DNA from: an uncultured bacterium
GTDB taxonomy: Bacteria > Patescibacteriota > Minisyncoccia > Phycocordibacterales > CAIZLB01
Length of the DNA stretch: 64,000 nt
Direction: 5' to 3'
Assembly (NCBI GenBank): GCA_903936565.1
Contig: CAIZVZ010000019.1
Span: 3,559-67,558, forward strand
Translations under genes and position numbers: made by a program
Part shown: positions 1 to 64,000 of the stretch, in pieces
How positions within the stretch are numbered: the first letter of the stretch is position 1
Layout of the letters: each line of letters opens with the position of its first letter
The notes under the pieces: generated by a model
What the model was told of the DNA's origin: nothing
What the model saw: the letters and a program-made list of their open reading frames with translations, nothing else
The model's database searches: none

Positions 1-1516
1 TCGCTTCTGTGATGTGGTGTTTTTCTATCTTAACCAACCTATTTGATATTTTTTTATAGCTGGCGTCTGAATTTTTAATAATTTCAATTAATGCAATTGT
101 TTCCGATATGTCCCTTATGTGATTCATGGCTCGCATTGATAATTTTCTATAGTCGGAGCTTTTCTGTAATAAATCTTCTGTAATTTCATCCCATTGAAAC
201 CCTATTCGGTGTTCAATGTTTGATTTGTGGAAGGTATTTATTGTTTTAAACATATCATTTCCTTGAGTAATGTTGGATCTTGACCGTCTGTTTTGGTGTG
301 TGTTTTCATAAGGTAGGTTTATACAAACATGAAATCTCTCTAAAAAAGGCTTAGAAACCTTTTGTTTGTATATATTTATTTTATTTCCCGTACATCTGCA
401 CTCCATGTTTGGTATACCCCTGTTTCCACATGGACACTGATTCATTGCACAAATACAAATTGTGTCGCACGGCATTGTTATTGTGTCATTCGCTCTATTA
501 ATCTGTATTATCTTTTGTTCCAAAGGCTGTCGAAGGGATTCGATTATGTTCTTGTTAAACTCAGGTAATTCATCTAGAAACAAAATACCCATGTGGGCTT
601 TTGTGATTTCCCCTGAGGTAATTGGGTTTCCTCCACCTACAATCGATGAATAACTGCTGGTGTGATGTGGAGATCTAAACGGTCTATTTAAACTATTATG
701 TGTGGATAGCAACTCCAAATATTCAGCTTTATTGGGCGTTGGAAGAAGTTGGTGAGCGCTGCTTGCAAGCATGGTTTTTCCAACCCCAGGTGGCCCAGAT
801 ATAATCATGTTATATTTTCCACACAAACTTATAAGTAAGGCCCTCTTTGCTTTTTCTTGACCAATTATATTGTCTATTTTGAATTTATCTGGGGGTGTGT
901 TTAACTCGCAGTTGGTCGCCCTACCTTCCTCTTTGGAATACTTTGCCTTAATAATATTCCTTGTTTCATTATTAAAGTTCAGGTTGTGTATTAATTCCTG
1001 TAGGTGTGTGCAATTATTTATTCTAACATTTGGTAATTCTAGTTCAGTTATTAGATCAACCTGCTCATCATTAAAGTTACTGTATAAATTAATGACCTCT
1101 TGTGAATTTATTTTATTATCTAGTATAAACTTTGCGACTGAAGCTAGTGAATCATTTTGTTTTATAGACCCATCTAGTCCTAGTTCGCCAATAAAGATGG
1201 AGTTATTTAAGTTTTTATTTTGTATTTTGCCTGTTGCTGTTAAATAAGCTATTGATATTGGTAAGTCCAACAAAACACCTTCCTTTTTTATTCCAGCAGG
1301 TACTAATGAAACCGTTATTTTATGATTTTTTGTTTTAGGAGAATCAAAACCGCTATTTTTTATAGCGGACATAATTCTCTCTCTTGATTCTGTAATACAC
1401 TTATCTGCAAGACCAACAATCAGGAATGAAAATAGTCCTCCTGATAAATCTAATTCAACCTCAACATTTTGGCACAATACCCCCTCTTTTATTATTCCTC
1501 TACAAGATATATACAT
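1..1516 (-). CDS. comM: ComM/YifB-like Mg-chelatase family AAA+ ATPase (partial; C-terminus runs off the window start)
   Basis: Hand translation of the minus strand from ATG at 1516 gives MYISCRGIIKEGVLCQNVEVELDLSGGLFSFLIVGLADKCITESRERIMSAIKNSGF..., then GPPGVGKTM Walker A, ILFLDELPEF and SLRQPLE...NQCPCG motifs typical of ComM. It is absent from the ORF track only because no stop lies within the window. Confidence 0.7.
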   Translation of the reverse strand, partial: MYISCRGIIKEGVLCQNVEVELDLSGGLFSFLIVGLADKCITESRERIMSAIKNSGFDSPKTKNHKITVSLVPAGIKKEGVLLDLPISIAYLTATGKIQNKNLNNSIFIGELGLDGSIKQNDSLASVAKFILDNKINSQEVINLYSNFNDEQVDLITELELPNVRINNCTHLQELIHNLNFNNETRNIIKAKYSKEEGRATNCELNTPPDKFKIDNIIGQEKAKRALLISLCGKYNMIISGPPGVGKTMLASSAHQLLPTPNKAEYLELLSTHNSLNRPFRSPHHTSSYSSIVGGGNPITSGEITKAHMGILFLDELPEFNKNIIESLRQPLEQKIIQINRANDTITMPCDTICICAMNQCPCGNRGIPNMECRCTGNKINIYKQKVSKPFLERFHVCINLPYENTHQNRRSRSNITQGNDMFKTINTFHKSNIEHRIGFQWDEITEDLLQKSSDYRKLSMRAMNHIRDISETIALIEIIKNSDASYKKISNRLVKIEKHHITEA

Positions 1517-1583
1517 CTTTATAATGACACGACAAAAACACTGATTTGAGGTGGGTTGGTCTATATTCTAGTCAAATAAATAA

Positions 1584-1931
1584 CTACATGTGAGATTCAC
1601 AAGTTCTAGCTCCTGGGTATGCAATTAATCTTTCTTCCTCTATTTCCGCTTGGCATACTTCACAGACTCCATAGTTACCCGATTCTATTTTTGTAAGGGC
1701 GTCTCTAATATCGATTATTTCCCTTTCCAAATCAGATGTAACTGATGCGTTTGATTCATATGTTTCTATGGAGTTGGCTACCTCCTCTCTGTCGGCAGTA
1801 TCTTGGTCCTCCGTTTGTTTTGCTTCCCAAGTTGTATCACTTGATTTTTCTGCAACCTCAAGTATCTCTGTCTCTAGTCTTTTAAGTTCAACCTCTAAAG
1901 CATCTTTGTGTTTTTGTATGTCTATATTCAT
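1584..1931 (-). CDS. DksA/TraR-family C4 zinc-finger protein
   Basis: 115 aa with an acidic coiled-coil N-terminus and the C-terminal motif CEVCQAEIEEERL...ARTC, which is a DksA/TraR-type four-Cys zinc finger. Confidence 0.55.
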   Translation of the reverse strand: MNIDIQKHKDALEVELKRLETEILEVAEKSSDTTWEAKQTEDQDTADREEVANSIETYESNASVTSDLEREIIDIRDALTKIESGNYGVCEVCQAEIEEERLIAYPGARTCESHM

Positions 1932-2028
1932 GGGTATATTATATCAAATTGAAAATAAACTTTCTATAAATAAAATATAAATTAAAAACAAGTTTACTGT
2001 CTAAATTATCCTATGTTCATATACCATC

Positions 2029-3255
2029 TTATCTAGTTATCTTACCTGATGTCAGTCTGTATATTAGCTCCTTAAGAGTCTGTTCGCTCGTGGCAATTAT
2101 TACCATATCCCTATTAAAGAATGTATAGAAGAAGGCTATACTTCCGTTGGCTCTGTATAATACCCTTGTGTCATTGTTTGAAACAACCTTATCAACAAAG
2201 GGTGTATCATACTCAGACCCATTTGATACAAACATCCTTTGACTACTGGAAGAGCTTGAACTTGAGGTTGTGGCTGGAGAACTCGATGTTGAAAACGTGG
2301 TTGAGGCTGTTGAAGAAGATTGTACCACTGCAGGTTCTTTAAATGAGAAGACACTCTCGTTTTTAAACATAAAATCGCTTAAATCTGCATACATACTTCC
2401 CTCCCATTCCAACATACCAGCAAAAACAGAATCGTAATTAGTTGATTTTAATATAATAAATGGCTCATTAGATTCATAAGAATAATAACCAAAAACATAT
2501 TCATTCTTTACGTTTCTCAGAAGTAAATCTGGAGCGCTGGGTGCAAATATTTTTAAAAACTCTGAGGCTAATATTGGTGCTGTGTTTGTGCTATTTGTCG
2601 TATTGAATGAAATTGATTTTACCTTGCCCGATGAAAACTTTATTGATGACTCCTTTAGAATTTCATTAATTAGCAACGTCCTGTTCTTGCCTTGTACAAA
2701 CATTGGGATACTTATTTCTGAATATAAAATTCCATTAACAACTTGTTGGCTCGGGTTTTTTTGAAGTTCAATTTGGTCTGGTGTTTTGGCAGAATTAAAA
2801 CCAATGTATGCAAAACCCCCTATAATCAAGATGCAAATTATAAAAACTAAGATTTTAGCAGCTACATGATTATTTTTTTTATTAAAATCGGTGGTGTTAT
2901 CCGCACTGCTGTGCATTTTCTGATTGTTTGCGGCCATTATTTTACCAAGAGAAAAACCTCCCTTAGATGATTCATTGGCTAAATCGTCTTTAAAGGTGTG
3001 GACAGAGCTTGTTTTATATATTGAGTTTGGATCGTTCGACGGTTCTGATGTTTGATTTTTGTTTGGATTCTGCATTACATCAGACAGGTGAAACAGAGGC
3101 CTTTCTGAGCCTTCTGAATTATTGTTTCCAAATGAAGTTTGAGCCTGATTAAGGTTTTGTGTTGCGGGGGTTGTCGAAATACCTCCCTCTCCACTTCCAC
3201 CAGCTCTATCAGCGTTTGGGTAAAGGTGTGTAGGTTTGTTTTCTGTTGGTTCCAT
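2029..3255 (-). CDS. hypothetical single-pass membrane protein with Ser/Thr-rich low-complexity segments
   Basis: 408 aa with a disordered N/S/Q-rich N-terminal region, one hydrophobic helix (AAKILVFIICILIIGGFAYIGF) and a C-terminal domain containing poly-Ser/Thr runs. I see no recognizable catalytic motif. Confidence 0.35.
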   Translation of the reverse strand: MEPTENKPTHLYPNADRAGGSGEGGISTTPATQNLNQAQTSFGNNNSEGSERPLFHLSDVMQNPNKNQTSEPSNDPNSIYKTSSVHTFKDDLANESSKGGFSLGKIMAANNQKMHSSADNTTDFNKKNNHVAAKILVFIICILIIGGFAYIGFNSAKTPDQIELQKNPSQQVVNGILYSEISIPMFVQGKNRTLLINEILKESSIKFSSGKVKSISFNTTNSTNTAPILASEFLKIFAPSAPDLLLRNVKNEYVFGYYSYESNEPFIILKSTNYDSVFAGMLEWEGSMYADLSDFMFKNESVFSFKEPAVVQSSSTASTTFSTSSSPATTSSSSSSSSQRMFVSNGSEYDTPFVDKVVSNNDTRVLYRANGSIAFFYTFFNRDMVIIATSEQTLKELIYRLTSGKITR

Positions 3256-3263
3256 TTGATATA

Positions 3264-3995
3264 TTATATATCAAATTTGGAATCTGGTCTTGCATCTTCG
3301 TCGAAAAAATCAAAATCTTCCCTTTTTTGGCTAAACTTGGTGTTTGTATTCTTTAGTGTGGTGTTCGCTGAAATACCTGTATTTCTTGTTGTTGTTTTGT
3401 TTTGTCTTTTTGTCTTTAATGATGAATTGGAATTAGAGGAATTATTACTCCTATTTTCTATAGCCTGGTTTCCCTGTCCTCCGTTGCCCTGCATCATTAC
3501 ATACTTCGATGGCGTGTCGCACATGTCAATAAAGTCGTCAGCTACTTCTCTAAGTTTTTGTGATGATGATTTACCAAAAGATATTACCTCTACCTGACAA
3601 CCCTCGTTTGTTTGAAGATATTCTACAAGTGGAATAAAGTCCCCGTCTCCAGAGGCTATAATAACTGTGTCCAGTTTTGGTGCTAGTTTAATTGCGTCAA
3701 CAGCAAGACCTACGTCCCAGTCCCCTTTTTTGGCTCCGCCGCTGAATATTTGCAAGTTTTTTGTTTTAGTTTCTATTCCTAGTTTTCCAAGTGCATCGAA
3801 GAAGTTTGTTTCATCGCCACTTTCGGTTGTGATCACATAGGCAATGGCTCTAATTAGAGATCTGCCTGCGACTACCTCCTTCATTATTGCGCCGAAATTT
3901 ACTCTAGCGTGATATAGATTTTTTGCACTGTGATAAAGATTTTGAGTATCAATAAAAACTCCAACACGTTGTTGTTTGTGTTTAATTACTGTCAT
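3264..3995 (-). CDS. NYN/LabA-like (DUF88) PIN-fold domain protein
   Basis: N-terminal RVGVFIDTQNLYHSAKNL...IASGDGDFIPLV pattern characteristic of NYN/LabA domains, with a low-complexity Asn/Ser/Thr-rich C-terminal tail. Confidence 0.55.
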   Translation of the reverse strand: MTVIKHKQQRVGVFIDTQNLYHSAKNLYHARVNFGAIMKEVVAGRSLIRAIAYVITTESGDETNFFDALGKLGIETKTKNLQIFSGGAKKGDWDVGLAVDAIKLAPKLDTVIIASGDGDFIPLVEYLQTNEGCQVEVISFGKSSSQKLREVADDFIDMCDTPSKYVMMQGNGGQGNQAIENRSNNSSNSNSSLKTKRQNKTTTRNTGISANTTLKNTNTKFSQKREDFDFFDEDARPDSKFDI

Positions 3996-4215
3996 GTTTT
4001 GAATTAAGTTTAAAATGAACCATTAATATGGTTTAAGTCTGTTTATTAAAATTCCATGCGTTACCGGTTCTGAATTTTTCTAACCTAGAAGCAAAACAAT
4101 AATTCTTATTTTTTAAAACTTAGAGATGTACGTATTTTATTCATGTAAATCTCTATTGCATATTCCGCTAGTAGTATTCTACTCTTCACACCCTAGGGTG
4201 TGTCTATAAAAATGG

Positions 4216-4491
4216 TTAGGCTGACTTTTTCTTCAAATCAAGCTTCTTTACCACAACATCATATCTTGCAACGTTCTTTTTCAATAGATATTTCAAAAGA
4301 GTTTGTCTGTCTGCAACCATTTGCAAAAGACCTCTTCTTGAGTGATTGTCTTTTGCATGAGTTTTAAGGTGTTTTGTTAATTCTGTAATTCTTGTACTTA
4401 AAATAGCGATCTGTGCTTCAGCACTTCCTGTATCGCTTGCGTGAATCTGAACCTCTTTTATAATTTTTTGCTTCTTTGCTTTGGTTAACAT
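4216..4491 (-). CDS. rpsO: 30S ribosomal protein S15
   Basis: From the internal Met, MLTKAKKQKIIKEVQIHASDTGSAEAQIAILSTRITELTKHLKTHAKDNHSRRGLLQMVADRQTLLKYL... reads as full-length S15 (~91 aa). The ORF-track start at 4539 is probably too far upstream. Confidence 0.85.
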   Translation of the reverse strand: MLTKAKKQKIIKEVQIHASDTGSAEAQIAILSTRITELTKHLKTHAKDNHSRRGLLQMVADRQTLLKYLLKKNVARYDVVVKKLDLKKKSA

Positions 4492-4606
4492 GGTGTGGTG
4501 ATAATAGCATGAAAGACTGTTGTGGGCAAGTGTTTTCAAGACCGTTTAGCAAAATTGCCCTAACTATGATTTTGGAGAATCACCCACCGGGTGCTATAAT
4601 TTTGAT

Positions 4607-5599
4607 ATGTCGCACAATAATATTGCCCCCAGTCCTAGCGGCGGCTCAAATTATAGGCCAAGATCTTCATCGGAGGTGGGTTTAACTACTCTTAAGAGGC
4701 ATTTTTTGGAATATACCGAGATAGAAAAGGGTCGCAGTCTAAAGACCGTTGAGAATTATGATCGATACTTGAATCTGTTCCTTGAGTTTTTAAAGTCCGA
4801 TTCCCCATCTGACATAACAGAGGATAGACTTAGGGAGTATCGATTGTTTCTAAATAGACGTTCATTTGCAACAAAATTGGGTAGTAGTCTAATAAAGAAA
4901 AGAACCCAAAACTACTACTTAATAGCACTTAGGGCGTATTTTAAGTATATTTCCAAGCGTGGAATACAAATATTGTCTCCTGACAATATTGAGCTGGCAA
5001 AGGTCCCAGAAAGGCAAATTGACCATATTTCTATAGAGGAGCTGGACAGGATATTAAGTGCACCCAACGATGAGAAGGAGGACAAGAAAAGACTAAGGGA
5101 TAAGGCGATTTTAGAACTACTATTCTCGACGGGTCTTCGTGTATCAGAATTGTGTTCCCTACCTCGAGATTTAGACTTAAATAAGGACGAGTTCTCTGTT
5201 AGGGGTAAGGGTGACAAAGTTAGGGTTGTCTTTATGTCAGAAGTCGCAAAACAGGCTTTAAGAAACCATTTAAATAAAAAGATTGATGTTTCTAGTGGTT
5301 TAATGTTTGGTATTACCCCAAGATCTGTAGAAAGGCTTGTAAAATACTACACAATTAAGGCTGGAGTCTCTAAAAAAGTCACTCCTCACGTTATAAGACA
5401 CAGTTTTGCTACTGATTTGTTGCAAAATGGAGCTGATTTACGCTCAGTGCAGGCGCTTCTCGGACACGCCAATATATCAACGACACAAATTTATACACAC
5501 GTGACCGATAAGCATCTCAAGGACATACATAAGAATTTTCACGGACACGGTGCGGCAGGAGCTAAGGGGAGAAATTTTGTTCAAGAAAGTGTGCGGTAA
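4607..5599 (+). CDS. xerC: tyrosine site-specific recombinase, XerC/XerD family
   Basis: Core-binding-like N-terminus (RSLKTVENYDRYL) and C-terminal catalytic box HVIRHSFATDLLQNGADLRSVQALLGHANISTTQIYTHV containing the R-H-R-Y residues. Assignment as XerC versus XerD is not resolved. The N-terminal ~25 aa may be an overcall. Confidence 0.75.
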   Translation: MSHNNIAPSPSGGSNYRPRSSSEVGLTTLKRHFLEYTEIEKGRSLKTVENYDRYLNLFLEFLKSDSPSDITEDRLREYRLFLNRRSFATKLGSSLIKKRTQNYYLIALRAYFKYISKRGIQILSPDNIELAKVPERQIDHISIEELDRILSAPNDEKEDKKRLRDKAILELLFSTGLRVSELCSLPRDLDLNKDEFSVRGKGDKVRVVFMSEVAKQALRNHLNKKIDVSSGLMFGITPRSVERLVKYYTIKAGVSKKVTPHVIRHSFATDLLQNGADLRSVQALLGHANISTTQIYTHVTDKHLKDIHKNFHGHGAAGAKGRNFVQESVR

Positions 5600-5638
5600 T
5601 TTATAATGGACAGTAATTAATGGATGTCTTTTAAATAT

Positions 5639-6436
5639 ATGAAAAAACAAATAAGTATAATTTCATGGAATGTAAACGGAATTCGCGCTATTTATAAAAA
5701 AGGTGCGTTTGATGCAATAATGCAACACAACACAGATTTCTTGTGTTTTCAAGAGACAAAAGCTCATGTCGAACAGTTAGATAAAAATTTGGCTAATCCA
5801 GATGGTTATGTAAGTTATTTTGACCATGCAAAGACGAGAAAGGGTTATAGTGGTGTTGTTGTGTACATGAAAGACTCCTTACCTAAACCTAAAAAAGTTG
5901 AATACGGTTTTGGTATAAAAGAAATGGATCAAGAAGGAAGAATGATCTGCTTAGTCTTTGAAAAGTGGGCGCTAATTAATTGTTATTTTCCAAATGGTGG
6001 TGGGGCGCCGGAGAGGTTGACATACAAATTAGATTTCTACAAAGAATTTCTACAATACTGTAAAAAGCTCACAAAACAAGGGTTAAATGTAATCTTTTGT
6101 GGTGATGTTAATGCAGCGCATACAGAAATTGATCTTGCTAGGCCTAAAGAAAATGCTAAAAGTATCGGATTTTTACCAGAAGAACGTGCTTGCATCGATG
6201 GTTTTGTAAACGCTGGGTATGTTGACGTATTTAGAGAATTAAACCCCGAAACGAAAGACGTATATACGTGGTGGGACATGAAGACATTTTCACGAGATAG
6301 AAATGTTGGATGGAGAATAGATTACTTTTTTGCATCAAAAAAAATAATTAATGATGTTAAAAACTTTACAACAGAATCAAAATTTTTAGGTTCAGATCAC
6401 TGTCCAATCAAAATAGCTGTGGATAACTTATTTTAA
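5639..6436 (+). CDS. xth: exodeoxyribonuclease III (AP endonuclease, Xth family)
   Basis: ISWNVNGIRA N-terminal motif, a catalytic Glu in FLCFQETK, and GDVNAAHTEIDL...WW...SDHCP motifs. The ORF-track start at 5624 or the internal Met at 5639 are both possible. Confidence 0.8.
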   Translation: MKKQISIISWNVNGIRAIYKKGAFDAIMQHNTDFLCFQETKAHVEQLDKNLANPDGYVSYFDHAKTRKGYSGVVVYMKDSLPKPKKVEYGFGIKEMDQEGRMICLVFEKWALINCYFPNGGGAPERLTYKLDFYKEFLQYCKKLTKQGLNVIFCGDVNAAHTEIDLARPKENAKSIGFLPEERACIDGFVNAGYVDVFRELNPETKDVYTWWDMKTFSRDRNVGWRIDYFFASKKIINDVKNFTTESKFLGSDHCPIKIAVDNLF

Positions 6437-6984
6437 TAAAAATATTCCCCTCTGTAACCCCAAGCGTAAATTCCATAGTGTCCTTTATTAAAGGCCTTAA
6501 TCTAGCTTAAGGAAATTTAAAAAGTTATCCACAAGAATTATTGCAAATGTCCTTTACATGTCCTTTATTAGAATTATAATAAAGGACAGATGAGCAACCC
6601 AACATCGGGTAACAGAGTTCTTTCCGGAAGCTGTATAGTGGTAAGGATTAGTTGGTGATAAAGGACATTTTACGTTCTCCCACAACCATCTTAGTGAGTC
6701 CTATATCTGGGCATCACATTTTAACAGAGAGCACAGTCTTAAACTGGCTTGTTCCCCAACCATAAAGGCGACCAATACAATTAAATAAATAAATTTTCAA
6801 TCTCATTTCAATCGTCTCGTCTCATCTCAATTTCGGTTTCGTTTCGGATTCGGTGGTTACGGGTTTTTTTCCACCATTTCCACACTTGTAACGGCAGGGC
6901 CTTAGTACGGCCGCACCATTTATAACCTTTGTTGCGCCCAGTACTGAGGCTCTTTTTATTGCTTGTTTTTTTAATATATAAACG

Positions 6985-7028
6985 AATAGCCGTTACACAT
7001 GTAACATGTTACATGTGTAACGGCTATT
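6985..7028 (-). terminator. 44-nt perfect palindrome (21-bp stem, 2-nt loop) followed by a U-rich tract on the minus strand; probable cca terminator
   Basis: Sequence is aatagccgttacacatgtaac-at-gttacatgtgtaacggctatt. It lies directly downstream of the minus-strand cca stop at 7070, and the minus strand continues TTTATATATTAAAAAAA. Confidence 0.6.
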
Positions 7029-7069
7029 GTTGTGATATGTGCGGTACACATCACCGACCTATTCTGAGG

Positions 7070-8743
7070 CTATCTTATATCATGCTTCTTTCTAATTTCT
7101 GCGACCTGGACATCCTCCAGATCCTTTTTCTTGCTAATTCCCTTCTCCGACAGCTCTTTTAAATGTTTCATGGGTAACATTGTTAGTTCCAGCGCTCTGT
7201 TTTTTAGATATTCTACTGTATTTAATTCAGGTTTTTCCAATACTTCTTCAAGTAATGCATTTAATGTTAGGCCTATAACAGGTCCCGCTTGAATGCTCAG
7301 CTCATTTAATAGTGTATTTCCGTCAATTTTAAGCATTCCCACGCTAATTGGATCCAACATAACTTCATCTATTAATGCCCTATACTTCCTTAATCTGTAT
7401 GGATTTTCTTTTGGCCTTCCTGTCCCTACCCTGTCGCATGTCCTTAAGTCCAATAGATCCCAAATGTTTTCCTTACCAACGTTCACAATCATTCTTCTGA
7501 CCGCAGATGCTGTTATTTGCTCTGTATCCGAGAAAAACATGTGCCAGCGTATAAGTTTCGTGACAAATTCAACTGTTTTGGTTGGATACTTCATTCTTTC
7601 CAGTATTACCTTTGTCATTTTAGCCCCAACAACCTCGTGCCCATAGAAAGTTATATCTTCAGTCGAGTCTCCTCTTTTTGTCGGCGGTTTACCGATGTCG
7701 TGAAATAATGCAGCTAGTCGTATATCAAGTCTCCAGTTCTTGTCTGCTGCGCATTGGCAGCTTCTAAGTAAATGTTCAAAAACATCATATGAATGTGCTT
7801 GATTCTGTTTCACGTGTACCGATGATTCGAGTTCTGGTAAAAATGACTTGGTTAAATTGAGTTTTTGGGCCATTGCAATACCCAATGCCGGCTGGCTGGA
7901 CATAAGTATCTTGTTGAATTCGTCTCTAATTCGCTCTATTGATATCTTATTTAGGTTATCAGACTGAGATATTATCGCGTTTTGTGTATCAATGTTAATC
8001 ATGAAACCTAATTCTGCGGTAAAACGCACCGCCCTTATTAGTCTTAATCCATCTTCATTAAACCTCTTTACAGGATCCCCTACCGCTCTAATGACCCTGT
8101 CCTCTATGTCCTTTATTCCATTGTACTCATCAATAACAATGTCCTTTACTGAGTCGTAAGCAATAGCATTCATTGTGAAGTCCCTTCTAAGTAGGTCGTC
8201 CTTTATATCATCGCTAAAGGACACCTCATCTGGATGTCTTCCGTCTGAATAGCCACCCTCTGTTCGGTATGGGGTTACTTCTATTATTTCAGTCAATTCA
8301 ATTGTGTCTACCACCCCTTCGGTTGAGTTGTCCACACCTGTGTTGTTTTTGTTGCCCGCCTCCTTTTTGCCGGCGTCTACTTCCCTTCTAATTTTAACCC
8401 CAACTGTTCCAAAGGTGTTTTCGTAAAAAGCATCTTCAAAAACCCCTAGTATTTGTTCAGGTTTAGCATTGGTTGTAACGTCCCAGTCTTTTGGTGTCCT
8501 CTTTAGAATAATGTCTCGTACGCATCCCCCCACTAGATATGCTGAAAAACCTGCGTTCTGCAGTTTGATTAAGACTTCCTGTACATATTCAGGTATTAGC
8601 TTCTTGTCGATTTTGTCAGAAAGCCTTTCCTTTGGCTCTATATTTGAATTGTTGTTCAAATGGTGTTTGTTCATTAAATAGAATATTAGTACATCTTTTG
8701 ATTTTTTGCTATCTATGATGTAGACTACTGCCAAGATATTCAA
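7070..8743 (-). CDS. cca: CCA-adding tRNA nucleotidyltransferase / poly(A) polymerase family with HD domain
   Basis: GGCVRDIILKRTPKDWDVTT (GGxVRD head-domain motif), RxDFTMNA, and an HD-domain motif LFHDIGKP...H. The start may instead be the internal Met near 8674. Confidence 0.75.
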   Translation of the reverse strand: MNILAVVYIIDSKKSKDVLIFYLMNKHHLNNNSNIEPKERLSDKIDKKLIPEYVQEVLIKLQNAGFSAYLVGGCVRDIILKRTPKDWDVTTNAKPEQILGVFEDAFYENTFGTVGVKIRREVDAGKKEAGNKNNTGVDNSTEGVVDTIELTEIIEVTPYRTEGGYSDGRHPDEVSFSDDIKDDLLRRDFTMNAIAYDSVKDIVIDEYNGIKDIEDRVIRAVGDPVKRFNEDGLRLIRAVRFTAELGFMINIDTQNAIISQSDNLNKISIERIRDEFNKILMSSQPALGIAMAQKLNLTKSFLPELESSVHVKQNQAHSYDVFEHLLRSCQCAADKNWRLDIRLAALFHDIGKPPTKRGDSTEDITFYGHEVVGAKMTKVILERMKYPTKTVEFVTKLIRWHMFFSDTEQITASAVRRMIVNVGKENIWDLLDLRTCDRVGTGRPKENPYRLRKYRALIDEVMLDPISVGMLKIDGNTLLNELSIQAGPVIGLTLNALLEEVLEKPELNTVEYLKNRALELTMLPMKHLKELSEKGISKKKDLEDVQVAEIRKKHDIR

Positions 8744-8755
8744 AAGAGGGTATAT

Positions 8756-8827
8756 GCACCCGTAGTGAAATGGATATCACACCAGTCTTCGAAACTGTTA
8801 TTCTAGGTTCGAATCCTAGCGGGTGCA
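8756..8827 (+). tRNA. tRNA-Arg (anticodon TCG)
   Basis: Hand-folded cloverleaf: acceptor GCACCCG/CGGGTGC, anticodon arm CAGT-cTTCGAa-ACTG with loop CTTCGAA, and T-arm CTAGG-TTCGAAT-CCTAG. CCA is not encoded. Confidence 0.8.
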
Positions 8828-8858
8828 CAATTATAATTTTATGTTATAATAAAAAAAA

Positions 8859-8929
8859 GCGGGTATGGTTTAGTGGTAGAATGCGTCCTTGCCAAGGACG
8901 AGACGAGAGTTCGATTCTCTCTATCCGCA
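8859..8929 (+). tRNA. tRNA-Gly (anticodon GCC)
   Basis: Acceptor GCGGGTA/TATCCGC, D-loop TAGTGGTAGAA, anticodon arm CGTCC-TTGCCAA-GGACG, and T-arm AGAGTTCGATTCTCT. Confidence 0.8.
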
Positions 8930-9529
8930 CTACATTACGGTCCTGATATGTGAACCTTAAGACTTTTTTAGGTTATTTGGTGCTTATTTTGATTACTCTG
9001 TCTCTGTTGGTATCTAGGCCTGTACCCCACCGCCCAGCAAGGAACCATGTGTGTATATAGCCCGATCAAGGACTTGTCCCCAACAAAGTCCTATAAATGT
9101 CCTAAACTGTGGATAACTCTGGGGATATGTGTATAAAAGACATATTTGAATGGCTTTTACCGGAACGTTATTTTTCAACGATTAGTGGTTTGTGGGCCTA
9201 TAAATAAGGATTATAACTGTGGATATCTCAGAATAAGTGTCTTTTAGTTGTCCTCTAATATGTGGCACGTGAAACGCTGATTTTGTGTGTAAAACCATGT
9301 ATTTAGCTCATTTGGGTGGTTTCATGTGTACCAAATTTACGTTTAGGCTATGGCTAATGCTCAGTCTGTCAAAGTTAAAATATTGTTAATATGCTTATTT
9401 TGCTTAGCTTCTACACAAGAACAATGTGATTACAAATAAAATTACTAAATTCTTTAGGAAAAATTTATAGAGGCATTATGTGCTTTGTTTATGATTATCT
9501 TGTTATAAAATAATAAGTGAATAATAAAT

Positions 9530-10162
9530 ATGACTAGAACAAACAAAAGAGACTATAAAATAAAGGCCAATGGTAATTTACTGAATAAAAGTGACCTCAC
9601 TAGTAATAAAAATACTGGTAAAACAAAAAGGACAGATATTAAGAAAAGGACAGTGAAAACAGAACTTGAAAGTGAGGTTAATGAGGTTTGCGGTGTCTCC
9701 GTCAAGGACTCAAATAAGAAGATAGGTGGCTTGGGGGAGAATATTGCAATCGTCTTCCTTGAGAAAAGAGGCTTTCAGATTATAGACAGGAACCATAGAA
9801 ATAAAATAGGGGAATTAGATATAGTTGCCCAGAAGGATGACTTTTATTATGTCGTTGAGGTCAAAACTCTTAAGATACCTTCCAAGATGGATATTGAGAA
9901 GGGTGGTGGGTTTTTTGATCCCAATATAAGTATTATTAGGGATGGTGATAAAATTGATTGGCTAAAACCTGAAATGAGCCTTACTAAAGAGAAAATCCAA
10001 AAAATTAAGCAGACCACCTTAAGGTATTGCGCTGATTTTGGTATTAAAGAGGAAAGCGTTAAATTCTTGGGTATGTGTGTAAGTCTGTACCATTATGGTT
10101 CACGTGTAACTAAGGAGAACCTGTTGAGCTGTCGGGTTAAGATTGTTCCTTTGTTGAATTAG
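9530..10162 (+). CDS. YraN/UPF0102-family endonuclease-like protein with basic N-terminal extension
   Basis: Core GENIAIVFLEKRGFQIIDRNHRNKIGELDIVAQKDDFYYVVEVKTL matches the UPF0102 (YraN) pattern GE..A..L...G..I..RN.R...GEIDI.A......FVEVK. Confidence 0.5.
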   Translation: MTRTNKRDYKIKANGNLLNKSDLTSNKNTGKTKRTDIKKRTVKTELESEVNEVCGVSVKDSNKKIGGLGENIAIVFLEKRGFQIIDRNHRNKIGELDIVAQKDDFYYVVEVKTLKIPSKMDIEKGGGFFDPNISIIRDGDKIDWLKPEMSLTKEKIQKIKQTTLRYCADFGIKEESVKFLGMCVSLYHYGSRVTKENLLSCRVKIVPLLN

Positions 10163-10258
10163 AGCTGGATAGGGTAGAGAGACTTGTGCTGCCCGTTATG
10201 TTAATAATGGACTCTAAATTGGCAAAAATAAAACATGTGTGATATGCTTGTTCCATCA

Positions 10259-10331
10259 CGGGGCGTGGTGTAACGGCTAACATGCTTGCTTTGGGAGCAA
10301 GTGACTCCGGGTTCGAATCCCGGCGCCCCGA
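10259..10331 (+). tRNA. tRNA-Pro (anticodon TGG)
   Basis: Acceptor CGGGGCG/CGCCCCG, anticodon arm CTTGC-TTTGGGA-GCAAG, and T-arm CCGGGTTCGAATCCCGG. ORFs 10137..10334 (-) and 10286.. (+) overlap it and are artefacts or over-extensions. Confidence 0.75.
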
Positions 10332-10363
10332 CAAATTGGTTCCATATTGCTATAGGTTATTCT

Positions 10364-10696
10364 ATGACTAAAAAATTCACAAAGAAAAAAGAAAACTTTA
10401 CCTGCGATGTTTGCGGAGTTGATGTTAACGGCGATGGTTACACAGACCATTGTTCTAATTGTTTGTGGAGTAAACATGTGGACATTAATCCTGGGGATAG
10501 GCTTTCCGAATGCCAAGGTCTTATGAAGCCTACTAAAATAGAAATTAAAAAGGATAAATATCGAGTTACTAATAAATGTGAGACTTGTGGTTATGAAAAG
10601 GTAAATAATCTGGCGCCTGATGATAATTGGGACACAGTTATTAAAATTCAACAAAAGTTTGTATTAGATGCCTTCAATAATGGGGAAATAAAATAA
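10364..10696 (+). CDS. RNHCP-domain-like zinc-ribbon protein
   Basis: From the internal Met, MTKKFTKKKENFTCDVCGVDVNGDGYTDHCSNCLWSKHVD...CETCGY. The motif HCxNCLWSxHVD resembles the RNHCP signature. The ORF-track start at 10286 overlaps tRNA-Pro and is rejected. Confidence 0.4.
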   Translation: MTKKFTKKKENFTCDVCGVDVNGDGYTDHCSNCLWSKHVDINPGDRLSECQGLMKPTKIEIKKDKYRVTNKCETCGYEKVNNLAPDDNWDTVIKIQQKFVLDAFNNGEIK

Positions 10697-10768
10697 TAGG
10701 GGACAACGATACGTCGAATGATTTAACGCGGGTGTTTGTGGTATTTTGCTTTTACCACCACTGTCGCC

Positions 10769-11974
10769 TTATTGATTCATTTCATAAATCGACTTGCCAA
10801 GATTCATTCTAAGTTTATTGTCTATGTGTTTAATTGAGATCGCACGAATTTTATTCTTCAATAAAATTTCCGAAGAAACATAATTAGAAATTATTCCTAT
10901 TAGCTGTCCTTGATTGTTAAATATACCACCTCCTGAAGCCCCAGATTGGGCCAAGGAGCTTGGTTTAGTCTCTATCAGGTCATATGGACCATTTGAATCT
11001 CCATTGAAGTTAAAAACGTTTCCTATTGAGTTTGTTTCTGATTTTCTGGGTAGCACAGAAAAGACGCCAATTTTACCATAAACATCAGATGGATAAGACT
11101 TAATGGTGATTTGTTCATTCAAGTTAAATGGTAGGGGAGAGATTTTCGCCGGTAGTATATTTTTAAGTTCCGTAGCTGTTGCTGTGTTTATTGATGGGTT
11201 AGAAATATCAATCTGAAGAATGGCGATGTCACTTTCACCTGTCTCTGAATATGTATTTTCAAAATTTGAGTAGTGTTTATTGACCCAGTCACGGTCTATG
11301 AATACAACCTTTACTGGCAGTTTACCAGATGCTGGGTCCTTAATTCTTGCGTAACAACTATATTTTCCACCTGATTGTTCAGAATAAACAGGTGCAGCAA
11401 CATGAGCAGCTGTTAAAACTAAACCATTTGAACTTATGATTACGCCGCTGCCGGTTATAATTTTAAGAGTGTTGCTCGTTTTGTTTTCACATCTGATATT
11501 TACAACGCTATCGTCTGGGCTTGTTGATATGTGTGATTTGATGTTACTCGATGTGTTAGATGTTGGAGTTTTGTCTGTGTCGGATAATATATTCGATTTC
11601 TGAGGTTTTTTAATTTGATTCGGTGTTGAATTATCTTTACTTTGTTTGGTGCTTATTTTAAGAACAGAATAGTTTGGAGCTGTAATCTTCAGGTGTTTTA
11701 GTTTATCCACAGCACTTGTTATTTTGTCTGTCCCCATTGGAACATAAACTGCAGACGTGCTTGATGAGGGGTTTGAAAACGGTCTATTCAGGATATCCAC
11801 AATTTCTTTTGATTTTTCTGCCGATGTGCTTGCTTTGAGTCCTAATGAGCTTGTGGTGCTTGTTGATATTGAACTTGTTGTGGGGGACAGGAGGCTTAAA
11901 AAAGTTGCTACAAATAAAGCGCTTTTTTGAATTATTGATATTGTGCCGTTTACTAATACTCCAATATTATTCAT
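10769..11974 (-). CDS. secreted trypsin-like serine protease (S1 family), S/T-rich linker
   Basis: N-terminal hydrophobic signal, then a catalytic His in GSGVIISSNGLVLTAAHV and a catalytic Ser in GASGGGIFNNQGQLIGI, which is the S1/HtrA-like arrangement. No PDZ domain. Confidence 0.6.
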   Translation of the reverse strand: MNNIGVLVNGTISIIQKSALFVATFLSLLSPTTSSISTSTTSSLGLKASTSAEKSKEIVDILNRPFSNPSSSTSAVYVPMGTDKITSAVDKLKHLKITAPNYSVLKISTKQSKDNSTPNQIKKPQKSNILSDTDKTPTSNTSSNIKSHISTSPDDSVVNIRCENKTSNTLKIITGSGVIISSNGLVLTAAHVAAPVYSEQSGGKYSCYARIKDPASGKLPVKVVFIDRDWVNKHYSNFENTYSETGESDIAILQIDISNPSINTATATELKNILPAKISPLPFNLNEQITIKSYPSDVYGKIGVFSVLPRKSETNSIGNVFNFNGDSNGPYDLIETKPSSLAQSGASGGGIFNNQGQLIGIISNYVSSEILLKNKIRAISIKHIDNKLRMNLGKSIYEMNQ

Positions 11975-12081
11975 ATTTGTTGGGTGTGTTTTATTTGTGC
12001 AAATTTAACTTATTTACTATTTTAGCACGATTAATCAAAACTATTTACTTTTACGTTATTTTTGATATAGTTTAAAAACAA

Positions 12082-12152
12082 GCGGGATTGGTTTAGTGGT
12101 AGAATGACTGCCTTCCAAGCAGTAGACAAGGGTTCGATTCCCTTATCCCGCA
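12082..12152 (+). tRNA. tRNA-Gly (anticodon TCC)
   Basis: Acceptor GCGGGAT/ATCCCGC, anticodon arm ACTGC-CTTCCAA-GCAGT, and T-arm AAGGGTTCGATTCCCTT. Confidence 0.8.
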
Positions 12153-12157
12153 CAAAT

Positions 12158-12976
12158 ATGAGAATAAGAAATTATTTCTTTCTCGCTCTTCTTTTGTTGA
12201 TAATAGGTGGTATTTCTGGTTTGGAATACAAAAAGTTGTCCGCACCAGTCTTGCCCACCTCTGATAAAGCTGAAATAACCTCGCCAGACATTAAGGTTTC
12301 AAGCCCCACTGTCCCCACGTTGTCCCTCTCAAATTCTGTACCCACAACTACACCCGCCACGCCCAAAAGTGTGGTGTTTAAACTAGATGTTCCGTATTTT
12401 CATCAACAATACGCCAATAGTTGCGAAGCTGCGTCATTGAGAATGGCTCTGGCGTATTACGGCATTAAAATCGGTGATGATTTGGGTATTGTTAAAAGAT
12501 TTGGATATAAGCCAAGAGATAAGGATGTTGCAAATAATGAATGGGACGATCCTCAGGAAATGTTTGTTGGGAATATTGATATTGTTGGAAGTACAAAAGG
12601 GTACGGTGTGTATGGTAAGCCGGTAGTAAAAACAGCTATTTCTTATGGACGAGATGCATATCTAGAAACGAACATAACGGCAGGGCTATTATCAAAAGAA
12701 ATAAAGGCGGGTCACCCTATAATTTTATGGGGCTATACATCAATTACCGCACCGGCCTATACTTGGAATATTGCGGGTGGTGGGGAAGTGAAGGCTTTTA
12801 AGGGGGAACACGCCAGGCTAGTTATTGGATTTGAGGGCGATGTGACTAACCCAACGGGATTCTACGTTCACGATCCTTTTAATAATAAAAAATCTGAGTA
12901 CTGGACTGTAAAAAGGTTAATGAAACAGGTAAGTGCGGTGCCGGGGGTTACGAATCAAGCGGTAGTCGTTAAATAA
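12158..12976 (+). CDS. secreted peptidase C39-like (Peptidase_C39_2 / BtrH-like) domain protein
   Basis: From MRIRNYFFLALLLLIIGG (signal/TM) then YFHQQYANSCEAASLRMALAYYG, a papain-like Cys motif seen in C39-like domains. The ORF-track start at 12104 overlaps the tRNA and is rejected. Confidence 0.5.
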   Translation: MRIRNYFFLALLLLIIGGISGLEYKKLSAPVLPTSDKAEITSPDIKVSSPTVPTLSLSNSVPTTTPATPKSVVFKLDVPYFHQQYANSCEAASLRMALAYYGIKIGDDLGIVKRFGYKPRDKDVANNEWDDPQEMFVGNIDIVGSTKGYGVYGKPVVKTAISYGRDAYLETNITAGLLSKEIKAGHPIILWGYTSITAPAYTWNIAGGGEVKAFKGEHARLVIGFEGDVTNPTGFYVHDPFNNKKSEYWTVKRLMKQVSAVPGVTNQAVVVK

Positions 12977-13131
12977 GCTCTATAAATAAGGACGCTTGAT
13001 AATGGGTCCCTAGGAATAATAAGAAACAAGGCTAATAACCTTGTTTTTTGTAGTTCCTGAATACACTGAAACACAATAGCTATATTTAAGGCCCTACTAC
13101 TCCTCAATATTCATATTGTCACACAAAACAG

Positions 13132-13160
13132 TTGACAAAATGAATAAAATAGTCTACAAT
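13132..13160 (+). promoter_or_regulatory. near-consensus sigma70-type promoter for SBP paralog 1, overlapping a TTGTCA-N11-TGACAA inverted repeat
   Basis: TTGACA at 13132-13137, a 17-nt spacer, and TACAAT at 13155-13160. The inverted-repeat partner TTGTCA is at 13116-13121. Confidence 0.5.
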
Positions 13161-13211
13161 ACACAATGTCGGAATAGTCAATACTTATAAATTATTCTAA
13201 AATCATAAATT

Positions 13212-14351
13212 ATGAAAAAAACAATTAAAATAAGCCTAGGAATTACAATCGTTGTAATTGCGATAATACTAATAATAATGGGCCTAAATAGTAATTCAAA
13301 TCAAAGTAATGTTATTAAAATAGGTTATATTGGTCCAATTACAGGCCCTTCTGCGGTCTTGGGAATGGATGCAATAAAGGCAATTGAAATAGCTGTTGAC
13401 GAAACAAATGCTAAGGGTGGAATAAATGGTAAGCAGGTACAACTAATTGCTGAAGATGATAAATATTTATCAAAAGACACAGTAAACGCTTATAATAAGC
13501 TTGTAAATGTAGATAAGGTAAAAATAATTCTAATTTCAACTTACGGTGGAGTGTTTGCTGTAGCTGATCAAGCTAAAAATGATGGGGTAGTGGTGATTGA
13601 CCCGCTTGATTGTAATAAGGATCTGGCAAATGCAGACAAAAACATCTTTTGTTTGGCAACAGAGACTGAGTCCATTGGTACTTCATTGGCTCAAAATTTA
13701 GCAAGCACTGGTGGTAAAAAGGCTGCAATCTTGTATTCAACAAAAGATAATTTTATGTCAATTGTTGCGAATTCATTTGATTATGAGTTCTCAGGGAACG
13801 GAGGAATTACCATGAAGGAAGGTTTTAACTATGGTGATACTGACTATAGAGCTCAGCTTCTAAAAATAAAAGAGTATAATCCAGATGCTTTGATTATATT
13901 AGGTCACGATGAACAGGGTTTCATCATGAAACAAGCAAGAGAACTTGGTGTTAAGGCTAAATTCATGACCACAGGTACTATTACAAGTCCTGTTGCACAA
14001 CAAAATGCAAACGGTGCAGCTGAAGGAACGCTACTTGCTTATTGGGACTCAGCAAAAAATGGTTCAAATGTTAAAAACTTTGAAGTTAAGTTTGCTGCAA
14101 AAGTTGGAAGACCAGCAATACTCCCATTAACCACTCATCCGGCATATGATACAGTCAAGATATTAACTGATATCGTACTTCCTAACATATATGGAAATGT
14201 AACTGGAAATAAAGTAGCATCTGAACTACTAAAGGTTTCGAATTATCAAGGTGTCACGGGAAATATAACGATTGATAAGGATGGTGGGGCAAGAATTAAG
14301 GAATCAGTGTTTAAACTAGTTAACGGTAGTCCAGTTAGTCTGCAAAAATAG
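13212..14351 (+). CDS. membrane-anchored type-I solute-binding protein, LivJ/LivK-like (paralog 1), orphan
   Basis: N-terminal TM/signal anchor, then IKIGYIGPITGPSAVLGMDAIKAIEIAVDETNAKGGINGKQVQLIAEDDKY, which matches the branched-chain amino-acid-binding (Peripla_BP_6) pattern. No permease or ATPase gene is adjacent. Confidence 0.7.
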   Translation: MKKTIKISLGITIVVIAIILIIMGLNSNSNQSNVIKIGYIGPITGPSAVLGMDAIKAIEIAVDETNAKGGINGKQVQLIAEDDKYLSKDTVNAYNKLVNVDKVKIILISTYGGVFAVADQAKNDGVVVIDPLDCNKDLANADKNIFCLATETESIGTSLAQNLASTGGKKAAILYSTKDNFMSIVANSFDYEFSGNGGITMKEGFNYGDTDYRAQLLKIKEYNPDALIILGHDEQGFIMKQARELGVKAKFMTTGTITSPVAQQNANGAAEGTLLAYWDSAKNGSNVKNFEVKFAAKVGRPAILPLTTHPAYDTVKILTDIVLPNIYGNVTGNKVASELLKVSNYQGVTGNITIDKDGGARIKESVFKLVNGSPVSLQK

Positions 14352-14440
14352 TTTTGTAAGTCGGAAAAAGTGATACAACTAAAATTATTCGAGTGACAAA
14401 AACACCTTTAAACAAGGTGCTTTTGTATACCATGCATAAA

Positions 14441-15187
14441 TTAGTTGCCCCAAAGTGTATTAAATAGGTTTAAATAGCCCTTAACTAAATTTTGGTCCTT
14501 GATCTTTATAGCTGTTACAGGCTGTTCTCTGTTTGAATAGATAATATTAAGAACCACTCCAGCTTCTGGATAAACATGGATGCCCGCTGGGTTTTCCGTG
14601 CTTGTGTCTAAGTATTTGATTTTATACGATCCTTCTCTCTCGGTCTCCTTTTGAAAGGATTCCTTTTGATTCTTATAGCCAATCATTTTTATTGTGATTT
14701 TGGCACCGTCTATGGCGTTGTGGTATTTTTTCCAAATGGGTCGCATTGTTTCTTCCATAAAGTCTTCACCGCCAGAACCAATTATGTATTTTGTTCCACC
14801 GTTTGGTAATTGTTTTATTAATGAAGTTAGGAGTGCTAAATATTCATCATTGCCTTTATGTATTGTGATTTCTTGGGTCTCGGCAGACATCTTGTGTTTA
14901 ATATTTTTGGAAACGCTTTCTGCAATCTTTTGCTTTTCTTCAAATTCTTCCACTAAAATATCTGGTGAGACAATAGAGAATGTCTTTTTGCCTTTTGTTT
15001 CAAATTCAGAAATCAATTTTCTGGCCACAAGGTGCTCTAATGATGTATAAACAAGACTCCTGTGTAGGCCGGTATTTGTAATTAGGGGATTTGATGTGGC
15101 TGTTTTTAGCTCAGCCAGTGCTAAATAGACCGTTGCATCGTTTTCAGAAAACCCAAGTTTCATTAAATCGTTAGTGGTTTTATTCAT
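14441..15187 (-). CDS. TrmB-family winged-HTH transcriptional regulator-like protein (paralog 1)
   Basis: N-terminus LMKLGFSENDATVYLALAELKTATSNPLITNTGLHRSLVYTSLEHLVARKLIS is a TrmB-type HTH. It is paralogous to seven other ~250-aa proteins in the window and shares a C-terminal ...LW motif with them. Confidence 0.65.
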   Translation of the reverse strand: MNKTTNDLMKLGFSENDATVYLALAELKTATSNPLITNTGLHRSLVYTSLEHLVARKLISEFETKGKKTFSIVSPDILVEEFEEKQKIAESVSKNIKHKMSAETQEITIHKGNDEYLALLTSLIKQLPNGGTKYIIGSGGEDFMEETMRPIWKKYHNAIDGAKITIKMIGYKNQKESFQKETEREGSYKIKYLDTSTENPAGIHVYPEAGVVLNIIYSNREQPVTAIKIKDQNLVKGYLNLFNTLWGN

Positions 15188-15250
15188 TTGGTGCTATTTT
15201 ATCACATTTAAATACAAAAGCACTTGATGTGTCGCCAAAATTTTCACCCA

Positions 15251-15278
15251 ACAAAACACCCCAGCTTTCACTGGGGCA
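15251..15278 (-). terminator. rho-independent terminator downstream of hup
   Basis: On the minus strand, CCCCAG-tgaaag-CTGGGG is followed by TGTTTTGTTGGG. Confidence 0.55.
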
Positions 15279-15363
15279 CTTTGTTAAGTGGAAACTATCT
15301 AACCAATTTAGGAGCCCTTGGGTTCTATTAGATAGACCAAGGTAAATCTAAATTATATTTGAA

Positions 15364-15636
15364 TTATTTAACTGCTTCCTTAAGAGCCTTTGCTGCTCTA
15401 AACTTTGGAACATTCATAGCTGCAACCTTTACGATTTCACCTGTTCTTGGGTTACGAGCAGAACGTGCGGCTCTCTTCTTTGCAGAAAAGATACCGAAAC
15501 CAGCTACTGAAACTTCATCGCCCTTCTTAAGTGATGTTGTGATGCCATCAAAGATAGCATTTACAACTTCCTCAGCTTGAACTTTTGTTGTTCCTAGTAC
15601 TTCATTTACTTTATCAACTAATGCTGCTTTATTCAT
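15364..15636 (-). CDS. hup: DNA-binding protein HU
   Basis: MNKAALVDKVNE...GFGIFSAKKRAARSARNPRTGEIVKV, including the canonical HU arm motif. Confidence 0.85.
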   Translation of the reverse strand: MNKAALVDKVNEVLGTTKVQAEEVVNAIFDGITTSLKKGDEVSVAGFGIFSAKKRAARSARNPRTGEIVKVAAMNVPKFRAAKALKEAVK

Positions 15637-15803
15637 ATTTGTAGAAGTAATTGTTTCTTTATAATTGTCGACCGCTATAACCTTGCTATTGATTATATAT
15701 TAAGCCATATTTTGAATCAAGTGTTGAAAAGGTCTAAAAAAGTTTTGACACGTTTTGATATTTTCGTCAAACATGCCGTCTTCTTCTCTAATTAAGCCTT
15801 TAT

Positions 15804-17357
15804 TTATCGAGCTAGTTCTGTAATTTTACTTTCTCGAATGACTGTTATTTTTATTTCTCCGGGGTATTTTAATTCCTTCTCTATCCTTAGGGCTATGTTT
15901 CTGGCCATATTTTTTGCTTCATAATCGGATACTTTTTCTGGTGACACAAAGATTCTAATTTCTCTTCCAGCTTGTAGCGCGTATGATTTTTCTACACCAC
16001 CAAATGAATTTGCGATGTCCTCTAAATCATTCAATCTCTTAATGTAATTCTCTAGTGTATCACTTCTTGCGCCAGGTCTACCGCCAGAGAGTGCATCAGC
16101 GGTCTGAACAATTCTTGCCTCTAGTGTCTCATATGGATATTCATCATGATGAGATTTCATTGCTTGAATAATTTTCTTGTCGACATTAAATTTCTCCAAT
16201 AGTTTAATTCCAATATCAACATGACTTCCGCTCACCTCGTGATCCAAAGCCTTTCCTATGTCGTGAAGTAGGGCGCCAGCCTTTGCTGTAGAAACATCTG
16301 CACCCAATTCTTCAGCTAGCATTCCCGCGATGTGTGCACATTCTATCGAGTGCTGTAAAACATTTTGTCCATAACTTGTCCTATATTGAAGTCGGCCAAG
16401 TATTGTAGAAATTCTTGGATCAAGTCCTATCACCCCGGTTTCATAACATGCCATGTCTCCTAATTTTTTTGTCTCCTTGATTATTGCCTCTTTTGCAATT
16501 TCAACCTCCTTCTCAATTCTTGCTGGTTGAATTCTTCCATCTTCAACAAGTGCGGTGAGTGCAATTTTTGCAATTTGTCTTCTAATTGGATCAAAACATG
16601 AAAGCATAATATATCCTTGCCCCTCATCCACCAAAACTTCAACACCAGTTTCTTTTTCAAAAGTTTTTATGTTTCTACCTTCTTTTCCAATAATTTTTCC
16701 TTTAATGTCTTCGGACGCAATTGGCACAGTTGAAGAAAACATTTCTCCGTTTACTGATGATGCAAGACGTTGAACTGTGGTTGTCAGTATTTCTTTTGCT
16801 TTTTCTTCAAGTTTGTCTTCTGCAAATAAATCAAATTTATTTATTCTGTTAATAAGATCGTCTCCCGCTTCTTTTTCTACTTTGCTGAACAAAATTGTTT
16901 TCGCTTCATCTTCGGTTAGATTGGAAATACGCTGTATTTCAAGGTTTTTTTCTTCCTCGAGTTTTATTACTACCTTTTCCCTTTCTAATAATTGCTCCGA
17001 CTTTACTGAGTTTTTTTCAATTGATAACTCTATTTTTTTCAGTTCCTTCTCAAGCTCGGTTTGTCTATTTTCAATTGTCTGTTCCTTTTTTATTAATCGG
17101 TCTTCGTTCTTTTGAATATTTTCTTCTTTTTCTTTTATCTCTTTTTTTGCGTTCGCCACAATATGCTTCGCCTCTTCTTGTGCATTTGAAATTATTAAGA
17201 CAGCGTCTTCCTTTGCAATCGTTTTAACTCTTTTTGCGTTTAAATCTAGAGAATTTCTTATGCTTAGTGAAATAAGTAGTCTAATCAAATATCCAATGAC
17301 GAAACCGACACCCCCCGCCATTACTATGTATGCGAGATCTGTTTGGTTTAATATCAT
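15804..17357 (-). CDS. rny: ribonuclease Y
   Basis: N-terminal TM helix, a long coiled-coil, a KH domain (GKIIGKEGRNIKTFEKETGVEV) and an HD domain (LLHDIGKALDHE). Confidence 0.85.
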   Translation of the reverse strand: MILNQTDLAYIVMAGGVGFVIGYLIRLLISLSIRNSLDLNAKRVKTIAKEDAVLIISNAQEEAKHIVANAKKEIKEKEENIQKNEDRLIKKEQTIENRQTELEKELKKIELSIEKNSVKSEQLLEREKVVIKLEEEKNLEIQRISNLTEDEAKTILFSKVEKEAGDDLINRINKFDLFAEDKLEEKAKEILTTTVQRLASSVNGEMFSSTVPIASEDIKGKIIGKEGRNIKTFEKETGVEVLVDEGQGYIMLSCFDPIRRQIAKIALTALVEDGRIQPARIEKEVEIAKEAIIKETKKLGDMACYETGVIGLDPRISTILGRLQYRTSYGQNVLQHSIECAHIAGMLAEELGADVSTAKAGALLHDIGKALDHEVSGSHVDIGIKLLEKFNVDKKIIQAMKSHHDEYPYETLEARIVQTADALSGGRPGARSDTLENYIKRLNDLEDIANSFGGVEKSYALQAGREIRIFVSPEKVSDYEAKNMARNIALRIEKELKYPGEIKITVIRESKITELAR

Positions 17358-17375
17358 TTTAGTTTTGTTATTTTA

Positions 17376-17957
17376 TTAAGATAACACCTTGTCTATAAGT
17401 CCATATTTCCTTGCTTCATCCGCGGACATATAGAAGTCTCTATCAATATCGGCCGTTACTTTCTTTAGGTCTTGCCCTGTGTTGTCTGACATAATTTTAG
17501 CTAATCTTTCTTTTGTTTTTATGATTTGTCTTGCTGTGATTTCAATATCAGATGCTTGTCCTTCAATCCCTCCTTGGAGTGGTTGGTGAATCATCATCTC
17601 AGAATTTGATAATGCATATCGCTTTCCTTTTTTGCCAGCTGAAAGAAGCCATGCTCCACCTGATGCTGCCATACCAACACAAATTGTTGATACATCATTT
17701 TTGATATAGTTTATGGTGTCGATCATTGCAAGTGTTGCCGTAACTGATCCTCCTGGTGAATTAATGTACAAAGAGATATCCTTTTTTGGATCTTCTGCTT
17801 GTAAAAATAAAAGTTGTGCAATAACAATGTTTGCTACATTGTCATCAATTGGTCCTCCAAGAAAAATTATATTTTCTCTAAGAAGTCTTGAATATATATC
17901 ATAGGCACGCTCACCGAATTGTGATTTTTCTATAACTGTTGGAATTAACATGTTCAA
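17376..17957 (-). CDS. clpP: ATP-dependent Clp protease proteolytic subunit
   Basis: [11 protein letters not shown] (active Ser), MIHQPLQG (active His) and IERDxxM-like [10 protein letters not shown] motifs. Confidence 0.85.
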
Positions 17958-18146
17958 AGTGTATTATATATAATAGTGGGGATAGCTGAGTTTAGGGAGA
18001 TTGGATTTTGTCCAGAATTTCTTTAGATTTTCTTATGAGAAACTAAAGAATTTATGGAAATTTTCTCAATCTTTACGCGGGAACAGGGTCTCTGTATAAC
18101 TCACAGAATACCCCTAATTTTAATAAAAATCAAACCAACATAAAAT

Positions 18147-18947
18147 ATGAGACTTCATCGATTCTACATAAAAGATAAAATTAATCCTAAGGAAAAGTTG
18201 GTTTTGCGATATTTTGATAATGAATCTACTTTAAATCAATGGAAGAAGGTCTTTAGATATCTTGCAGGAAGTAGGGTAATCCTTTTTGACGGATCAGGCA
18301 ATGATTATTTGGCTATAATTGAGAAGTTGGACACGGGGGAGGCGGTTTTGAGGATTTTGGAGGTTAGCAAAAGCGCTGAGGAGGAAGAGACTGGGTCTAA
18401 TAAAAAGGCTGGGGCGTCAGAAAAGAAGGTTGCAGCTCAGGTGAAAGTTAAGAAGCCTGGGGTGAAGGTAACAATATTGATGTCTTTAATTAAGAACGAC
18501 AACTTTGATTTGGTCCTACAAAAGGCAACAGAATTGGGCGTTACACAGATTGTTCCGGTAATTACAGATAGAACAATCAAAAAAGATTTGAATATGCAAC
18601 GTTCCCAAAGGATATTGGTTGAAGCATCAGAGCAGTGTGGAAGGGTGGATGTGCCTGTTATTACATCCGTTAAGCGATTAAATGAGTCCCTTTCTGAATT
18701 ATCTGAGTCAAAAACAAAAGAAGTTGGTGTCTTTGTATGTAACATGGGCGGTACAAATATCAAGGATGTTTTAAATAAAAAGAATACATATAAGGATTTG
18801 GTTTTTCTAATTGGACCTGAGGGTGGTTGGTCGCCAAAGGAAATAGCTTTATTTGAGAGTTCTAAAATTAAATCAGTTTCAATAAATCAGAATGTGTTGA
18901 GGGCGGAGACAGCGGCGCTTGCGCTTTTGGCAGTGGTGTTGGGGTAA
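18147..18947 (+). CDS. rsmE: 16S rRNA (uracil1498-N3)-methyltransferase RsmE-like
   Basis: C-terminal LIGPEGGWSPKEIALFES...LRAETAAL matches RsmE-family motifs. An inserted Lys/Glu-rich segment lies mid-protein. Confidence 0.55.
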   Translation: MRLHRFYIKDKINPKEKLVLRYFDNESTLNQWKKVFRYLAGSRVILFDGSGNDYLAIIEKLDTGEAVLRILEVSKSAEEEETGSNKKAGASEKKVAAQVKVKKPGVKVTILMSLIKNDNFDLVLQKATELGVTQIVPVITDRTIKKDLNMQRSQRILVEASEQCGRVDVPVITSVKRLNESLSELSESKTKEVGVFVCNMGGTNIKDVLNKKNTYKDLVFLIGPEGGWSPKEIALFESSKIKSVSINQNVLRAETAALALLAVVLG

Positions 18948-18948
18948 C

Positions 18949-19716
18949 CTATTTTTTATCCGCTGATCCCCACAATACTTCAAAATTTTTCCAGAAACTC
19001 TCAACTACGACTTTGTTCTTGATTGAAAATACAATAGGCTTTTTACCCCAAACTGAAAGCATAACTTCACTTAGAGAGAGATTGATTGCTATTGGTCCAA
19101 AATAGTTTTTTGGAAGGAATCCAAGTTTGTATTTTTTTATATCCTTTCTTTCGTGAATGGTGTCAATTATTGGGTTTAGTTTTTTCTCAAGTAGCATTCT
19201 GACATCGCCAGTCTTTGGGAAGGTCCACTCATCTACTTTTACAAAGAAATTAGAAATCTTCTGTAGTGAACTTTTGTCAATTGCATTTGATCCAAAACCA
19301 ATAATTCCAAGGGGTTCATTTTTCTTTACGTTTTCAAGGTGTTGGCTAAATGCAAGTTGAAATCCATGCACACCTTCAAAAACGTTTATTTCATTCCTAT
19401 CCTGTTTATTCTGGGGAAGTGAGGCTATACTTTTGGATAATTTATTTAATTCCTCGAGGTTTTGTTTATATTCGTCGATTAATTGATTTGGCAATTCTGC
19501 ACGATAATACTTCACATTGTTTTTTACTAAATAAGAAACAAGACCTTTTTCTGTTAACAATCTCAGGGATTCATAAACACGTGAGCTTGAAATACCTGTC
19601 TCTTTAATTATCGCTCCGGTCTTGGATGTGCCAATAAGATACAGCGCTTCATAAACCTTTATATCATTATTGTGTAAACCAAATTGCTTTAATATTTCTA
19701 TTTTCATAATTACCAT
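18949..19716 (-). CDS. TrmB-family HTH regulator-like protein (paralog 2)
   Basis: MKIEILKQFGLHNNDIKVYEALYLIGTSKTGAIIKETGISSSRVYESLRLLTEKGLVS, with C-terminal VVESFWKNFEVLW. The start may instead be the 4th-codon Met at 19707. Confidence 0.65.
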   Translation of the reverse strand: MVIMKIEILKQFGLHNNDIKVYEALYLIGTSKTGAIIKETGISSSRVYESLRLLTEKGLVSYLVKNNVKYYRAELPNQLIDEYKQNLEELNKLSKSIASLPQNKQDRNEINVFEGVHGFQLAFSQHLENVKKNEPLGIIGFGSNAIDKSSLQKISNFFVKVDEWTFPKTGDVRMLLEKKLNPIIDTIHERKDIKKYKLGFLPKNYFGPIAINLSLSEVMLSVWGKKPIVFSIKNKVVVESFWKNFEVLWGSADKK

Positions 19717-19807
19717 ATTTAGTTATTACTCTCCTGTAAAGGAGGGTTTGATTTGTAATATATCAACAATATACACTACTCAAGATTATTAAACAAATAA
19801 AGAGAAA

Positions 19808-20944
19808 ATGAATAAATATTTAAAAGTTGTTCTTATATTATGTGTTATGGGGATTGGTGCCACTTTGCTATTTAGGAGTGTGTCTAACAATAATGAAAAC
19901 ATAAAGATTGGTGGTATCTCAGCTCTTTCTGGAGTTGGTGCTTCTGTGGGTGAGGATGAAAGAAAGGGCGCGGTTCTGGCGGTGGAAGAAGTAAATAAAA
20001 GAGGGGGAATAAACGGAAGAACAATCGAACTTATTTCTGAGGATCTTTCTATTGATAAAATTAATAAAGCCGTTTCTGTTGCGGAAAAACTTATTAATAT
20101 TGATAAGGTTGTAGCGATAGTGGGAGCACAGTGGGACGAGACTACTTTTCCAATATTACCCATCGCCGAGAAAGCTGAGGTTTCAATGGTAGGTGCTGAC
20201 AATTCTGATCAGCTTGAGAAAGATAAAGATTATCCATATTTTTTCTCTACTTGGTATGATAATCGAGTTGGGGTGAGAGAGATACTTCGCTATTCTGGTA
20301 CCCACAATATTAAAAGAATCTCAATAATTAAATTTCTCGCCGCTGGTTTCTGGGAATTTACAGCAAGAACCATGACAGATGAAGCTTCGAAGTATGATGT
20401 TGAGGTGGTAAATGAGTCCGATTTGGGGAATCCAACAGCTCTTGATTTTAGAACTGAACTACTTAAGGTAAATCAATACAATCCAGATGCAATTTTTATT
20501 GTCACAAATGACTTTAATCAATGTTCGTTTTTGAAGCAAAAAGCTGAGTTGGGAATAAATACTATTGCGTTAGGAACAGAGTCATCCGCTGATGGAACTT
20601 CAATTACAAATTGTCCTGACTTAATGGAAGACAGAGTTTGGAGTGCTCCGAAGGGCGGAAATAAATATTACGAATTTGAATCTAGATTCACGGCGCGTTT
20701 CGGTCAGAAACCAAATTCACCTTCTGCTGCAACTGCGTATGATGCCGTTATGGTCATTGCCAGTGCATTGCAAAAGACAAACGGTAGGGGTGGCGAAGAG
20801 TTACAAAACGCAATACAAGCAACAAATATCGATGGTGTTTCTGTAGATAAGATTGTATTTAATCAAAAAGGCTTTTTAGTTACTCCGGAGGATACTTTCT
20901 CCATGAAGGGATTTAAAGATGGAGAAGCGGTGGATTTGAAGTAG
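19808..20944 (+). CDS. membrane-anchored LivJ-like type-I solute-binding protein (paralog 2), orphan
   Basis: TM anchor, then IKIGGISALSGVGASVGEDERKGAVLAVEEVNKRGGINGRTIELISED. Confidence 0.7.
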   Translation: MNKYLKVVLILCVMGIGATLLFRSVSNNNENIKIGGISALSGVGASVGEDERKGAVLAVEEVNKRGGINGRTIELISEDLSIDKINKAVSVAEKLINIDKVVAIVGAQWDETTFPILPIAEKAEVSMVGADNSDQLEKDKDYPYFFSTWYDNRVGVREILRYSGTHNIKRISIIKFLAAGFWEFTARTMTDEASKYDVEVVNESDLGNPTALDFRTELLKVNQYNPDAIFIVTNDFNQCSFLKQKAELGINTIALGTESSADGTSITNCPDLMEDRVWSAPKGGNKYYEFESRFTARFGQKPNSPSAATAYDAVMVIASALQKTNGRGGEELQNAIQATNIDGVSVDKIVFNQKGFLVTPEDTFSMKGFKDGEAVDLK

Positions 20945-21022
20945 ATTTGTAGTAAATAATAAAAAACAAAACCAAGCCTATTTATAAAGCTCGGTTTTGT
21001 TTTTTGAGAAATTGTATCAAGA

Positions 21023-22165
21023 CTATTTTACATTCACCCACTCACCACCTTTAATTGTCATAAGTAGAGTATCTCTTTGTGAAACCCCCTTCTCATTGAA
21101 GCTCAGTTTTCCAGATATTCCGTCGTGATTAATCTTTGTGAAGTTTGTTGTAAAACAAGTATTGTCTATTTTACCATCCGCATTTAGACACTTCTCAATA
21201 ACGCCAGACATTGCAATTACATCGTCATATGCGAATGTAACGTCCGCTGCCAACTTTACTCCAAATCTTTTTTCGTATCTATCTTTGAACTCCTTTTGTT
21301 TTTCAGTTAATGATCCATAGACGAATCCAAACCAACCTGTCACCGTCTTGTTTTTTTCGTAGAGATTTCTAATCTCTACGGTATCACCACTTGGCAAAAA
21401 TGGAGCGAGCATTTGATATGTTTGTATGTTAATCATGCCCAATTGATCCATTTGTCTCATTAAAATATCTGATTTTGTATGAGAGCATGTGAAAATAGCA
21501 TCTGGATTCACATTCTTAATCTTAGTTAGGGTTGTTTTGAAATCATTGTCCTCTGGGGTAAACATATATTCAGCAACAAGATTCTTTCCTTCTTTGTTAA
21601 ATATTTCCTTCGCTGTACCCAAGTATTCATTACAAGCTGTGTTGTTTTGACCAAAATATGCAATTCTAACGTGATTATCTGTGATCATTTGATTTGCCAT
21701 AGTCTTACCCATGTCTTTTGTATCAAAGTAATCTCTAAAGAATAAATCATTGTTTTCTGCGATTTCTGCAAAGGCTGAAGCATAGACCATTGGTATCTCT
21801 GCATTACCTGCTGTATCCTTTACAGCCTGCGTAATGTGAGTAAAGGCAGAGAATAGAATATCTACTTTGTCCACATTAATCAGTTTATTAACTCCTGATA
21901 CCGCTGGGTTAGCCAACCCCTGATTATCTTCAGTCTTTAGCTCCAGCATCCTACCTTTGATTCCTCCCGCTTTGTTTATATCTTCAACAGCCAATAGAAG
22001 TCCATTTCTTTCGGACTCTCCAATAAATGAAAGATTACCAGAAAGCGCCAAGGTAGCACCTATTTTAATAGTATCTGCTGACTTTTTCTGTTCATTAACG
22101 CTGATTACTGAAATAATGATTACTAATACGATTGCTATAATGGTCCAAATTGTTTTGTTTTTCAT
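21023..22165 (-). CDS. membrane-anchored LivJ-like type-I solute-binding protein (paralog 3), orphan
   Basis: TM anchor, then IKIGATLALSGNLSFIGESERNGLLLAVEDINKAGGIKGRMLELKTEDNQ. Confidence 0.7.
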   Translation of the reverse strand: MKNKTIWTIIAIVLVIIISVISVNEQKKSADTIKIGATLALSGNLSFIGESERNGLLLAVEDINKAGGIKGRMLELKTEDNQGLANPAVSGVNKLINVDKVDILFSAFTHITQAVKDTAGNAEIPMVYASAFAEIAENNDLFFRDYFDTKDMGKTMANQMITDNHVRIAYFGQNNTACNEYLGTAKEIFNKEGKNLVAEYMFTPEDNDFKTTLTKIKNVNPDAIFTCSHTKSDILMRQMDQLGMINIQTYQMLAPFLPSGDTVEIRNLYEKNKTVTGWFGFVYGSLTEKQKEFKDRYEKRFGVKLAADVTFAYDDVIAMSGVIEKCLNADGKIDNTCFTTNFTKINHDGISGKLSFNEKGVSQRDTLLMTIKGGEWVNVK

Positions 22166-22290
22166 GATTTGTATATTAATTTACAAACACCATTATATGT
22201 TGCATTGTATATCTTGTCATAAAAATCGATTAAGTATTTTATATATTCCCAAATAACTAATCTATAAGCCATATTAAAGACTATTTACTG

Positions 22291-22309
22291 TTGTCGGTAT
22301 TTCTGACAC
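22291..22309 (+). promoter_or_regulatory. inverted repeat TTGTCG-N7-TGACAC 10 nt upstream of regulator paralog 3 start; candidate operator
   Basis: ttgtcg gtatttc tgacac, read directly from the sequence. It has the same 6-N7-6 architecture as the repeat at 30605-30623. Confidence 0.4.
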
Positions 22310-22319
22310 AATATGGAAT

Positions 22320-23090
22320 ATGGATGAAATATTACAAAAACTTGAGGAGTTTGGCATCAGTGAAAAGGCGGCAAAGATATATATTAGTCTGCTGCGTGAG
22401 CAAGATGTACCTGTATATAAGGTTGCTACGACCAGCAAAATACCTAGAACTACGGTTTATGCGATATTGGAGGAGTTGGAATCACAAGGTTTAGTGTCCA
22501 GTTGGAAGAAAAACAACGTAAAATACTACTCGGCAGAGAATCCTGAGAATCTTAAGAGAATATTGAAAAATAAGGAGATGGCACTTAATGAGATCTTTGG
22601 GGACTTAAGTGGAATGTTTAAGTTGGAGCGAGATAATCCTAAAACTAGGGTTTTGATTGGTGTGGAGGGAGTTAAAATAGCTTTTGAACACATGTTGGAG
22701 GTTATGGTCCAAGAGAGATTGAAGTTGGTTTATGCCTTTTTTGAATCTCAATTGACTGAATTATTCCCTAAATTCTTTTTTGAGTGGAGAGCGAGGAAAA
22801 ACAAGAAGACTGGAGCTACAACATTTCTTCTCGTTCCAAGTGGACTAGGTTTACACGAACACTACAAGAGCGATCCTTATAGAATAACCCGTGAGATGCC
22901 AAAAAAGTGGCCAGGTGGATCGTTTGCGATAATCGGAACCAATATATTTTTCTTCTCATTTAAGGAAAATGAGGTCTATTCTATAATTATTGAATCAAAA
23001 ATTATCTCCACCATGTTTGGGGGATTGTTTATGTATATTTGGAATACGCTGGATGATGATGTGGGGGTTAGAAATAAGGCTGAGTTTTAA
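22320..23090 (+). CDS. TrmB-family HTH regulator-like protein (paralog 3)
   Basis: MDEILQKLEEFGISEKAAKIYISLLREQDVPVYKVATTSKIPRTTVYAILEELESQGLVS, with C-terminal IIESKIISTMFGGLFMYIWN. Confidence 0.65.
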   Translation: MDEILQKLEEFGISEKAAKIYISLLREQDVPVYKVATTSKIPRTTVYAILEELESQGLVSSWKKNNVKYYSAENPENLKRILKNKEMALNEIFGDLSGMFKLERDNPKTRVLIGVEGVKIAFEHMLEVMVQERLKLVYAFFESQLTELFPKFFFEWRARKNKKTGATTFLLVPSGLGLHEHYKSDPYRITREMPKKWPGGSFAIIGTNIFFFSFKENEVYSIIIESKIISTMFGGLFMYIWNTLDDDVGVRNKAEF

Positions 23091-23135
23091 GTGTTCTTCT
23101 GACAATAATAATTATTAAGGTTGTGAAACGGTGTT

Positions 23136-23900
23136 TTATTTCCCCATATTCCACAAAACATCAAAAAACCTCCTATAACTCTCAACCATCTTCTGACTTT
23201 TAATTGAAAAGCGAATATGTGGTGTTCCAAATAGGTTAAACACCACTTCATTCGGAAAAATACTCATATTTACCTCATTTTCAAATCTACCATTCAATAA
23301 TCTTGATTTAAAGTTACTTCTCGGGTCATATTTTTCCTTAATTGCCTCTTCTTGCCCTAGTGACCCGACGTATTTCACGCTAATTTCTTTTTTGTTTCTC
23401 TGGTATTCATACTCCGTAAGAAGGTTTCCCATTGTTTCAGCCCACTGATCGCCAATCCCTCCAATAACAAGAAATTCAGATCCTTTTGGGGCGTCTTGCA
23501 GTGCCTTAAACTCAGATGCGATAAAAGACTCTGTTCCTTTAATAACATCAAAGTTCTGTTCATCTACATAATCAATCAAATTACTCAGGTTTTGCGATAG
23601 ATTTTCTGCAATAACCTTCTGCTTTTCAGCTTCAAGTACCAGAAGAGAGGGGTTTTGTGCTTCAAATTGCTTCCGACCGTTTTTAAGCGTGAAACGAACC
23701 ATGTTCTTTTCCTCTAGTTCTTTAAGTGAATTATAGACAAACTGGTTGTGTAACCCTGTCTCTTTAACTATCTTAGATGCTCCAACTCCACCGAGTCTGA
23801 GTAGGGAGTAGTAGACTCGTGCGGTTTTATCGCTAAAACCAAGCTTTTGGAAGTCATTTAAGAGTTTAGTGGGTATATTTTTATCAATATTGTTTGACAT
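23136..23900 (-). CDS. TrmB-family HTH regulator-like protein (paralog 4)
   Basis: LLNDFQKLGFSDKTARVYYSLLRLGGVGASKIVKETGLHNQFVYNSLKELEEKNMV, with C-terminal MVESYRRFFDVLWNMG. Confidence 0.65.
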   Translation of the reverse strand: MSNNIDKNIPTKLLNDFQKLGFSDKTARVYYSLLRLGGVGASKIVKETGLHNQFVYNSLKELEEKNMVRFTLKNGRKQFEAQNPSLLVLEAEKQKVIAENLSQNLSNLIDYVDEQNFDVIKGTESFIASEFKALQDAPKGSEFLVIGGIGDQWAETMGNLLTEYEYQRNKKEISVKYVGSLGQEEAIKEKYDPRSNFKSRLLNGRFENEVNMSIFPNEVVFNLFGTPHIRFSIKSQKMVESYRRFFDVLWNMGK

Positions 23901-24017
23901 AGTTGTAATTTAAGCCTTTATATAAATACTATTTCATATATATAACTTTGTCAATAAATCATTGTAATAATTGACAAAACTGGAATAATATATTGTATTA
24001 AAAGATAAACAATATAT

Positions 24018-25145
24018 ATGAAAAACAAAAAGAACATATTTATAGCTATAGTTGGGATTATCGTAATAGTCTCACTCGTTTGGATGGGATCTAGGGATAA
24101 TTCCGTAGTAAGTGAAAATTCAGGTAATTTTAAAGCCAACAATCAAGAAATTGTTATTGGAGCAGTACTATCAGAAACTGGAATGGCTTCAATTGATGGG
24201 AATAACATAAAGAGTGGAATTGAATTTGCAAGAGAAGAATTAGCAAAGAAGGGGATTAATGTTAAGGTTGTTTATGAAGACGATCAAACTAATCCAAAGA
24301 ATACAGTTACTGCGATTCAAAAGTTAGTTGATATTAACCACCCCCAAGCTTTGATTGGTCCTACATGGAGTTTCTTGGCTGAAGCTGCTGGTCCTGTGGT
24401 TGAGAGAAATAAGATTGTTTCAATGAGTCCAGCAAATACTAGTGAGTTTGTTTCCGTTAATTCAGGATATTTCTTCTTTGGTGCACCAAAGAATGAGGCT
24501 AAGGAGAAATATGCAACAGATTGGATTAAGGAAAGGGGATTGAAGAGAATTGCAATTGTTGTTGAGAAAAGTGGTTGGTCAGATAGTCACATTGTACCGT
24601 TTGAGAATGCGATAAAGAATGCTGGTGCAGAGCTTGTGTTCACTGAAAAATTCACCTATGCACAAAACTCAGTTGATGGTGGATCTGTAAAGGATATTAT
24701 TATGAAAGCAAAGAACGCTGGAGTTGATGGAGTGCTTTATACAGGTTTTGATCAATCAACTGCTGTTCTAATTTCAAAGAAGCAAGAATTGAAAGCAGAT
24801 TTTCAAATGCTCATGGCAACAGAAATTCCAGTGGGACTTCAAAAGAAGGGGGTTGTGAATATAAAGGATTCTGACAATATGTTTATCATTAGCCCTAAGG
24901 ATTCAGAATCTTTCAGTGATGCATACAAGGCAAGATACAATGAGTATCCAGGTGCGTATGCGGACAGAGGATATGATAGTTTGATGCTACTCGTTTCCGC
25001 TTTACAGAATAAGGGCGATATGGATCTTAAGGATTATCTAAAATCTGATTCAAGTATAAAGTATAATGGTTATGCTGGAGTGTATGACTTTGATCAGAAG
25101 GGAGATATTAAAGATAGTACTTGGAAGGTGGTGAAGATAAAATAG
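24018..25145 (+). CDS. membrane-anchored LivJ-like type-I solute-binding protein (paralog 4), orphan
   Basis: TM anchor, then IVIGAVLSETGMASIDGNNIKSGIEFAREELAKKGINVKVVYEDDQTNP. Confidence 0.7.
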   Translation: MKNKKNIFIAIVGIIVIVSLVWMGSRDNSVVSENSGNFKANNQEIVIGAVLSETGMASIDGNNIKSGIEFAREELAKKGINVKVVYEDDQTNPKNTVTAIQKLVDINHPQALIGPTWSFLAEAAGPVVERNKIVSMSPANTSEFVSVNSGYFFFGAPKNEAKEKYATDWIKERGLKRIAIVVEKSGWSDSHIVPFENAIKNAGAELVFTEKFTYAQNSVDGGSVKDIIMKAKNAGVDGVLYTGFDQSTAVLISKKQELKADFQMLMATEIPVGLQKKGVVNIKDSDNMFIISPKDSESFSDAYKARYNEYPGAYADRGYDSLMLLVSALQNKGDMDLKDYLKSDSSIKYNGYAGVYDFDQKGDIKDSTWKVVKIK

Positions 25146-25171
25146 AAAAATAGTAAACAAAAGTTTGTTAT

Positions 25172-25199
25172 ACAAAACCTATAGAAATATAGGTTTTGT
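25172..25199. terminator. bidirectional rho-independent terminator between SBP paralog 4 (+) and regulator paralog 5 (-)
   Basis: Perfect 12-bp stem ACAAAACCTATA-gaaa-TATAGGTTTTGT, flanked by A-runs on one side and T-runs on the other. Confidence 0.7.
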
Positions 25200-25208
25200 T
25201 TTTACATT

Positions 25209-25976
25209 TTATTTATCAAACTGCTTCGCACCAAGCCAGGATAATGCGTGAATTTTCTTAAACGCATCAGCAATTTCTTTACTTTCAATTATAATACCAA
25301 GCTTTTCTTTCCAAGACGCTATCATTATCTTGTTATTATAGATATTAATTTCAGGTGTGAAGTTGAACATTTCATTGGGAACCAGAAGGGTCTCTCGTAA
25401 TTCATTAGAGTCCTCCTTCTTTCTGAGTTTTCCCAACTCTGTATCTGGTACAATGGCGTGTGCCCATATCTTTTTGGCAGCTCTTCTTTTGTAATACTTT
25501 GGAAAATAGTTTGGCATTCCATCGTGCATTTCATCAACATTGGCAAATCCTAGTATTCCATCATCACTTGTGAGTGTGTCTTCATATACTTTCATCAAAC
25601 CATCTTCTCCTTCATAAAACTTCACAGAAGGTTTACTTCCTTTTGATTGAATTGCCAATAAGCGGGGGACAAGATCTTGAGCCTTATTCAGATTCTCTTC
25701 AAGTATGTTTTGCTGTCTTTTGACGTAATTGGCGATGGAGATTGGCGCTTCTGCCATAAATTCTTGCCTACTTCCTTTACCGAGCGCATTAACAATACCT
25801 TTATTGGCAAGAGAATTTAAAATGTCATATCCTGTTGTTCTGTTAATGCCTGCTTTCTTGGAAATATCAGCTACTTTTGCGTTACCTAATTCAAGTAGGG
25901 ATACGTAAACCTTGGCTTCTTTGTCGGATAGTCCTAATTTTTCTAATATAGTCTCAAGATTTGTGTACTGGCTCAT
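25209..25976 (-). CDS. TrmB-family HTH regulator-like protein (paralog 5)
   Basis: ILEKLGLSDKEAKVYVSLLELGNAKVADISKKAGINRTTGYDILNSLANKGIV, with C-terminal IIESKEIADAFKKIHALSWLG. Confidence 0.65.
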   Translation of the reverse strand: MSQYTNLETILEKLGLSDKEAKVYVSLLELGNAKVADISKKAGINRTTGYDILNSLANKGIVNALGKGSRQEFMAEAPISIANYVKRQQNILEENLNKAQDLVPRLLAIQSKGSKPSVKFYEGEDGLMKVYEDTLTSDDGILGFANVDEMHDGMPNYFPKYYKRRAAKKIWAHAIVPDTELGKLRKKEDSNELRETLLVPNEMFNFTPEINIYNNKIMIASWKEKLGIIIESKEIADAFKKIHALSWLGAKQFDK

Positions 25977-26152
25977 ATTACCCTTATTATAATAAAACTA
26001 GTACTTGTGTCAATCGTGTTCCACAGTAATGTATTTATTATGTGTTTACATATAATGCTTGTATTGCAAATAACTGTAAACTTGGCGCAATGTTTTGACA
26101 GTATTTGATCACAATATTATAATTTGTCCAATTATAAATAATAATCAAATAT

Positions 26153-27259
26153 ATGAAAAAGAAAGTCATTTGGACAGTAGTTGTAGGTATGGTAGTTATA
26201 GCGGTTATATTTGCTGTAGGTAACAATGACAAAAAAGACACGAATACGATTAAAATTGGTAGTGTTAGCGCCCTCACGGGAGACGGTGCTGTTTATGGGG
26301 AGGTTTCTAAGAGGGGGCTCGATATTGCCGTTGAGGAAATAAACGCAGTTGGGGGTGTAAATGGTAAGAAAATAGAGATGGTTTATGAGGATGGAAAGTG
26401 TGATGGCAAGTCAGCTCTAAATGGTGCGCAAAAACTACACGGCCAAGGAATTGATATTCTTTTGGGTGTGACTTGTAGTGGAGAGGTACTCTCTATTGCT
26501 CCGTTTGCCGAACAAAACAAGATGGTGTTAATCAGTCCATCTGGATCAAATCCTGATATAACAAAGGCGGGGGACTATATATTTAGAAACAACCCATCAG
26601 ACGCGAGCAGGTCTGTCGTTTTTGTCCAAAAGATTCTGGACTTGGGATATAAAAATGTGGCGATAATATCTGAACAAACTGATTTTTCACAAGGCCTTAG
26701 AAAATCAATAATTGAAGAAGGAAACAAAAAGGGGCTGAAGATTGTTTTTGATGAGGTGTTTGATAAAGACTCTAAGGATTTTAGGACAACTTTGTCTAAG
26801 TTAAAAAACACGCAGGCAGATTCATTGATACTTCTACCACAGACTGATGTAACAATGGTCCCTCTGTACTCTCAAGCTTATCAGCTGGGAATCAGATTAC
26901 CAACTTTTGTTGCTGGGGAACAGATGACTGCAAAAACAGAACAATCTTTGGGAAGTATAGTGAAGGGTGTTTACGTTGTAGAAGCTCCTGGTTTGGATTC
27001 TAATAACGAGATTGCAAATAAATTGCTGGCTAAGTATAAGGCTAAATATGGTCAGCTTACTTTGGATTTTTATATGGCAGCATCATATGACAATGCGTAT
27101 ATAATCAAGAGGGCAATTGAAATTGCTGGGACTGAAGACCCTACTAGGGTAAAAGAAGCCCTTTATAAAATCAAAGATTTCAAGGGTGCGATAGGAACTT
27201 ATGGTTTTGATTCTAATGGAGATATTCAGGGGGTGGGGTTTGTGATGAATCAAAGGTAG
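26153..27259 (+). CDS. membrane-anchored LivJ-like type-I solute-binding protein (paralog 5), orphan
   Basis: TM anchor, then IKIGSVSALTGDGAVYGEVSKRGLDIAVEEINAVGGVNGKKIEMVYEDGKCDGK. A consensus promoter TTGACA-17-TATAAT lies upstream at about 26093-26121. Confidence 0.7.
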   Translation: MKKKVIWTVVVGMVVIAVIFAVGNNDKKDTNTIKIGSVSALTGDGAVYGEVSKRGLDIAVEEINAVGGVNGKKIEMVYEDGKCDGKSALNGAQKLHGQGIDILLGVTCSGEVLSIAPFAEQNKMVLISPSGSNPDITKAGDYIFRNNPSDASRSVVFVQKILDLGYKNVAIISEQTDFSQGLRKSIIEEGNKKGLKIVFDEVFDKDSKDFRTTLSKLKNTQADSLILLPQTDVTMVPLYSQAYQLGIRLPTFVAGEQMTAKTEQSLGSIVKGVYVVEAPGLDSNNEIANKLLAKYKAKYGQLTLDFYMAASYDNAYIIKRAIEIAGTEDPTRVKEALYKIKDFKGAIGTYGFDSNGDIQGVGFVMNQR

Positions 27260-27311
27260 GATTCTGGTGGGAAGAATATTTGGGAATAAAACGTCTAGTA
27301 AAATAGGCGTT

Positions 27312-28073
27312 TTATTCTTGATTAGCAACCTTTTCTGCAACATTATTCCAAATCATGTTAAAGAATGATAAAAAGATACTACTAAATGGCTCTGATTCTA
27401 TGATTAGTGAATAAATCTTTTGATTATCCATAAAAAATAGGGCGGTCTTGTTGCCGTAGATATACATTGAACTTTTAATATCTTGCGGACCTTTGACCTC
27501 TCTAGTCTCTCTGAATGAGTTACTTTCATAGCCTTCATCAATGTCCCCTGGCACAAATTCAGGTCTGATTATTCTAATATGTATATTTGACTGCTCTCTT
27601 GTTTTAATCCATTCCCGGCTGACTTTTGGAAAATACTTAATAAAATCTGGTCTAAGGTATGCACTTATGGTTTTTACTTTTGTAAGCTTGGAATGATCTA
27701 AAATATCTTGAAGTACTGCTTTAGATCCTTCTTTTCCAGTGTATAACTTTGCGGAGGGAACAGCTCTGCCATCTTCGGAAAGTAGTCTGAGCTCTGGAAC
27801 CAGCTCCTTCATTTTCTCCAGCTTTTCTTCTTGAATTTTTAATAATCGGTTAGGACTCTCTGCTCCATAGTATTTAACTCCATTTTTCCTCCACATGCTT
27901 ACCAAACCCATTCTCTGCATTGATAGTAGGGTGTCATATATGGTTGTTTTAGCAATTCCAGTATCTTGAACGATCTGGGTAATTGAACAGTCTTTGAGCT
28001 TAAGGAGACTTAAATAGACCTGAGATTCCTTATCGGAAAAGCCAATTTGTGATAGTTGTTGAATATAATTCAT
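27312..28073 (-). CDS. TrmB-family HTH regulator-like protein (paralog 6)
   Basis: MNYIQQLSQIGFSDKESQVYLSLLKLKDCSITQIVQDTGIAKTTIYDTLLSMQRMGLVS, with C-terminal IIESEPFSSIFLSFFNMIWNN. Confidence 0.65.
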   Translation of the reverse strand: MNYIQQLSQIGFSDKESQVYLSLLKLKDCSITQIVQDTGIAKTTIYDTLLSMQRMGLVSMWRKNGVKYYGAESPNRLLKIQEEKLEKMKELVPELRLLSEDGRAVPSAKLYTGKEGSKAVLQDILDHSKLTKVKTISAYLRPDFIKYFPKVSREWIKTREQSNIHIRIIRPEFVPGDIDEGYESNSFRETREVKGPQDIKSSMYIYGNKTALFFMDNQKIYSLIIESEPFSSIFLSFFNMIWNNVAEKVANQE

Positions 28074-28221
28074 AAATGGTCGGAAAAAGCGACCAATATA
28101 TTATACATTATGAACCTTATAATACAAGTCAATTTCTGTTTCATATAAAATAGCGATTATAAAATGCGATTTAATTGACAAAGTCTAATATGATGTTGCT
28201 GTAATAATTTAAATCAAAAAT

Positions 28222-29358
28222 ATGAAAAAATACAAAATTATATGGATATCTATAGTCGTAGTACTTGCGATGGCGGTTGTGATTGCGGTTAGTGGTGGTG
28301 TGGATAGTTCCAATAATTCAGATACTATCAAGATTGGCTTTATTGGTGCTCTTTCGGGGGCTGACCCTTCATACGGAGAGGCCATGAAAGGTGGGGTAGA
28401 AATTGCTGTCGAGGAGATAAATTCTCAAGGTGGAATAGGTGGAAAAAAAGTTGAGGTAATATATGAGGATGGAAAATGTATTGATTCAAAAAGTGCCATA
28501 TCAGCTTTTCAGAAGCTGAATGATATAGATCGTGTTAAAGCCATAATTGGCGGTGGTTGTTCAAATGAAGTGGCTTCTATCACCAAAATGGTTGATAGTA
28601 ACGAGGTATTCTTGATATCCTCTGGCGCATCTAGTCCCGACATTTCTGGTTCAAGTAAATACATCTTTAGAAATTCTATAAACGATACAGAATCTAGTAA
28701 ACAATTGGCGATTCAAATCATTAAAGATGGTTACAACGATATTGCGATTATTACCGATAATTCAGATTATGCCTCAGGGTTTAGAAAATCATTTATAAAT
28801 GAGTTTGATAAGGTTGGTGGTGTCGTGAGTGTTGATACGATTGTTCAAGCCAATCAATCTGATTATAGATCTGATATTGCTAAACTAAAAGCCGTTAATC
28901 CAAAGGTAATATTTATTAATCCGGCTGTTCCAAAAACTGCGGGTATTATAATAAAACAAATAAAGGAAGCTGGTTTGAATTCTAAAATATATTTAACTTT
29001 CATGGCTACACCTGCATTTTTCAATATTGCAGGGGATAGTGCTGATGGAGCAACTGTGATTGATTTACCAAAGGTTACTGGTGATCTTTCTCGTAATATT
29101 CTTACAAAGTTTGAAACTATATACGGTCACAAAACTGTTTATGAATATAATACAGTTGCCGCCTATGATGCGGTGATGGTAATAAAAGAGGCGATAGTAA
29201 AGGTTGGATATGATTCTAACAAGATATCTAATTATTTATCTAAACATAATTTCTCTGGTGGGCTGGGTAATTTTAGTTTCAATGATCAGGGTGATGTTTC
29301 TGGAATGAAATACACACTTCAAATTATTAAGGGGCATGAGTTGGTGGAGATAAAATAG
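28222..29358 (+). CDS. membrane-anchored LivJ-like type-I solute-binding protein (paralog 6), orphan
   Basis: TM anchor, then IKIGFIGALSGADPSYGEAMKGGVEIAVEEINSQGGIGGKKVEVIYEDGKCIDSK. Confidence 0.7.
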   Translation: MKKYKIIWISIVVVLAMAVVIAVSGGVDSSNNSDTIKIGFIGALSGADPSYGEAMKGGVEIAVEEINSQGGIGGKKVEVIYEDGKCIDSKSAISAFQKLNDIDRVKAIIGGGCSNEVASITKMVDSNEVFLISSGASSPDISGSSKYIFRNSINDTESSKQLAIQIIKDGYNDIAIITDNSDYASGFRKSFINEFDKVGGVVSVDTIVQANQSDYRSDIAKLKAVNPKVIFINPAVPKTAGIIIKQIKEAGLNSKIYLTFMATPAFFNIAGDSADGATVIDLPKVTGDLSRNILTKFETIYGHKTVYEYNTVAAYDAVMVIKEAIVKVGYDSNKISNYLSKHNFSGGLGNFSFNDQGDVSGMKYTLQIIKGHELVEIK

Positions 29359-29370
29359 CTTATAAATAAA

Positions 29371-29396
29371 GGGCCCCGCAGATATCTGCGGGGCCC
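29371..29396. terminator. bidirectional rho-independent terminator between convergent SBP paralogs 6 and 7
   Basis: Perfect GC-rich palindrome GGGCCCCGCAGATATCTGCGGGGCCC, flanked by AAA on the left and TTT on the right. Confidence 0.8.
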
Positions 29397-29416
29397 TTTA
29401 TCGTAGGTTCTCGTAA

Positions 29417-30499
29417 TTATTTTATTAACATCATCACTCCATTCTCAATCTTTGCTGGAAAAAGCGGAAAATTTATTTCTCCTTTTTCATTAACATTTAA
29501 TTTCCCCATCAATCCATCAAAGTCTTTTACGTTCTTAAGATTATTGAATACTTCTTTTGAATTATTTGCGCCCTTGAGCGATTGACTATATATCCCTGTA
29601 AGATCATAACCTATTGCTGAATATGCACTTGGTTTGGTTTTATATTTATTTTCGTAAGCAGCAGAGAAGTCCATCACTTTCTGATTACCAGATAAATAAT
29701 ATTCTGGAGTTGTAAGATAGACTCCTTCGGCTAAGTTACCTGCTTTTTCTTGAACAGTTTGTGATGATAATATCCAGTTTGTCATTTTGACTTTATCGAA
29801 ATTCATTTCTTTCATCTGCTTAAGAATGCTAACAAGTTGATTATCTAATCCTATGATGTACACACCTTCAGCTTCAGAGTTTTTAATTTTAGTAATTTGA
29901 GTTTTGAAATCTTGATCCTTTTTATCAAACTCCTCAATATCTACAATAGAAGCGCCTGATTTTTCTGCAACATCTTTAAACACTTCTCCATAAGTTTTTC
30001 CATACTCGTCATTACTTACAAGAAAGGAAATCTTCTTAAGATTAAGTGATTTGGTGGCGAAGTTTGCCATGATTGGAGCTTCTTGCTCAGCTGAAGTAAA
30101 ATATCTTATAGACAAATCTCCTTGTGCTTTTCTTGCAGAAACTAATGTTTGCATAGAGAAGATTCCATCCTTTTCTGCTATCGGAACGACAGCATTAGCA
30201 ACTGAGCTTAAGGAAAGTATAACGGAACCAAGGTTGTTCTGTGATTTTAACTTCTGATATGCTGAAATTGCTGAATTGGTATTTGATTGGCTGTCTTCAT
30301 AAACTAAATTGATCTTTGTATCTTGATTAGCTAAATCCATTCCTTTCTTCATTTCCTCACCAAAAAACTGAGCGGGGCCAGTAAGGGGAAGTACGGCACC
30401 TATTACAAGAGGTTTGCTGTTACTTGAATTAGTGAATAATATTGTGCCTATTGTGATAACAAGAATAACTGCGACTATTGATATAATTTTGTTTTTCAT
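29417..30499 (-). CDS. membrane-anchored LivJ-like type-I solute-binding protein (paralog 7), orphan
   Basis: From the internal Met MKNKIISIVAVILVITIG (TM) then LVIGAVLPLTGPAQFFGEEMKKGMDLANQ. The ORF-track start at 30553 adds 18 unlikely residues. Confidence 0.65.
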   Translation of the reverse strand: MKNKIISIVAVILVITIGTILFTNSSNSKPLVIGAVLPLTGPAQFFGEEMKKGMDLANQDTKINLVYEDSQSNTNSAISAYQKLKSQNNLGSVILSLSSVANAVVPIAEKDGIFSMQTLVSARKAQGDLSIRYFTSAEQEAPIMANFATKSLNLKKISFLVSNDEYGKTYGEVFKDVAEKSGASIVDIEEFDKKDQDFKTQITKIKNSEAEGVYIIGLDNQLVSILKQMKEMNFDKVKMTNWILSSQTVQEKAGNLAEGVYLTTPEYYLSGNQKVMDFSAAYENKYKTKPSAYSAIGYDLTGIYSQSLKGANNSKEVFNNLKNVKDFDGLMGKLNVNEKGEINFPLFPAKIENGVMMLIK

Positions 30500-30604
30500 A
30501 TTTGTGTCAATATAATAAAACGATATGATAGCTCTGTCAAAGATGTATGACATAATCTAGGAATATACCGCTATAAACAAAGCCAGAACGGAAAATATGA
30601 AATG

Positions 30605-30623
30605 TTGTCACGGATTTTGACAA
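30605..30623 (+). promoter_or_regulatory. inverted repeat TTGTCA-N7-TGACAA upstream of, or overlapping the annotated start of, regulator paralog 7; overlaps a TTGACA -35-like hexamer
   Basis: ttgtca cggattt tgacaa. TTGACA at 30619-30624 is followed 17 nt later by TATTAT, and the family-consensus start MDTLEYKNKLISLGL is at 30656. Confidence 0.45.
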
Positions 30624-30655
30624 AATACATACCAAGAGATATTATTGTAATTATA

Positions 30656-31402
30656 ATGGATACACTAGAATACAAAAATAAGCTGATTTCTCTTGGTTTA
30701 ACAGATAGGCAGGCTGTTGTTTATATTAAAGCTTTGGAATTCGGATCATTTTCAGTTGCGAGTTTGGCCCATGCTACGGGTATTAAAAGGCCAACTTGCT
30801 ATCTTGTTTTGGATGAATTATCTCAAAAGGGCTTAGTTTCTGTTATTCCTAATGCTAAGAAGACCAAATATAAAGCGGAGTCACCGGAGATTCTGATCAA
30901 ACAGATTGAAACGCAGATGGTTACCGCTAAAAGAGTTTCAAATGATTTGCTCAAGCTCTATAATCCGAAGGCAGAAGGACCTACTTTGCTGTATTTCTCT
31001 GGACAGAAGGCAATCAGAGGTATATTTGATGATGTCTTGAAGGTAAAAAGTAAGGAGTATTTGTATATTGGATCAGGAAGAGATGTTATTGATATGGTTG
31101 GAAAGGAATATATTGACCATTGGCTAACGGAAAGAGTTGAAAAGGAGATAATAGCAAGAAGTATTAGAATGAAGAGTACAGAGGTTATGGAGGATATATA
31201 TCAAACAAATATTATGCGTGATTTGCGTCTTGCTCCTGATTTTATCCATATTGCTGAGACTATATTTATTTATGACAACAAAGTCTCCATCATATCTACT
31301 TCTAATGAGAACTTTGGTTTTGTTGTAGAAAACAAAGAGTTTGCAAATACCATGCGTGGCTTGTTTGAGGCACTTTGGGCAGTTTCAGAAAATAGATCAT
31401 AA
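30656..31402 (+). CDS. TrmB-family HTH regulator-like protein (paralog 7)
   Basis: MDTLEYKNKLISLGLTDRQAVVYIKALEFGSFSVASLAHATGIKRPTCYLVLDELSQKGLVS, with C-terminal VVENKEFANTMRGLFEALWAV. The ORF-track start at 30602 would place the inverted repeat inside the coding sequence. The internal Met fits the paralog N-termini better. Confidence 0.6.
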   Translation: MDTLEYKNKLISLGLTDRQAVVYIKALEFGSFSVASLAHATGIKRPTCYLVLDELSQKGLVSVIPNAKKTKYKAESPEILIKQIETQMVTAKRVSNDLLKLYNPKAEGPTLLYFSGQKAIRGIFDDVLKVKSKEYLYIGSGRDVIDMVGKEYIDHWLTERVEKEIIARSIRMKSTEVMEDIYQTNIMRDLRLAPDFIHIAETIFIYDNKVSIISTSNENFGFVVENKEFANTMRGLFEALWAVSENRS

Positions 31403-31406
31403 CAAA

Positions 31407-31435
31407 AACACCTTAGATTTAATTTCTAAGGTGTT
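31407..31435. terminator. bidirectional terminator between regulator paralog 7 (+) and tig (-)
   Basis: Perfect 11-bp stem AACACCTTAGA-tttaatt-TCTAAGGTGTT, followed by TTTCG. Confidence 0.65.
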
Positions 31436-31464
31436 TTCGTGATTATATATTGTTTGAGATTATA

Positions 31465-32514
31465 TTATTTCTGTTCTTCCAACCATTTCCATACAGCCTC
31501 GTTTAGCATAATTGTCTCAACATAAATTGTAGCTCTCACGCGGTCTGCATCTTTGTAGTAGTTAAGTAGGGCGTCAACTTCTTTCTTGATTGCATCCTCT
31601 GAAACTTCAATCTTTTCTTCAATTGCAATCTTGTTCAAGAGTAGTTGTGTCTTTGCTCTTTTCTCTGCATCTGGTCTCCATTCTTTCTTTATATCCTCAA
31701 GTGTCTTTCCAATGTGTCTCAAGTAGTCCTCGATAGAAAGTCCCATTTGAGAAATGTTTGATGACATCTCAGCAACCATTTTCTCAAGTTCTGAAAGAAT
31801 TAGCATCTCTGGCATTTCTATTTCAGATTCCTTGATAATTTCCTCCATTATCTTTAATCTCTTCTTTTCCTTTTCTTTGCGAGTTTTGTCTGCTGTGATT
31901 CCTTCTTTAACTTTTTCCTTAAATTCCTCAACTGTTTTTAGGTCGCCAAATTTCTTTATAAAATCTTCATTCACTTCTGGAAGTTCCAGTTCTCCATGAT
32001 TGTGATCATGATCATCTGGATTATTTGCATGATGCTCATCGTGAGCAACTTGTTTTCTAAGTTCCTCTACAGCTTCATCGACTTCTTTGTCGTTTACTGT
32101 AACTTCAACTTTTTCAGCCATTATCTTACTAGCTGATTTCTTATACTTTCCAATTTTTACTTCTGGCATTAGAGCTGTTCTAACTTTAAAACCAAATGCC
32201 TCATTTGGTGCTACTTTTGTAATTGTAAATGCAGGTGATCCAACAGCCTTTATATCAAGAGATGTAATTATTTCTGTATAGTGATGTTCAAGTGCCAACC
32301 TTCCAGCTTCCTCGGTTATTGCCATTTCTCCCAGCTTGTCCACAAGTTGTTTTTCTGGAATATGACCTGGTCTGAAGCCGTCAATTTTAACTTCTTCATT
32401 AAAGCTCTTTAGGGCTTTGGCTCTAAACTCTGCGACTGTTTCTGCATTGATTTCACCTTCAACTTCGAATTCTGAATTAGGAAGTTTTTGTTTGTTGGTT
32501 ATTGTAAAAGACAT
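31465..32514 (-). CDS. tig: trigger factor (short form, apparently lacking the central PPIase domain)
   Basis: The N-terminal ribosome-binding region KIDGFRPGHIPEKQLVDKLGE matches the trigger-factor GFRxGxxP signature. At 349 aa it is shorter than canonical ~430-aa trigger factors. The acidic, His-rich segment in the middle is unusual. Confidence 0.55.
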   Translation of the reverse strand: MSFTITNKQKLPNSEFEVEGEINAETVAEFRAKALKSFNEEVKIDGFRPGHIPEKQLVDKLGEMAITEEAGRLALEHHYTEIITSLDIKAVGSPAFTITKVAPNEAFGFKVRTALMPEVKIGKYKKSASKIMAEKVEVTVNDKEVDEAVEELRKQVAHDEHHANNPDDHDHNHGELELPEVNEDFIKKFGDLKTVEEFKEKVKEGITADKTRKEKEKKRLKIMEEIIKESEIEMPEMLILSELEKMVAEMSSNISQMGLSIEDYLRHIGKTLEDIKKEWRPDAEKRAKTQLLLNKIAIEEKIEVSEDAIKKEVDALLNYYKDADRVRATIYVETIMLNEAVWKWLEEQK

Positions 32515-32537
32515 TTTATTTGATTTATTCTGAATAA

Positions 32538-33089
32538 TTATTTTGCCACACTATCCTTATTGCCATACTTCTCTTCATAGAGTTTCTTGGCTCTATCAAA
32601 GGCTTTCTTTGCATCCTCTGCTCCACCTATGCTATCAATTGTAACAATTTTCTTTTGCATTTGCTTGTATGTCAAAAAGAAGTGTTCAATCTCTTCAATT
32701 GTGTGAGGATTAACATCTGACAAATCGTGAACATTATTCCATCTTGGATCCCCTACAGGAACGGCGACGATCTTTGCATCTGAATCTCCATCGTCAACCA
32801 TGTTTAAAATTGCAACAGGGCGAATACGCGCCATTACTCCTGGGATAAGGGCGTGAGTTGTAAGAATTACAGTATCAAGTGGGTCACCATCATCCCAAAG
32901 TGTTCTTGGAATAAATCCATAATCAAATGGATAATCTTGTGTTGTATAACCAACTCTGTCAAGTGAGATTAATCCTGTCTTTTTATCTATTTCATATTTG
33001 TTTTTTGATCCCTTGTTGATTTCAATGATTGTTATCATTTCCTCTGGAGTTCCGGAATCAATATCGTGCCATAAGTTCATTCTTGTCAT
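32538..33089 (-). CDS. ppa: inorganic pyrophosphatase (family I)
   Basis: Family-I signature region DGDPLDTVIL plus downstream conserved Asp residues. Length is ~183 aa. Confidence 0.85.
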   Translation of the reverse strand: MTRMNLWHDIDSGTPEEMITIIEINKGSKNKYEIDKKTGLISLDRVGYTTQDYPFDYGFIPRTLWDDGDPLDTVILTTHALIPGVMARIRPVAILNMVDDGDSDAKIVAVPVGDPRWNNVHDLSDVNPHTIEEIEHFFLTYKQMQKKIVTIDSIGGAEDAKKAFDRAKKLYEEKYGNKDSVAK

Positions 33090-33217
33090 CATTTTGTCAT
33101 TAATTAAGTTCTTATAATTTAATTGTTTAGATATCTTCTGAAATAAGTAACAAAGGGACTTTCCAACGGGTTCGTGTTAGAACCACTTTTGTTTCCATTT
33201 GGAAAGTTGGTTCTTAT

Positions 33218-34510
33218 TTACTCTGCTTCCTTCACTCCATCCTCTGCTTCCACTAGTACTCCGTCTGAAATTAGTTTTGCCACATCGCTATCATTGATTA
33301 CCATTTCTTGTTCATCTTGCAAATCCGCTGCCTCTTCATTGTTATTTCCTTTTCCAAACTTTCCACCAATATCTTCACCACTTAGGTCTTCTACTTTTAC
33401 GGATTGAATGTCGATTCTCCATCCGGTCAGCTTTGCTGCGAGTCTTACGTTTTGTCCTCCTTTTCCGATAGCTAGTGATTGTTGGTCTTCCGCGACTTCA
33501 ACTACTGCTGTCTTATCTTGCTCATTAATCTTGATATTTATAATCTTTGCTGGAGATAGAGCGTCGGCGATGAATTCTGCTGGATTTTCTGACCAATCAA
33601 CGATATCAATTTTTTCTCCATTTAATTCACCTGTTACTGTATTTACTCTGACCCCACGTTGCCCAACCATTGATCCGATTGGATCGATATGTGAGTCTGC
33701 TGCGTAAACTGCAATTTTTGACCTTGCTCCCGCCTCTCTTGCTACTGACTTAACTTCCACTGTTCCTGCTGCAATCTCTGGTACCTCAATCTTGAACAGC
33801 TCTGCCAGGAAGTGGGGTGTTGCACGTGAGAGTCTGAGGAATATTCCTCTTGGAGTTTCCTCAACACGCATGAGGCACGCCCTGATTCTTTCTCCTTGAT
33901 TGTAATGCTCTCCTGGAATTTGCTCATCATATGGAAGCAAACCGATTGCACGTCCCATGTTGATAAATACTGTTCCTCTTTCTATTCTTTCTACTGTCCC
34001 TGAAACAATTTCTCCTTCCTTCTTTCCAAATTCATTGAGTACTGATATCTTCTCTGCCTCTCTGATCTTTTGAATAATGACTTGTTTTGCTGTTTGAGCT
34101 GCGATTCTTCCGTAATCCTCCTTTGTTTCTAGCGGGAAGACTAGTTCTTCGCCCACTTGCACATCCTTCTTAATTTTTCTGGCGATATCCAGCAAAATGT
34201 GCTGTTCGTCGTTGAAAATGACTCTTTCCTCATCTTCTCTGTTGATATCATAGGCTGATTCTGGGAGTGTACCGTCTTCATTGGGGAATATTGTTTTTTC
34301 TGGATCGACGGCGGTTTTTACCTGACAAAACTCTACTTTTCCGGTGTTAATATCAAAAATAGCCCTGATATATTGACCCTTTCTGCCGTACTCCTTCTTA
34401 TAGGCGGTGGCGAGGGCTAATTCTATGGCTTCTAGTATTTTTTCTCTGGGGATTCCTCTCTCTTCTTCTAATTGGTCAAGGACTGAATGTATTACTTTTA
34501 GATCAAACAT
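33218..34510 (-). CDS. nusA: transcription termination/antitermination protein NusA
   Basis: NusA N-terminal domain, S1 domain, and tandem KH domains (IGKGGQNVRLAAKLTGWRIDIQS), with an acidic C-terminal tail. Confidence 0.85.
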   Translation of the reverse strand: MFDLKVIHSVLDQLEEERGIPREKILEAIELALATAYKKEYGRKGQYIRAIFDINTGKVEFCQVKTAVDPEKTIFPNEDGTLPESAYDINREDEERVIFNDEQHILLDIARKIKKDVQVGEELVFPLETKEDYGRIAAQTAKQVIIQKIREAEKISVLNEFGKKEGEIVSGTVERIERGTVFINMGRAIGLLPYDEQIPGEHYNQGERIRACLMRVEETPRGIFLRLSRATPHFLAELFKIEVPEIAAGTVEVKSVAREAGARSKIAVYAADSHIDPIGSMVGQRGVRVNTVTGELNGEKIDIVDWSENPAEFIADALSPAKIINIKINEQDKTAVVEVAEDQQSLAIGKGGQNVRLAAKLTGWRIDIQSVKVEDLSGEDIGGKFGKGNNNEEAADLQDEQEMVINDSDVAKLISDGVLVEAEDGVKEAE

Positions 34511-34766
34511 GATATTTAATTGTTATTTAGTTGTTTAAGTTTGTTTGGCTGGCGCCGATTCGGGCCTTTTTAAGGCTTTGTTTGGTCGAATTTGACCTTG
34601 CGACACCCGTCTCTTTTGGATAAACCCTTTATTTAAGCCGTATAATATGGCTCTTTGTGAGTTTTTGGGAAAAAAATTAGCCCGCCTTTCGGGCGAACAT
34701 AACTTGAGACCTCATTAATATAGCATTGTTTGGTAAAATGGTCAAAAAAAGTTGTAATATTAATGT

Positions 34767-36620
34767 TTGACTAACGACTCATTAAGTATGCAACAGGCTA
34801 TTACAAATACTAAAGATTCGACTGAAAAGAAAGAAAAGGACGTTTTTATAGGATTAAACTTCTATAGAATCCTTAAGCTTGTTTGGGCGTATGATAAAAC
34901 CTACTTGATAGTGGAGTTTCTTTTGACTGTATTGAGGTCGGTTTTGCCGTTCGTCTTGGCTTGGTATTCGGCGTTGTTTATTAATAAAATAACATCTGGA
35001 GAATTAACTAGTATTTTTGATCCAGGACTAATTAGCATTGTCGTTGTTTACTTATCGTTGCCGCTTGTGATGGGACTAGCTGATGTTTGGTATACGTACT
35101 TTTTCAATAAATTCTATGTGTTTTTTGCTCAATATATACACTTGATGTTTATAGAAAAAAGGCATGAAATTGACGTTCAAACTTATGAAAACGCTGATTT
35201 TAACAACCTTGTCGTTAGGGTTAATGAGAATGAAGAAAAGATACTCTGGTTTACCGACTGGTTCTTTTATATAGTTGGTAAGTTTGTAGTACTAGCTTCT
35301 GTTGCCTTCATTCTTTTCAATTATAGATGGTGGTTTTTACCAATACTAATATTGTCTATACTTCCAGATTTAGTTTTGCAAATTAAGTTTGGTAAAATTA
35401 AGTATGGCATTTGGGATGCTAAATCAGAAGTTAAGCGTAAATTTAACTTGTTAACATTTTATTTTTCTGATATCGCCTCTTTAACTGAAATTAAGATATT
35501 TAAAAACAAGGATTATTTTAAAAATATAATAAGTAGCCTACTCGGGTCTTTTAATGTCGAATTAAACAACAATGAGAATCGAAGAACAAAATATAAAAAT
35601 CTAACCACCTTGATTGAGGTTTTTGTGGGTGCTGTAATTGTCTTTTATTTAATGAATGATGTGATTGGTAAAACCTTAGCAGTTGGAACATTCATCTTTC
35701 TTTTGGGTAGAATGTCTGATACTAGAGAATCAATCTCGGAACTATTTAGGGGATTTTCTATCTTGAGCAGTGATAATAAATTTATTACAGATGTTTTTAA
35801 ATTCCTTGATACAAAAAAGGTTGTGAAGAACGGTCGTGTTAAAATAGATAAGGGGACTCCTGAAATTGAATTTTCAAATGTGTCATTTGCTTACCCTGAT
35901 ACAAAAAAGAATGTACTAAATAATTTCGATTTTAAAATTAAAGCGGGGGAAAAGATTGCTATTGTTGGAGTTAATGGAGCTGGAAAGACGACTCTTACAA
36001 AATTAATAATGAGATTCTATGATGTAACAAAAGGGTCAATATCGATTGGAGGGGAAAACATAAAGAATATTGATCTATCTGATTATTACCAAAGAGTTGG
36101 ACACCTGTCTCAAAATTATGCGCATTATAAATTACCTGCTAAAGAAATTATTGCACTTGGAAACACAGAACTACCTTTAGATATTGATCGGGTGATTGAA
36201 TCTGCTAAAAAGTCTGGTGCGCATGAATTTATTTCGGCGTGGGAAAAGGGGTATGATACTCAGCTTGGAAAGGAGTTTGACGACGGTGTCGAACCGTCTG
36301 TTGGTCAGTGGCAAAAGCTTGCGCTTGCTAGAATGTTTTACAAAAATCCACAAATTTGGATATTGGATGAGCCAACAGCTTCGATTGACTCTGTTGCTGA
36401 AATGGAAATATTCCAAGAGCTAGAAAATCTACCAGAAGATAAGACTGTCATATTAATTTCTCACAGATTTAATACGGTAAAGAATGCTAACAGAATTATG
36501 GTTATTGAAGATGGGGAGGTGAAGGAGTTTGATAGCCATCACAAATTGATGAAAATCAAAGATGGAATTTATAAGAAATTATTTGAGATGCAGAAGAAGT
36601 CTTATGAGACGGTGGTATAG
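34767..36620 (+). CDS. ABC transporter, fused permease/ATP-binding protein (exporter architecture)
   Basis: Six-helix TMD N-terminal, followed by an NBD with Walker A VGVNGAGKTT, signature SVGQWQKLALAR and Walker B ILDEPT. Confidence 0.8.
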   Translation: MTNDSLSMQQAITNTKDSTEKKEKDVFIGLNFYRILKLVWAYDKTYLIVEFLLTVLRSVLPFVLAWYSALFINKITSGELTSIFDPGLISIVVVYLSLPLVMGLADVWYTYFFNKFYVFFAQYIHLMFIEKRHEIDVQTYENADFNNLVVRVNENEEKILWFTDWFFYIVGKFVVLASVAFILFNYRWWFLPILILSILPDLVLQIKFGKIKYGIWDAKSEVKRKFNLLTFYFSDIASLTEIKIFKNKDYFKNIISSLLGSFNVELNNNENRRTKYKNLTTLIEVFVGAVIVFYLMNDVIGKTLAVGTFIFLLGRMSDTRESISELFRGFSILSSDNKFITDVFKFLDTKKVVKNGRVKIDKGTPEIEFSNVSFAYPDTKKNVLNNFDFKIKAGEKIAIVGVNGAGKTTLTKLIMRFYDVTKGSISIGGENIKNIDLSDYYQRVGHLSQNYAHYKLPAKEIIALGNTELPLDIDRVIESAKKSGAHEFISAWEKGYDTQLGKEFDDGVEPSVGQWQKLALARMFYKNPQIWILDEPTASIDSVAEMEIFQELENLPEDKTVILISHRFNTVKNANRIMVIEDGEVKEFDSHHKLMKIKDGIYKKLFEMQKKSYETVV

Positions 36621-36630
36621 TTCATTGTCA

Positions 36631-37611
36631 TTATTCTTGAATTTTTTCAAATGATGTCTTGGCATCGTTTACCCTAAAACCTGTCGCGGGGACCAGTCTC
36701 GATCTAAGTTTGTATTTTGCAAGAAAATCATCGTAAGAGTCTCGCATTCTATTTTGATCGCCATTTGTCCAATTTCTCCACAGGTCTTTTTCGTATTTAT
36801 TGGTGGCTCTTTTGAATTTAAAATTTTTCCACCAGGCTTTAATTTTGTTACCTTTTTTTAATTCTGAAACTACCGAGAGGGGAGATTCTTTCGTCTTGGT
36901 TAGAACATTGTATCCCAACACGGCGCCAGATTTTGGATCTCTAACAGCGATTGTCGTATATTTCATTTTGTCGTGAGCTAGAAAAATTCGCATGTCAGGA
37001 GTGGAATGGAGAAGGTTTGGATATGAATTTTCCATTTTTTCTGGTTTATGACCCCTAATCCAGTTGGAAAACCTTGTAAAGAAACCTAACTTCTTTGGCA
37101 CTGGCGGTCTCATAGTCTCTGACGGATGTGTATGTATAAGATGGTATTTTTCATCTGTATTGCGCTCTTGTTTAAATAAGTTGAGTTTTATATGGTTTGG
37201 TGAAGATTCTATGGTTTCTAATTCTCTTGCACCTTTACCATCCTTATATTTTATAAACGCATGCTCGATGTGAGGCCTGGTTGTACCTTCTATAACCTCA
37301 ACAGTTCTTCTTTTGGGTAACGGGGGTGGATCTATAGTACTCCTTATTGTTTTTGGAGCTGTACCAGCAAGGTCTTTTCTCTTCAGTCTTTCTGCGGTGC
37401 GTGTGGATTCATAGTCTAGGTGTGAAATTTCTGAATCTTGTACTCCATACGGGTCCCTGGCTCTTTCGAGGGTAACTGGCATGGATTCCTTCGTAGTATA
37501 ATCATCTGAGATGGCAGGCTCGGATTCATAAGTGGTTTTCGGATCTTCCACAAAACTAAAGCTCTCTTTCATAGTTAATTTAATTATAATTTTTTTGTTT
37601 AGAATAAACAA
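36631..37611 (-). CDS. hypothetical basic protein
   Basis: 326-aa ORF with no recognizable motifs and no TM segments. Confidence 0.3.
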   Translation of the reverse strand: MFILNKKIIIKLTMKESFSFVEDPKTTYESEPAISDDYTTKESMPVTLERARDPYGVQDSEISHLDYESTRTAERLKRKDLAGTAPKTIRSTIDPPPLPKRRTVEVIEGTTRPHIEHAFIKYKDGKGARELETIESSPNHIKLNLFKQERNTDEKYHLIHTHPSETMRPPVPKKLGFFTRFSNWIRGHKPEKMENSYPNLLHSTPDMRIFLAHDKMKYTTIAVRDPKSGAVLGYNVLTKTKESPLSVVSELKKGNKIKAWWKNFKFKRATNKYEKDLWRNWTNGDQNRMRDSYDDFLAKYKLRSRLVPATGFRVNDAKTSFEKIQE

Positions 37612-37736
37612 GCTTGAAGCAGGTGGGGTGTTTTATTCAAAATTTTATCCATTTGTTGCTCATGTTTATTTTTTTTAGCATCTTATACCCTGATTTTTAT
37701 AGAATTAAATTTCTTGGCGTGATATAATTTACATAA

Positions 37737-39533
37737 ATGATTATCGACTCTAATCAGCTTAAAAAACTCGTGATTGATTCTGGGCTTGTTCCAGCGCCAG
37801 ATCTTGATGAAATAGAACAAAAATCGATAAAGGAAAATAGATCACTGGGGGAGACTTTGGTTAATAGTGGAAAAATTTCTGCTGATGACTACAGAAGGAT
37901 GCAGGCCTACATATTGGGAATTCCTTTTATTGATATAAGTAGCCAAAAACTTGAGTTTGCAGTTCTCTCTTTAATTCCGGAGCCTATTGCTAGAAAGCAT
38001 AACATTATTTCATTCAGAAAAAGAGATGATTCTCTTGAGGTTGCGATGCTTGATACTGCTGATCTTTCTGCTATTAACTTCGTTCAGAAGAAAACTGGTC
38101 TAAAAATTCTTCCAAGACTGACAACAACAGAATCGATGAAGTCGGCGTTGATTCAATATCAAAAGAGTTTAAAGGCAGATTTCGGAGACATTATTCAACA
38201 AGAGGTTTCCACCTTGAAGGGTAGGGGTGGTGCCGGGATGGCTCATGCGGCAGGGGAGATGGTGAGTGGCGTTGGAACGGTTGATGATACAAGTGGAGAA
38301 GACCTCAGAAAGTTAGCTGAAGATTTGCCGGTGGTTCGAATTATCGATACTCTTCTTAAGCACGCGATCTTACAGGGTGCATCTGACATTCACATTGAGC
38401 AAATGGAGAATGAGGTCGTTATTCGATATAGAATTGATGGAATGTTACACGATGCCATGGTTTTGCCAAAAAACATTGGTCCAAGTGTTACTGCGAGAAT
38501 AAAGGTGTTGGCAAATCTTAAGTTGGACGAAAAAAGGCTTCCCCAAGACGGGCGTTTCAAGATTGAATCAAATGGAGAAAATGTTTCATTTCGTGTTTCC
38601 GTCTTGCCAACGTACTATGGTGAAAAGACCGTCATGAGACTCCTTAGAGAGAATATGACAGGCTTCACGCTTGAGCACTTAGGTTTTCACGGTAGAAATT
38701 TGGAATTAATTCACGAAGCAACTGGCTATTCTGAGGGTTTAATCCTTACTACTGGACCAACTGGATCTGGAAAGACCACGACCCTCTATACCCTGCTTGA
38801 TATTTTGAATCAACCAGATGTAAACATCTCAACTGTTGAAGACCCTGTTGAGTATCAAATGAATAGGGTCAATCAGACTCAGGTTAAGCCTGATATCGGT
38901 TTAACCTTCGCCTCTGGTTTGCGTTCACTTCTCAGACAAGACCCTGATATTATAATGGTGGGGGAGATTCGTGATAATGAAACGGCATCTCTTGCTATAA
39001 ACGCCTCTCTTACTGGTCACTTGGTGCTTTCCACTCTTCACACAAACTCATCTGCTGGTGCAATTCCCCGTTTGATTGATATGAAGTGTGAGCCGTTCCT
39101 CTTGGTTTCAACCATTAGAATTATTATTGCACAGAGACTTGTCCGTGAGTTAGGTTCGTCAAAGGAGAGATACATTTTAACGAAAGAGCAACTAGAGTCA
39201 CTTAGAAAATACACTGACTTGGATATGGTGTTGAAGTCTCTTAAGGATGAACATGTTGTGGCAGATGACGTAGATTGGTCAAGTATTTATTTTTACAAGC
39301 CTGTACCTGATAAAGAAAGTGAAGATGGATATAAGGGTAGAGTCGGAATTCACGAAGTTTTGAAGGTATCGTCGTCCATTAAGGAAATGATTATGAAGGG
39401 TGTTGCATCCGATCAAATTCAAGAGCAAGCCCGCAAAGAGGGGATGCTTACGATGTTTGAAGATGGAATATTTAAGGCGGTTCAGGGCCACACTTCAATT
39501 GAAGAGATTCTGAGAGTCGCGTCATCGGAATAG
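37737..39533 (+). CDS. pilB: type IV pilus assembly ATPase PilB (GspE family)
   Basis: GSPII_E N-terminal domain, Walker A GPTGSGKTTTLY, and Asp/His boxes (DPDIIMVGEIRD, LVLSTLHTN). Confidence 0.85.
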   Translation: MIIDSNQLKKLVIDSGLVPAPDLDEIEQKSIKENRSLGETLVNSGKISADDYRRMQAYILGIPFIDISSQKLEFAVLSLIPEPIARKHNIISFRKRDDSLEVAMLDTADLSAINFVQKKTGLKILPRLTTTESMKSALIQYQKSLKADFGDIIQQEVSTLKGRGGAGMAHAAGEMVSGVGTVDDTSGEDLRKLAEDLPVVRIIDTLLKHAILQGASDIHIEQMENEVVIRYRIDGMLHDAMVLPKNIGPSVTARIKVLANLKLDEKRLPQDGRFKIESNGENVSFRVSVLPTYYGEKTVMRLLRENMTGFTLEHLGFHGRNLELIHEATGYSEGLILTTGPTGSGKTTTLYTLLDILNQPDVNISTVEDPVEYQMNRVNQTQVKPDIGLTFASGLRSLLRQDPDIIMVGEIRDNETASLAINASLTGHLVLSTLHTNSSAGAIPRLIDMKCEPFLLVSTIRIIIAQRLVRELGSSKERYILTKEQLESLRKYTDLDMVLKSLKDEHVVADDVDWSSIYFYKPVPDKESEDGYKGRVGIHEVLKVSSSIKEMIMKGVASDQIQEQARKEGMLTMFEDGIFKAVQGHTSIEEILRVASSE

Positions 39534-39594
39534 TGAAGTAAGGGTGTCGGTGTGGTGAGGAGATTGAAAAATAGGTAGGGATCAAAATAAAAAC

Positions 39595-40803
39595 ATGAAA
39601 TATTATTTTACAGCAATAAACAAAGATGGAAAAAAGTATAGTGGAGATATTGAAGCTGAAAGCAAGTCTTCATTTTTTAACGAATTTAAAAAGACTGGAG
39701 ATACTCTAGTTTCTGTAAAAGAAAAGAATAAGAGTACTTTTGCAAAAGGAAATATCGTCCTGTTCTCTAAGGTTAAGACTATCGATAAGATAATATTCGC
39801 CAGAAACATGGCTAATATGATTGAGGCTGGATTGCCGCTGTCTCGCGCTCTTGGTGTATCTGAAAGGCAATCTACCAAGCCAAAACTAAAAGAGATTTTT
39901 AAAAAAATAAATGTTTCCATTTCAAGTGGTAAGACGTTTTATGAATCTTTAGCAGAATACCCTAAGATTTTTCCAACGGTATTTATATCTATGGTTAAAT
40001 CAGGTGAGGAGTCTGGTAATCTCGCTCAGTCTCTGAAGGACATCTCAATTCAGATGGAGAAAACATATCTTTTACAAAAAAAGATTAAGGGAGCGATGAT
40101 GTACCCAACAATTATCTTTATGGTGATGATAATTGTGGCGTTCTTGATGATGATTTATGTTGTTCCGAGATTAACTAAGACATTTAAGGATTTAAAAACA
40201 GCCCTACCGTCCAGTACTAAGATAATTATCTTTATCTCTGATTTTCTTGCCCAAAACGCCTTGTTATCTTTGGGTGGATTAATCTTGGTTATTTTTGGTT
40301 TCTTCTATTTCATTAAAACATCTATAGGGAAAAGTATAATGGATTCAGTTGTATTAAAACTCCCAGTAATATCAGGGATTGTCATTGAGAGTAATTCAGC
40401 AAAAACAGCCAGAACAATGTCCTCACTTTTATCTGCCGGAGTTGATATTGTAACTGCGGTAAAGATTACAGGAGAGGTCTTGCAAAATGGATATTACAAG
40501 CGCGCCCTAAAAAGATTGGAGGCTGTGGTTGAGAAGGGAGATTCAATGTCCTCGGTTTTTGAAAAGGAGACTAAGATTTATCCTGCTTTTGTTACAGAAA
40601 TGATTAGTGTTGGTGAGGAGACAGGAAAGCTTTCTAGTATGTTGTTGGGGGTTGCGACTTTTTATGAAAATGAGGTGGATCAAAAAACAAAGGATCTTTC
40701 AACAATAATCGAGCCAGTATTGATGGTGTTTATTGGAGCAGCTGTTGGATTCTTCGCTATTTCAATGATTAGTCCTATGTATTCGGTGATGAATAATATC
40801 TAA
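39595..40803 (+). CDS. pilC: type IV pilus inner-membrane platform protein PilC (GspF family)
   Basis: Two GspF repeats with three TM segments, and a typical length of 402 aa. Confidence 0.8.
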   Translation: MKYYFTAINKDGKKYSGDIEAESKSSFFNEFKKTGDTLVSVKEKNKSTFAKGNIVLFSKVKTIDKIIFARNMANMIEAGLPLSRALGVSERQSTKPKLKEIFKKINVSISSGKTFYESLAEYPKIFPTVFISMVKSGEESGNLAQSLKDISIQMEKTYLLQKKIKGAMMYPTIIFMVMIIVAFLMMIYVVPRLTKTFKDLKTALPSSTKIIIFISDFLAQNALLSLGGLILVIFGFFYFIKTSIGKSIMDSVVLKLPVISGIVIESNSAKTARTMSSLLSAGVDIVTAVKITGEVLQNGYYKRALKRLEAVVEKGDSMSSVFEKETKIYPAFVTEMISVGEETGKLSSMLLGVATFYENEVDQKTKDLSTIIEPVLMVFIGAAVGFFAISMISPMYSVMNNI

Positions 40804-40806
40804 AAT

Positions 40807-41262
40807 ATGAATAAATTAAAAAATAGAGGATTTACTTTGGTAGAAATATTGATAGTTTTATCAATAATGGTGGTGCTGTCGGTCGTTTCCATTAGTACAT
40901 ATTTAAGTTTAAGAGATAAGCAGTCTGTTCAAAAAGATGCTGATTCTATTGTTTCTGTATTACAGAAGGCGCAGGGTATGTCATCAAATAGAAAAAACGA
41001 CTCTTCTTATGGTGTTAAAATTGCTTCTTCAACCATAACCACTTTCTCTGGTTCAAGTTATGCAACAGGCAACGTGTTATCAAAGTATACCTTGGAAAAA
41101 AATGTGAAAATCAGTTCAGTTGACCTGTCTTCTCATGAAACAGAAATTGTCTTCATGAAGATAACTGGAAACCCATTAGCTACGGGAACAATCACCTTGG
41201 GTACATCTGTATACAAAAAAATTGTAACAATTTACGGAACTGGTATAATTGAGTTGAAGTGA
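40807..41262 (+). CDS. type IV (pseudo)pilin with prepilin-type N-terminal cleavage/methylation signal
   Basis: MNKLKNRGFTLVEILIVLSIMVVLS, giving a G|FTLVE class III signal. Confidence 0.7.
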   Translation: MNKLKNRGFTLVEILIVLSIMVVLSVVSISTYLSLRDKQSVQKDADSIVSVLQKAQGMSSNRKNDSSYGVKIASSTITTFSGSSYATGNVLSKYTLEKNVKISSVDLSSHETEIVFMKITGNPLATGTITLGTSVYKKIVTIYGTGIIELK

Positions 41263-41762
41263 TAAATAAAAATTCTAATAATATTTTAAAAAGAGGTTTC
41301 AGCTTGGTCGAGATTTTAATCGGCGCAAGCATAATCAGTCTGTCTTTAATTTTTATTATCAATCTTGAGACGGGGATTAGTAAAATAGGGTTTAATTCTG
41401 TACATAGCGTGCAGGCAGGTATGTTGGTCGAAGAGGGGGCTGCTGCAATTATAAACTTAAGAAATGTGTCTTGGCAAAATATTGTGGCATTAAATAATAA
41501 TGTTCCATATAGATTATTTTGGGATCAAGGTGACGGGCTTTGGAAAACAACTACGTATGCTAATTTAATTGACGGCAGGTTTGATAGAACAGTTACTTTT
41601 TATCCAGTCTACAGAGATGCTAGTACTTTTAATGTTGTTCCAAGTGGGGGTGTCCTTGATTTAGGGACAAGAAAGTTTGTTGTTAATGTTACCTGGAACG
41701 ATAGCAGTGGAACCTCTACGAGGACCGCAACATCTTTTGTCCATAATATATTTAATAAATAG
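41259..41762 (+). CDS. minor pilin / pseudopilin
   Basis: KRGFSLVEILIGASIISLSL prepilin-type N-terminus. Confidence 0.6.
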   Translation: MINKNSNNILKRGFSLVEILIGASIISLSLIFIINLETGISKIGFNSVHSVQAGMLVEEGAAAIINLRNVSWQNIVALNNNVPYRLFWDQGDGLWKTTTYANLIDGRFDRTVTFYPVYRDASTFNVVPSGGVLDLGTRKFVVNVTWNDSSGTSTRTATSFVHNIFNK

Positions 41763-41763
41763 C

Positions 41764-42285
41764 ATGTTTCTACGCACAAAAAAACAAAAAACGAAAGAAG
41801 GGTTTTCTCTGGTAGAAACAGTTATTTATATAGGTTTGATGTCTGTAATTTTGTTCTGTTTGATTAGTTTAATTTCTTCTGCCACAAGAACGTATTTATT
41901 TTTGAAGAGCTCTAGAAACATTGAAAGGAGCGCCATTAATGTGTTTGATAGTTTGAATGACAAAACCAACGTGTCTTCGAAAATTGATATTCCAAACACT
42001 GTCTTTGACAATGCAAGCGGTTCCATTTCATTAATTTTATATAACGGAAATACTTCGATTACAAATAGAATATATTTATCCAACGGACAAGTTCTTTGGA
42101 ATAAGAACGGTGTTCTTTTGGGGCCGCTTACTCTATCTGATGTTAGGGTAACCAGCTTGACCTTTAGAAACATGACCAACTCTACTTTTAACGGTTTTAA
42201 GGTTGAGATGACAATAGATAATGGCACAAGCTCAGAAAAATATATGTCAGAAGATTTTTATGATTCATTCATACTTAGAAACTAA
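41764..42285 (+). CDS. minor pilin / pseudopilin
   Basis: From the internal Met at 41764, MFLRTKKQKTKEGFSLVETVIYIGLMSVIL, a prepilin-type signal. The ORF-track start at 41677 overlaps the previous gene. Confidence 0.55.
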   Translation: MFLRTKKQKTKEGFSLVETVIYIGLMSVILFCLISLISSATRTYLFLKSSRNIERSAINVFDSLNDKTNVSSKIDIPNTVFDNASGSISLILYNGNTSITNRIYLSNGQVLWNKNGVLLGPLTLSDVRVTSLTFRNMTNSTFNGFKVEMTIDNGTSSEKYMSEDFYDSFILRN

Positions 42286-42343
42286 CTAAAACAATATGAT
42301 AATTTTCAATTCTAAATTTAAAAAAGAAAGGAGTGCTTGCGGT

Positions 42344-43468
42344 ATGTTATATGCCAATAGGGAGTCTGGACAAGTGGTGTTGGTCGCTGTTGTTTTAACC
42401 CTCTCTATTTCTGTATTGATTTTATTTGGATTATCGCTTCCTGTTGCTGATCAGGTAAGAAGTGCAGGCGACTATCTGTCTTCAAAACAAACTTTGATAA
42501 ACTCCGAATCTTTAAATGGCGAGGTGTTATATAGATTAAATAATAACAAGACAATGCCGGAGGTTTTGAACATGTCTGTCGTTGGTGATGCTTCATATTC
42601 CATAATTGCACAGTGGGACGCAAATGATAAGTTGGTGACTTCAAACAGTGATTATCGTGGTTTTACAAGAAAAATTCAAGCGATGTTTACCTCAAATAGA
42701 ACTGTTATTTTTGATTTTGGCGTTTGGCTTTCAAATGGAGGGCTTCGAATGGAGAACAGTTCTCATATTGATGGTAATGTTTTTTCTATGGGCAATGTAT
42801 TAAGACTTGGTTCATCATCAATCGGTGGAACACTCTCGACTTCTACAACTCCAGTTAATCAACCCATGTCTGATACTGATATCGATAATTGGAAAGTTCA
42901 GGGAAGTGCTGGAAAAATAGTTAATGGAAATTTGACTATAACCAATAGTACAGCAACAACTACAGCGGGAGCTCTAAAGGTTGTTGGAAATTTAACAATT
43001 ACAAACAGTAGTATTTTGACACTTAATGGTCCTGTCTACATAACTGGCGATTTGGTTCTTGATAACTCAGCGAGAATAAAACTCAGTTCAAGCTATGCTG
43101 AAAAGTCAGAAACAATAGTTGTTAACGGCACTATTAATTTGGGAAACAGCACGTATTTGGGTGGTAGTGGTCAATCGGGAAGTACTATAATATTGGCAAC
43201 TCAAAACACTAATGGTTGTGCTAATACCAGTTGTACTGGGGGGACTCCAGCAATTAAGCTTACTAACTCCGCTGAGGCAAGCGCAATCCTTCTGGCACCT
43301 CATGGTGCTGTCTACCTATCAAACAGCGCTCAAACAAAAAGTGTTTTAGCAAACTATTTGTATATGTCAAACAGTGCACAAGTTGAATATGATCCAAATA
43401 TTGTAAATACAAGCTTCAAATCGAGTACGTCGACATCTTGGAGCATTAGTAGTCTGAAGGAAATATAG
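42344..43468 (+). CDS. large pilus-associated protein (PilX-like N-terminus, repetitive beta-rich C-terminal region); possible tip adhesin
   Basis: MLYANRESGQVVLVAVVLTLSISVLILFGL N-terminus resembles a PilX-like hydrophobic segment lacking the G-F/E cleavage motif. The C-terminal half carries repeats NLTITNSTATTTAGALKVVGNLTITNSSILTLNG suggestive of a beta-helix. Confidence 0.4.
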   Translation: MLYANRESGQVVLVAVVLTLSISVLILFGLSLPVADQVRSAGDYLSSKQTLINSESLNGEVLYRLNNNKTMPEVLNMSVVGDASYSIIAQWDANDKLVTSNSDYRGFTRKIQAMFTSNRTVIFDFGVWLSNGGLRMENSSHIDGNVFSMGNVLRLGSSSIGGTLSTSTTPVNQPMSDTDIDNWKVQGSAGKIVNGNLTITNSTATTTAGALKVVGNLTITNSSILTLNGPVYITGDLVLDNSARIKLSSSYAEKSETIVVNGTINLGNSTYLGGSGQSGSTIILATQNTNGCANTSCTGGTPAIKLTNSAEASAILLAPHGAVYLSNSAQTKSVLANYLYMSNSAQVEYDPNIVNTSFKSSTSTSWSISSLKEI

Positions 43469-43548
43469 TTCGCAGGTAAATTTTAGGAGGATTAGTCTAG
43501 GAAGGTAATGCCTGTTATTTAAGTTAAATTACAACACAAAAAAAGTTT

Positions 43549-43586
43549 AAAATTTGTGACTAGCCACAAATTTTTTTGATATAATT
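43549..43586 (+). promoter_or_regulatory. palindrome AAAATTTGTG-actagc-CACAAATTTT followed by extended -10 (TGATATAAT) 8 nt upstream of tpiA start
   Basis: Read directly from the sequence. The palindrome sits where a -35 element or operator would be expected. Confidence 0.4.
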
Positions 43587-43593
43587 TGAATAT

Positions 43594-44412
43594 ATGAAAC
43601 CAAAAAAGATTTTAGTTATCGGCAATTGGAAGATGACACCAAATACATTAGTAGAAGCAAAAGCAAAAATGGCCGTTATTAAGAGGTTTTCAGACAAAAT
43701 GAGACTAACTGAAACTGTTATTTGTCCACCCTCAACTTTTATCGCCACACTATCTCAAGTGGCCGGTGGAGCAAAAGGAAAGGTTAAAATTGGCGCACAA
43801 GATGTTTCTAAGTTTGAATCTGGGGCTCATACTGGGGAAATCTCTTCAGTAATGTTAAAAAGCTCTGGGGTAACATATGTAATTGTTGGTCATTCAGAGA
43901 GAAGGGCTATGGGGGAAGATCCTGCACTTATCGCTCAAAAGCTTCAAAAGGTTCTAGCGGCTGGAATGACTGGAATTGTTTGTGTAGGTGAAACCGAAAG
44001 AGATAATGACGCTGAGTACCTCTCTGTAATTAAAGCTCAGTTAAAGGAAGTTCTAATTTACACATCTCGTCAGCAATTTGCTAATCTTGTGATTGCATAT
44101 GAACCACTTTGGGCAGTTAATAATTCTCGCAATGTCGCAATAACACCACATGAGATTCATCAGATTGTTATTCTGATTAGAAAGTACTTGAAAGATAATT
44201 GGGGAGAAAGTATTGCAAGTATTGTTAAAATTGTTTATGGAGGTTCTGTTACCCCTGATAATGCACAAGACTTGGTTCATAACGGTGATGTTGATGGATT
44301 GCTTATTGGGCGTGCGAGTTGGCAACCAGAAGATTTGAAGAGTGTTGTTCAGTCTCTAAATGTTGTTAAGAAAAAGCCGAGAATAAAAATAAAGAAAAAG
44401 GGCAAGAAATAA
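43594..44412 (+). CDS. tpiA: triosephosphate isomerase, with Lys-rich C-terminal tail
   Basis: NWKM, VIVGHSERR and AYEPLWAVNN motifs plus YGGSV. It ends in a C-terminal tail VVKKKPRIKIKKKGKK. Confidence 0.85.
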   Translation: MKPKKILVIGNWKMTPNTLVEAKAKMAVIKRFSDKMRLTETVICPPSTFIATLSQVAGGAKGKVKIGAQDVSKFESGAHTGEISSVMLKSSGVTYVIVGHSERRAMGEDPALIAQKLQKVLAAGMTGIVCVGETERDNDAEYLSVIKAQLKEVLIYTSRQQFANLVIAYEPLWAVNNSRNVAITPHEIHQIVILIRKYLKDNWGESIASIVKIVYGGSVTPDNAQDLVHNGDVDGLLIGRASWQPEDLKSVVQSLNVVKKKPRIKIKKKGKK

Positions 44413-44495
44413 TCATAAATCAGATAGTTAAATTAAAAATGCATCTTGTAGGTGGAAGGAAAACAATAATTGATAAATAAAATAATCCATATAAA

Positions 44496-45677
44496 ATGTT
44501 AGAAAATAATTCAAAAATAGTTGGAATAGAGGAATTTGTTAAAGGACAGGAATTAGGAAATCTCGCATCAAAGACTTTTCTGATAAGGGCAGATTTCAAT
44601 GTTCCAATTGAAAATGGGATAGTTGTTGAAGATTTGCGTATGAGATCTGTTTTACCAACTGTGAATCTTTTGCGTGAAGTCGGTGCAAAAATAATTTTAA
44701 TTTCACACATAGAAACAAAGGATGGATCTGGAATGGAGGTTGTGGCTAAACACTTTAATGACAATCTTGGTCTGTCTGTTAAATATGTTGATGAAGTAAT
44801 TGGCGAAGCAGTCAATAGTGCTGTATCAGAGCTCGAAGATGGAGAGGTTTTACTTTTGCAAAATTTACGTGTTAATGAAGGCGAGAAAAATAACGATGAA
44901 AACTTTGCAAAGGAACTTGCGGGACTCGCAGATTTTTATGTAAATGATGCATTTGCCGTTTCTCACAGGAAACACGCGTCTGTAGTTGGAATTCCCAAAT
45001 TCCTTAAGCATTTTGCTGGAATGCAATTAATGAAAGAAATAAAATCTTTAACGGAAGCAATTAATCCACCGCATCCTTTTGTTTTCATTTTAGGTGGTGC
45101 AAAGTTTGATACAAAATTGCCTTTGATTAAAAAGTATTTAGATAAGGCTGATTCTGTGGTCTTGGGTGGAGCATTGGTTAATGATGTATTTAAGGCTCGA
45201 GGGTTTAATGTTGGTAAATCATTGGTCTCTGATGGGGCAACGGATATCAGCGACATTATATCTAATCCAAAGTTAATTATCGTCGACGATGTAATTGTCC
45301 ATGATGCTGACGATGTTGCAAAAGTCACAGTTAAGAAAATATCTGAAGTTGCTGATAATGATGTTGTTGCAGATGCGGGACCTTCTTTTGGCGATGTACT
45401 TAGGTCAATAGTCTCTGATGCTAAGTTTGTTTTATGGAATGGACCCCTTGGTAACTATGAGAGCGGTTTTACTGATCAAACAATTTTGTGCGCCAAGATT
45501 TTAATGGAGTGTGGAGTGCGGGGGGCAATAGGGGGAGGAGATACTGTAGCGGCGGTTAAGTCGTTGGGATTGGATGATTTAGATCAGAAAAGTAACTTGT
45601 TTGTTTCAACTGGAGGAGGTGCAATGATTGATTTTTTGGTGAATGAGACATTGCCGGGGATTGAGGCGTTAGAGTAG
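44496..45677 (+). CDS. pgk: phosphoglycerate kinase
   Basis: LIRADFNVP N-terminal motif and a G-rich nucleotide-binding C-terminal domain, at a typical length of 393 aa. Confidence 0.9.
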   Translation: MLENNSKIVGIEEFVKGQELGNLASKTFLIRADFNVPIENGIVVEDLRMRSVLPTVNLLREVGAKIILISHIETKDGSGMEVVAKHFNDNLGLSVKYVDEVIGEAVNSAVSELEDGEVLLLQNLRVNEGEKNNDENFAKELAGLADFYVNDAFAVSHRKHASVVGIPKFLKHFAGMQLMKEIKSLTEAINPPHPFVFILGGAKFDTKLPLIKKYLDKADSVVLGGALVNDVFKARGFNVGKSLVSDGATDISDIISNPKLIIVDDVIVHDADDVAKVTVKKISEVADNDVVADAGPSFGDVLRSIVSDAKFVLWNGPLGNYESGFTDQTILCAKILMECGVRGAIGGGDTVAAVKSLGLDDLDQKSNLFVSTGGGAMIDFLVNETLPGIEALE

Positions 45678-45733
45678 TTTAATGGTCACAAATTTTGACC
45701 ATAAATGCGGATACGGTAAAATTGGCATATAAA

Positions 45734-45760
45734 CTAGAGGTCACAAGTTGTGACCTCTAG
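45734..45760. terminator. bidirectional terminator between pgk (+) and HIT gene (-): 13-bp perfect stem
   Basis: CTAGAGGTCACAA-g-TTGTGACCTCTAG, followed by TTTATATTTT. Confidence 0.65.
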
Positions 45761-45787
45761 TTTATATTTTGACCAACTATATATTTT

Positions 45788-46255
45788 TTATAATTCCGCC
45801 TTTATTTTATCTTGATATACCTGCATGTCTCCCTCTTTGTATTCTTTGTGAGGCCACTCAACTAATCCGTCTTCGTTTAGTCTGGGAATAATGTGAATAT
45901 GAGCATGGATGTCCACCAATTGCCCTGGCACATTACTATTCATTGATATTGTAATTCCGTCAGCATCCGTTCCGTTTTTAACTGATATGGCCAATTTCTG
46001 AGCGGTGAGCATCATTCGGCAGGCTAATTCTGGAGGTAGGGTATATAGATTTTCTGTATGATCCTTTGGAATAACTAATGTGTGGCCGTAATTTATTGGT
46101 CTTATGTCCAAAATAGCCAAGGTTTCATCATCTTCATACACTTTGAACGCTGGAATATCACCAACTATAATCTTACAAAACACGCAGTCTTCATTATGAT
46201 TGTTATTTGTGTTTTGATTTGTTTGGTCGTTTGTTTTATCAGTCATATTAGTCAT
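45788..46255 (-). CDS. HIT-family (histidine triad) hydrolase
   Basis: CVFCKII...GHTLVIPKDH and the histidine triad HAHIHIIPR. Confidence 0.8.
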   Translation of the reverse strand: MTNMTDKTNDQTNQNTNNNHNEDCVFCKIIVGDIPAFKVYEDDETLAILDIRPINYGHTLVIPKDHTENLYTLPPELACRMMLTAQKLAISVKNGTDADGITISMNSNVPGQLVDIHAHIHIIPRLNEDGLVEWPHKEYKEGDMQVYQDKIKAEL

Positions 46256-46269
46256 TTTATGATAGAATC

Positions 46270-48078
46270 ATGATATTGAAAAGCTCTAAATTGAAAAAAG
46301 CCAAAAAAGTGAAGAATTATAGTGTCAGAGACTGGTCAGGGGACACTATTCTTGATCATTTGTTGAATGCCAGAGGAGTTTCTGCTGATGAAAAGCAGGC
46401 CTTTCTTAATCCTGATTATGATAAGCATGTTCATGACCCATTTCTAATGGCTGGAATGGAGACTGCTGTAGAAAGGATTAATAAGGCGATAGAAAATAAT
46501 GAAAAAATCGTTATTTATGGAGATTTTGATGCCGATGGCATCCCAGCTTCAGTTGTTCTTCATGATTTCTTTAAAAAAGTCGCATATCACAATTTTGTAA
46601 ATTATATTCCCCACAGACACAAGGAGGGTTTTGGATTTCATTTGCATGTTATAGAGGGTCTGGCTGAGGAGAATAAGGGAGATGTTAACCATAAGGGCAT
46701 GTTGGTTATAACGGTTGATTGTGGAATTACAGATGTTTCGACAGTTAAAAGAGCTACAGAGCTAGGGATTGATGTAATCATCACCGATCACCACTTACCA
46801 GACAAGGAATTACCTCCAGCTGTTGCCGTTGTTGATCCAAAGCGTCTAGATTGTGCCTACCCTGACAAGATGCTTTGTGGTGCCGGAGTAGCGTACAAGC
46901 TTGTTCAGGCCTTAATTTTCCATGATAGGTCTCATGGAAATAAGTTTGATATTAAAGAAGGTTGGGAAAAGTGGTTGCTTGATATGGTTGGAATAGCAAC
47001 GCTTTCTGATATGGTGCCCCTGGTGAATGAAAACAGGGTCTTTGCAAAATTTGGACTGATGGTGCTTCGTAAAACACAAAGATTGGGTTTGGTAAAGCTT
47101 TTCAGGGCTCTAAAGGTTTCCCAGAAGGATTTGGTTGAGGAGGATATCACATTCTTAATAACCCCGAGAATTAATGCAGCATCCAGAATGGCTGATCCAA
47201 GAGATGCTTTTCTTCTACTTTCAACAACTGACTCTGCAGAAGCGGAGAGCATGGTGAAACACCTAAATTCTATTAACGATGAGAGAAAGGTGGTGGTTGC
47301 TAAGATGAGCAAGGAGATACATAAGGTTATTCGCGAATTGAAGTTGGACGACGATGAGATATTAGTAGTTGGTAATCCTGACTGGAGTCCGACATTACTA
47401 GGTCTGGTTTCCACAACCCTGGTTAAAGACTATGGTGTACCTGTATTTTTATGGGGAAGAAGTGAGGGGGTTATCAAGGGGTCCTGTAGATCGGACGGAG
47501 TGTGTAATGTTGTGGATATAATGCGTGATATTCAGGAAAAGCATCCGCAAATATTCCTTAACGCGGGCGGTCACTCTTTTGCTGGAGGATACTCTGTTAA
47601 TGAGGAATTTATACATGAATTCAGGGATAGGATTAAGGAGAGTTATGGCAATCTGTCTGGGGTAGGTATTCAGGTAGGAACCGAGACTGACGCAGGAGGG
47701 GGATTGATAGATCGACCAGAAAAAACTATTACATACCTAGCTGACGCAATTCTGCAACCCGAACAGGTTACATGGAATACTTGGAACGATATAGAAAAGT
47801 TGATGCCGTATGGTGAAGGCAACTCAAAGCCTCTATTTGTATTTAAGGATGTAAAGATAGATAGTATCAAGATGTTCGGCAAGCAAAAGGAACATTTGGA
47901 GATTAGCTTCTCTGGTCTTAAGGCGATCGCCTTCTTTGCAGATGCAGAGATGTATGAAGATATTGAAAGTGAACTGGGAAAGGGTAATGTGGTAAGGAAG
48001 ACGGTCTTGGGTAATTTGGAGAAATCGACCTTCACATATACACCAGTGTTACGAATCAGAATTGTTGATATAATCTAA
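46270..48078 (+). CDS. recJ: single-stranded-DNA-specific exonuclease RecJ (DHH/DHHA1)
   Basis: DHH motifs (VIYGDFDADG, ITDHHLP), a DHHA1 GGHSFAGG motif, and a C-terminal OB-like region. Confidence 0.8.
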   Translation: MILKSSKLKKAKKVKNYSVRDWSGDTILDHLLNARGVSADEKQAFLNPDYDKHVHDPFLMAGMETAVERINKAIENNEKIVIYGDFDADGIPASVVLHDFFKKVAYHNFVNYIPHRHKEGFGFHLHVIEGLAEENKGDVNHKGMLVITVDCGITDVSTVKRATELGIDVIITDHHLPDKELPPAVAVVDPKRLDCAYPDKMLCGAGVAYKLVQALIFHDRSHGNKFDIKEGWEKWLLDMVGIATLSDMVPLVNENRVFAKFGLMVLRKTQRLGLVKLFRALKVSQKDLVEEDITFLITPRINAASRMADPRDAFLLLSTTDSAEAESMVKHLNSINDERKVVVAKMSKEIHKVIRELKLDDDEILVVGNPDWSPTLLGLVSTTLVKDYGVPVFLWGRSEGVIKGSCRSDGVCNVVDIMRDIQEKHPQIFLNAGGHSFAGGYSVNEEFIHEFRDRIKESYGNLSGVGIQVGTETDAGGGLIDRPEKTITYLADAILQPEQVTWNTWNDIEKLMPYGEGNSKPLFVFKDVKIDSIKMFGKQKEHLEISFSGLKAIAFFADAEMYEDIESELGKGNVVRKTVLGNLEKSTFTYTPVLRIRIVDII

Positions 48079-48144
48079 TGAATAGATTCAGGACTGACAA
48101 TACAATTGAAAAAACAAAGAACAAAATCAAAACAAAATAAAAAT

Positions 48145-48975
48145 ATGAAAAACAGAGTCTTAATATTTGCAGATGGTGCATCAAGAGGAAATCCAGGAAG
48201 AGGGGGCCACGGTACGGTTGTCGTAAGTGGACTGGCCGAAAACTTTAATAGCAACTCAGGAGCTCTTGAAATTAAGGAATTGGGAGGACGGGGTAATATG
48301 ACCACCAACAACAAGATGGAACTAAGTGCAGTTATTGAGGGTCTGAGATATTGCGGGAAGATTGGTCTTGATAATCAGAATACAGAATTTAGTATTTACA
48401 CTGATTCTAAATATGTGATGAATGGAGCAGAGGGTTGGATTTTTGGTTGGAAGAAAAATGGATGGAAAACGAAAGCGGGGGAGGAAGTAAAAAATCAAGA
48501 ATTGTGGGAAGACTTATCGGATCTGATGCAAGGAAAGAAAATTGATTGGGTTCTACTTCCGGGGCATGCGGGCGTTGCGGGCAATGAGAGATGTGATCAA
48601 ATTGCAACTCTGTTTGCTGATAATATCAGTGAAGAGATTTCGGGTAATCCAAAATTGTTTGAAGGTAGTTTTGAAAAATACGGGGAAATTAAATCAGGAG
48701 AAATTGCAATTGACACCTCAAAACTTTTGGATGTTTTTTATAATCCAAGTTTGATCAAAATGGCGAAGGACGAAAAAAATGCGAGTGGGACAAAAAAGTC
48801 AGGAAGCTCTGCAAAAGCCTTTTCATATGTAAGTAAGGTTGATGGAAAAATATATATTGATAAAAATTGGTCAGATTGTGAGAAGAGAGTGAAGGGGACA
48901 AAGGGGGCACTTTACAAGAAGTCAGTGTCTCTAAATGATCAGGAAAATATTTCAAGAGATTTCATGTCTCGATAA
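48145..48975 (+). CDS. rnhA: ribonuclease HI with ~130-aa C-terminal extension
   Basis: IFADGASRGNPG, ELSAVIEGL and YTDSKYV motifs, with the catalytic DEDD pattern ending at ...NERCDQIA. This is followed by a Lys/Ser-rich extension of unknown function. The ORF-track start at 48106 is less likely. Confidence 0.7.
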   Translation: MKNRVLIFADGASRGNPGRGGHGTVVVSGLAENFNSNSGALEIKELGGRGNMTTNNKMELSAVIEGLRYCGKIGLDNQNTEFSIYTDSKYVMNGAEGWIFGWKKNGWKTKAGEEVKNQELWEDLSDLMQGKKIDWVLLPGHAGVAGNERCDQIATLFADNISEEISGNPKLFEGSFEKYGEIKSGEIAIDTSKLLDVFYNPSLIKMAKDEKNASGTKKSGSSAKAFSYVSKVDGKIYIDKNWSDCEKRVKGTKGALYKKSVSLNDQENISRDFMSR

Positions 48976-49034
48976 TCTTCTTTGAGTTTTCTTTAGATTT
49001 TTTTTATAGAAGCATTATGTCGATCTGATATGGT

Positions 49035-50537
49035 GTGGGGATGAACTTTGATTGGTTTTACAAAAAGAAAAGCAAAAGCACTTTGTGGGCGATTTGGATT
49101 TTTGTGATTGTCTTGTCTTTTGTAATAATTTATCTTCGATATAATTTTGTGACATCAAGATCGAAGTTCTTAATGGATAGGGTCGACAGGGAGGTCGAGT
49201 TACGAGGGGTGATTGTCGAGGAGTCGACTGATTTTGGTTTCAAAAAAAGTCTGATTGTCGAGGTGTCCGAAATCAAAATTAATGGCGAGGAAATTTCAAT
49301 TAATCCTGCAGGGTCGGATTTTTGGTTGAAAGATTTTTTGGACATAAGGAGGTATTTTGATTCAAGCTTTAGGAAAAATAAAATACGAGTTATTGCAAGT
49401 TGCTCGGATTGCAGTTTTGGTCACTTCGTAAATCTTGTTGGGACTTTGAGCTTACCAAAAGTTACAGAGGATTTTGACTCAAATATTTTTCTACTTTCTC
49501 GGGGAATACAGTTTGAAATTGTGAATGCGAAAATCAAGAAAGTTGGTGGATTCAACTCGAGGTTTACATTGGAAAATTATCTGTATGAATTCAAAAATCT
49601 CTTTGTGGAGAAAATTAAAATTGCTCTACCAAATAGAGAGGAGTCGGCACTTGGTGCTGGGATTTTGATCACAGGTAAAGGTGAGTTGTCCAAGAAAACT
49701 CTAGAAGACTTTAAAAGGTCTGGACTGGTACATATGGTGGTGTTATCCGGATTCAATGTTTCAATTGTCGCCCAGGTGATAATTTCTGTTTTATCTTTTC
49801 TGCCAAAAATAATCACAGGCACACTTGGGTCAATCAGTATCATTTTGTTTTGCATTATGGTCGGCGGAGGGGCAACGGTTATTAGGTCATTGATCATGTC
49901 CTTGATAGGAATTTTTTCTCAAGTCTTTGACCTTAATCATTCAGCACTCCGCGCTGTCCTTATTGCGGGAGGGCTGATGATAATTCAAAATCCAATAATC
50001 ATAATTGGTGATCCGTCTTTTCAATTGTCCTTTGCGTGTACAATGGGTTTGATACTTTTAGGTAATTCATCCAAACATTTTTTCAGTTTTGTGACCGATA
50101 GATTTGGTCTTCGTGAAGTCCTCTCATCTACCGTTGCGGTTCAGATATTTTCACTTCCGCTTCTCTTAAAATTCTCCGGTTCAATATCAGCTTACGGAAT
50201 CTTTGCAAATATTATGGTGGTACCCCTTATACCCTTTGCAATGCTCTTTGTGTTCTTTTCTGGTGTCTTCTGTTTCATCAACCAAAATTTGAGTATGGTA
50301 TTCAGTCTTGTTTCACATCTTATCCTATCTTATATATTGTTTGTAGTTAAGTACATTTCAGGTTTAAATAATGCGATGCTGGATATTGGGAAGACTAATA
50401 ACTTTTTTATCGTCTGTTGGTATGTCGTTGTAATTCCACTCTCTGTGATGCTTTATAGAAAGTTTTCGGATGATTCAAGTGTGTTGGGTATACGAGAGAT
50501 AAAGGAAGATATCAACAAAAAAATCCATCAGGTTTGA
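49035..50537 (+). CDS. comEC: ComEC/Rec2 N-terminal half: DUF4131-like plus competence membrane domain (no beta-lactamase domain)
   Basis: N-terminal TM and OB-like region, then LVHMVVLSGFNVSIV (ComEC competence-domain H..SG.. motif) and multiple TM helices. Confidence 0.65.
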   Translation: MGMNFDWFYKKKSKSTLWAIWIFVIVLSFVIIYLRYNFVTSRSKFLMDRVDREVELRGVIVEESTDFGFKKSLIVEVSEIKINGEEISINPAGSDFWLKDFLDIRRYFDSSFRKNKIRVIASCSDCSFGHFVNLVGTLSLPKVTEDFDSNIFLLSRGIQFEIVNAKIKKVGGFNSRFTLENYLYEFKNLFVEKIKIALPNREESALGAGILITGKGELSKKTLEDFKRSGLVHMVVLSGFNVSIVAQVIISVLSFLPKIITGTLGSISIILFCIMVGGGATVIRSLIMSLIGIFSQVFDLNHSALRAVLIAGGLMIIQNPIIIIGDPSFQLSFACTMGLILLGNSSKHFFSFVTDRFGLREVLSSTVAVQIFSLPLLLKFSGSISAYGIFANIMVVPLIPFAMLFVFFSGVFCFINQNLSMVFSLVSHLILSYILFVVKYISGLNNAMLDIGKTNNFFIVCWYVVVIPLSVMLYRKFSDDSSVLGIREIKEDINKKIHQV

Positions 50538-50704
50538 TGGATGAAACATAAAGTTTATGGATGCTGAGGTTCGGGGGACATACGTTTTGCCTGCATTCTG
50601 AATGACAAAAATATTTCTTGTGAGACTTTTGAAATTGAGATATCGGGGGAGTGGTCGGAGTTCTTGGTTGGGTGAATGAAATCTAATTGAATCTAGTATT
50701 GAGA

Positions 50705-51304
50705 CTACTTTGCTTCTAAGAATCTTTTCTCGGAAACAGAGAAATTTAAATTTTCGAAGAATGCCTCAACATATCTTTTCTTCTCGCTTGGGACAAAGTC
50801 TAACATGTATGAGTGCTCCCACATATCAAGGGCAAGAATTACAGAGCAACCAGCCAAGTGTCCTAGATGCTGTTCCTCAACCCATGAGTGATTAAGTGTC
50901 CCTGTCTTTTTATCAAAATAAAGGACGGCCCACCCAACACCTCGAGTCATTGCAATTTCTTTGAATCTAAAAAGCCATGAGTCGAATGACCCCCATGTCT
51001 CATTGATCTTTTGAACCAATTCACTCAGGTCACTTTTTGCTTGTGCGCCACCTTCAAATTGTTCGAAATAATATTCATGATTTCTCATGCCGTCAAACTC
51101 AAAAGAAAATCTTCTCTGAAGTTCAGAAATCAAGTAAGTGTTTTTTGTAATCTCTTCTTCACTTGTTCGAAGACCATCAATCTTCTCTAGAATCAAATTT
51201 GCACTTTTGGTGTATCCGGAGTAGAGCTTCAAATGTTCCTCTATGGTCTTCTGGCTAATTCCCTTGAGCTCCGAAATCGAGAATGTTTTTTCTGTAAATT
51301 TCAT
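50705..51304 (-). CDS. sodA: Fe/Mn superoxide dismutase
   Basis: C-terminal signature DMWEHSYMLDF (D-x-W-E-H) and an N-terminal helical-hairpin region. The Fe/Mn family assignment is firm, but the gene-name symbol is nominal. Confidence 0.7.
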   Translation of the reverse strand: MKFTEKTFSISELKGISQKTIEEHLKLYSGYTKSANLILEKIDGLRTSEEEITKNTYLISELQRRFSFEFDGMRNHEYYFEQFEGGAQAKSDLSELVQKINETWGSFDSWLFRFKEIAMTRGVGWAVLYFDKKTGTLNHSWVEEQHLGHLAGCSVILALDMWEHSYMLDFVPSEKKRYVEAFFENLNFSVSEKRFLEAK

Positions 51305-51318
51305 ATTTTAAATTTATT

Positions 51319-52461
51319 ATGATTAATAATCTTCCTCAATTTTCTCAATCAATATGGCAAAGAATATTTGAAATATTTTTGCGATTTGCAGATGCCTTTT
51401 ATAGGGTCTCTGTCCGTCTATTATATCATAGTAAAATTGTGGGAGTTTTGTTCGTATTCTCTGGGGTTATTTTTGTGACATCCATCAGTTTCTACATTTC
51501 GGTTTTTAATGAAGCTAAAACACAAAGCGAAGTAGCTCAAAATAATCATCAGGGATTTTATGTTATTGATGTTGGTCAGGGTGACTCGTCTCTCTTTATC
51601 ACAAAAGAGAATCAAACTATTCTCACGGACACTGGAAGACCAGGAAGTGGAATTGTGCAAAAGTTAGAAAAGATTTTAGGAAAGTATAGAAAGAAAATTG
51701 ACGTGATTGTTTTGACTCATCCAGATTCAGATCATGCTGGGGAGATTGAAAATATTCTAGCCAACTTTGAAGTTGGATTAATTTTATATTCTCCAATTTA
51801 TGATGTCCGACCGGACTCAGCAAAATCAATTGAAAATATTAGAATGAAAAATCATGGATTGACCATGCCTGTTTTTACTGGTGAGAATTTGAATTTATCA
51901 TCGAAGGAAAAAATATATTTCCTCTCTCCTGCATTTTCTGGTATGGGAACGTTTGCTAGTAAAAAAGAATTGGCAGAGGATAATTACTTCTCGGTCGTAT
52001 CTCTTATAAAAAGCAAGGATTTAATTTTCATGATGGCCGATGCACCGCAAAAGATTGAAAAAGTTTTAGCGTCGTCTGTCAGCAACACCCTCTTGAGTTC
52101 ATCGTCTAACCGGGAGCAGGTTTCAGAATACACAGAAATTTTCTCTCAACTTTCAAATCTCACAGGAGAAGAATTTCAAAGAAATCAGTTTGATAGAATA
52201 ATTTTGAAGATTGGACACCATGGTTCAAAGACTTCATCAGCGCCAGAGTTTATTAAGAAACTTTCACCAACAGATGTAATTTTATCTTATGGAAAAAATA
52301 ACAGATACGGTCATCCTCATAAGGAAGTTTTGGATTTGTTGATGGGTGGATTTCTGACATCAGCCTCAACTGCTTCATCAACACTGCCAACCTCATCGTC
52401 TCCAATCACTAAAATCAAAATACACCGGACCATTTCTGGTGCGGTGTATTTTGGGGAGTAA
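51319..52461 (+). CDS. membrane-anchored metallo-beta-lactamase-fold protein, ComEC C-terminal-domain-like
   Basis: YVIDVGQGDSSLFITKENQTILTDTG...IDVIVLTHPDSDHAGEI (HxHxDH-type MBL motif) and later a GHHGS motif, with a Ser/Thr-rich C-terminal tail. Confidence 0.6.
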   Translation: MINNLPQFSQSIWQRIFEIFLRFADAFYRVSVRLLYHSKIVGVLFVFSGVIFVTSISFYISVFNEAKTQSEVAQNNHQGFYVIDVGQGDSSLFITKENQTILTDTGRPGSGIVQKLEKILGKYRKKIDVIVLTHPDSDHAGEIENILANFEVGLILYSPIYDVRPDSAKSIENIRMKNHGLTMPVFTGENLNLSSKEKIYFLSPAFSGMGTFASKKELAEDNYFSVVSLIKSKDLIFMMADAPQKIEKVLASSVSNTLLSSSSNREQVSEYTEIFSQLSNLTGEEFQRNQFDRIILKIGHHGSKTSSAPEFIKKLSPTDVILSYGKNNRYGHPHKEVLDLLMGGFLTSASTASSTLPTSSSPITKIKIHRTISGAVYFGE

Positions 52462-52476
52462 TCCGATTACTTGTAA

Positions 52477-52728
52477 TTATTTCATTTTTATCAAACCAGC
52501 TTTCTTGAGAGTGGCAAAGGCGCCATTCTTTTGAATAGTTTTGATTGCTCTAGTTGATAGAGTTAATGTAACTGATTGTCCAAGCTCTGGAACATAAATA
52601 CGCTTCTTTTGAAGATTGGCGCGTCTACGTCTCAACCCTGTTGGGTTGAATTGAGTAGCACGAGTACGGTTAGAATACCCGCCTCCATTAATTGAACTTC
52701 TTTTTGTTATTGCGCAAACTTTTGCCAT
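52477..52728 (-). CDS. rpmB: 50S ribosomal protein L28
   Basis: MAKVCAITKRSSINGGGYSNRTRATQFNPTGLRRRRAN..., which matches the L28 family. Confidence 0.8.
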   Translation of the reverse strand: MAKVCAITKRSSINGGGYSNRTRATQFNPTGLRRRRANLQKKRIYVPELGQSVTLTLSTRAIKTIQKNGAFATLKKAGLIKMK

Positions 52729-52757
52729 ATGTTTTGGTATGCTATCATACTTCTATG

Positions 52758-53375
52758 GACATAGCAACAATAATAATTTCGATAGCGATACTGGTATTTT
52801 CCGTGGTAATTCACGAAGTGGCCCATGGGCTAGCTGCACTTAGCCAGGGTGACCAAACAGCCAAAATCATGGGTCGCCTTACTCTAAACCCAATAAAGCA
52901 TATAGATCCATTCGGCTCTATAATATTACCTCTGTTCTGTGCTATTTTACCCGGTGGAATCATCCTTGGATGGGCAAAGCCTGTACCTGTAAACTTCAAC
53001 GCCCTTAGGTCTGGAAAGAAGGGTGAAGCACTGGTTGCCTTTGCTGGCCCCCTATCAAATATAATATTGGCTGTTGTTGCTGGCTTGGTTATAAGAGGGT
53101 TTGCTTCATCGCTCCCAGACCCTGCTGTCATTGCACTATCTATAGTAATCATAACCAACTTGGTTCTTGCTGTATTTAACCTCGTCCCTCTTCCTCCGTT
53201 GGATGGCTCCCGTATCCTCGCCGCTATTTTACCCCACAAGGCAAGATACATAATGGGTATACTTGATAGATATGGCTTGATATTTGCTCTAGTCTTCATA
53301 TTCTTTATCTGGCAACTGGTTGTCCCCGTGGTGTATTTTATAGCTAATTTGATTATTGGAGCTAGAGTTTTCTAG
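52758..53375 (+). CDS. site-2 protease family (M50) zinc metalloprotease, minimal form
   Basis: HEVAHGLAA (HExxH within a TM helix) and NLVPLPPLDGSRIL (LDG motif). The start is at the internal Met, which avoids overlap with rpmB. Confidence 0.7.
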   Translation, partial: DIATIIISIAILVFSVVIHEVAHGLAALSQGDQTAKIMGRLTLNPIKHIDPFGSIILPLFCAILPGGIILGWAKPVPVNFNALRSGKKGEALVAFAGPLSNIILAVVAGLVIRGFASSLPDPAVIALSIVIITNLVLAVFNLVPLPPLDGSRILAAILPHKARYIMGILDRYGLIFALVFIFFIWQLVVPVVYFIANLIIGARVF

Positions 53376-53514
53376 TCTTTGGAATGATTTTAGGTATCTA
53401 ATGTATAATTCAGTCCCATCGGAGCTTATAGAAGGTTACGACCCTTGCATTAAGCACCTATATATAGTAGTCTATGACAACTAGTGTATTTTACATACGC
53501 TCGTAAATTTAAGT

Positions 53515-53931
53515 ATGCCAACTTTAAATCAATTAGTTAAGAAGAACCGTTCAAAAGCTCGCAAAAAGAGTAAGGCTATTGCACTTACTCGTGGTTTTAA
53601 CACATTGCAAAACAGACCAATCTTTTATAATTCACCTTTTAAAAGAGGAGTTTGTACAAAGGTTACAACCAAAACACCTAAGAAGCCTAACTCTGCTATC
53701 AGAAAGATCGCTAGAGTTCGTCTTACAAACGGTATAGAAGTTACTGCTTACATCCCAGGAATGGGACACAACCTACAAGAGCACTCCGTGGTACTACTAC
53801 GTGGTGGTCGTGTTAAGGACGTTGGTATTAGATATACCGTTGTTCGCGGAAAGCTAGACTGTGCAGGTGTTGAAAAGCGTAGAAAGCAACGTTCAGCTTA
53901 CGGCGCAAAGCGCCCAAAGGCAGCTAAGTAA
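53515..53931 (+). CDS. rpsL: 30S ribosomal protein S12
   Basis: [10 protein letters not shown]...[10 protein letters not shown]...[19 protein letters not shown]. Confidence 0.9.
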
Positions 53932-54071
53932 TTAGCTGTTTCGTCTCGGAATGTACACTCGTACAAAAAATGATTTATAGAGTAAGTTTTTGACGAAGCG
54001 GTCAAAAGTCTGAAAAAAGTCTATAAATCGCGTATTATCAATATTATTAAAAATTACGTAACTTACAGAAA

Positions 54072-54542
54072 ATGCGAAGAAAATTAAAAAAGAAGGTTGT
54101 TATAAAACCTGATATAAAATATAAGTCAGAAGTAGTTTCAAAATTCATAAACTATGTTATGTGGAGTGGTAAGAAAGAGACCGCTGCAAAGATTGTTTAT
54201 TCATGTTTTGACACTATTAAGGATTTAGCCAAGACAGAAAATCCATTAGAGATTTTTGAAACAGCCCTTAAAAATGCAGCTCCTCAAGTTGAGGTTAGAT
54301 CAAGAAGAGTTGGAGGTGCAAACTATCAAGTTCCTAGAGAAGTTAGAGCTGAAAGAAGAGCTTTCCTATCTATGAAATGGATTATTGATGCAGCTCGTGC
54401 AAAAAAGGGTAAGGCTATCCATTTAAAACTAGCAGATGAAATTTTTGCAGCTTCAAAGAATGAAGGAGAAGCAGTAAGAAAGAAAGAGAATACCCACAAG
54501 ATGGCAGATGCCAACAAGGCCTTTGCTCACTTTGCTTGGTAA
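54072..54542 (+). CDS. rpsG: 30S ribosomal protein S7
   Basis: Order in the str operon, and conserved ...[15 protein letters not shown]... motif. Confidence 0.9.
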
Positions 54543-54643
54543 TTCTAATCACAAACCCCAAGCAAACTCTATCCAGAGCTCATTGTTGGGGTTTGTTGAT
54601 TTATGGTAAACTATATTTATAAAAATTAAATAAAAAATAATAT

Positions 54644-56797
54644 ATGCAACGTGATTATCCATTAGAGCGAATTAGAAACTTTGGTATCATCGCTCACATT
54701 GACGCTGGTAAGACAACAACATCAGAACGTGTTCTTTACTACACAGGAATGAGCCATAAAATTGGTGAAGTTCATGAAGGAGAGGCAGTAACAGACTGGA
54801 TGGAACAAGAAAAAGAGCGTGGTATTACAATTACCGCAGCTGCTATTACTTGTTTCTGGAACCCAACATACATGGGAGCAGATAAGTCTATTATGCATCG
54901 TTTCAACATTATCGACACTCCTGGTCACGTGGACTTTACAGTTGAGGTTGAAAGATCTCTAAAGGTTCTTGATGGAGGAGTTGTGGTATTTGATGGAGTT
55001 GCCGGAGTTGAAGCTCAATCAGAAACAGTTTGGAGACAAGCTGATAAGTATCACGTTCCACGTATTTGTTTTATTAACAAGCTAGACAGAATGGGAGCAT
55101 CATTTGAAAGATCATATCAATCAATCTTGGACAGACTAAACAAGAATGCAATCAGAATGCAGCTTCCAATCGGAGAAGAAGAGAACTTGGCGGGAGTTGT
55201 TGATCTTCTAAAGATGAAGGCTTACAAGTTTGAAGGAGACATGGGAAGTACTGTTACAGAATATGAAGTCCCAGCTGAGATGCTTGATGAAGCTAAGATG
55301 AGAAGACAAGAACTAGTTGAGAAGTGTGTAGAGTTCGATGAAGAATTGATGAACAGATACCTAGAAGAAGGTGAGTCTGCGGTATTCACAATCGATGAAC
55401 TTAAAGCATCTCTAAGAAAGGGAGTTATCTCAAATAAGGTTTTCCCAGTTTTCACAGGTTCAGCTCTTAAGAACAAAGGAGTTCAACTAGTATTGGATGC
55501 CGTTATTGATTACCTACCATGTCCACTAGACGTTCCTCCAATAAAAGGACTTGATCCAGAGACAAATGAAGAAATTGAAAGACACGCATCAGATGAAGAA
55601 CCTTTTGCAGCACTTGCATTCAAATTGCAAACTGACCCATTCGTAGGACAACTTACATTCTTCCGTGTATATTCCGGAACAATTGAAGCTGGTTCATATA
55701 TTTACAATGCTACAACTGGTAACAAGGAGAGACTTGGACGTATTGTTAGACTTCAAGCTAATAAGAGAGAAGATGTTAAGAAAGTTTTTGCTGGAGAAAT
55801 TGCAGCAGCCGTAGGTCTTAAGGAAGCAAAGACATCTCACACTTTCTGTGATGAATCTCATCCGATTCTGCTTGATCCTATTAAGTTCGCAGAGCCTGTT
55901 GTGTCTCTAAGAATCGAGCCAAAGACAAAGGCAGATCAAGAGAAGATGGGTGTTGCTCTTAAGAAACTAGGAGATGAAGATCCAACATTTAGAATTTCTT
56001 CAAACTCAGAGACAGGAGATACTGTTATCTCAGGAATGGGTGAACTTCACCTTGAAATCATGGTTGATAGAATGAAGAGAGAGTTCAATGTTGAGGCTAA
56101 CGTGGGTGCTCCTCAAGTTGCATACAGAGAGACAATTCTTGGAAGTGCAGAGGCAGAACACAAATATGTTAAGCAATCTGGAGGTAAGGGGCAATATGGT
56201 CACGTTAAGATTACAATTAAGCACCTAGAGCCACTAGAGGAAGGAGCTAAGATTCCTAAAAACGTGCACAGAACTGCTGACTTTGAGTTTATTGACTCAA
56301 TTAAAGGAGGAGTTATCCCAGCAGAATTTATTCCTGCAGTTGAGAAGGGGGTTAAAGAGGCAATGGAAAGAGGTATTGTTGCTGGATTCCCACTAACAAA
56401 CGTATCTTGTGAGCTAACATTTGGATCATATCACGATGTTGACTCATCAGAAATCGCTTACAAGATTGCAGCTTCTCAAGCTTTCCAAGAGGGAGCAAAG
56501 AGAGCGAGACCTGTTATTCTTGAGCCTATAATGAAGGTTGAAGCCCTAACACCAGAGCAATTCATGGGTGACGTTACAGGATCACTTTCATCAAAGAGAG
56601 GACAAATTGAAGGAATGGACGATAGACTAGGCGGAATCAAGGTTATCAGAGCGATGGTTCCACTATCAGAAATGTTTGGTTACACAACAGATATACGATC
56701 AATGACACAAGGAAGAGGCTCAGTAACAATGGAATTCGATCACTATGATACAGTTCCAGCAAACGTGGAGAAGACAATCGTTGAGTCAAGGAAATAA
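54644..56797 (+). CDS. fusA: elongation factor G
   Basis: [16 protein letters not shown]-domain, DTPGHVDF, and a full five-domain length of 717 aa. Confidence 0.95.
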
Positions 56798-56932
56798 AAA
56801 AAGATAGCAACAGAGCCGTATTAAGGACAATTTCCCAAAAACGTCTAATATATTCTGACAAAAGCACCCCGAGAGGGGTGTTTTTGTGTTGGTTTGAGTC
56901 TAGATCCGCAGTAGAAAAGATTATTTGACTTT

Positions 56933-57334
56933 ATGTTTTTTGGTGCCATTATGGTTATAGCGTTCTTTCTTAAAACCATTCACCAACAACCCCCGATAAA
57001 CATGCAAACTGGATTACGAGACCATGACGATATGAAAAGACGACTAGAGGAACTTGAACTTGCTGACTATCTGAATCTTCTACTTTTGCAACGCGCTGGA
57101 GAGGCGATGGACGGAATTGGCATAGTTGACCTACTGCGGGGTGCTTTTGCTGAGTATATCGTCGAAACGGAACTTCCTCAATCTAAAATGGCGGAGCTGA
57201 ATGCAAAAATGACAAGCTACGTTGACGCTGTGATGGAAGATCTTGATTTGGCAGATTCAGCCTGTCTTTATTGGATTGAATTGAATCGATCTACCGGATT
57301 TGGTCAAATCCCTGAGGATATTAGACCATTTTAA
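56933..57334 (+). CDS. hypothetical acidic protein inside GC-richer insertion between fusA and tuf
   Basis: 133-aa ORF with no recognizable motif. Local GC is visibly higher than the flanks. Coding status is uncertain. Confidence 0.3.
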   Translation: MFFGAIMVIAFFLKTIHQQPPINMQTGLRDHDDMKRRLEELELADYLNLLLLQRAGEAMDGIGIVDLLRGAFAEYIVETELPQSKMAELNAKMTSYVDAVMEDLDLADSACLYWIELNRSTGFGQIPEDIRPF

Positions 57335-57371
57335 GGCTCAATCAGCGTCTTTTACCCCACTAATTATACCG

Positions 57372-57403
57372 CCGGACCCGACAGGGTCCGGCGCTCCTCT
57401 TTT
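57372..57403 (+). terminator. hairpin CCGGACCC-gaca-GGGTCCGG followed by CTCCTCTTTTC
   Basis: 8-bp perfect GC-rich stem immediately after the 133-aa ORF. Confidence 0.5.
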
Positions 57404-57418
57404 CAAGATCCATATCCC

Positions 57419-57572
57419 GAAGGTGGGGGTTTGTTTGTATATTAAGGACCTTACCCAACCCCTTAAAGAGACTTGCGAACTGCAGTGAGCAGAGGAGATT
57501 TCTTGCTAGAAATCTCCGTGCTCTTTAAGGGGTTGGGTAGGGGACGTTTTGTATTGACAAACCCCCACCTTC
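57419..57572. repeat. ~155-nt nested imperfect palindrome (three stacked stem segments)
   Basis: Outer arms GAAGGTGGGGGTTTGT / ACAAACCCCCACCTTC are a perfect match. Middle arms CCTTACCCAACCCCTTAAAGAG / CTCTTTAAGGGGTTGGGTAGGGG match closely. Inner arms GGAGATTTCT-tgct-AGAAATCTCC form the innermost stem. Confidence 0.6.
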
Positions 57573-57819
57573 TGATATTATCCAGTATGACGCCAAATGG
57601 CGGTTTTTTATCCCAACTCTTCTTTTTGATTTAAGGCAAGTATTAAAGAATCAAACATAATAAAGCTATTTACAAGAAGAAGCACTGGGGATGAAATTTA
57701 AGAAAATTTATTAATTTTAATTTTTATTAATTAGTAAATATTGGGCCTGCGGAGATATCCGCGCCTTATGGAGATATCCATATTTAAAGCCCTGTATTTA
57801 TATAATTATCAACAAATAT

Positions 57820-59013
57820 ATGGCAGTAGAAGCTTTTGATCGTTCAAAACCTCACTTAAACGTAGGTACAATTGGTCACGTTGATCACGGAAAGACTACC
57901 TTAACAGCTGCAATCCTTAATGTTCTTCACAGAGCAGGTATGCAAGCAACAATCAAGGATGTTAGTGAAATTGACAAGGCCCCAGAAGAGAAGGCTCGTG
58001 GTATTACAATTTCATTGTCACACAGTGAATACACAACAAATGTAAGACACTATGCTCACATTGATGCTCCAGGTCACGCCGACTACATCAAGAACATGAT
58101 TACTGGTGCCGCTCAAATGGACGGTGCTATCTTGGTAGTTGCTGCAACAGATGGACCAATGCCACAAACACGTGAGCACGTTCTTCTTGCAAAGCAAGTT
58201 GGTGTTCCAAAGATTATCGTATTCATGAACAAGTGTGACATGGTAGATGATGCAGACATGCTTGATCTAGTTGAGGCAGAAATTAGAGAGTTGCTAGTAA
58301 AGAACGGATTTGACGAAAATGCTCCAATTATCAGAGGTTCAGCGCTTAAGGCACTTGAAGCTCCAGATAATACAGATCAATGGTCAATGAAAGTTCTAGA
58401 ACTTGCAGAGGCTCTTGACACATATCTTCCACAACCAGTGAGAGAGACTGACAAACCATTCCTTATGCCTATTGAGGACATCTTCTCAATTGAAGGAAGA
58501 GGAACAGTAGTTACAGGAAAGATTGAAAAAGGTATGATTAAGATTGGTGAAGAAATAGAAATCGTTGGAATCAAAGATACTCAAAAGACAGTTGTTACAG
58601 GAATCGAAATGTTCAACAAGCAACTAACAGAGGGTATGGCTGGAGACAACGCTGGTATTCTTCTAAGATCTGTTAAGAAGGATGATCTTACAAGAGGTCA
58701 AGTTCTTTCAAAGCCAGGTTCAGTTAAGCCACACACAGATTTTGAAGCAGAAGTCTATATCCTTAAGAAGGAAGAAGGCGGTCGACACACTCCATTCTTC
58801 TCAGGTTACAAACCACAGTTCTACGTACGTACAACTGACGTTACAGGAGAGGTTACATTAAAAGAAGGTGTAGACATGGTTATGCCAGGTGACACAGTTA
58901 CATTCAAAGTTAAATTGGTAGCCCCAATTGCTCTTGAAGACAATACAAGATTCGCTATTCGCGAGGGAGGTAGAACTGTTGGAGCTGGAGTTGTAACTAA
59001 GATCGTAGCCTAA
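57820..59013 (+). CDS. tuf: elongation factor Tu
   Basis: [25 protein letters not shown] and a typical 397-aa length. Confidence 0.95.
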
Positions 59014-59069
59014 CTTTTAGTTAACGGAAGATTGAATTTTACTCAGAAAACATTAAAAAAAACGCCATT

Positions 59070-59423
59070 ATGGCAACAAAAGAAGCACATAAAAAGAAAA
59101 CTGCAAAAGAAGATAGCGTATCAAGATTACGTATTCGTGTTCGCGCATACGAGTCAAAGATCATTGATGCATCCATTAAACAAATTATGGATACAGCTCT
59201 AAGATTTGATGCTACTATCGTAGGTCCTATTCCTCTTCCAACAGAAATCAAGAAGTATACAGTAAATCGTTCATCGTTTATTTTCAAAAATTCACGTGAG
59301 CAATTTGAGATGAGAATACACAAGCGTTTGATTGATATAATCAATCCAAATGCAAAGGTAATTGAAGCTCTAACTAACTTGAGTCTGCCATCAGGAGTGA
59401 ATATTGACGTAAAAATGATGTAG
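59070..59423 (+). CDS. rpsJ: 30S ribosomal protein S10 (with short basic N-terminal extension)
   Basis: LRIRVRAYESKIID...VGPIPLPT... matches S10. Confidence 0.9.
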   Translation: MATKEAHKKKTAKEDSVSRLRIRVRAYESKIIDASIKQIMDTALRFDATIVGPIPLPTEIKKYTVNRSSFIFKNSREQFEMRIHKRLIDIINPNAKVIEALTNLSLPSGVNIDVKMM

Positions 59424-59457
59424 TTAAACTTTCTTCAGTGAATTCCTAAAAACTACC

Positions 59458-60057
59458 ATGAAATTTATTCTCGGAACAAAACAGAATATGACCCAGCTTT
59501 TCGACGAAGAAGGCAGAGTTCATCCTGTGACAGTTCTTAAAACCTCTCCGATGGTTGTAACGCAAGTTAAGACCGAAGGTAAAGATGGTTACGATGCTGT
59601 TCAAGTTGGATTTGGGACAAGAAGTCCTCGTCGTATAAACAAGGCACAAAAAGGGCAAATGAAAGATCTCGGCAGTTTCCAATATCTAAGAGAAATTTCT
59701 GGTGTAAAGGACTCATCAATTGGTGAGAACATTAATCCAGAACTTGCTCCTGGGGAAAAAGTGGAGGTGTCAGCTATTTCAAAATCAAAAGGATTTCAGG
59801 GTGTTGTAAAACGCCATGGATTTCACGGTGGACCACGTTCTCACGGTCAAAAGCACAGTGAGCGCGAGCCAGGTTCTATTGGCGCCGGCGGATACCAACG
59901 TGTATTTAAAGGTACACGTATGGCAGGACGTATGGGTGGCGATAGAGTAACCGTTAAGAATCTAACTGTTATTTCTTACGATAAAACAACAGGGGAATTA
60001 TGCATCAGGGGTGCAATCCCAGGTCGAAGAGGCACATTAGTAGAAGTGCGCGCCTAG
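59458..60057 (+). CDS. rplC: 50S ribosomal protein L3
   Basis: Operon position and ...GFQGVVKRHGF.GG..SHG... motif. Confidence 0.9.
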   Translation: MKFILGTKQNMTQLFDEEGRVHPVTVLKTSPMVVTQVKTEGKDGYDAVQVGFGTRSPRRINKAQKGQMKDLGSFQYLREISGVKDSSIGENINPELAPGEKVEVSAISKSKGFQGVVKRHGFHGGPRSHGQKHSEREPGSIGAGGYQRVFKGTRMAGRMGGDRVTVKNLTVISYDKTTGELCIRGAIPGRRGTLVEVRA

Positions 60058-60087
60058 CACAATTATCTTAAACCTTAAATTAAATTT

Positions 60088-60840
60088 ATGGCACAGACAA
60101 AATCTAAAAGAGCAGCAAGTAAAGTCGAAAAGACTCCAAAAATTGCTAAGACAAAGAAGGAAAAAGTAGAAGTTTCTCTAGAAGGAACAATATACGATGT
60201 GGGAGGTAATAGTGCAGGCACAGTAGCTCTTCCAAAAGAAATCTTCGGAATTCCTTGGAATGGTGATCTTGTTGCACAAGTTGTAAACTCGATACAGTCA
60301 TCTGCAAGACAACCAGTTGCACACACAAAAGATAGATCAGAAGTTGCCGGTGGTGGTAAAAAGCCATGGAAGCAAAAGGGAACAGGACGTGCTCGTCACG
60401 GTTCATCTCGTTCTCCTATCTGGGTAGGTGGAGGTGTTGCTCACGGACCTCGTAACGAGAAAGATTACGACAGAAAGGTAAACAAGAAAATGAAAGCTAA
60501 GGCACTATTTACAATTCTTTCCGCAAAGTGGAGAGATGGTGAAATCCTCTTCGTAAAAAATCTTGAACTAGTTGAACCTAAAACAAAGCTAGCAATAGCT
60601 ATGATCGATAGACTCTCAAAGGTTACAGGCTTTGATAAGTTGGCAACAAAGCATAAGAATGCTGCTCTTATCACAGTTCCTGCACTTGAAGAGAATGTAA
60701 AGAGAGGTTTCTCAAACCTAAAGAGTTTTGAGGTTTCAGAACTTCGAAATATTAATCCAATTGCGCTTCTTCAATATAAGTACTTGGTCATTGCTTCACC
60801 TGAAGATGCGTTTGTTACTCTTACTTCAAAAATAAAGTAA
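60088..60840 (+). CDS. rplD: 50S ribosomal protein L4 (basic N-terminal extension)
   Basis: Operon position and ...KPWKQKGTGRARHGS...GGGVAHGP... motif. Confidence 0.85.
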   Translation: MAQTKSKRAASKVEKTPKIAKTKKEKVEVSLEGTIYDVGGNSAGTVALPKEIFGIPWNGDLVAQVVNSIQSSARQPVAHTKDRSEVAGGGKKPWKQKGTGRARHGSSRSPIWVGGGVAHGPRNEKDYDRKVNKKMKAKALFTILSAKWRDGEILFVKNLELVEPKTKLAIAMIDRLSKVTGFDKLATKHKNAALITVPALEENVKRGFSNLKSFEVSELRNINPIALLQYKYLVIASPEDAFVTLTSKIK

Positions 60841-60859
60841 CCAACATAATATCAAACAT

Positions 60860-61156
60860 ATGACAAAGATATCAATAAAGAAGCATCAATTGGAAGTTAT
60901 AAAGAGCCCTCGTATTACTGAGAAGGCAACTGTAAAGGCTGGTGAAAACCAATACGTCTTTGAAGTTACTGACAGATCTACAAAGGCATCTATCGCAAAG
61001 TCTATTGAGGCACTATACAAGGTAAAGCCTGTAAAGGTTAACATTGTGAACATTCCTGCAAAAACAGTGTTTGTTCGTGGAAAGGTCGGCAAGAAAAGCG
61101 CTATTAAGAAAGCTTATGTTTTCTTAAAGAAAGGCGACAAGATCGACTTAGCATAA
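60860..61156 (+). CDS. rplW: 50S ribosomal protein L23
   Basis: Operon position and L23-like ...VFEVTDRSTKASIAKSIEALYKVKPVKVNI.... Confidence 0.85.
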   Translation: MTKISIKKHQLEVIKSPRITEKATVKAGENQYVFEVTDRSTKASIAKSIEALYKVKPVKVNIVNIPAKTVFVRGKVGKKSAIKKAYVFLKKGDKIDLA

Positions 61157-61186
61157 TCAGCGTGATACGCAAAGTAAAATAAATAT

Positions 61187-62029
61187 ATGAAAAGATTTAA
61201 ACCAACAAGCCCCTCACGCCGAAACATGGCTATAGTCAACTATGCCCAGATTCTTACTACTGACGAGCCATATAAGCCCCTTACAAACGGGTTTAAGCGT
61301 GGATCAGGACGTAATAACACTGGACGTATTACAACTAGACACAAGGGAGGAGGTCACAAGAGACTTTATCGTCAAATTGACTTCAAGTATGACAAAAGAG
61401 ATATTCCTGCAAAGATAGATACAATTGAATACGATCCAAACCGTACATCATTTATTTCTCTCGTAACTTATGCCGATGGAGAAAAGCGTTATGTTATTCT
61501 TCCAAAGACATTAAAGGTTGGAGATAAATTTATAGTAGGTGAGAAGGTTGAGGTAAAGGCAGGTAACAGACTTCCATTAAAGAACATTCCTGTTGGAACA
61601 TTCATTTACAACATCGAATTGAAATTTGAAGGAGGTTCAAAACTTGTTCGTTCAGCTGGATCTTTTGCTGAAGTGATTGCTCATGACGGGGGCTATGCTC
61701 TTGTTAAGATGCCATCAACTGAAGTTAGAAAGGTTATAGAAACAGCATGGGCGTCAATCGGAGAAGTATCAAATGATGAGAATCGTTTGCAAAATATTGG
61801 AAAGGCTGGAGCAAGTAGACACCGTGGTATCAGACCAACTGTCCGTGGTACTGCTATGAACCCAGTTGATCACCCACACGGAGGAGGAGAAGGTAGACAA
61901 GGAAGAGGACGCAGACGCGCAATTTCTATCTACGGAAAGCCAACCGGAAAGGGACAAAAATCAAGACGCGCAAAGAAGTATTCAAACAAACATATTGTTT
62001 CAAGAAGAAAGGTTGGAAAGAGAAGATAA
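61187..62029 (+). CDS. rplB: 50S ribosomal protein L2
   Basis: ...GGGHKRLYR... and ...PTVRGTAMNPVDHPHGGGEG... motifs. Confidence 0.9.
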   Translation: MKRFKPTSPSRRNMAIVNYAQILTTDEPYKPLTNGFKRGSGRNNTGRITTRHKGGGHKRLYRQIDFKYDKRDIPAKIDTIEYDPNRTSFISLVTYADGEKRYVILPKTLKVGDKFIVGEKVEVKAGNRLPLKNIPVGTFIYNIELKFEGGSKLVRSAGSFAEVIAHDGGYALVKMPSTEVRKVIETAWASIGEVSNDENRLQNIGKAGASRHRGIRPTVRGTAMNPVDHPHGGGEGRQGRGRRRAISIYGKPTGKGQKSRRAKKYSNKHIVSRRKVGKRR

Positions 62030-62049
62030 TTCTTTTATCGGCCAGCAAG

Positions 62050-62079
62050 TCTTATATACAAAACCCCGCAGAAATACGG
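62050..62079 (+). terminator. rho-independent terminator after rplB
   Basis: AAAACCCCG-cagaaata-CGGGGTTTTGTG. Confidence 0.65.
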
Positions 62080-62135
62080 GGTTTTGTGTTGCCTTTACAT
62101 TTTGATATCTTTGTGACAATATTTCGGTAGACCCC

Positions 62136-62345
62136 ATGATTACAATACATGTAAAAATAGCTGGCTGGTACAAGAAGAAAAAGAGAACCTTTGATTTTAC
62201 CTGCGCGATTGAGCCTGTAGAGGATTTGTCGGCATGTATGCAAGAGTATATTGAAAAGGAACAAGCTCTCGCTATCTTCAAAAAAACTCACCCCAAACTC
62301 CATGACGCCTTTGTGTATTGGGGGATGCGAGTACCAACCAAATAA
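62136..62345 (+). CDS. small hypothetical ORF (69 aa)
   Basis: ORF only; it is followed by hairpin GTCCCCC-tcgaaagat-GGGGGAC. Coding status is uncertain. Confidence 0.2.
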   Translation: MITIHVKIAGWYKKKKRTFDFTCAIEPVEDLSACMQEYIEKEQALAIFKKTHPKLHDAFVYWGMRVPTK

Positions 62346-62409
62346 TGATTTTGTGGTTTTGAACGCTAAACCATAGCAAGTCCCCCTCGAAAGATGGGGG
62401 ACCTTGTCT

Positions 62410-63159
62410 TTACACCTCTCCTGCCGATTGCCAAATTATTTCAAACTGTTCTTCTTGTAATTGTATTATTCCAGGATTTTCTATGACGATAGTAAGAATA
62501 GGCGAGACCATTTGAGTAATAATGACTTTATCTTTTAATATAACTAGGTTACTAATAAGATCCACATCCTTTGGTAAATATCTAATGTCCCAATTGATTC
62601 TCTTTCCATATTCTTTGTATTTCTCGGCCTCAGGTGTTCTTTGGAGTAGGGTTCGGAGAGACAGGTGTAGGTGACTTCTTTTCTCCACCCAATCCTCAAA
62701 GAAATCTTTATCAATTTTCATAAACTTTTCAATATCAGATATAATCAGGTATTTATCTCCATATCTCAAATCCTTTAACATATCAGTGTAGACCTTTTTA
62801 AAACCGGATACCCCTTCGTAATATTTAATAAAATTGAGACCAGTGTGTATTTGGTATTTACTTGATAGCTCGGGGATAATTTTTGATAGGTTATCTTTCT
62901 TTAGCTCGTAAGTCTTCATTAGATTCTCTGGATTGGAGGCAACAAAGAGCTTTTTTAGACCATTAATTTCAATGCTGATTAGCCCCTTAATTTTAAGTGC
63001 CTCTATTACGGAGTAGGCGGTGGTCCTTATGACCCCCGCTTCTTTAGCGATATTTATGGCTGTTGCGGGCCCGAGGCTTAAATTAGCAAGGTATATTTTA
63101 GCTTCATTTTCTGTCAGCCCAATATCTTTGATTATCTCTACGGTTCTGTTGGTTAGCAT
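62410..63159 (-). CDS. TrmB-family HTH regulator-like protein (paralog 8)
   Basis: IIKDIGLTENEAKIYLANLSLGPATAINIAKEAGVIRTTAYSVIEALKIKGLIS, with C-terminal VIENPGIIQLQEEQFEIIWQSA. Confidence 0.65.
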   Translation of the reverse strand: MLTNRTVEIIKDIGLTENEAKIYLANLSLGPATAINIAKEAGVIRTTAYSVIEALKIKGLISIEINGLKKLFVASNPENLMKTYELKKDNLSKIIPELSSKYQIHTGLNFIKYYEGVSGFKKVYTDMLKDLRYGDKYLIISDIEKFMKIDKDFFEDWVEKRSHLHLSLRTLLQRTPEAEKYKEYGKRINWDIRYLPKDVDLISNLVILKDKVIITQMVSPILTIVIENPGIIQLQEEQFEIIWQSAGEV

Positions 63160-63327
63160 GTTTGTTTAATGGTTATATTGATTGTATTAAAATGTCGATT
63201 ACTTCGTCGTCTAAATATACTATATGTTGCTTATATAATATAGCATTTATACATACATGTCGACAAAACAGACATAAGTAATCTTTAGAACTATAATTAC
63301 GACACATTAATAATAAAAAGCAAATTA

Positions 63328-64000
63328 TATGAAAAATAATTATAAGAAGATAGTATTTATGTCAGTTGTATTTATAGCCTTAATATTGGCCGTAGTTTTG
63401 GGTACATCGGGTCAATTTGGCAATAAGGATTTAACAATTACTGCAATGTTCCCTATGACCGGCGGACTGTCATCTTATGGGGACTCTGCATCTAGGGCTT
63501 CAATCCTGGCTGTGGAAGAAATTAATGCAAGCGGCGGAATTAACGGCAAGACCTTGAAGTTAAATCTTCAAGATCATAAATGTGACACCAAGGAGGCTGT
63601 TGCAATATACAAGCAGTTCAAGTCTAAAACTAATGTGTTCACATCTGCGGCTTGTAGTGGTACAGCGCTTGCGATAGCTCCGATGCTTGAAAATGACGGA
63701 TCTGTCCTATTGGGTTCAACACTTTCTACGCCTAAGATAAGTGGTGTATCTAAAAACCTATTTAGAAATTGGTCCTCAGATGCAAAGGAAGCAGAATTGT
63801 TTGCAGGTCTACTGAAGGGTATAGATTATAAAAAGATTGGAATAATCTATGAAGAAACAGACTATGCGAAGGGGCTAAAGGATTCTTTAGAAAAGAACAT
63901 TTTAGCCAGCTCTACAGCGACACTACCTGGTCCAAAGCAAGTTTATTCTGAGGGGTTTGTTAGTGGATCAATGGATGTCCGAAGTCAATTGCTTAAACTT
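63328..64000 (+). CDS. membrane-anchored LivJ-like type-I solute-binding protein (paralog 8), partial (runs off window end)
   Basis: Hand translation from ATG at 63328 gives MKNNYKKIVFMSVVFIALILAVVLG (TM) then LTITAMFPMTGGLSSYGDSASRASILAVEEINASGGINGKTLKLNLQDHKCD. Confidence 0.65.

Follow-up and report, generated by a model that had tools for sequence, protein, structure and literature searches.

Paired TrmBL2-like regulator and LivJ-like binding-protein genes in a Paceibacteria genome: probable separately controlled receptors of one Liv-type importer

What use has a bacterium with a tiny genome for a long series of solute-binding proteins, each standing beside a regulator gene? The window, the whole 64-kb stretch of DNA that was analysed, comes from such a member of the CPR/Patescibacteria and encodes eight TrmB-HTH proteins (R, 248-266 aa) and eight Peripla_BP_6 binding proteins (B, ~370 aa), with an R gene beside a B gene in all eight pairs. 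Six of the pairs are contiguous (18949-31402) and follow each other in the order R2 B2 B3 R3 R4 B4 R5 B5 R6 B6 B7 R7, which is not the strict alternation of the two families that the initial annotation described. These six are all divergent, as it claimed, with intergenic regions of 91-176 bp, but pair 1 is convergent. The two further pairs that it placed at 13.2-15.2 kb and 62.4-64.0 kb are indeed present, and the cassette of pair 8 is found between rplB and rpsS. The genes, with their Pfam matches, are:

13212-14351, + strand: B1, LivJ-like solute-binding protein, 379 aa, N-terminal hydrophobic anchor (Peripla_BP_6 E 1e-45)
14441-15187, - strand: R1, TrmBL2-like regulator, 248 aa, convergent with B1 (TrmB HTH 39.8 bits)
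18949-19716, - strand: R2, regulator, 255 aa (TrmB HTH E 1e-11)
19808-20944, + strand: B2, solute-binding protein, 378 aa (Peripla_BP_6 E 2e-46)
21023-22165, - strand: B3, solute-binding protein, 380 aa (Peripla_BP_6 E 5e-41)
22320-23090, + strand: R3, regulator, 256 aa (TrmB HTH E 1.5e-14)
23136-23900, - strand: R4, regulator, 254 aa (TrmB HTH E 7e-11)
24018-25145, + strand: B4, solute-binding protein, 375 aa (Peripla_BP_6 E 5e-36)
25209-25976, - strand: R5, regulator, 255 aa (TrmB HTH E 5e-17)
26153-27259, + strand: B5, the most LivJ-like solute-binding protein, 368 aa (Peripla_BP_6 E 1.4e-57)
27312-28073, - strand: R6, regulator, 253 aa (TrmB HTH E 7e-12)
28222-29358, + strand: B6, solute-binding protein, 378 aa (Peripla_BP_6 E 1e-42)
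29417-30499, - strand: B7, solute-binding protein, start corrected from 30553 (Peripla_BP_6 E 5e-49)
30656-31402, + strand: R7, regulator, start corrected from 30602 (TrmB HTH E 6e-12), promoter at 30617-30645
62410-63159, - strand: R8, regulator, 249 aa, within the S10 ribosomal-protein operon (TrmB HTH E 3e-14)
63329-64000, + strand: B8, solute-binding protein truncated where the window ends (224-aa fragment, Peripla_BP_6 E 1.7e-21); 385 aa when complete, in locus L011

The B proteins are type-I binding proteins of the LivJ kind, as had been proposed. Peripla_BP_6 (PF13458) is matched by all eight ORFs, at E-values from 1e-36 to 1e-57 (1.7e-21 for the truncated B8), the full family signature of the PBP type-I fold is kept, and the NCBIfam LivJ-type subfamily is matched as well, below its cut-off. 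The best PDB matches of B5 are Leu/Ile/Val-binding proteins; the solved structures that B5 and B3 match are those of Leu/Ile/Val and HAAT binding proteins. The pocket residues differ strongly among the paralogues; only B5, B6 and B8 retain much of the LivJ-like set, and those of B3 are unlike LivJ. Judged by these residues, the only paralogues that resemble classical amino-acid binders are B5, B6 and B8, and because the pockets are so different the paralogues probably bind different solutes, which would come from the host or the environment. Identity is modest among the paralogues of the window, as first noted (13-30% for R, 19-35% for B), and the 12.4-kb block is the same in four independent assemblies, with 0-1 mismatch.

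The binding-protein family is that of the E. coli LivJ/LivK-LivHMGF system (HAAT family ABC importer, TC 3.A.1.4), which likewise has more than one binding protein per translocator; over ~340 residues B5 and B6 show 26-27% identity with LivJ/LivK. There are, however, eight binding proteins here (possibly more than 15) against two in E. coli, they are membrane-anchored whereas LivJ/LivK are periplasmic, and most of their pockets are not of the LivJ type. Also unlike E. coli Liv, every B has an adjacent regulator gene of its own, and the transporter genes lie outside the locus.

Queries with E. coli LivH and LivM found no homologue in the window (tblastn, phmmer), LivG/LivF queries match only the nucleotide-binding domain of a 617-aa ABC protein at 34767-36620 (25% identity; tblastn or phmmer), and Pfam searches of the remaining window ORFs did not find any importer component. 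The ABC protein is the only one in the window and of the exporter type, as had been stated, because its nucleotide-binding domain is C-terminal. Neither the 64 kb nor the ~10 kb that flank it on each side (~84 kb in total) contain an importer permease or ATPase, and the pairs are without transporter genes of their own. No LivH/M/G/F was found for the window organism; the one candidate livG from its samples, P0278 (loci L182-184), may come from another Paceibacteria lineage that co-occurs there, and in its clade relative L005, R5 is only 56% identical to R5 of the window.

The initial description of the pairs as orphans with no transporter components is thus correct for the 64 kb but not for the relatives, which carry livH-livM-livG-livF as E. 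coli does, with a LivG that is 36% identical to that of E. coli. The ancestral unit in related Paceibacteria is an R gene divergent from B-livH-livM-livG-livF, as seen in the CPR loci L024, L030, L113 and L117 (R(-) B livH livM livG livF), and L177 has the arrangement B(-) R livHMGF. Many genomes have "exploded" loci (L021, L022, L102, L098, L099, L026, L031 and others), in which additional R|B cassettes separate liv genes from each other. L022 has UvrD/RsmA/LysM synteny in common with the window flank, and orthologues of pair 1 (R 49%, B 60%, there adjoining as a divergent pair) and of pair 2 (57/64%) are found around its livG and livF. No R gene is present at the non-CPR liv loci that were scanned (L032-L052, L121-L134). 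Since the cassettes are interleaved with one livHMGF set in CPR, we regard the array as an expanded Liv/HAAT uptake locus and not as a transporter-independent device.

The B proteins could instead be ligand sensors or adhesins exposed on the surface, or a variable surface family for host recognition and attachment by an episymbiont, with R picking which of them is displayed; surface receptors and variable surface proteins were both among the options first considered. A window without transporter genes would fit this, as would the N-terminal anchor, the extracytoplasmic position and the strongly diverged pockets, and in related genomes B genes have been swapped in situ between conserved R genes, in arrays that are interleaved with mobile and defence genes. 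Wherever the sequence context suffices, however, livHMGF surrounds or adjoins the cassettes, B5, B6 and B8 keep much of the LivJ-type amino-acid pocket and the whole family keeps the fold signature, homopolymer and phase-variation tracts are absent, and the array does not vary between the four assemblies. We find a surface function of this kind quite improbable.

Cassettes that in the relatives stand among the genes of one Liv-type importer most likely mean separately switched receptors for a shared transporter. That differently specific binding proteins feed one such importer, each gene under a local TrmBL2-like repressor, is the explanation we consider likely, and among the options of the initial annotation the comparative data favour ligand-specific modules with a shared, distant importer. 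The locus would be the receptor-and-control part of a binding-protein-dependent ABC importer of the Liv type (HAAT family) in Paceibacteria (CPR). Each B would bind its solute outside the cytoplasm, with the N-terminal hydrophobic segment as a tether, and all of them would dock on a single LivHM-LivGF translocator encoded elsewhere in the genome; we infer that the window organism has LivHMGF. One cassette within the S10 ribosomal operon, and the insertion of others between liv genes in relatives, could also be taken to mean that the cassettes are semi-autonomous mobile modules spread by recombination, with a copy number that reflects selfish amplification and not a selected function, and the neighbourhood in the relatives (AbiEii, KilA-N, PycTM, a serine recombinase, PRiA4_ORF3) is compatible with that. 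But neither a transposase nor an integrase nor terminal repeats are found at the flanks of the cassettes, the paralogues, at 13-35% identity, are ancient as well as intact, and orthologous pairs are kept across genera, so that we give this explanation hardly any credence.

The HTH of the regulators is genuine, as all eight R ORFs match TrmB (PF01978) at 39.8-62 bits (E 4e-10 to 5e-17), where the gathering score is 25.6. The C-terminal motif reported for them is only partly general: the final W is invariant in the eight proteins, but I-I-E-S occurs only in R3 and R5-R8. Their architecture, a wHTH followed by a long dimerisation helix and a catalytically inactive PLD-like domain, is that of TrmBL2, the chromatin protein and global repressor of Thermococcales (PDB 5BQT, 5BPD), and the AF2 model of R5 (pLDDT 92.7) matches full-length TrmBL2 (Foldseek E 1e-13; profile match of residues 14-253 to 12-262). 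Length and three-part architecture are common to both and neither has an effector subdomain, although sequence identity is only ~15%. TrmBL2 is an abundant nucleoid protein that binds DNA non-specifically, whereas the R paralogues are tied to specific conserved palindromes and individual target genes. As Pfam searches of the R proteins gave no match to the TrmB sugar-binding subdomain (PF11495), and TrmBL2, their closest structural relative, is non-specific and has no known ligand, effector sensing by R is unsupported; that each R might respond to the solute imported via its partner B is the weakest part of our explanation.

Archaeal TrmB is encoded within the operon of a binding-protein-dependent ABC importer, which it represses via a palindrome at the promoter of the binding-protein gene (PMC4158304). 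The R genes are likewise embedded in the locus of such an importer, but R lacks the C-terminal sugar-binding subdomain, is bacterial with sigma-70 promoters, goes with a Liv-type and not a MalEFGK-type transporter, and has many paralogues, one per binding protein; the operators also differ (TGTC-N9/10-GACA for R, TACT-N3-AGTA for archaeal TrmB). In the literature searched, no paper that mentions Patescibacteria or the candidate phyla radiation also mentions TrmB, in line with the initial annotation, which did not recognise a described system.

Each unit is bounded by consensus divergent promoters and hairpin terminators, and the intergenic regions contain the following predicted elements:

19728-19747: palindrome ACTCTCC-N6-GGAGGGT beside the R2 start, kept in four orthologous R2|B2 intergenic regions that have otherwise diverged; candidate R2 operator or Shine-Dalgarno-sequestering hairpin
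20961-21005: hairpin terminator between the convergent B2 and B3
22292-22308: operator-like palindrome TGTC-N9-GACA directly upstream of R3, also upstream of the R3 orthologue in L021
25172-25199: hairpin between B4 and R5, similar to the B2/B3 terminator
25986-26123: back-to-back perfect (12/12) sigma-70 promoters of R5 and B5
26008-26025: TGTC-N10-CACA over the R5 -35 box, a motif kept upstream of five R5 orthologues
28077-28095: palindrome TGGTCG-N7-CGACCA (GGTC-N9-GACC), 3 nt upstream of the R6 start
~29370-29402: hairpin between B6 and B7, similar to the B2/B3 terminator
30535-30552: TGTC-N9/10-GACA over the B7 -35 box, one of two palindromes in 30535-30622
30606-30622: TGTC-N9/10-GACA over the R7 -35 box, kept in L098, L107 and L031
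63258-63274: TGTC-N9-GACA over the predicted B8 promoter (10/12, found on L011)

The corrected starts of B7 (30499) and R7 (30656) are likely, since the longer versions of these ORFs would contain 11/12 consensus promoters, that of B7 at 30540-30512. TGTC-N9/10-GACA occurs four times in the 64 kb, where 1.34 are expected, each time in an R|B intergenic promoter region, and 5 of the 14 occurrences of GTC-N9/10-GAC fall in R|B intergenic DNA, which makes up 2.3% of the sequence. In other CPR loci (548 kb), 13 of 21 TGTC-N9/10-GACA matches are in the 3.9% upstream of R/B genes, and all 13 adjoin an R start. The enrichment is somewhat inflated, since half of each palindrome is at the same time the -35 box TTGACA. 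Footprints are kept among the orthologues of R5, R7, R3 and R2. Most operator-like sites cover the R promoter and not the B promoter, so that pairs 7 and 8, in which the B promoter is overlapped, are the only ones that directly suggest a control of B. We infer that R acts as a repressor: it would recognise a palindrome specific to the paralogue, typically TGTC-N9/10-GACA, within the 90-180 bp of back-to-back promoters that it has in common with B, and repress its own gene and, in pairs 7 and 8, that of B as well. Repression from an own palindrome would let each receptor be switched individually.

R and B are inherited together to a large extent. In L021, L022 and L026 an R2 orthologue (40-57%) has a B2 orthologue as its partner, and in L098 a B7 orthologue (50%) is paired with an R7 orthologue. 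The phylogenies of 44 non-redundant divergent pairs mirror each other (r=0.80, reached by 0 of 5000 permutations); a tree of the pairs had been suggested as a test of co-duplication. Partner swaps do occur (an R 80% identical with a B of 29%, an R of 60% with a B of 24%), so that R and B are not strictly coupled one to one in function. R5 orthologues are 55-58% identical and widespread, which makes R5 a conserved Paceibacteria regulator, and in two other Paceibacteria genomes examined they are solitary, with no B or liv genes nearby. Swaps and solitary genes would also fit regulators that sense nothing, being TrmBL2-like architectural or insulator proteins or simple autoregulators, with an adjacency that stems from co-duplication and promoter sharing and with B constitutive or globally controlled, still serving the Liv importer. 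The closest full-length structural match is after all a chromatin protein, the effector subdomain is absent, and palindromes that lie mostly on the R promoter suggest autoregulation. The distinct conserved palindromes of each paralogue argue for sequence-specific binding, however, sites overlap the B promoters of two pairs, co-inheritance is strong, and at least eight diverged paralogues in a reduced genome are hard to explain without distinct roles, for which reasons we hold non-sensing regulators to be unlikely.

ABC importers with several receptors and "orphan" binding proteins are known from Borrelia, a host-dependent organism with a reduced genome, where OppA1-5 go with one OppBCDF, and from the orphan LivJ-like proteins of Rhodopseudomonas palustris. 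In these systems differently specific and separately expressed binding proteins serve one translocator, as we propose here. To our knowledge their binding-protein genes are not each accompanied by a dedicated one-component regulator that was duplicated with them, nor are cassettes interleaved in the transporter operon. The array of Paceibacteria would thus follow a known principle, several receptors for one transporter, on an unusually large scale.

The initial annotation had described eight pairs, each made up of a TrmB-type regulator gene (R1-R8) and a LivJ-like binding-protein gene (B1-B8). This was confirmed with minor corrections, with domain matches for all 16 proteins.

Regulator (R) and binding-protein (B) genes of the window
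13212-14351: B1, Peripla_BP_6 match
14441-15187: R1, Pfam TrmB match
18949-31402: twelve ORFs in the order R2 B2 B3 R3 R4 B4 R5 B5 R6 B6 B7 R7
62410-63159: R8, Pfam TrmB match
63329-64000: B8, truncated, Peripla_BP_6 match

All six pairs of the block at 18949-31402 are divergent, as had been claimed, with spacers of 91-176 bp; the two genes of pair 1 are convergent, not divergent. The spacers carry back-to-back consensus sigma-70 promoters, including two perfect ones (12/12) between R5 and B5, and the convergent genes of the block are separated by hairpin terminators. Since promoters were found inside the longer ORF versions of B7 and R7, their predicted starts were moved to 30499 and 30656. 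Identity between paralogues is as modest as first proposed, 13-30% for R and 19-35% for B, and both sets of paralogues appear to be old. Control of the B genes by riboswitches or T-boxes was rejected, as an Rfam scan of the window yields nothing but four tRNAs, and so was phase variation, as the array has no homopolymer tracts and the assemblies do not differ. Four assemblies share an identical 12.4-kb block. The GC content is about 36%, and exact window proteins recur on contigs as long as 110-118 kb from groundwater metagenomes (ENA BUCK21-1 series, JGI 3300045651, NCBI); homologues carry the names Paceibacterota, Parcubacteria or Taylorbacteria. The organism belongs to the CPR/Patescibacteria.

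Elsewhere the window holds housekeeping genes (RNase Y, ClpP, RsmE, trigger factor, NusA), TIM, PGK, RecJ, ComEC, the str/S10 ribosomal operons and a type IV pilus cluster. The latter (37737-43468) comprises a PilB-like ATPase, a PilC-like platform protein, a prepilin with an N-methylation motif and three ORFs without Pfam matches, and upstream of it lies a 326-aa ORF without matches (36631-37611). A 408-aa ORF without Pfam match (2029-3255) adjoins an NYN-domain protein and is kept on all contigs of the organism. B1 is directly preceded by two protease genes (10769-12976), one for a trypsin-like serine protease and the other for a Peptidase_C39_2 cysteine protease. The start listed for the second ORF overlaps a gene for tRNA-Gly (12082-12153) and must in reality lie further downstream.

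The winged helix-turn-helix of TrmB (Pfam PF01978) was found in all eight R proteins at 39.8-62 bits, well above the gathering cut-off of 25.6, and the TrmB assignment of the initial annotation thus holds. They are not TrmB sensu stricto, i.e. the sugar-sensing TrmB/TrmBL1. None matches the sugar-binding subdomain PF11495 at E<=0.01, the NCBIfam equivalog models for TrmB/TrmBL1 are covered only over the N-terminal ~115 of 338-341 positions and far below the cut-offs, the R profile aligns with residues 4-142 only of 3QPH, and the proteins are 248-266 aa long compared with ~340 aa. A structural model of one pair had been suggested as a check; here R5 was modelled with AlphaFold (43 sequences, pLDDT 92.7). 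In the R5 model, a winged helix is followed by a helix of 34 residues and an alpha/beta domain, a TrmBL2-like fold. Sequence profile and Foldseek both match R to TrmBL2 over the whole chain, and R has the corresponding features: a winged helix-turn-helix, a long coiled-coil helix and a PLD-like C-terminal domain within ~260 aa. In 15 aligned R proteins no H-x-K of the catalytic HxK(x)4D (HKD) motif is conserved in this last domain, which shares the fold alone with the PLD/Nuc phosphodiesterase superfamily. Because of the whole-chain TrmBL2 match, the lack of a conserved HKD motif and the missing sugar subdomain, R are classed as TrmB-family proteins with TrmBL2 architecture.

All eight B proteins match Peripla_BP_6 (PF13458; E 1e-36 to 1e-57 over ~325 residues, and 1.7e-21 for the truncated B8), and this part of the domain check came out as proposed. 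They match an NCBIfam LivJ-type subfamily below its cut-off and structures such as 4GNR, 4N0Q, 1USG and 1Z15 in the PDB, and B5 and B3 resemble solved Leu/Ile/Val and HAAT-family proteins, which places them among the type I periplasmic binding proteins, in the LivJ/HAAT branch. Every B starts with a Lys-rich stretch followed by ~20 hydrophobic residues. The lipobox [LVI][ASTVI][GAS]C is absent from all eight N-termini, seven of which have no Cys, while the Cys of B2 is in a non-lipobox context; we infer that the proteins are held by an uncleaved signal anchor. We compared the residues that contact the ligand in LivJ (Y18, C78, S79, A100-T102, D121, Y150, Y202 and E226) in alignments of 20-27% identity, where single columns are uncertain. 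B5, B6 and B8 retain Y18, C78, S79, D121, Y/F150 and a Ser for T102; conservation at positions 100-101 is loose (B5, B6), and for Y202 and E226 none is seen in these three. At the same 20-27% identity, nearly all contact positions differ in the remaining five B proteins and in most of a second array found in a metagenome. Because these positions diverge among the paralogues, the B proteins probably bind different solutes, with a confidence limited by the depth of the alignment.

The window has four copies of the palindrome TGTC-N9/10-GACA, where 1.34 are expected, and each copy lies in the promoter region of an R-B pair.

Copies of TGTC-N9/10-GACA in the window
Upstream of R3
Over the -35 boxes of B7 and R7, one copy each
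Over the promoter of B8

Other CPR loci, 548 kb in total, have 21 copies, of which 13 are within the 3.9% of the sequence that is upstream of R or B genes, and all 13 directly precede an R start. The enrichment is somewhat inflated because part of each site coincides with the -35 hexamer, which would not explain the second half-site at a fixed spacing, nor the conservation of the sites. Among orthologues the R7 footprint is TTGTCA-N7-TGACAA and that of R3 is TGTC-N9-GACA, and R5 has TGT(G/C)-N10-GACA over its -35 box, kept in five genomes. A single operator common to all pairs was rejected, as the palindromes of R2 (ACTCTCC-N6-GGAGAGT beside its start, kept in four genomes) and R6 (GGTC-N9-GACC) are unlike the TGTC type. 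The R2 element could also be something else than a DNA operator: at 19728-19747, and at the orthologous sites in the related loci L021, L022 and L026, the R2 mRNA strand pairs a Shine-Dalgarno-like GGAGAG with an upstream CTCTCC, and an RNA hairpin could thus mask the ribosome-binding site. Taken together, the palindromes support sequence-specific binding in the promoter region shared by R and B. TrmBL2-type chromatin proteins, in contrast, bind DNA non-specifically and coat the genome, and the conserved, paralogue-specific palindromes would argue for specific binding by R. The predicted R operators fit a precedent from archaea, where TrmB acts through a palindrome to repress the gene for the binding protein in its own ABC importer operon (PMC4158304).

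Co-duplication of regulator and receptor, which had been proposed for testing by all-vs-all comparison of the pairs, did not show within the window: the great age of the paralogues leaves the 8x8 identity matrices of R and B uncorrelated (r=0). Only a set of 44 non-redundant divergent pairs from many genomes makes the test informative, and here R and B identities are correlated (r=0.80, reached by none of 5000 permutations). Orthologous pairs also recur, namely R2-B2 (in three genomes), R1-B1, R7-B7 and R8-B8, and R5 orthologues recur with B5/B6-like partners. There are exceptions: in one lineage B3-like proteins are the neighbours of R7-like regulators, the partners of R3-like regulators are unrelated, and between L184 (9862-11859) and L020 (6-1990) the flanking regulators are 80% and 84% identical while the enclosed B gene is only 29% identical, which indicates replacement in situ, or differential loss, of B genes. 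The pairs are inherited mostly as units, but not strictly so.

As first claimed, the window holds no importer permease: E. coli LivH and LivM find no match, and LivG and LivF, the ATPases of the same Liv-type importer, match only the nucleotide-binding domain (~25% identity) of a 617-aa protein, the sole ABC protein of the window, in which this domain is C-terminal. Liv importer genes were not found within ~10 kb on either side. In related CPR genomes, however, homologous cassettes have livHMGF genes next to them or in between. L005, likewise from a CPR genome, contains at least seven R-B pairs, and one gene in their midst shares 36% identity with E. coli LivG. With this LivG we retrieved loci from species genomes and metagenomes that were annotated by R, B and E. 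coli Liv profiles. Some operons are canonical, B-livH-livM-livG-livF, and in many of these an R gene lies upstream in divergent orientation (L024, L030, L113, L117), and in L177 R is directly upstream of livHMGF, in the same direction and divergent from B. Others are exploded, with R-B cassettes or extra B genes between the liv genes (L022, L102, L021, L027). The order in L022 is B, R-B, R-B, B-R, livG, R-B, R-B, livF; its UvrD, RsmA and LysM peptidase genes have the same order as in the upstream flank of the window (45-51% identity), and it has orthologues of pair 2 (57/64%) and pair 1 (49/60%); L022 is a genuine relative of the window organism. Given the liv-linked cassettes and this synteny, the cassettes are therefore taken to belong to a Liv (HAAT) importer system. 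No non-CPR liv locus retrieved has an R-type gene, and the association appears to be specific to CPR in this sample.

The relatives' arrays seem to lie in plastic genome regions. In or beside them are AbiEii, PRiA4_ORF3, an AAA_14/DUF4143 ATPase, KilA-N, PycTM, a serine recombinase and DNA methyltransferases (L005 2648-3343; L102 7517-9975; L186 72-980 and 5436-5996; L177 1272-4406 and 13943-15950). Orthologues of R5 (25209-25976) are found throughout Paceibacteria at 55-58% identity, and in two genomes (L007, and L009 8001-8790) the gene is single, without a B gene, near trigger factor, RsmE, ClpP, RNase Y and HU. As the lone orthologues share that neighbourhood, the window array sits at the ancestral R5 site. 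R5 may be a core CPR regulator. Pair 8 has a different setting, since R8, B8 and a 69-aa ORF are inserted between rplB (L2) and rpsS (S19) of an otherwise canonical S10 operon (62030-64000; L011 7829-11130). B8 is co-directional with the operon, R8 is antisense, and a new promoter-like site precedes rpsS; a search for mobile elements found no convincing direct or inverted terminal repeats flanking this cassette.

Scans for CPR LivG in genome contigs and metagenomes gave no contig from the JGI sample of the window, and LivH searches matched other samples only. When LivG clusters were fingerprinted by source and contig counts, one of them, P0278, turned up in two samples that contain the window as well, and in about as many data blocks. 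Its livG lies within the second array, which has at least seven R and nine B genes (L182 1-15608, L184 1-13623), as well as a 317-aa protein and a KilA-N gene whose product, at an R position, was rejected as unrelated to R. By synteny with close relatives, livF-livH are placed just beyond the sequence obtained. The second array shares no orthologous pair with the eight of the window, and a tetranucleotide similarity of 0.98 does not discriminate it from other CPR loci. The P0278 clade (L102, L019, L005) looks like a different lineage: R5 of L005 is 56% identical to that of the window, compared with 80-98% in the window's own relatives, and for this reason the second array may be that of another, co-occurring member of the Paceibacteria.

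In the reading that we favour, the locus supplies the receptors of a Liv-type ABC importer and their control. Many membrane-tethered binding proteins of different specificity would feed the importer, and each would have a promoter of its own and, next to it, the gene of a TrmBL2-like repressor dedicated to it. That several binding proteins share one translocator is well known, and so is TrmB control of ABC importers. What is new is the cassette of one regulator per receptor, its amplification, in a reduced genome, to at least eight copies, its interleaving with the genes of liv operons, and the predicted specific-operator role for a TrmBL2-type protein in bacteria. To our knowledge, this architecture has so far been studied only as an archaeal chromatin protein, and in the literature searched we found no paper on TrmB together with Patescibacteria or the candidate phyla radiation. 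It is conceivable, if rather doubtful, that an amplifiable sensor-receptor cassette has evolved in Paceibacteria, in which the degenerate PLD-like domain of the repressor reads how much of the solute that its partner B captures for a common Liv translocator is present in the cytoplasm. If so, the cassettes, 8 to more than 15 in number, would provide a ~1 Mb episymbiont with its dominant family of transcription factors and its dominant network for sensing nutrients, and the repertoire would be a readable inventory of the metabolites taken from the host. If the cassettes are ligand-blind, what remains is a multi-receptor Liv locus of unusual size.

CPR/Patescibacteria, which are uncultivated and depend metabolically on others, are generally credited with very few regulators. 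The predicted operator TGTC-N9/10-GACA and the structure of the regulon give a testable handle on their regulation, soluble binding proteins are a route to the host metabolites that CPR scavenge, and the cassettes would offer a bacterial function for the TrmBL2-type architecture.

Follow-up and report, generated by a model that had tools for sequence, protein, structure and literature searches.

The 1022-bp spacer between fusA and tuf in the stretch of DNA analysed here (64 kb, hereafter the window) has a mosaic structure and marks a hotspot for the exchange of accessory and defence genes among related strains, the two genes around it being highly conserved. The window carries the smallest allele of this hotspot, an autonomous gene cassette followed by one copy of a palindromic element that we call E. 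Sequence comparison indicates that E represents an uncatalogued family of Y-shaped hairpins.

Results

Structure of the fusA–tuf spacer

With the end of fusA at 56797 and the start of tuf at 57820, the spacer has the length given in a preliminary description of this DNA, which regarded it as a single foreign insertion of ~1 kb. Accessory DNA at a strain-variable site is indeed present, but the spacer is composed of several parts, namely an ORF cassette, the separate hairpin element E, and the conserved tuf promoter and leader. Its left portion comprises:

56858–56887, + strand: intrinsic terminator of fusA, with an A-tract, a C-rich arm, a G-rich arm and a T-tract (terminator scan)
56896–57406, + strand: strain-specific accessory segment that holds the ORF cassette (alignment with relatives)

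The fusA terminator is the last sequence common with relatives, and homology to L035, L008 and L033 is lost at ~56896, just past its T-run. The segment that follows is partly common to L008, whereas L035, L033 and L007 have unrelated sequence at this position. Conservation in relatives, which would be expected of an ordinary intergenic spacer, holds for the tuf promoter and leader only (98% identical in the closest strain). The description of the spacer as GC-richer is correct for the central variable part (56896–57575, 680 bp), whose GC content of 0.446 lies at the 99.9th percentile, but the entire spacer (0.403) reaches just the 87th percentile among equal-size windows, the mean of the 64-kb window being 0.370. 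The flanking genes, judged earlier to be ~35% GC, were computed at 0.41, the palindrome at 0.474 and the tuf leader at 0.291.

Among strains whose EF-G is 94–98% identical, the genes that lie between fusA and tuf are unrelated and include AbiLi/Fic defence genes, a restriction-modification (RM) system of the MmeI type, Bro-N and a gene of 1203 aa. PADLOC identified in the L035 island an AbiLi-like ATPase (E-value 8.9e-52), a SoFic/PDC-S04 Fic protein and a DEDDh exonuclease effector, and the RM system, found in another strain at the same site, is of the MmeI/Type ISP kind. The fusA–tuf gap is an accessory/defence-gene hotspot in this Parcubacteria-type lineage. As in known defence-island hotspots, one position flanked by core genes carries unrelated cargo in close strains (AbiLi-like, Fic, RM and orphan genes). 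It differs from them in its location within the classical str operon, which it interrupts in this Parcubacteria lineage, and in having no integrase or tRNA anchor; one allele, that of L033, lacks E and carries the fusA 3' end duplicated perfectly over 201 bp. No att-like direct repeats were found at the island borders. The fusA–tuf junction can be used for mining new defence and anti-defence genes.

An autonomous cassette encoding a 110-aa protein

The accessory segment of the window contains one gene with its own predicted signals:

56925–56952, + strand: promoter-like site TTGACT-16-(TG)CATTAT (promoter scan)
57002–57334, + strand: gene for an acidic, all-helical protein of 110 aa (homologue start positions)
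57370–57403, + strand: intrinsic terminator, a 10-bp stem with 9 GC pairs at 57370–57393 followed by CTCCTCTTTT

An acidic ORF of 133 aa without a recognizable domain had been noted at 56933–57334. The ORF is present and acidic (pI 4.4), but its start had been placed 23 codons too early: four homologues (P0002–P0004 and the L008 copy) all begin at its Met24, and therefore the real gene is 57002–57334, encoding 110 aa with a pI of 4.26. Profile searches against Pfam, PHROG, PADLOC and PDB were all empty, in accordance with the absence of a recognizable domain, and the AF2 model is helical and of low confidence (pLDDT 58.7). The protein family comprises 16 representative clusters only, among 1.8 billion proteins. 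Upstream of their homologues, L005 and L008 retain the block 56924–56978, and an equivalent of the terminator, which corresponds to the strong hairpin plus T-run reported at 57372–57403, follows the homologues in L003, L004 and L008. The few homologues of the ORF sit in unrelated contexts. We also considered a coupling between the ORF and E and rejected it, since the homologues in L003 and L004 have no E and the E of L035 has another neighbour. The orphan protein is among the candidates for new defence or anti-defence genes.

E is a branched hairpin with covarying homologues on other contigs

The cassette is followed, after its own terminator, by E:

57407–57583, + strand: whole element E including the outer arms (inverted repeat and fold; the outermost pairing is weaker and the limits are approximate)
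57447–57544, + strand: E core of 98 nt, 26 bp of the basal stem P1 plus the three-way-junction tip (covariance model R1)
57473–57492, + strand: P2 hairpin UUGCGA-AC-UGCA-GU-GAGCAG (alignments A4 and A6)
57494–57517, + strand: P3 hairpin of 10 bp with a 4-nt loop (perfect inverted repeat I10)

The nested palindrome was located exactly where it had been described, at 57419–57572. Its arms (57419–57470 and 57521–57572) are 52 nt each and 81% complementary, with a perfect match between them over the outer 16-mer GAAGGTGGGGGTTTGT. No other inverted repeat in the 64 kb is as large, and folding of the palindrome, which the preliminary description proposed as a check, gave −108.8 kcal/mol (z = −12.3 against shuffles). 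Model R1 matched the core with 95 bits (E-value 1.5e-23), its sole real match in the window, and RNAalifold predicts the same fold for the core. P2 consists of GC pairs, a tandem G.A, two covarying pairs and the UGCA loop, and its sequence is nearly invariant family-wide; the pairs numbered 33/40 and 34/39 show an A-U/C-G to G-C/U-A switch in about half of the copies. P3 shows compensatory changes in 7–8 of its 10 pairs, and its loop is flipped in the window (TGCT vs AGCA in nearly all other copies). Parvovirus terminal hairpins (AAV ITR) are T- or Y-shaped, a long stem capped by two small hairpins. E resembles them, as an architectural analogy only, in its long stem with two small hairpins at a near-perfect three-way junction and in the flipping of one small loop. 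It differs from them in that it is chromosomal, internal and multi-locus, with no Rep/HUH gene and no linear replicon end.

The search for further copies suggested earlier had a divided outcome. No second palindrome was detected in the window, even by the covariance model without filters, but at least 22 full copies occur on other contigs, which are Parcubacteria-like metagenome contigs (model R1, E-value ≤ 1e-9). A metagenome search with the tip motif placed it on 19 low-GC contigs; three of its 22 matches (L014, L022 and L031; GC 0.52) had no hairpin and were discarded as chance. Across copies the tip, a 52-nt branched junction that is four-way in some of them, is nearly invariant, and the stems, 20 to over 50 bp long, are copy-specific and nearly pure Watson-Crick. 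Standard pairs make up 95.9% of cells, double-sided (compensatory) changes were found in 33 of the 40 pairs, and none of 500 shuffles matched this. These results refute the idea of an ordinary intergenic spacer with a chance palindrome, whose probability we consider negligible: the lack of a second copy in the window is the only point in its favour, and the fold z-score, the GC content of the central part and the 22 homologous copies with their compensatory changes all contradict it.

Searches of existing collections gave no known relative of E. An Rfam 15 scan of the window at gathering thresholds returned four tRNAs and nothing else, and permissive Rfam scans of the spacer and 11 other E loci yielded chance matches only (e.g. 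plant miRNA hairpins). The outer arms, the tip motif and a 20-mer of the variable stem do not occur in the viral contig collection, and a phage origin or guide-like stems were rejected on this basis. Among 185,579 species genomes, the outer arms matched only L006, an unrelated high-GC actinobacterial repeat taken as chance. A literature search on structured RNAs, palindromic repeats and MITEs of CPR/Patescibacteria and on a fusA–tuf hotspot found nothing relevant. The genomes of CPR/Parcubacteria are tiny and uncultured and their non-coding elements are almost uncharted. E is a well-defined, easily modelled family absent from Rfam, and its 98-nt core now makes a genome-wide search possible.

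Strand preference of the fold and a possible small RNA

The preliminary description raised the possibility of a structured sRNA locus. An independently transcribed small structured RNA, with a functional three-way junction and the long stem doubling as terminator, is in our opinion very unlikely. The tip is invariant, with covarying P2 and P3 and a tandem G.A that is sensible on the + strand only, the few wobble pairs of P2 and P3 lie on the + strand, the + strand of E in the window folds 13 kcal/mol better than the − strand, and the majority of copies are co-oriented with a neighbouring gene, all of which would suit an RNA. However, a sigma-70-like site was found upstream of E in just 1 of the 22 copies (downstream in 7), and an independent sRNA gene is unlikely because of this; E does not show the combination of own upstream promoter and downstream terminator. 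Furthermore, only ~15 nt separate the T-run of the preceding terminator from the left arm of E in the window, the − strand folds better in L008, L013 and L016, at least six copies are antisense to all surroundings or abut convergent genes, and no Rfam family matches. Assigning a strand by the wobble pairs of the long stem was also tried and abandoned: among 769 stem positions, 23 are G.U on the + strand and 18 are A.C (G.U on the − strand), showing no bias, and 47 are other mismatches.

E lies at gene 3' ends and beside core promoters

Eight copies of E, oriented either way, begin 2–25 nt past a stop codon or the 3' end of a tRNA (fmt twice, recR, RNase R, a nucleotidyltransferase, ftsZ and tRNA-Arg twice), and one copy occupies the entire gap between the convergent fmt and hpf genes. 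Long perfect palindromes also lie between convergent genes in the genome of the window. At other sites E ends at or on the −35 element of a core promoter, namely that of tuf (window, L008 and L035), rpsL (L011 and L035), rpmF (L013 and L018) or typA-like genes (L016, L019 and L020), and the side of E opposite the core promoter is occupied by variable accessory genes. In the window, E is located exactly where the variable island meets the conserved promoter:

57554–57581, + strand: tuf promoter TTGACA-16-TGaTATTAT, 11 of 12 consensus positions, with an extended −10 (promoter scan)

This promoter is kept in L008, L033 and L035, with or without E. Its −35 element and spacer fall within the right arm of E, and in L008 the −10 element is also within the palindrome.

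The composition of the stems is polar. Over the 22 copies, C outnumbers G on the left arm at 4–14 nt from the tip (75 vs 30) and A outnumbers T at 15–34 nt (199 vs 96), both mirrored on the right arm. This A-tract/C-rich arm/G-rich arm/T-tract layout is the same as in the fusA and ORF terminators. We therefore looked on E as an elaborated bidirectional Rho-independent terminator or insulator, a reading that the sequence features favour and that we hold tentatively, at somewhat less than an even chance. E is like bidirectional intrinsic terminators in being an intergenic hairpin with this layout, including a GC-rich stem and a T-tract with a mirrored A-tract, in its positions after stop codons and tRNA 3' ends, between convergent genes and before promoters, and in pairing equally well on either strand; that it rarely has its own promoter is also in line with such a role. 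It is possible that the stem would halt transcription arriving from the accessory genes before the tuf–S10 promoter, whose start lies in the right arm of E. The conserved tip may then serve as a recognition or folding module for a factor, and the arms would stay matched because one is copied from the other at the DNA level, through gene conversion or template switching, because the stem has to fold on two strands, or for both reasons.

Several features fit poorly with termination. In the window, L011, L019+ and L035, the upstream gene already has an ordinary terminator ahead of E, so that E is not needed there as the primary stop. Intrinsic terminators have a loop of 3–8 nt and a stem of 5–14 bp, in contrast to the conserved junction and the far longer stems of E; a branched tip that is nearly invariant across genomes is not needed for termination, and the stem lengths far exceed its needs. 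The terminator role of E is thus a predicted one. If E is a terminator or insulator, it would be an example of how a streamlined genome protects its essential translation operons against neighbouring accessory and defence genes that are exchanged rapidly.

Turnover of E and the arms that mirror the promoter

To compare E among close strains, we aligned the loci of the relatives. At the tuf site E is present in the window, L008 and L035 and absent from L033; at the rpsL site it is present in L011 and L035 and missing from the window, L008 and L033. When the window is compared with L035, the E core at the tuf site differs fully (three-way vs four-way tip), with 59% identity in the E interior, although the leader is 98%, tuf 95.6% and fusA 93.8% identical; this turnover is faster than expected for a terminator stem under neutral drift, a further point against the terminator or insulator reading. 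The left outer arm of E is an inverted copy of the spacer and −10 region of the tuf promoter. The anchors GATCCATATCCCGAAGGTGG and CCACCTTCTGATATTATCC are common to the window and L035, and the E-less L033 keeps TTGACAAACCCCCACCTTCTGATATTATCC without the left copy. The left outer arms track the spacer allele of the downstream promoter (GGGGGTT/AACCCCC in the window vs GGCGT/ACGCC in L035).

Such behaviour would be expected if E were primarily selfish, a small mobile or convertible palindromic element, loosely MITE- or REP-like, which we rate as possible but rather unlikely. Its tip would be recognised in trans by an enzyme encoded elsewhere, E would land in, or replace the centre of, palindromic terminators or promoter-upstream regions, and the arms would then be re-templated from the local flank via fold-back synthesis. 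Besides the empty/filled polymorphism, the core replacement between flanks of 94–98% identity and the mirrored promoter, this reading can draw on the dispersal of the family, on five contigs/strains that carry two E copies each, always mutually inverted and with different arms, and on the lower-stem motifs GTAAGGACAGG...CCTGTCCCTRC, which are common to copies at different loci in different genomes. In L021, a rearrangement beside an rve integrase gene breaks exactly within an E arm. On the other hand, the arms differ among all copies, even between two on one contig, and hence there are no shared terminal inverted repeats such as define a MITE; the tip alone is conserved. Conservation fades gradually away from the tip, the element ends are not sharply defined, and no direct repeats or target-site duplication were seen at them. 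No transposase or recombinase was found consistently near the copies, the 64-kb window has a single copy, and viral contigs have none. E thus does not behave like a classic MITE, the kind of element considered earlier.

Dispersed intergenic families of ~100–200 nt that form hairpins include the Neisseria Correia elements and the enterobacterial REP/BIME and ERIC sequences. They lie beside promoters and terminators, are strain-polymorphic, and can terminate transcription or carry promoter parts. E is likewise dispersed, intergenic, hairpin-forming and strain-polymorphic and lies beside promoters and terminators. However, the arms (terminal inverted repeats) of those families are conserved and their copies near-identical, whereas E has unique arms and a conserved tip, and E has no TA or other target duplication and no RAYT or transposase partner. 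The ~35-nt conserved unit and the RAYT of REP/BIME are lacking, copies are sparse (1 in 64 kb) in contrast to the high copy number of REP/BIME, and no Y1/HUH gene lies near E.

A more specific proposal, which we consider unlikely, is that Parcubacteria and the wider CPR harbour a new kind of genetic element that propagates as a hairpin, its active part being the tip, which a dedicated nucleic-acid-binding protein would read. We give the same low weight to its suggested mode of spread, in which the tip would invade or convert the dyad of palindromic terminators near core promoters or tRNA genes, and the flank would be copied into the opposite arm by fold-back or template-switch synthesis. Propagation of this kind would lead to arms that are unique yet perfect and to a promoter mirrored in the left arm. 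It would also account for the replacement of whole cores between strains that are otherwise nearly identical and for the inverted pairs of copies on either side of small accessory genes. If the tip is indeed a mobility or protein-recognition module, the family would have a new mode of spread, with only the hairpin tip conserved.

A possible role of E as folded DNA

It is also conceivable, but improbable in our judgement, that E functions in a folded DNA form, as a single strand or a cruciform, and serves either as a structure-specific recombination site in island exchange at the borders of core genes, comparable to attC in integrons, or as a supercoiling-sensitive switch of the core promoter, with the −35 element and spacer of the adjacent promoter sequestered. 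The covariation is nearly all from Watson-Crick to Watson-Crick, with no G.U excess on either strand, and the position of E on the border of the island and conserved promoter, with promoter elements belonging to the palindrome, would suit either function. Tandem G.A pairs in a 5'-YGAR-3' context, as in P2, are stable in DNA too. Cumulative GC skew climbs across the locus, and the folding + strand would therefore be the lagging-strand template, transiently single-stranded. Nevertheless, a centre of 52 nt that is not palindromic makes cruciform extrusion from a duplex strongly unfavourable, E has no linked integrase or recombinase, islands swap at the hotspot without E too (L033, with its fusA duplication instead), and many copies are at gene 3' ends, where there is no promoter to control.

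Integron attC sites share with E a conserved structure with free stem sequence and a single-stranded fold as plausible substrate, and E in the window follows an ORF at a site of varying gene cargo. In attC, however, the base (R''/R' boxes and extrahelical bases) is conserved and the tip varies, the opposite of E, and E has neither an integrase nor a co-oriented cassette array, its paired copies being always inverted. The window motif ACCCAAC...GTTGGGT fits RYYYAAC/GTTRRRY; the attC assignment was rejected, as these columns show no conservation in the alignments of 13 and 22 copies.

The conserved tuf leader

The remainder of the spacer contains the following features:

57584–57819, + strand: AT-rich tuf leader, conserved core sequence and not inserted DNA (alignment with relatives)
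57590–57609, + strand: small hairpin CGCC-AAAT-GGCG followed by T6, located at the predicted 5' end of the tuf transcript (fold)
57751–57779, + strand: direct repeat GGAGATATCC in two copies spaced 19 nt apart, within the tuf leader

From the right anchor (57565) to the tuf ATG, 250 of 255 positions are identical with L035, and the leader region is 80–86% identical to L033 and L008. An Rfam scan of the leader gave no match. The small hairpin is kept, with loop changes, in L008, L033 and L035. The 10-nt direct repeat noted earlier at ~57750–57780 was confirmed, its copies starting at 57751 and 57770. L035 has the two copies, L033 a single diverged one and L008 none, and the repeat is a lineage-specific small duplication.

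Layout of the fusA-tuf spacer

The 1022-bp spacer between fusA and tuf had been described as a GC-rich insertion with an ORF, a hairpin with a T-run, a palindrome and a direct repeat, all of which are found in the sequence. Its features, with E denoting the palindromic element and its family, are:

54644-56797, fusA
56925-56952, conserved promoter-like site of the ORF (TTGACT-16-TG-CATTAT)
57002-57334, ORF
57370-57403, terminator of the ORF cassette (10-bp GC hairpin with T-run)
57407-57583, + strand, E, whole extent
57419-57470 and 57521-57572, left and right arms of E
57473-57492, hairpin P2 at the tip of E
57494-57517, hairpin P3 at the tip of E, loop flipped to TGCT
57554-57581, tuf promoter, inside the right arm of E
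57590-57609, tuf 5' hairpin
57820-59013, tuf

The GC enrichment holds for the centre of the spacer only: 56896-57575 has a GC content of 0.446 (99.9th percentile of same-size windows; window mean 0.370), whereas the tuf-proximal 247 bp have 0.291, and the flanking genes, judged to be at ~35%, compute to about 0.41. The direct repeat (GGAGATATCC twice) is a small duplication within the AT-rich tuf leader. This leader, the tuf promoter and the 5' hairpin with its U-run, which make up the remaining spacer, are ordinary conserved core sequence. The 5' hairpin (4-bp GC stem plus U6) sits exactly where the tuf mRNA is predicted to begin, has equivalents with changed loops in the related contigs L008, L033 and L035, and has no Rfam match; it could act to stabilise the 5' end or as an attenuator.

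The ORF, taken to be 56933-57334, is present but begins further downstream: in each of four homologues (63-67% identity) the start is Met24, so the gene encodes 110 aa (pI 4.3). Homologues share both the promoter-like site and the terminator, and they occur in unrelated neighbourhoods. The protein family is very small, with 16 representative clusters in a set of 1.8 billion proteins; Pfam, PHROG, PADLOC and PDB searches gave no match, and the structure model, though helical, cannot be relied on. The ORF is a small mobile orphan gene. A motif, CCAAGTCCAC, followed after a few nt by TTGAC, recurs just 5' of several promoters in homologue-bearing contigs (L003 4900-4960 and 5380-5410; L004 1235-1260 and 1725-1750) and is perhaps an upstream promoter element specific to the lineage.

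Strain-variable DNA beside core operons

The nearest named EF-G relatives, at about 82-86% identity, come from Parcubacteria/Paceibacterota MAGs, so the source of the window is a CPR/Patescibacteria bacterium. Strains with EF-G 94-98% identical carry entirely different DNA between fusA and tuf. The P0006 strain has an MmeI/Type ISP RM gene and DUF3644, and L008 has a Bro-N protein plus others. L035 has a 7-kb island (4252-10562; also in L034, L036 and L007) encoding an AbiLi-like AAA_21 ATPase (PADLOC E-value 8.9e-52) and its 190-aa partner. The other products of the island are a SoFic/PDC-S04 Fic protein, a DEDDh exonuclease effector, a PDC-S62-like protein and three proteins without match. 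In L033, a 1203-aa gene, whose product matched nothing in Pfam or PADLOC, lies in a 3.8-kb insert between perfect 201-bp direct repeats of the fusA 3' end (11954-12154 and 15953-16153); the arrangement suggests a recent insertion, Campbell-type or homology-facilitated, but could also be an artefact of assembly. Between strains, homology stops just 3' of the fusA terminator, at about 56896, and restarts at the left outer arm of E or at the tuf -35. The gap is hence a hotspot for accessory and defence islands, and its smallest allele is the one in the window.

At rpsL, the promoter (…CCCTTGCATTAAGCACCTATATATAGTAGTC…) is near-identical across strains (window 53376-53514; L011 4238-4560; L035 415-686), and conservation begins exactly at -35, the upstream neighbour gene and the presence of E varying by strain. 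Since everything 5' of the -35 differs, this is a second variable site beside a core operon. At this site L011 and L035 carry E, which the window, L008 and L033 lack; at tuf, L033 has none.

E is a family with a conserved tip

The 52-nt arms of the palindrome are 81% complementary, with perfect outer 16-mers, and form the largest inverted repeat in the 64-kb window; the folding energy is -108.8 kcal/mol (z = -12.3, relative to dinucleotide shuffles). Even a search without filters returned no further copy in the window. In L008 (EF-G 95%), an ORF homologue precedes a hairpin in the corresponding position, with arms different in sequence yet complementary and a nearly identical tip. The tip motif GACTTGCGANNTGCANNGAGCAG occurs at 22 loci among JGI metagenome contigs, 19 of them low-GC contigs sharing the E architecture. 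In a gap-free 98-nt alignment of 13 copies, 98.1% of pairs are standard and 31 of 40 pairs show two-sided changes; in slid controls only 40-46% pair, RNAalifold arrives at the same fold, none of 500 shuffles reaches the observed values, and a chance palindrome is extremely unlikely. R1, a covariance model built from E (98-nt core, 57447-57544), recovered 22 full copies at an E-value <= 1e-9, several without the exact motif, plus partial copies; across all 22, 95.9% of cells pair, with double changes in 33/40 pairs. Rfam 15 holds no matching family, and the viral contigs searched contain no copy.

E folds as a basal stem P1, P2, a single unpaired A, P3 and a bulged G or U. P2 (UUGCGA-RY-UGCA-RY-GAGCAG) has a tandem G.A and two pairs alternating between A-U/C-G and G-C/U-A; P3 has 10 bp and an AGCA loop, and an extra hairpin in some copies gives a four-way tip. 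The tip is asymmetric, and the tandem G.A and rare wobbles make sense on the + strand only.

The stem behaves like a DNA palindrome, its covariation being nearly all Watson-Crick to Watson-Crick: 769 positions of full stems include 23 G.U cells (+ strand), 18 A.C cells, equivalent to G.U on the - strand, and 47 further mismatches. Close to the tip, C predominates in the left arm (75 C versus 30 G), and farther out A does (199 A versus 96 T), mirrored by G, then T, in the right arm; this layout is that of the genome's ordinary terminators. Perfect palindromes of 36-44 nt with a loop of 0 or 1 nt also lie between convergent ORFs (6985-7028, 45727-45767 and 29366-29401), match R1 weakly and through the stem only, and are presumably the organism's plain bidirectional terminators.

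Position, turnover and predicted function of E

Eight copies, in either orientation, begin 2-25 nt past a stop codon or tRNA 3' end (fmt twice, recR, RNase R, a nucleotidyltransferase, ftsZ and tRNA-Arg twice). In other copies the end falls on the -35 of a tuf, rpsL, rpmF or typA-like promoter or immediately in front of it, with variable accessory genes on the opposite side. A sigma-70-like site lies upstream of 1 of 22 copies and downstream of 7; E lacks its own promoter, and an independent sRNA is very unlikely. The tuf promoter TTGACAAACCCCCACCTTCTGATATTATCC is kept in the E-less strain L033, and the left arm in the window, GAAGGTGGGGGTTTGT, is its inverted copy. In L008 the inverted copy extends through the -10, and in L035, where the spacer of the promoter reads ...ACGCC..., the left side has the mirror GGCGT. 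The outer arms are made of flanking sequence.

The best-supported reading takes E for an elaborate intrinsic terminator, acting in both directions, or insulator, a predicted function that composition, 3'-end and convergent-gene positions, equal pairing on the two strands and the lack of its own promoter all fit. In the window, E would protect the tuf-S10 promoter from transcription reading through from the accessory cassette. This reading leaves three things unaccounted for: a near-invariant tip of 52 nt, an excessively long stem with an ordinary terminator just upstream of E in several loci, and a core that is replaced very rapidly. These points leave a palindromic element that is mobile or convertible as a serious rival, possible if not probable; the two readings are not mutually exclusive. 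Ranked after it, a single-stranded-DNA recombination or promoter-control site is unlikely. Between the window and L035, identity is 98% in the leader, 95.6% in tuf and 93.8% in fusA but only 59% in the interior of E, whose tip shifts from three-way to four-way.

Five contigs or strains have two copies each, always inverted and with unrelated arms. Inverted pairs lie at L019 5598-6467, L029 1-912, L015 1153-2071 and L026 998-1258. Three of these pairs enclose one small gene (137 aa, a nucleotidyltransferase and 160 aa), and the fourth stands back-to-back, about 60 nt apart; the enclosed gene beside typA has 137, 119 or 113 aa in related contigs. L021 (about 4640) and L013 (about 1087), two contigs of the same strain, agree along 1347 nt at 99.8% identity and diverge exactly within the right arm of E, 16 nt from the tip, where L021 adjoins an rve-family integrase gene; the break is either a hairpin-targeting insertion or rearrangement, or an assembly join.

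In place and shape, E resembles intrinsic terminators and the Correia, REP/BIME and ERIC intergenic palindromic repeats, but its conservation pattern is inverted, the tip being conserved and the arms free. Literature searches found nothing relevant to E. We rate it as a putative repeat family of terminator-like palindromes in which the conserved three-way junction is a novel module; a new mechanism of propagation is rather unlikely. Compared with MITE, REP and attC, E falls short of the definitions, for MITEs in that its arms differ between copies.

Elsewhere in the window, at 18147-31402 (also 62410-63159), genes for a TrmB-family regulator (~255 aa) and for a Peripla_BP_6 solute-binding protein (~375 aa) alternate in about seven successive pairs. 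For so small a genome, the set of paralogues is large, and the pair type also occurs 5' of rpsL in the related strains L033 and L035.
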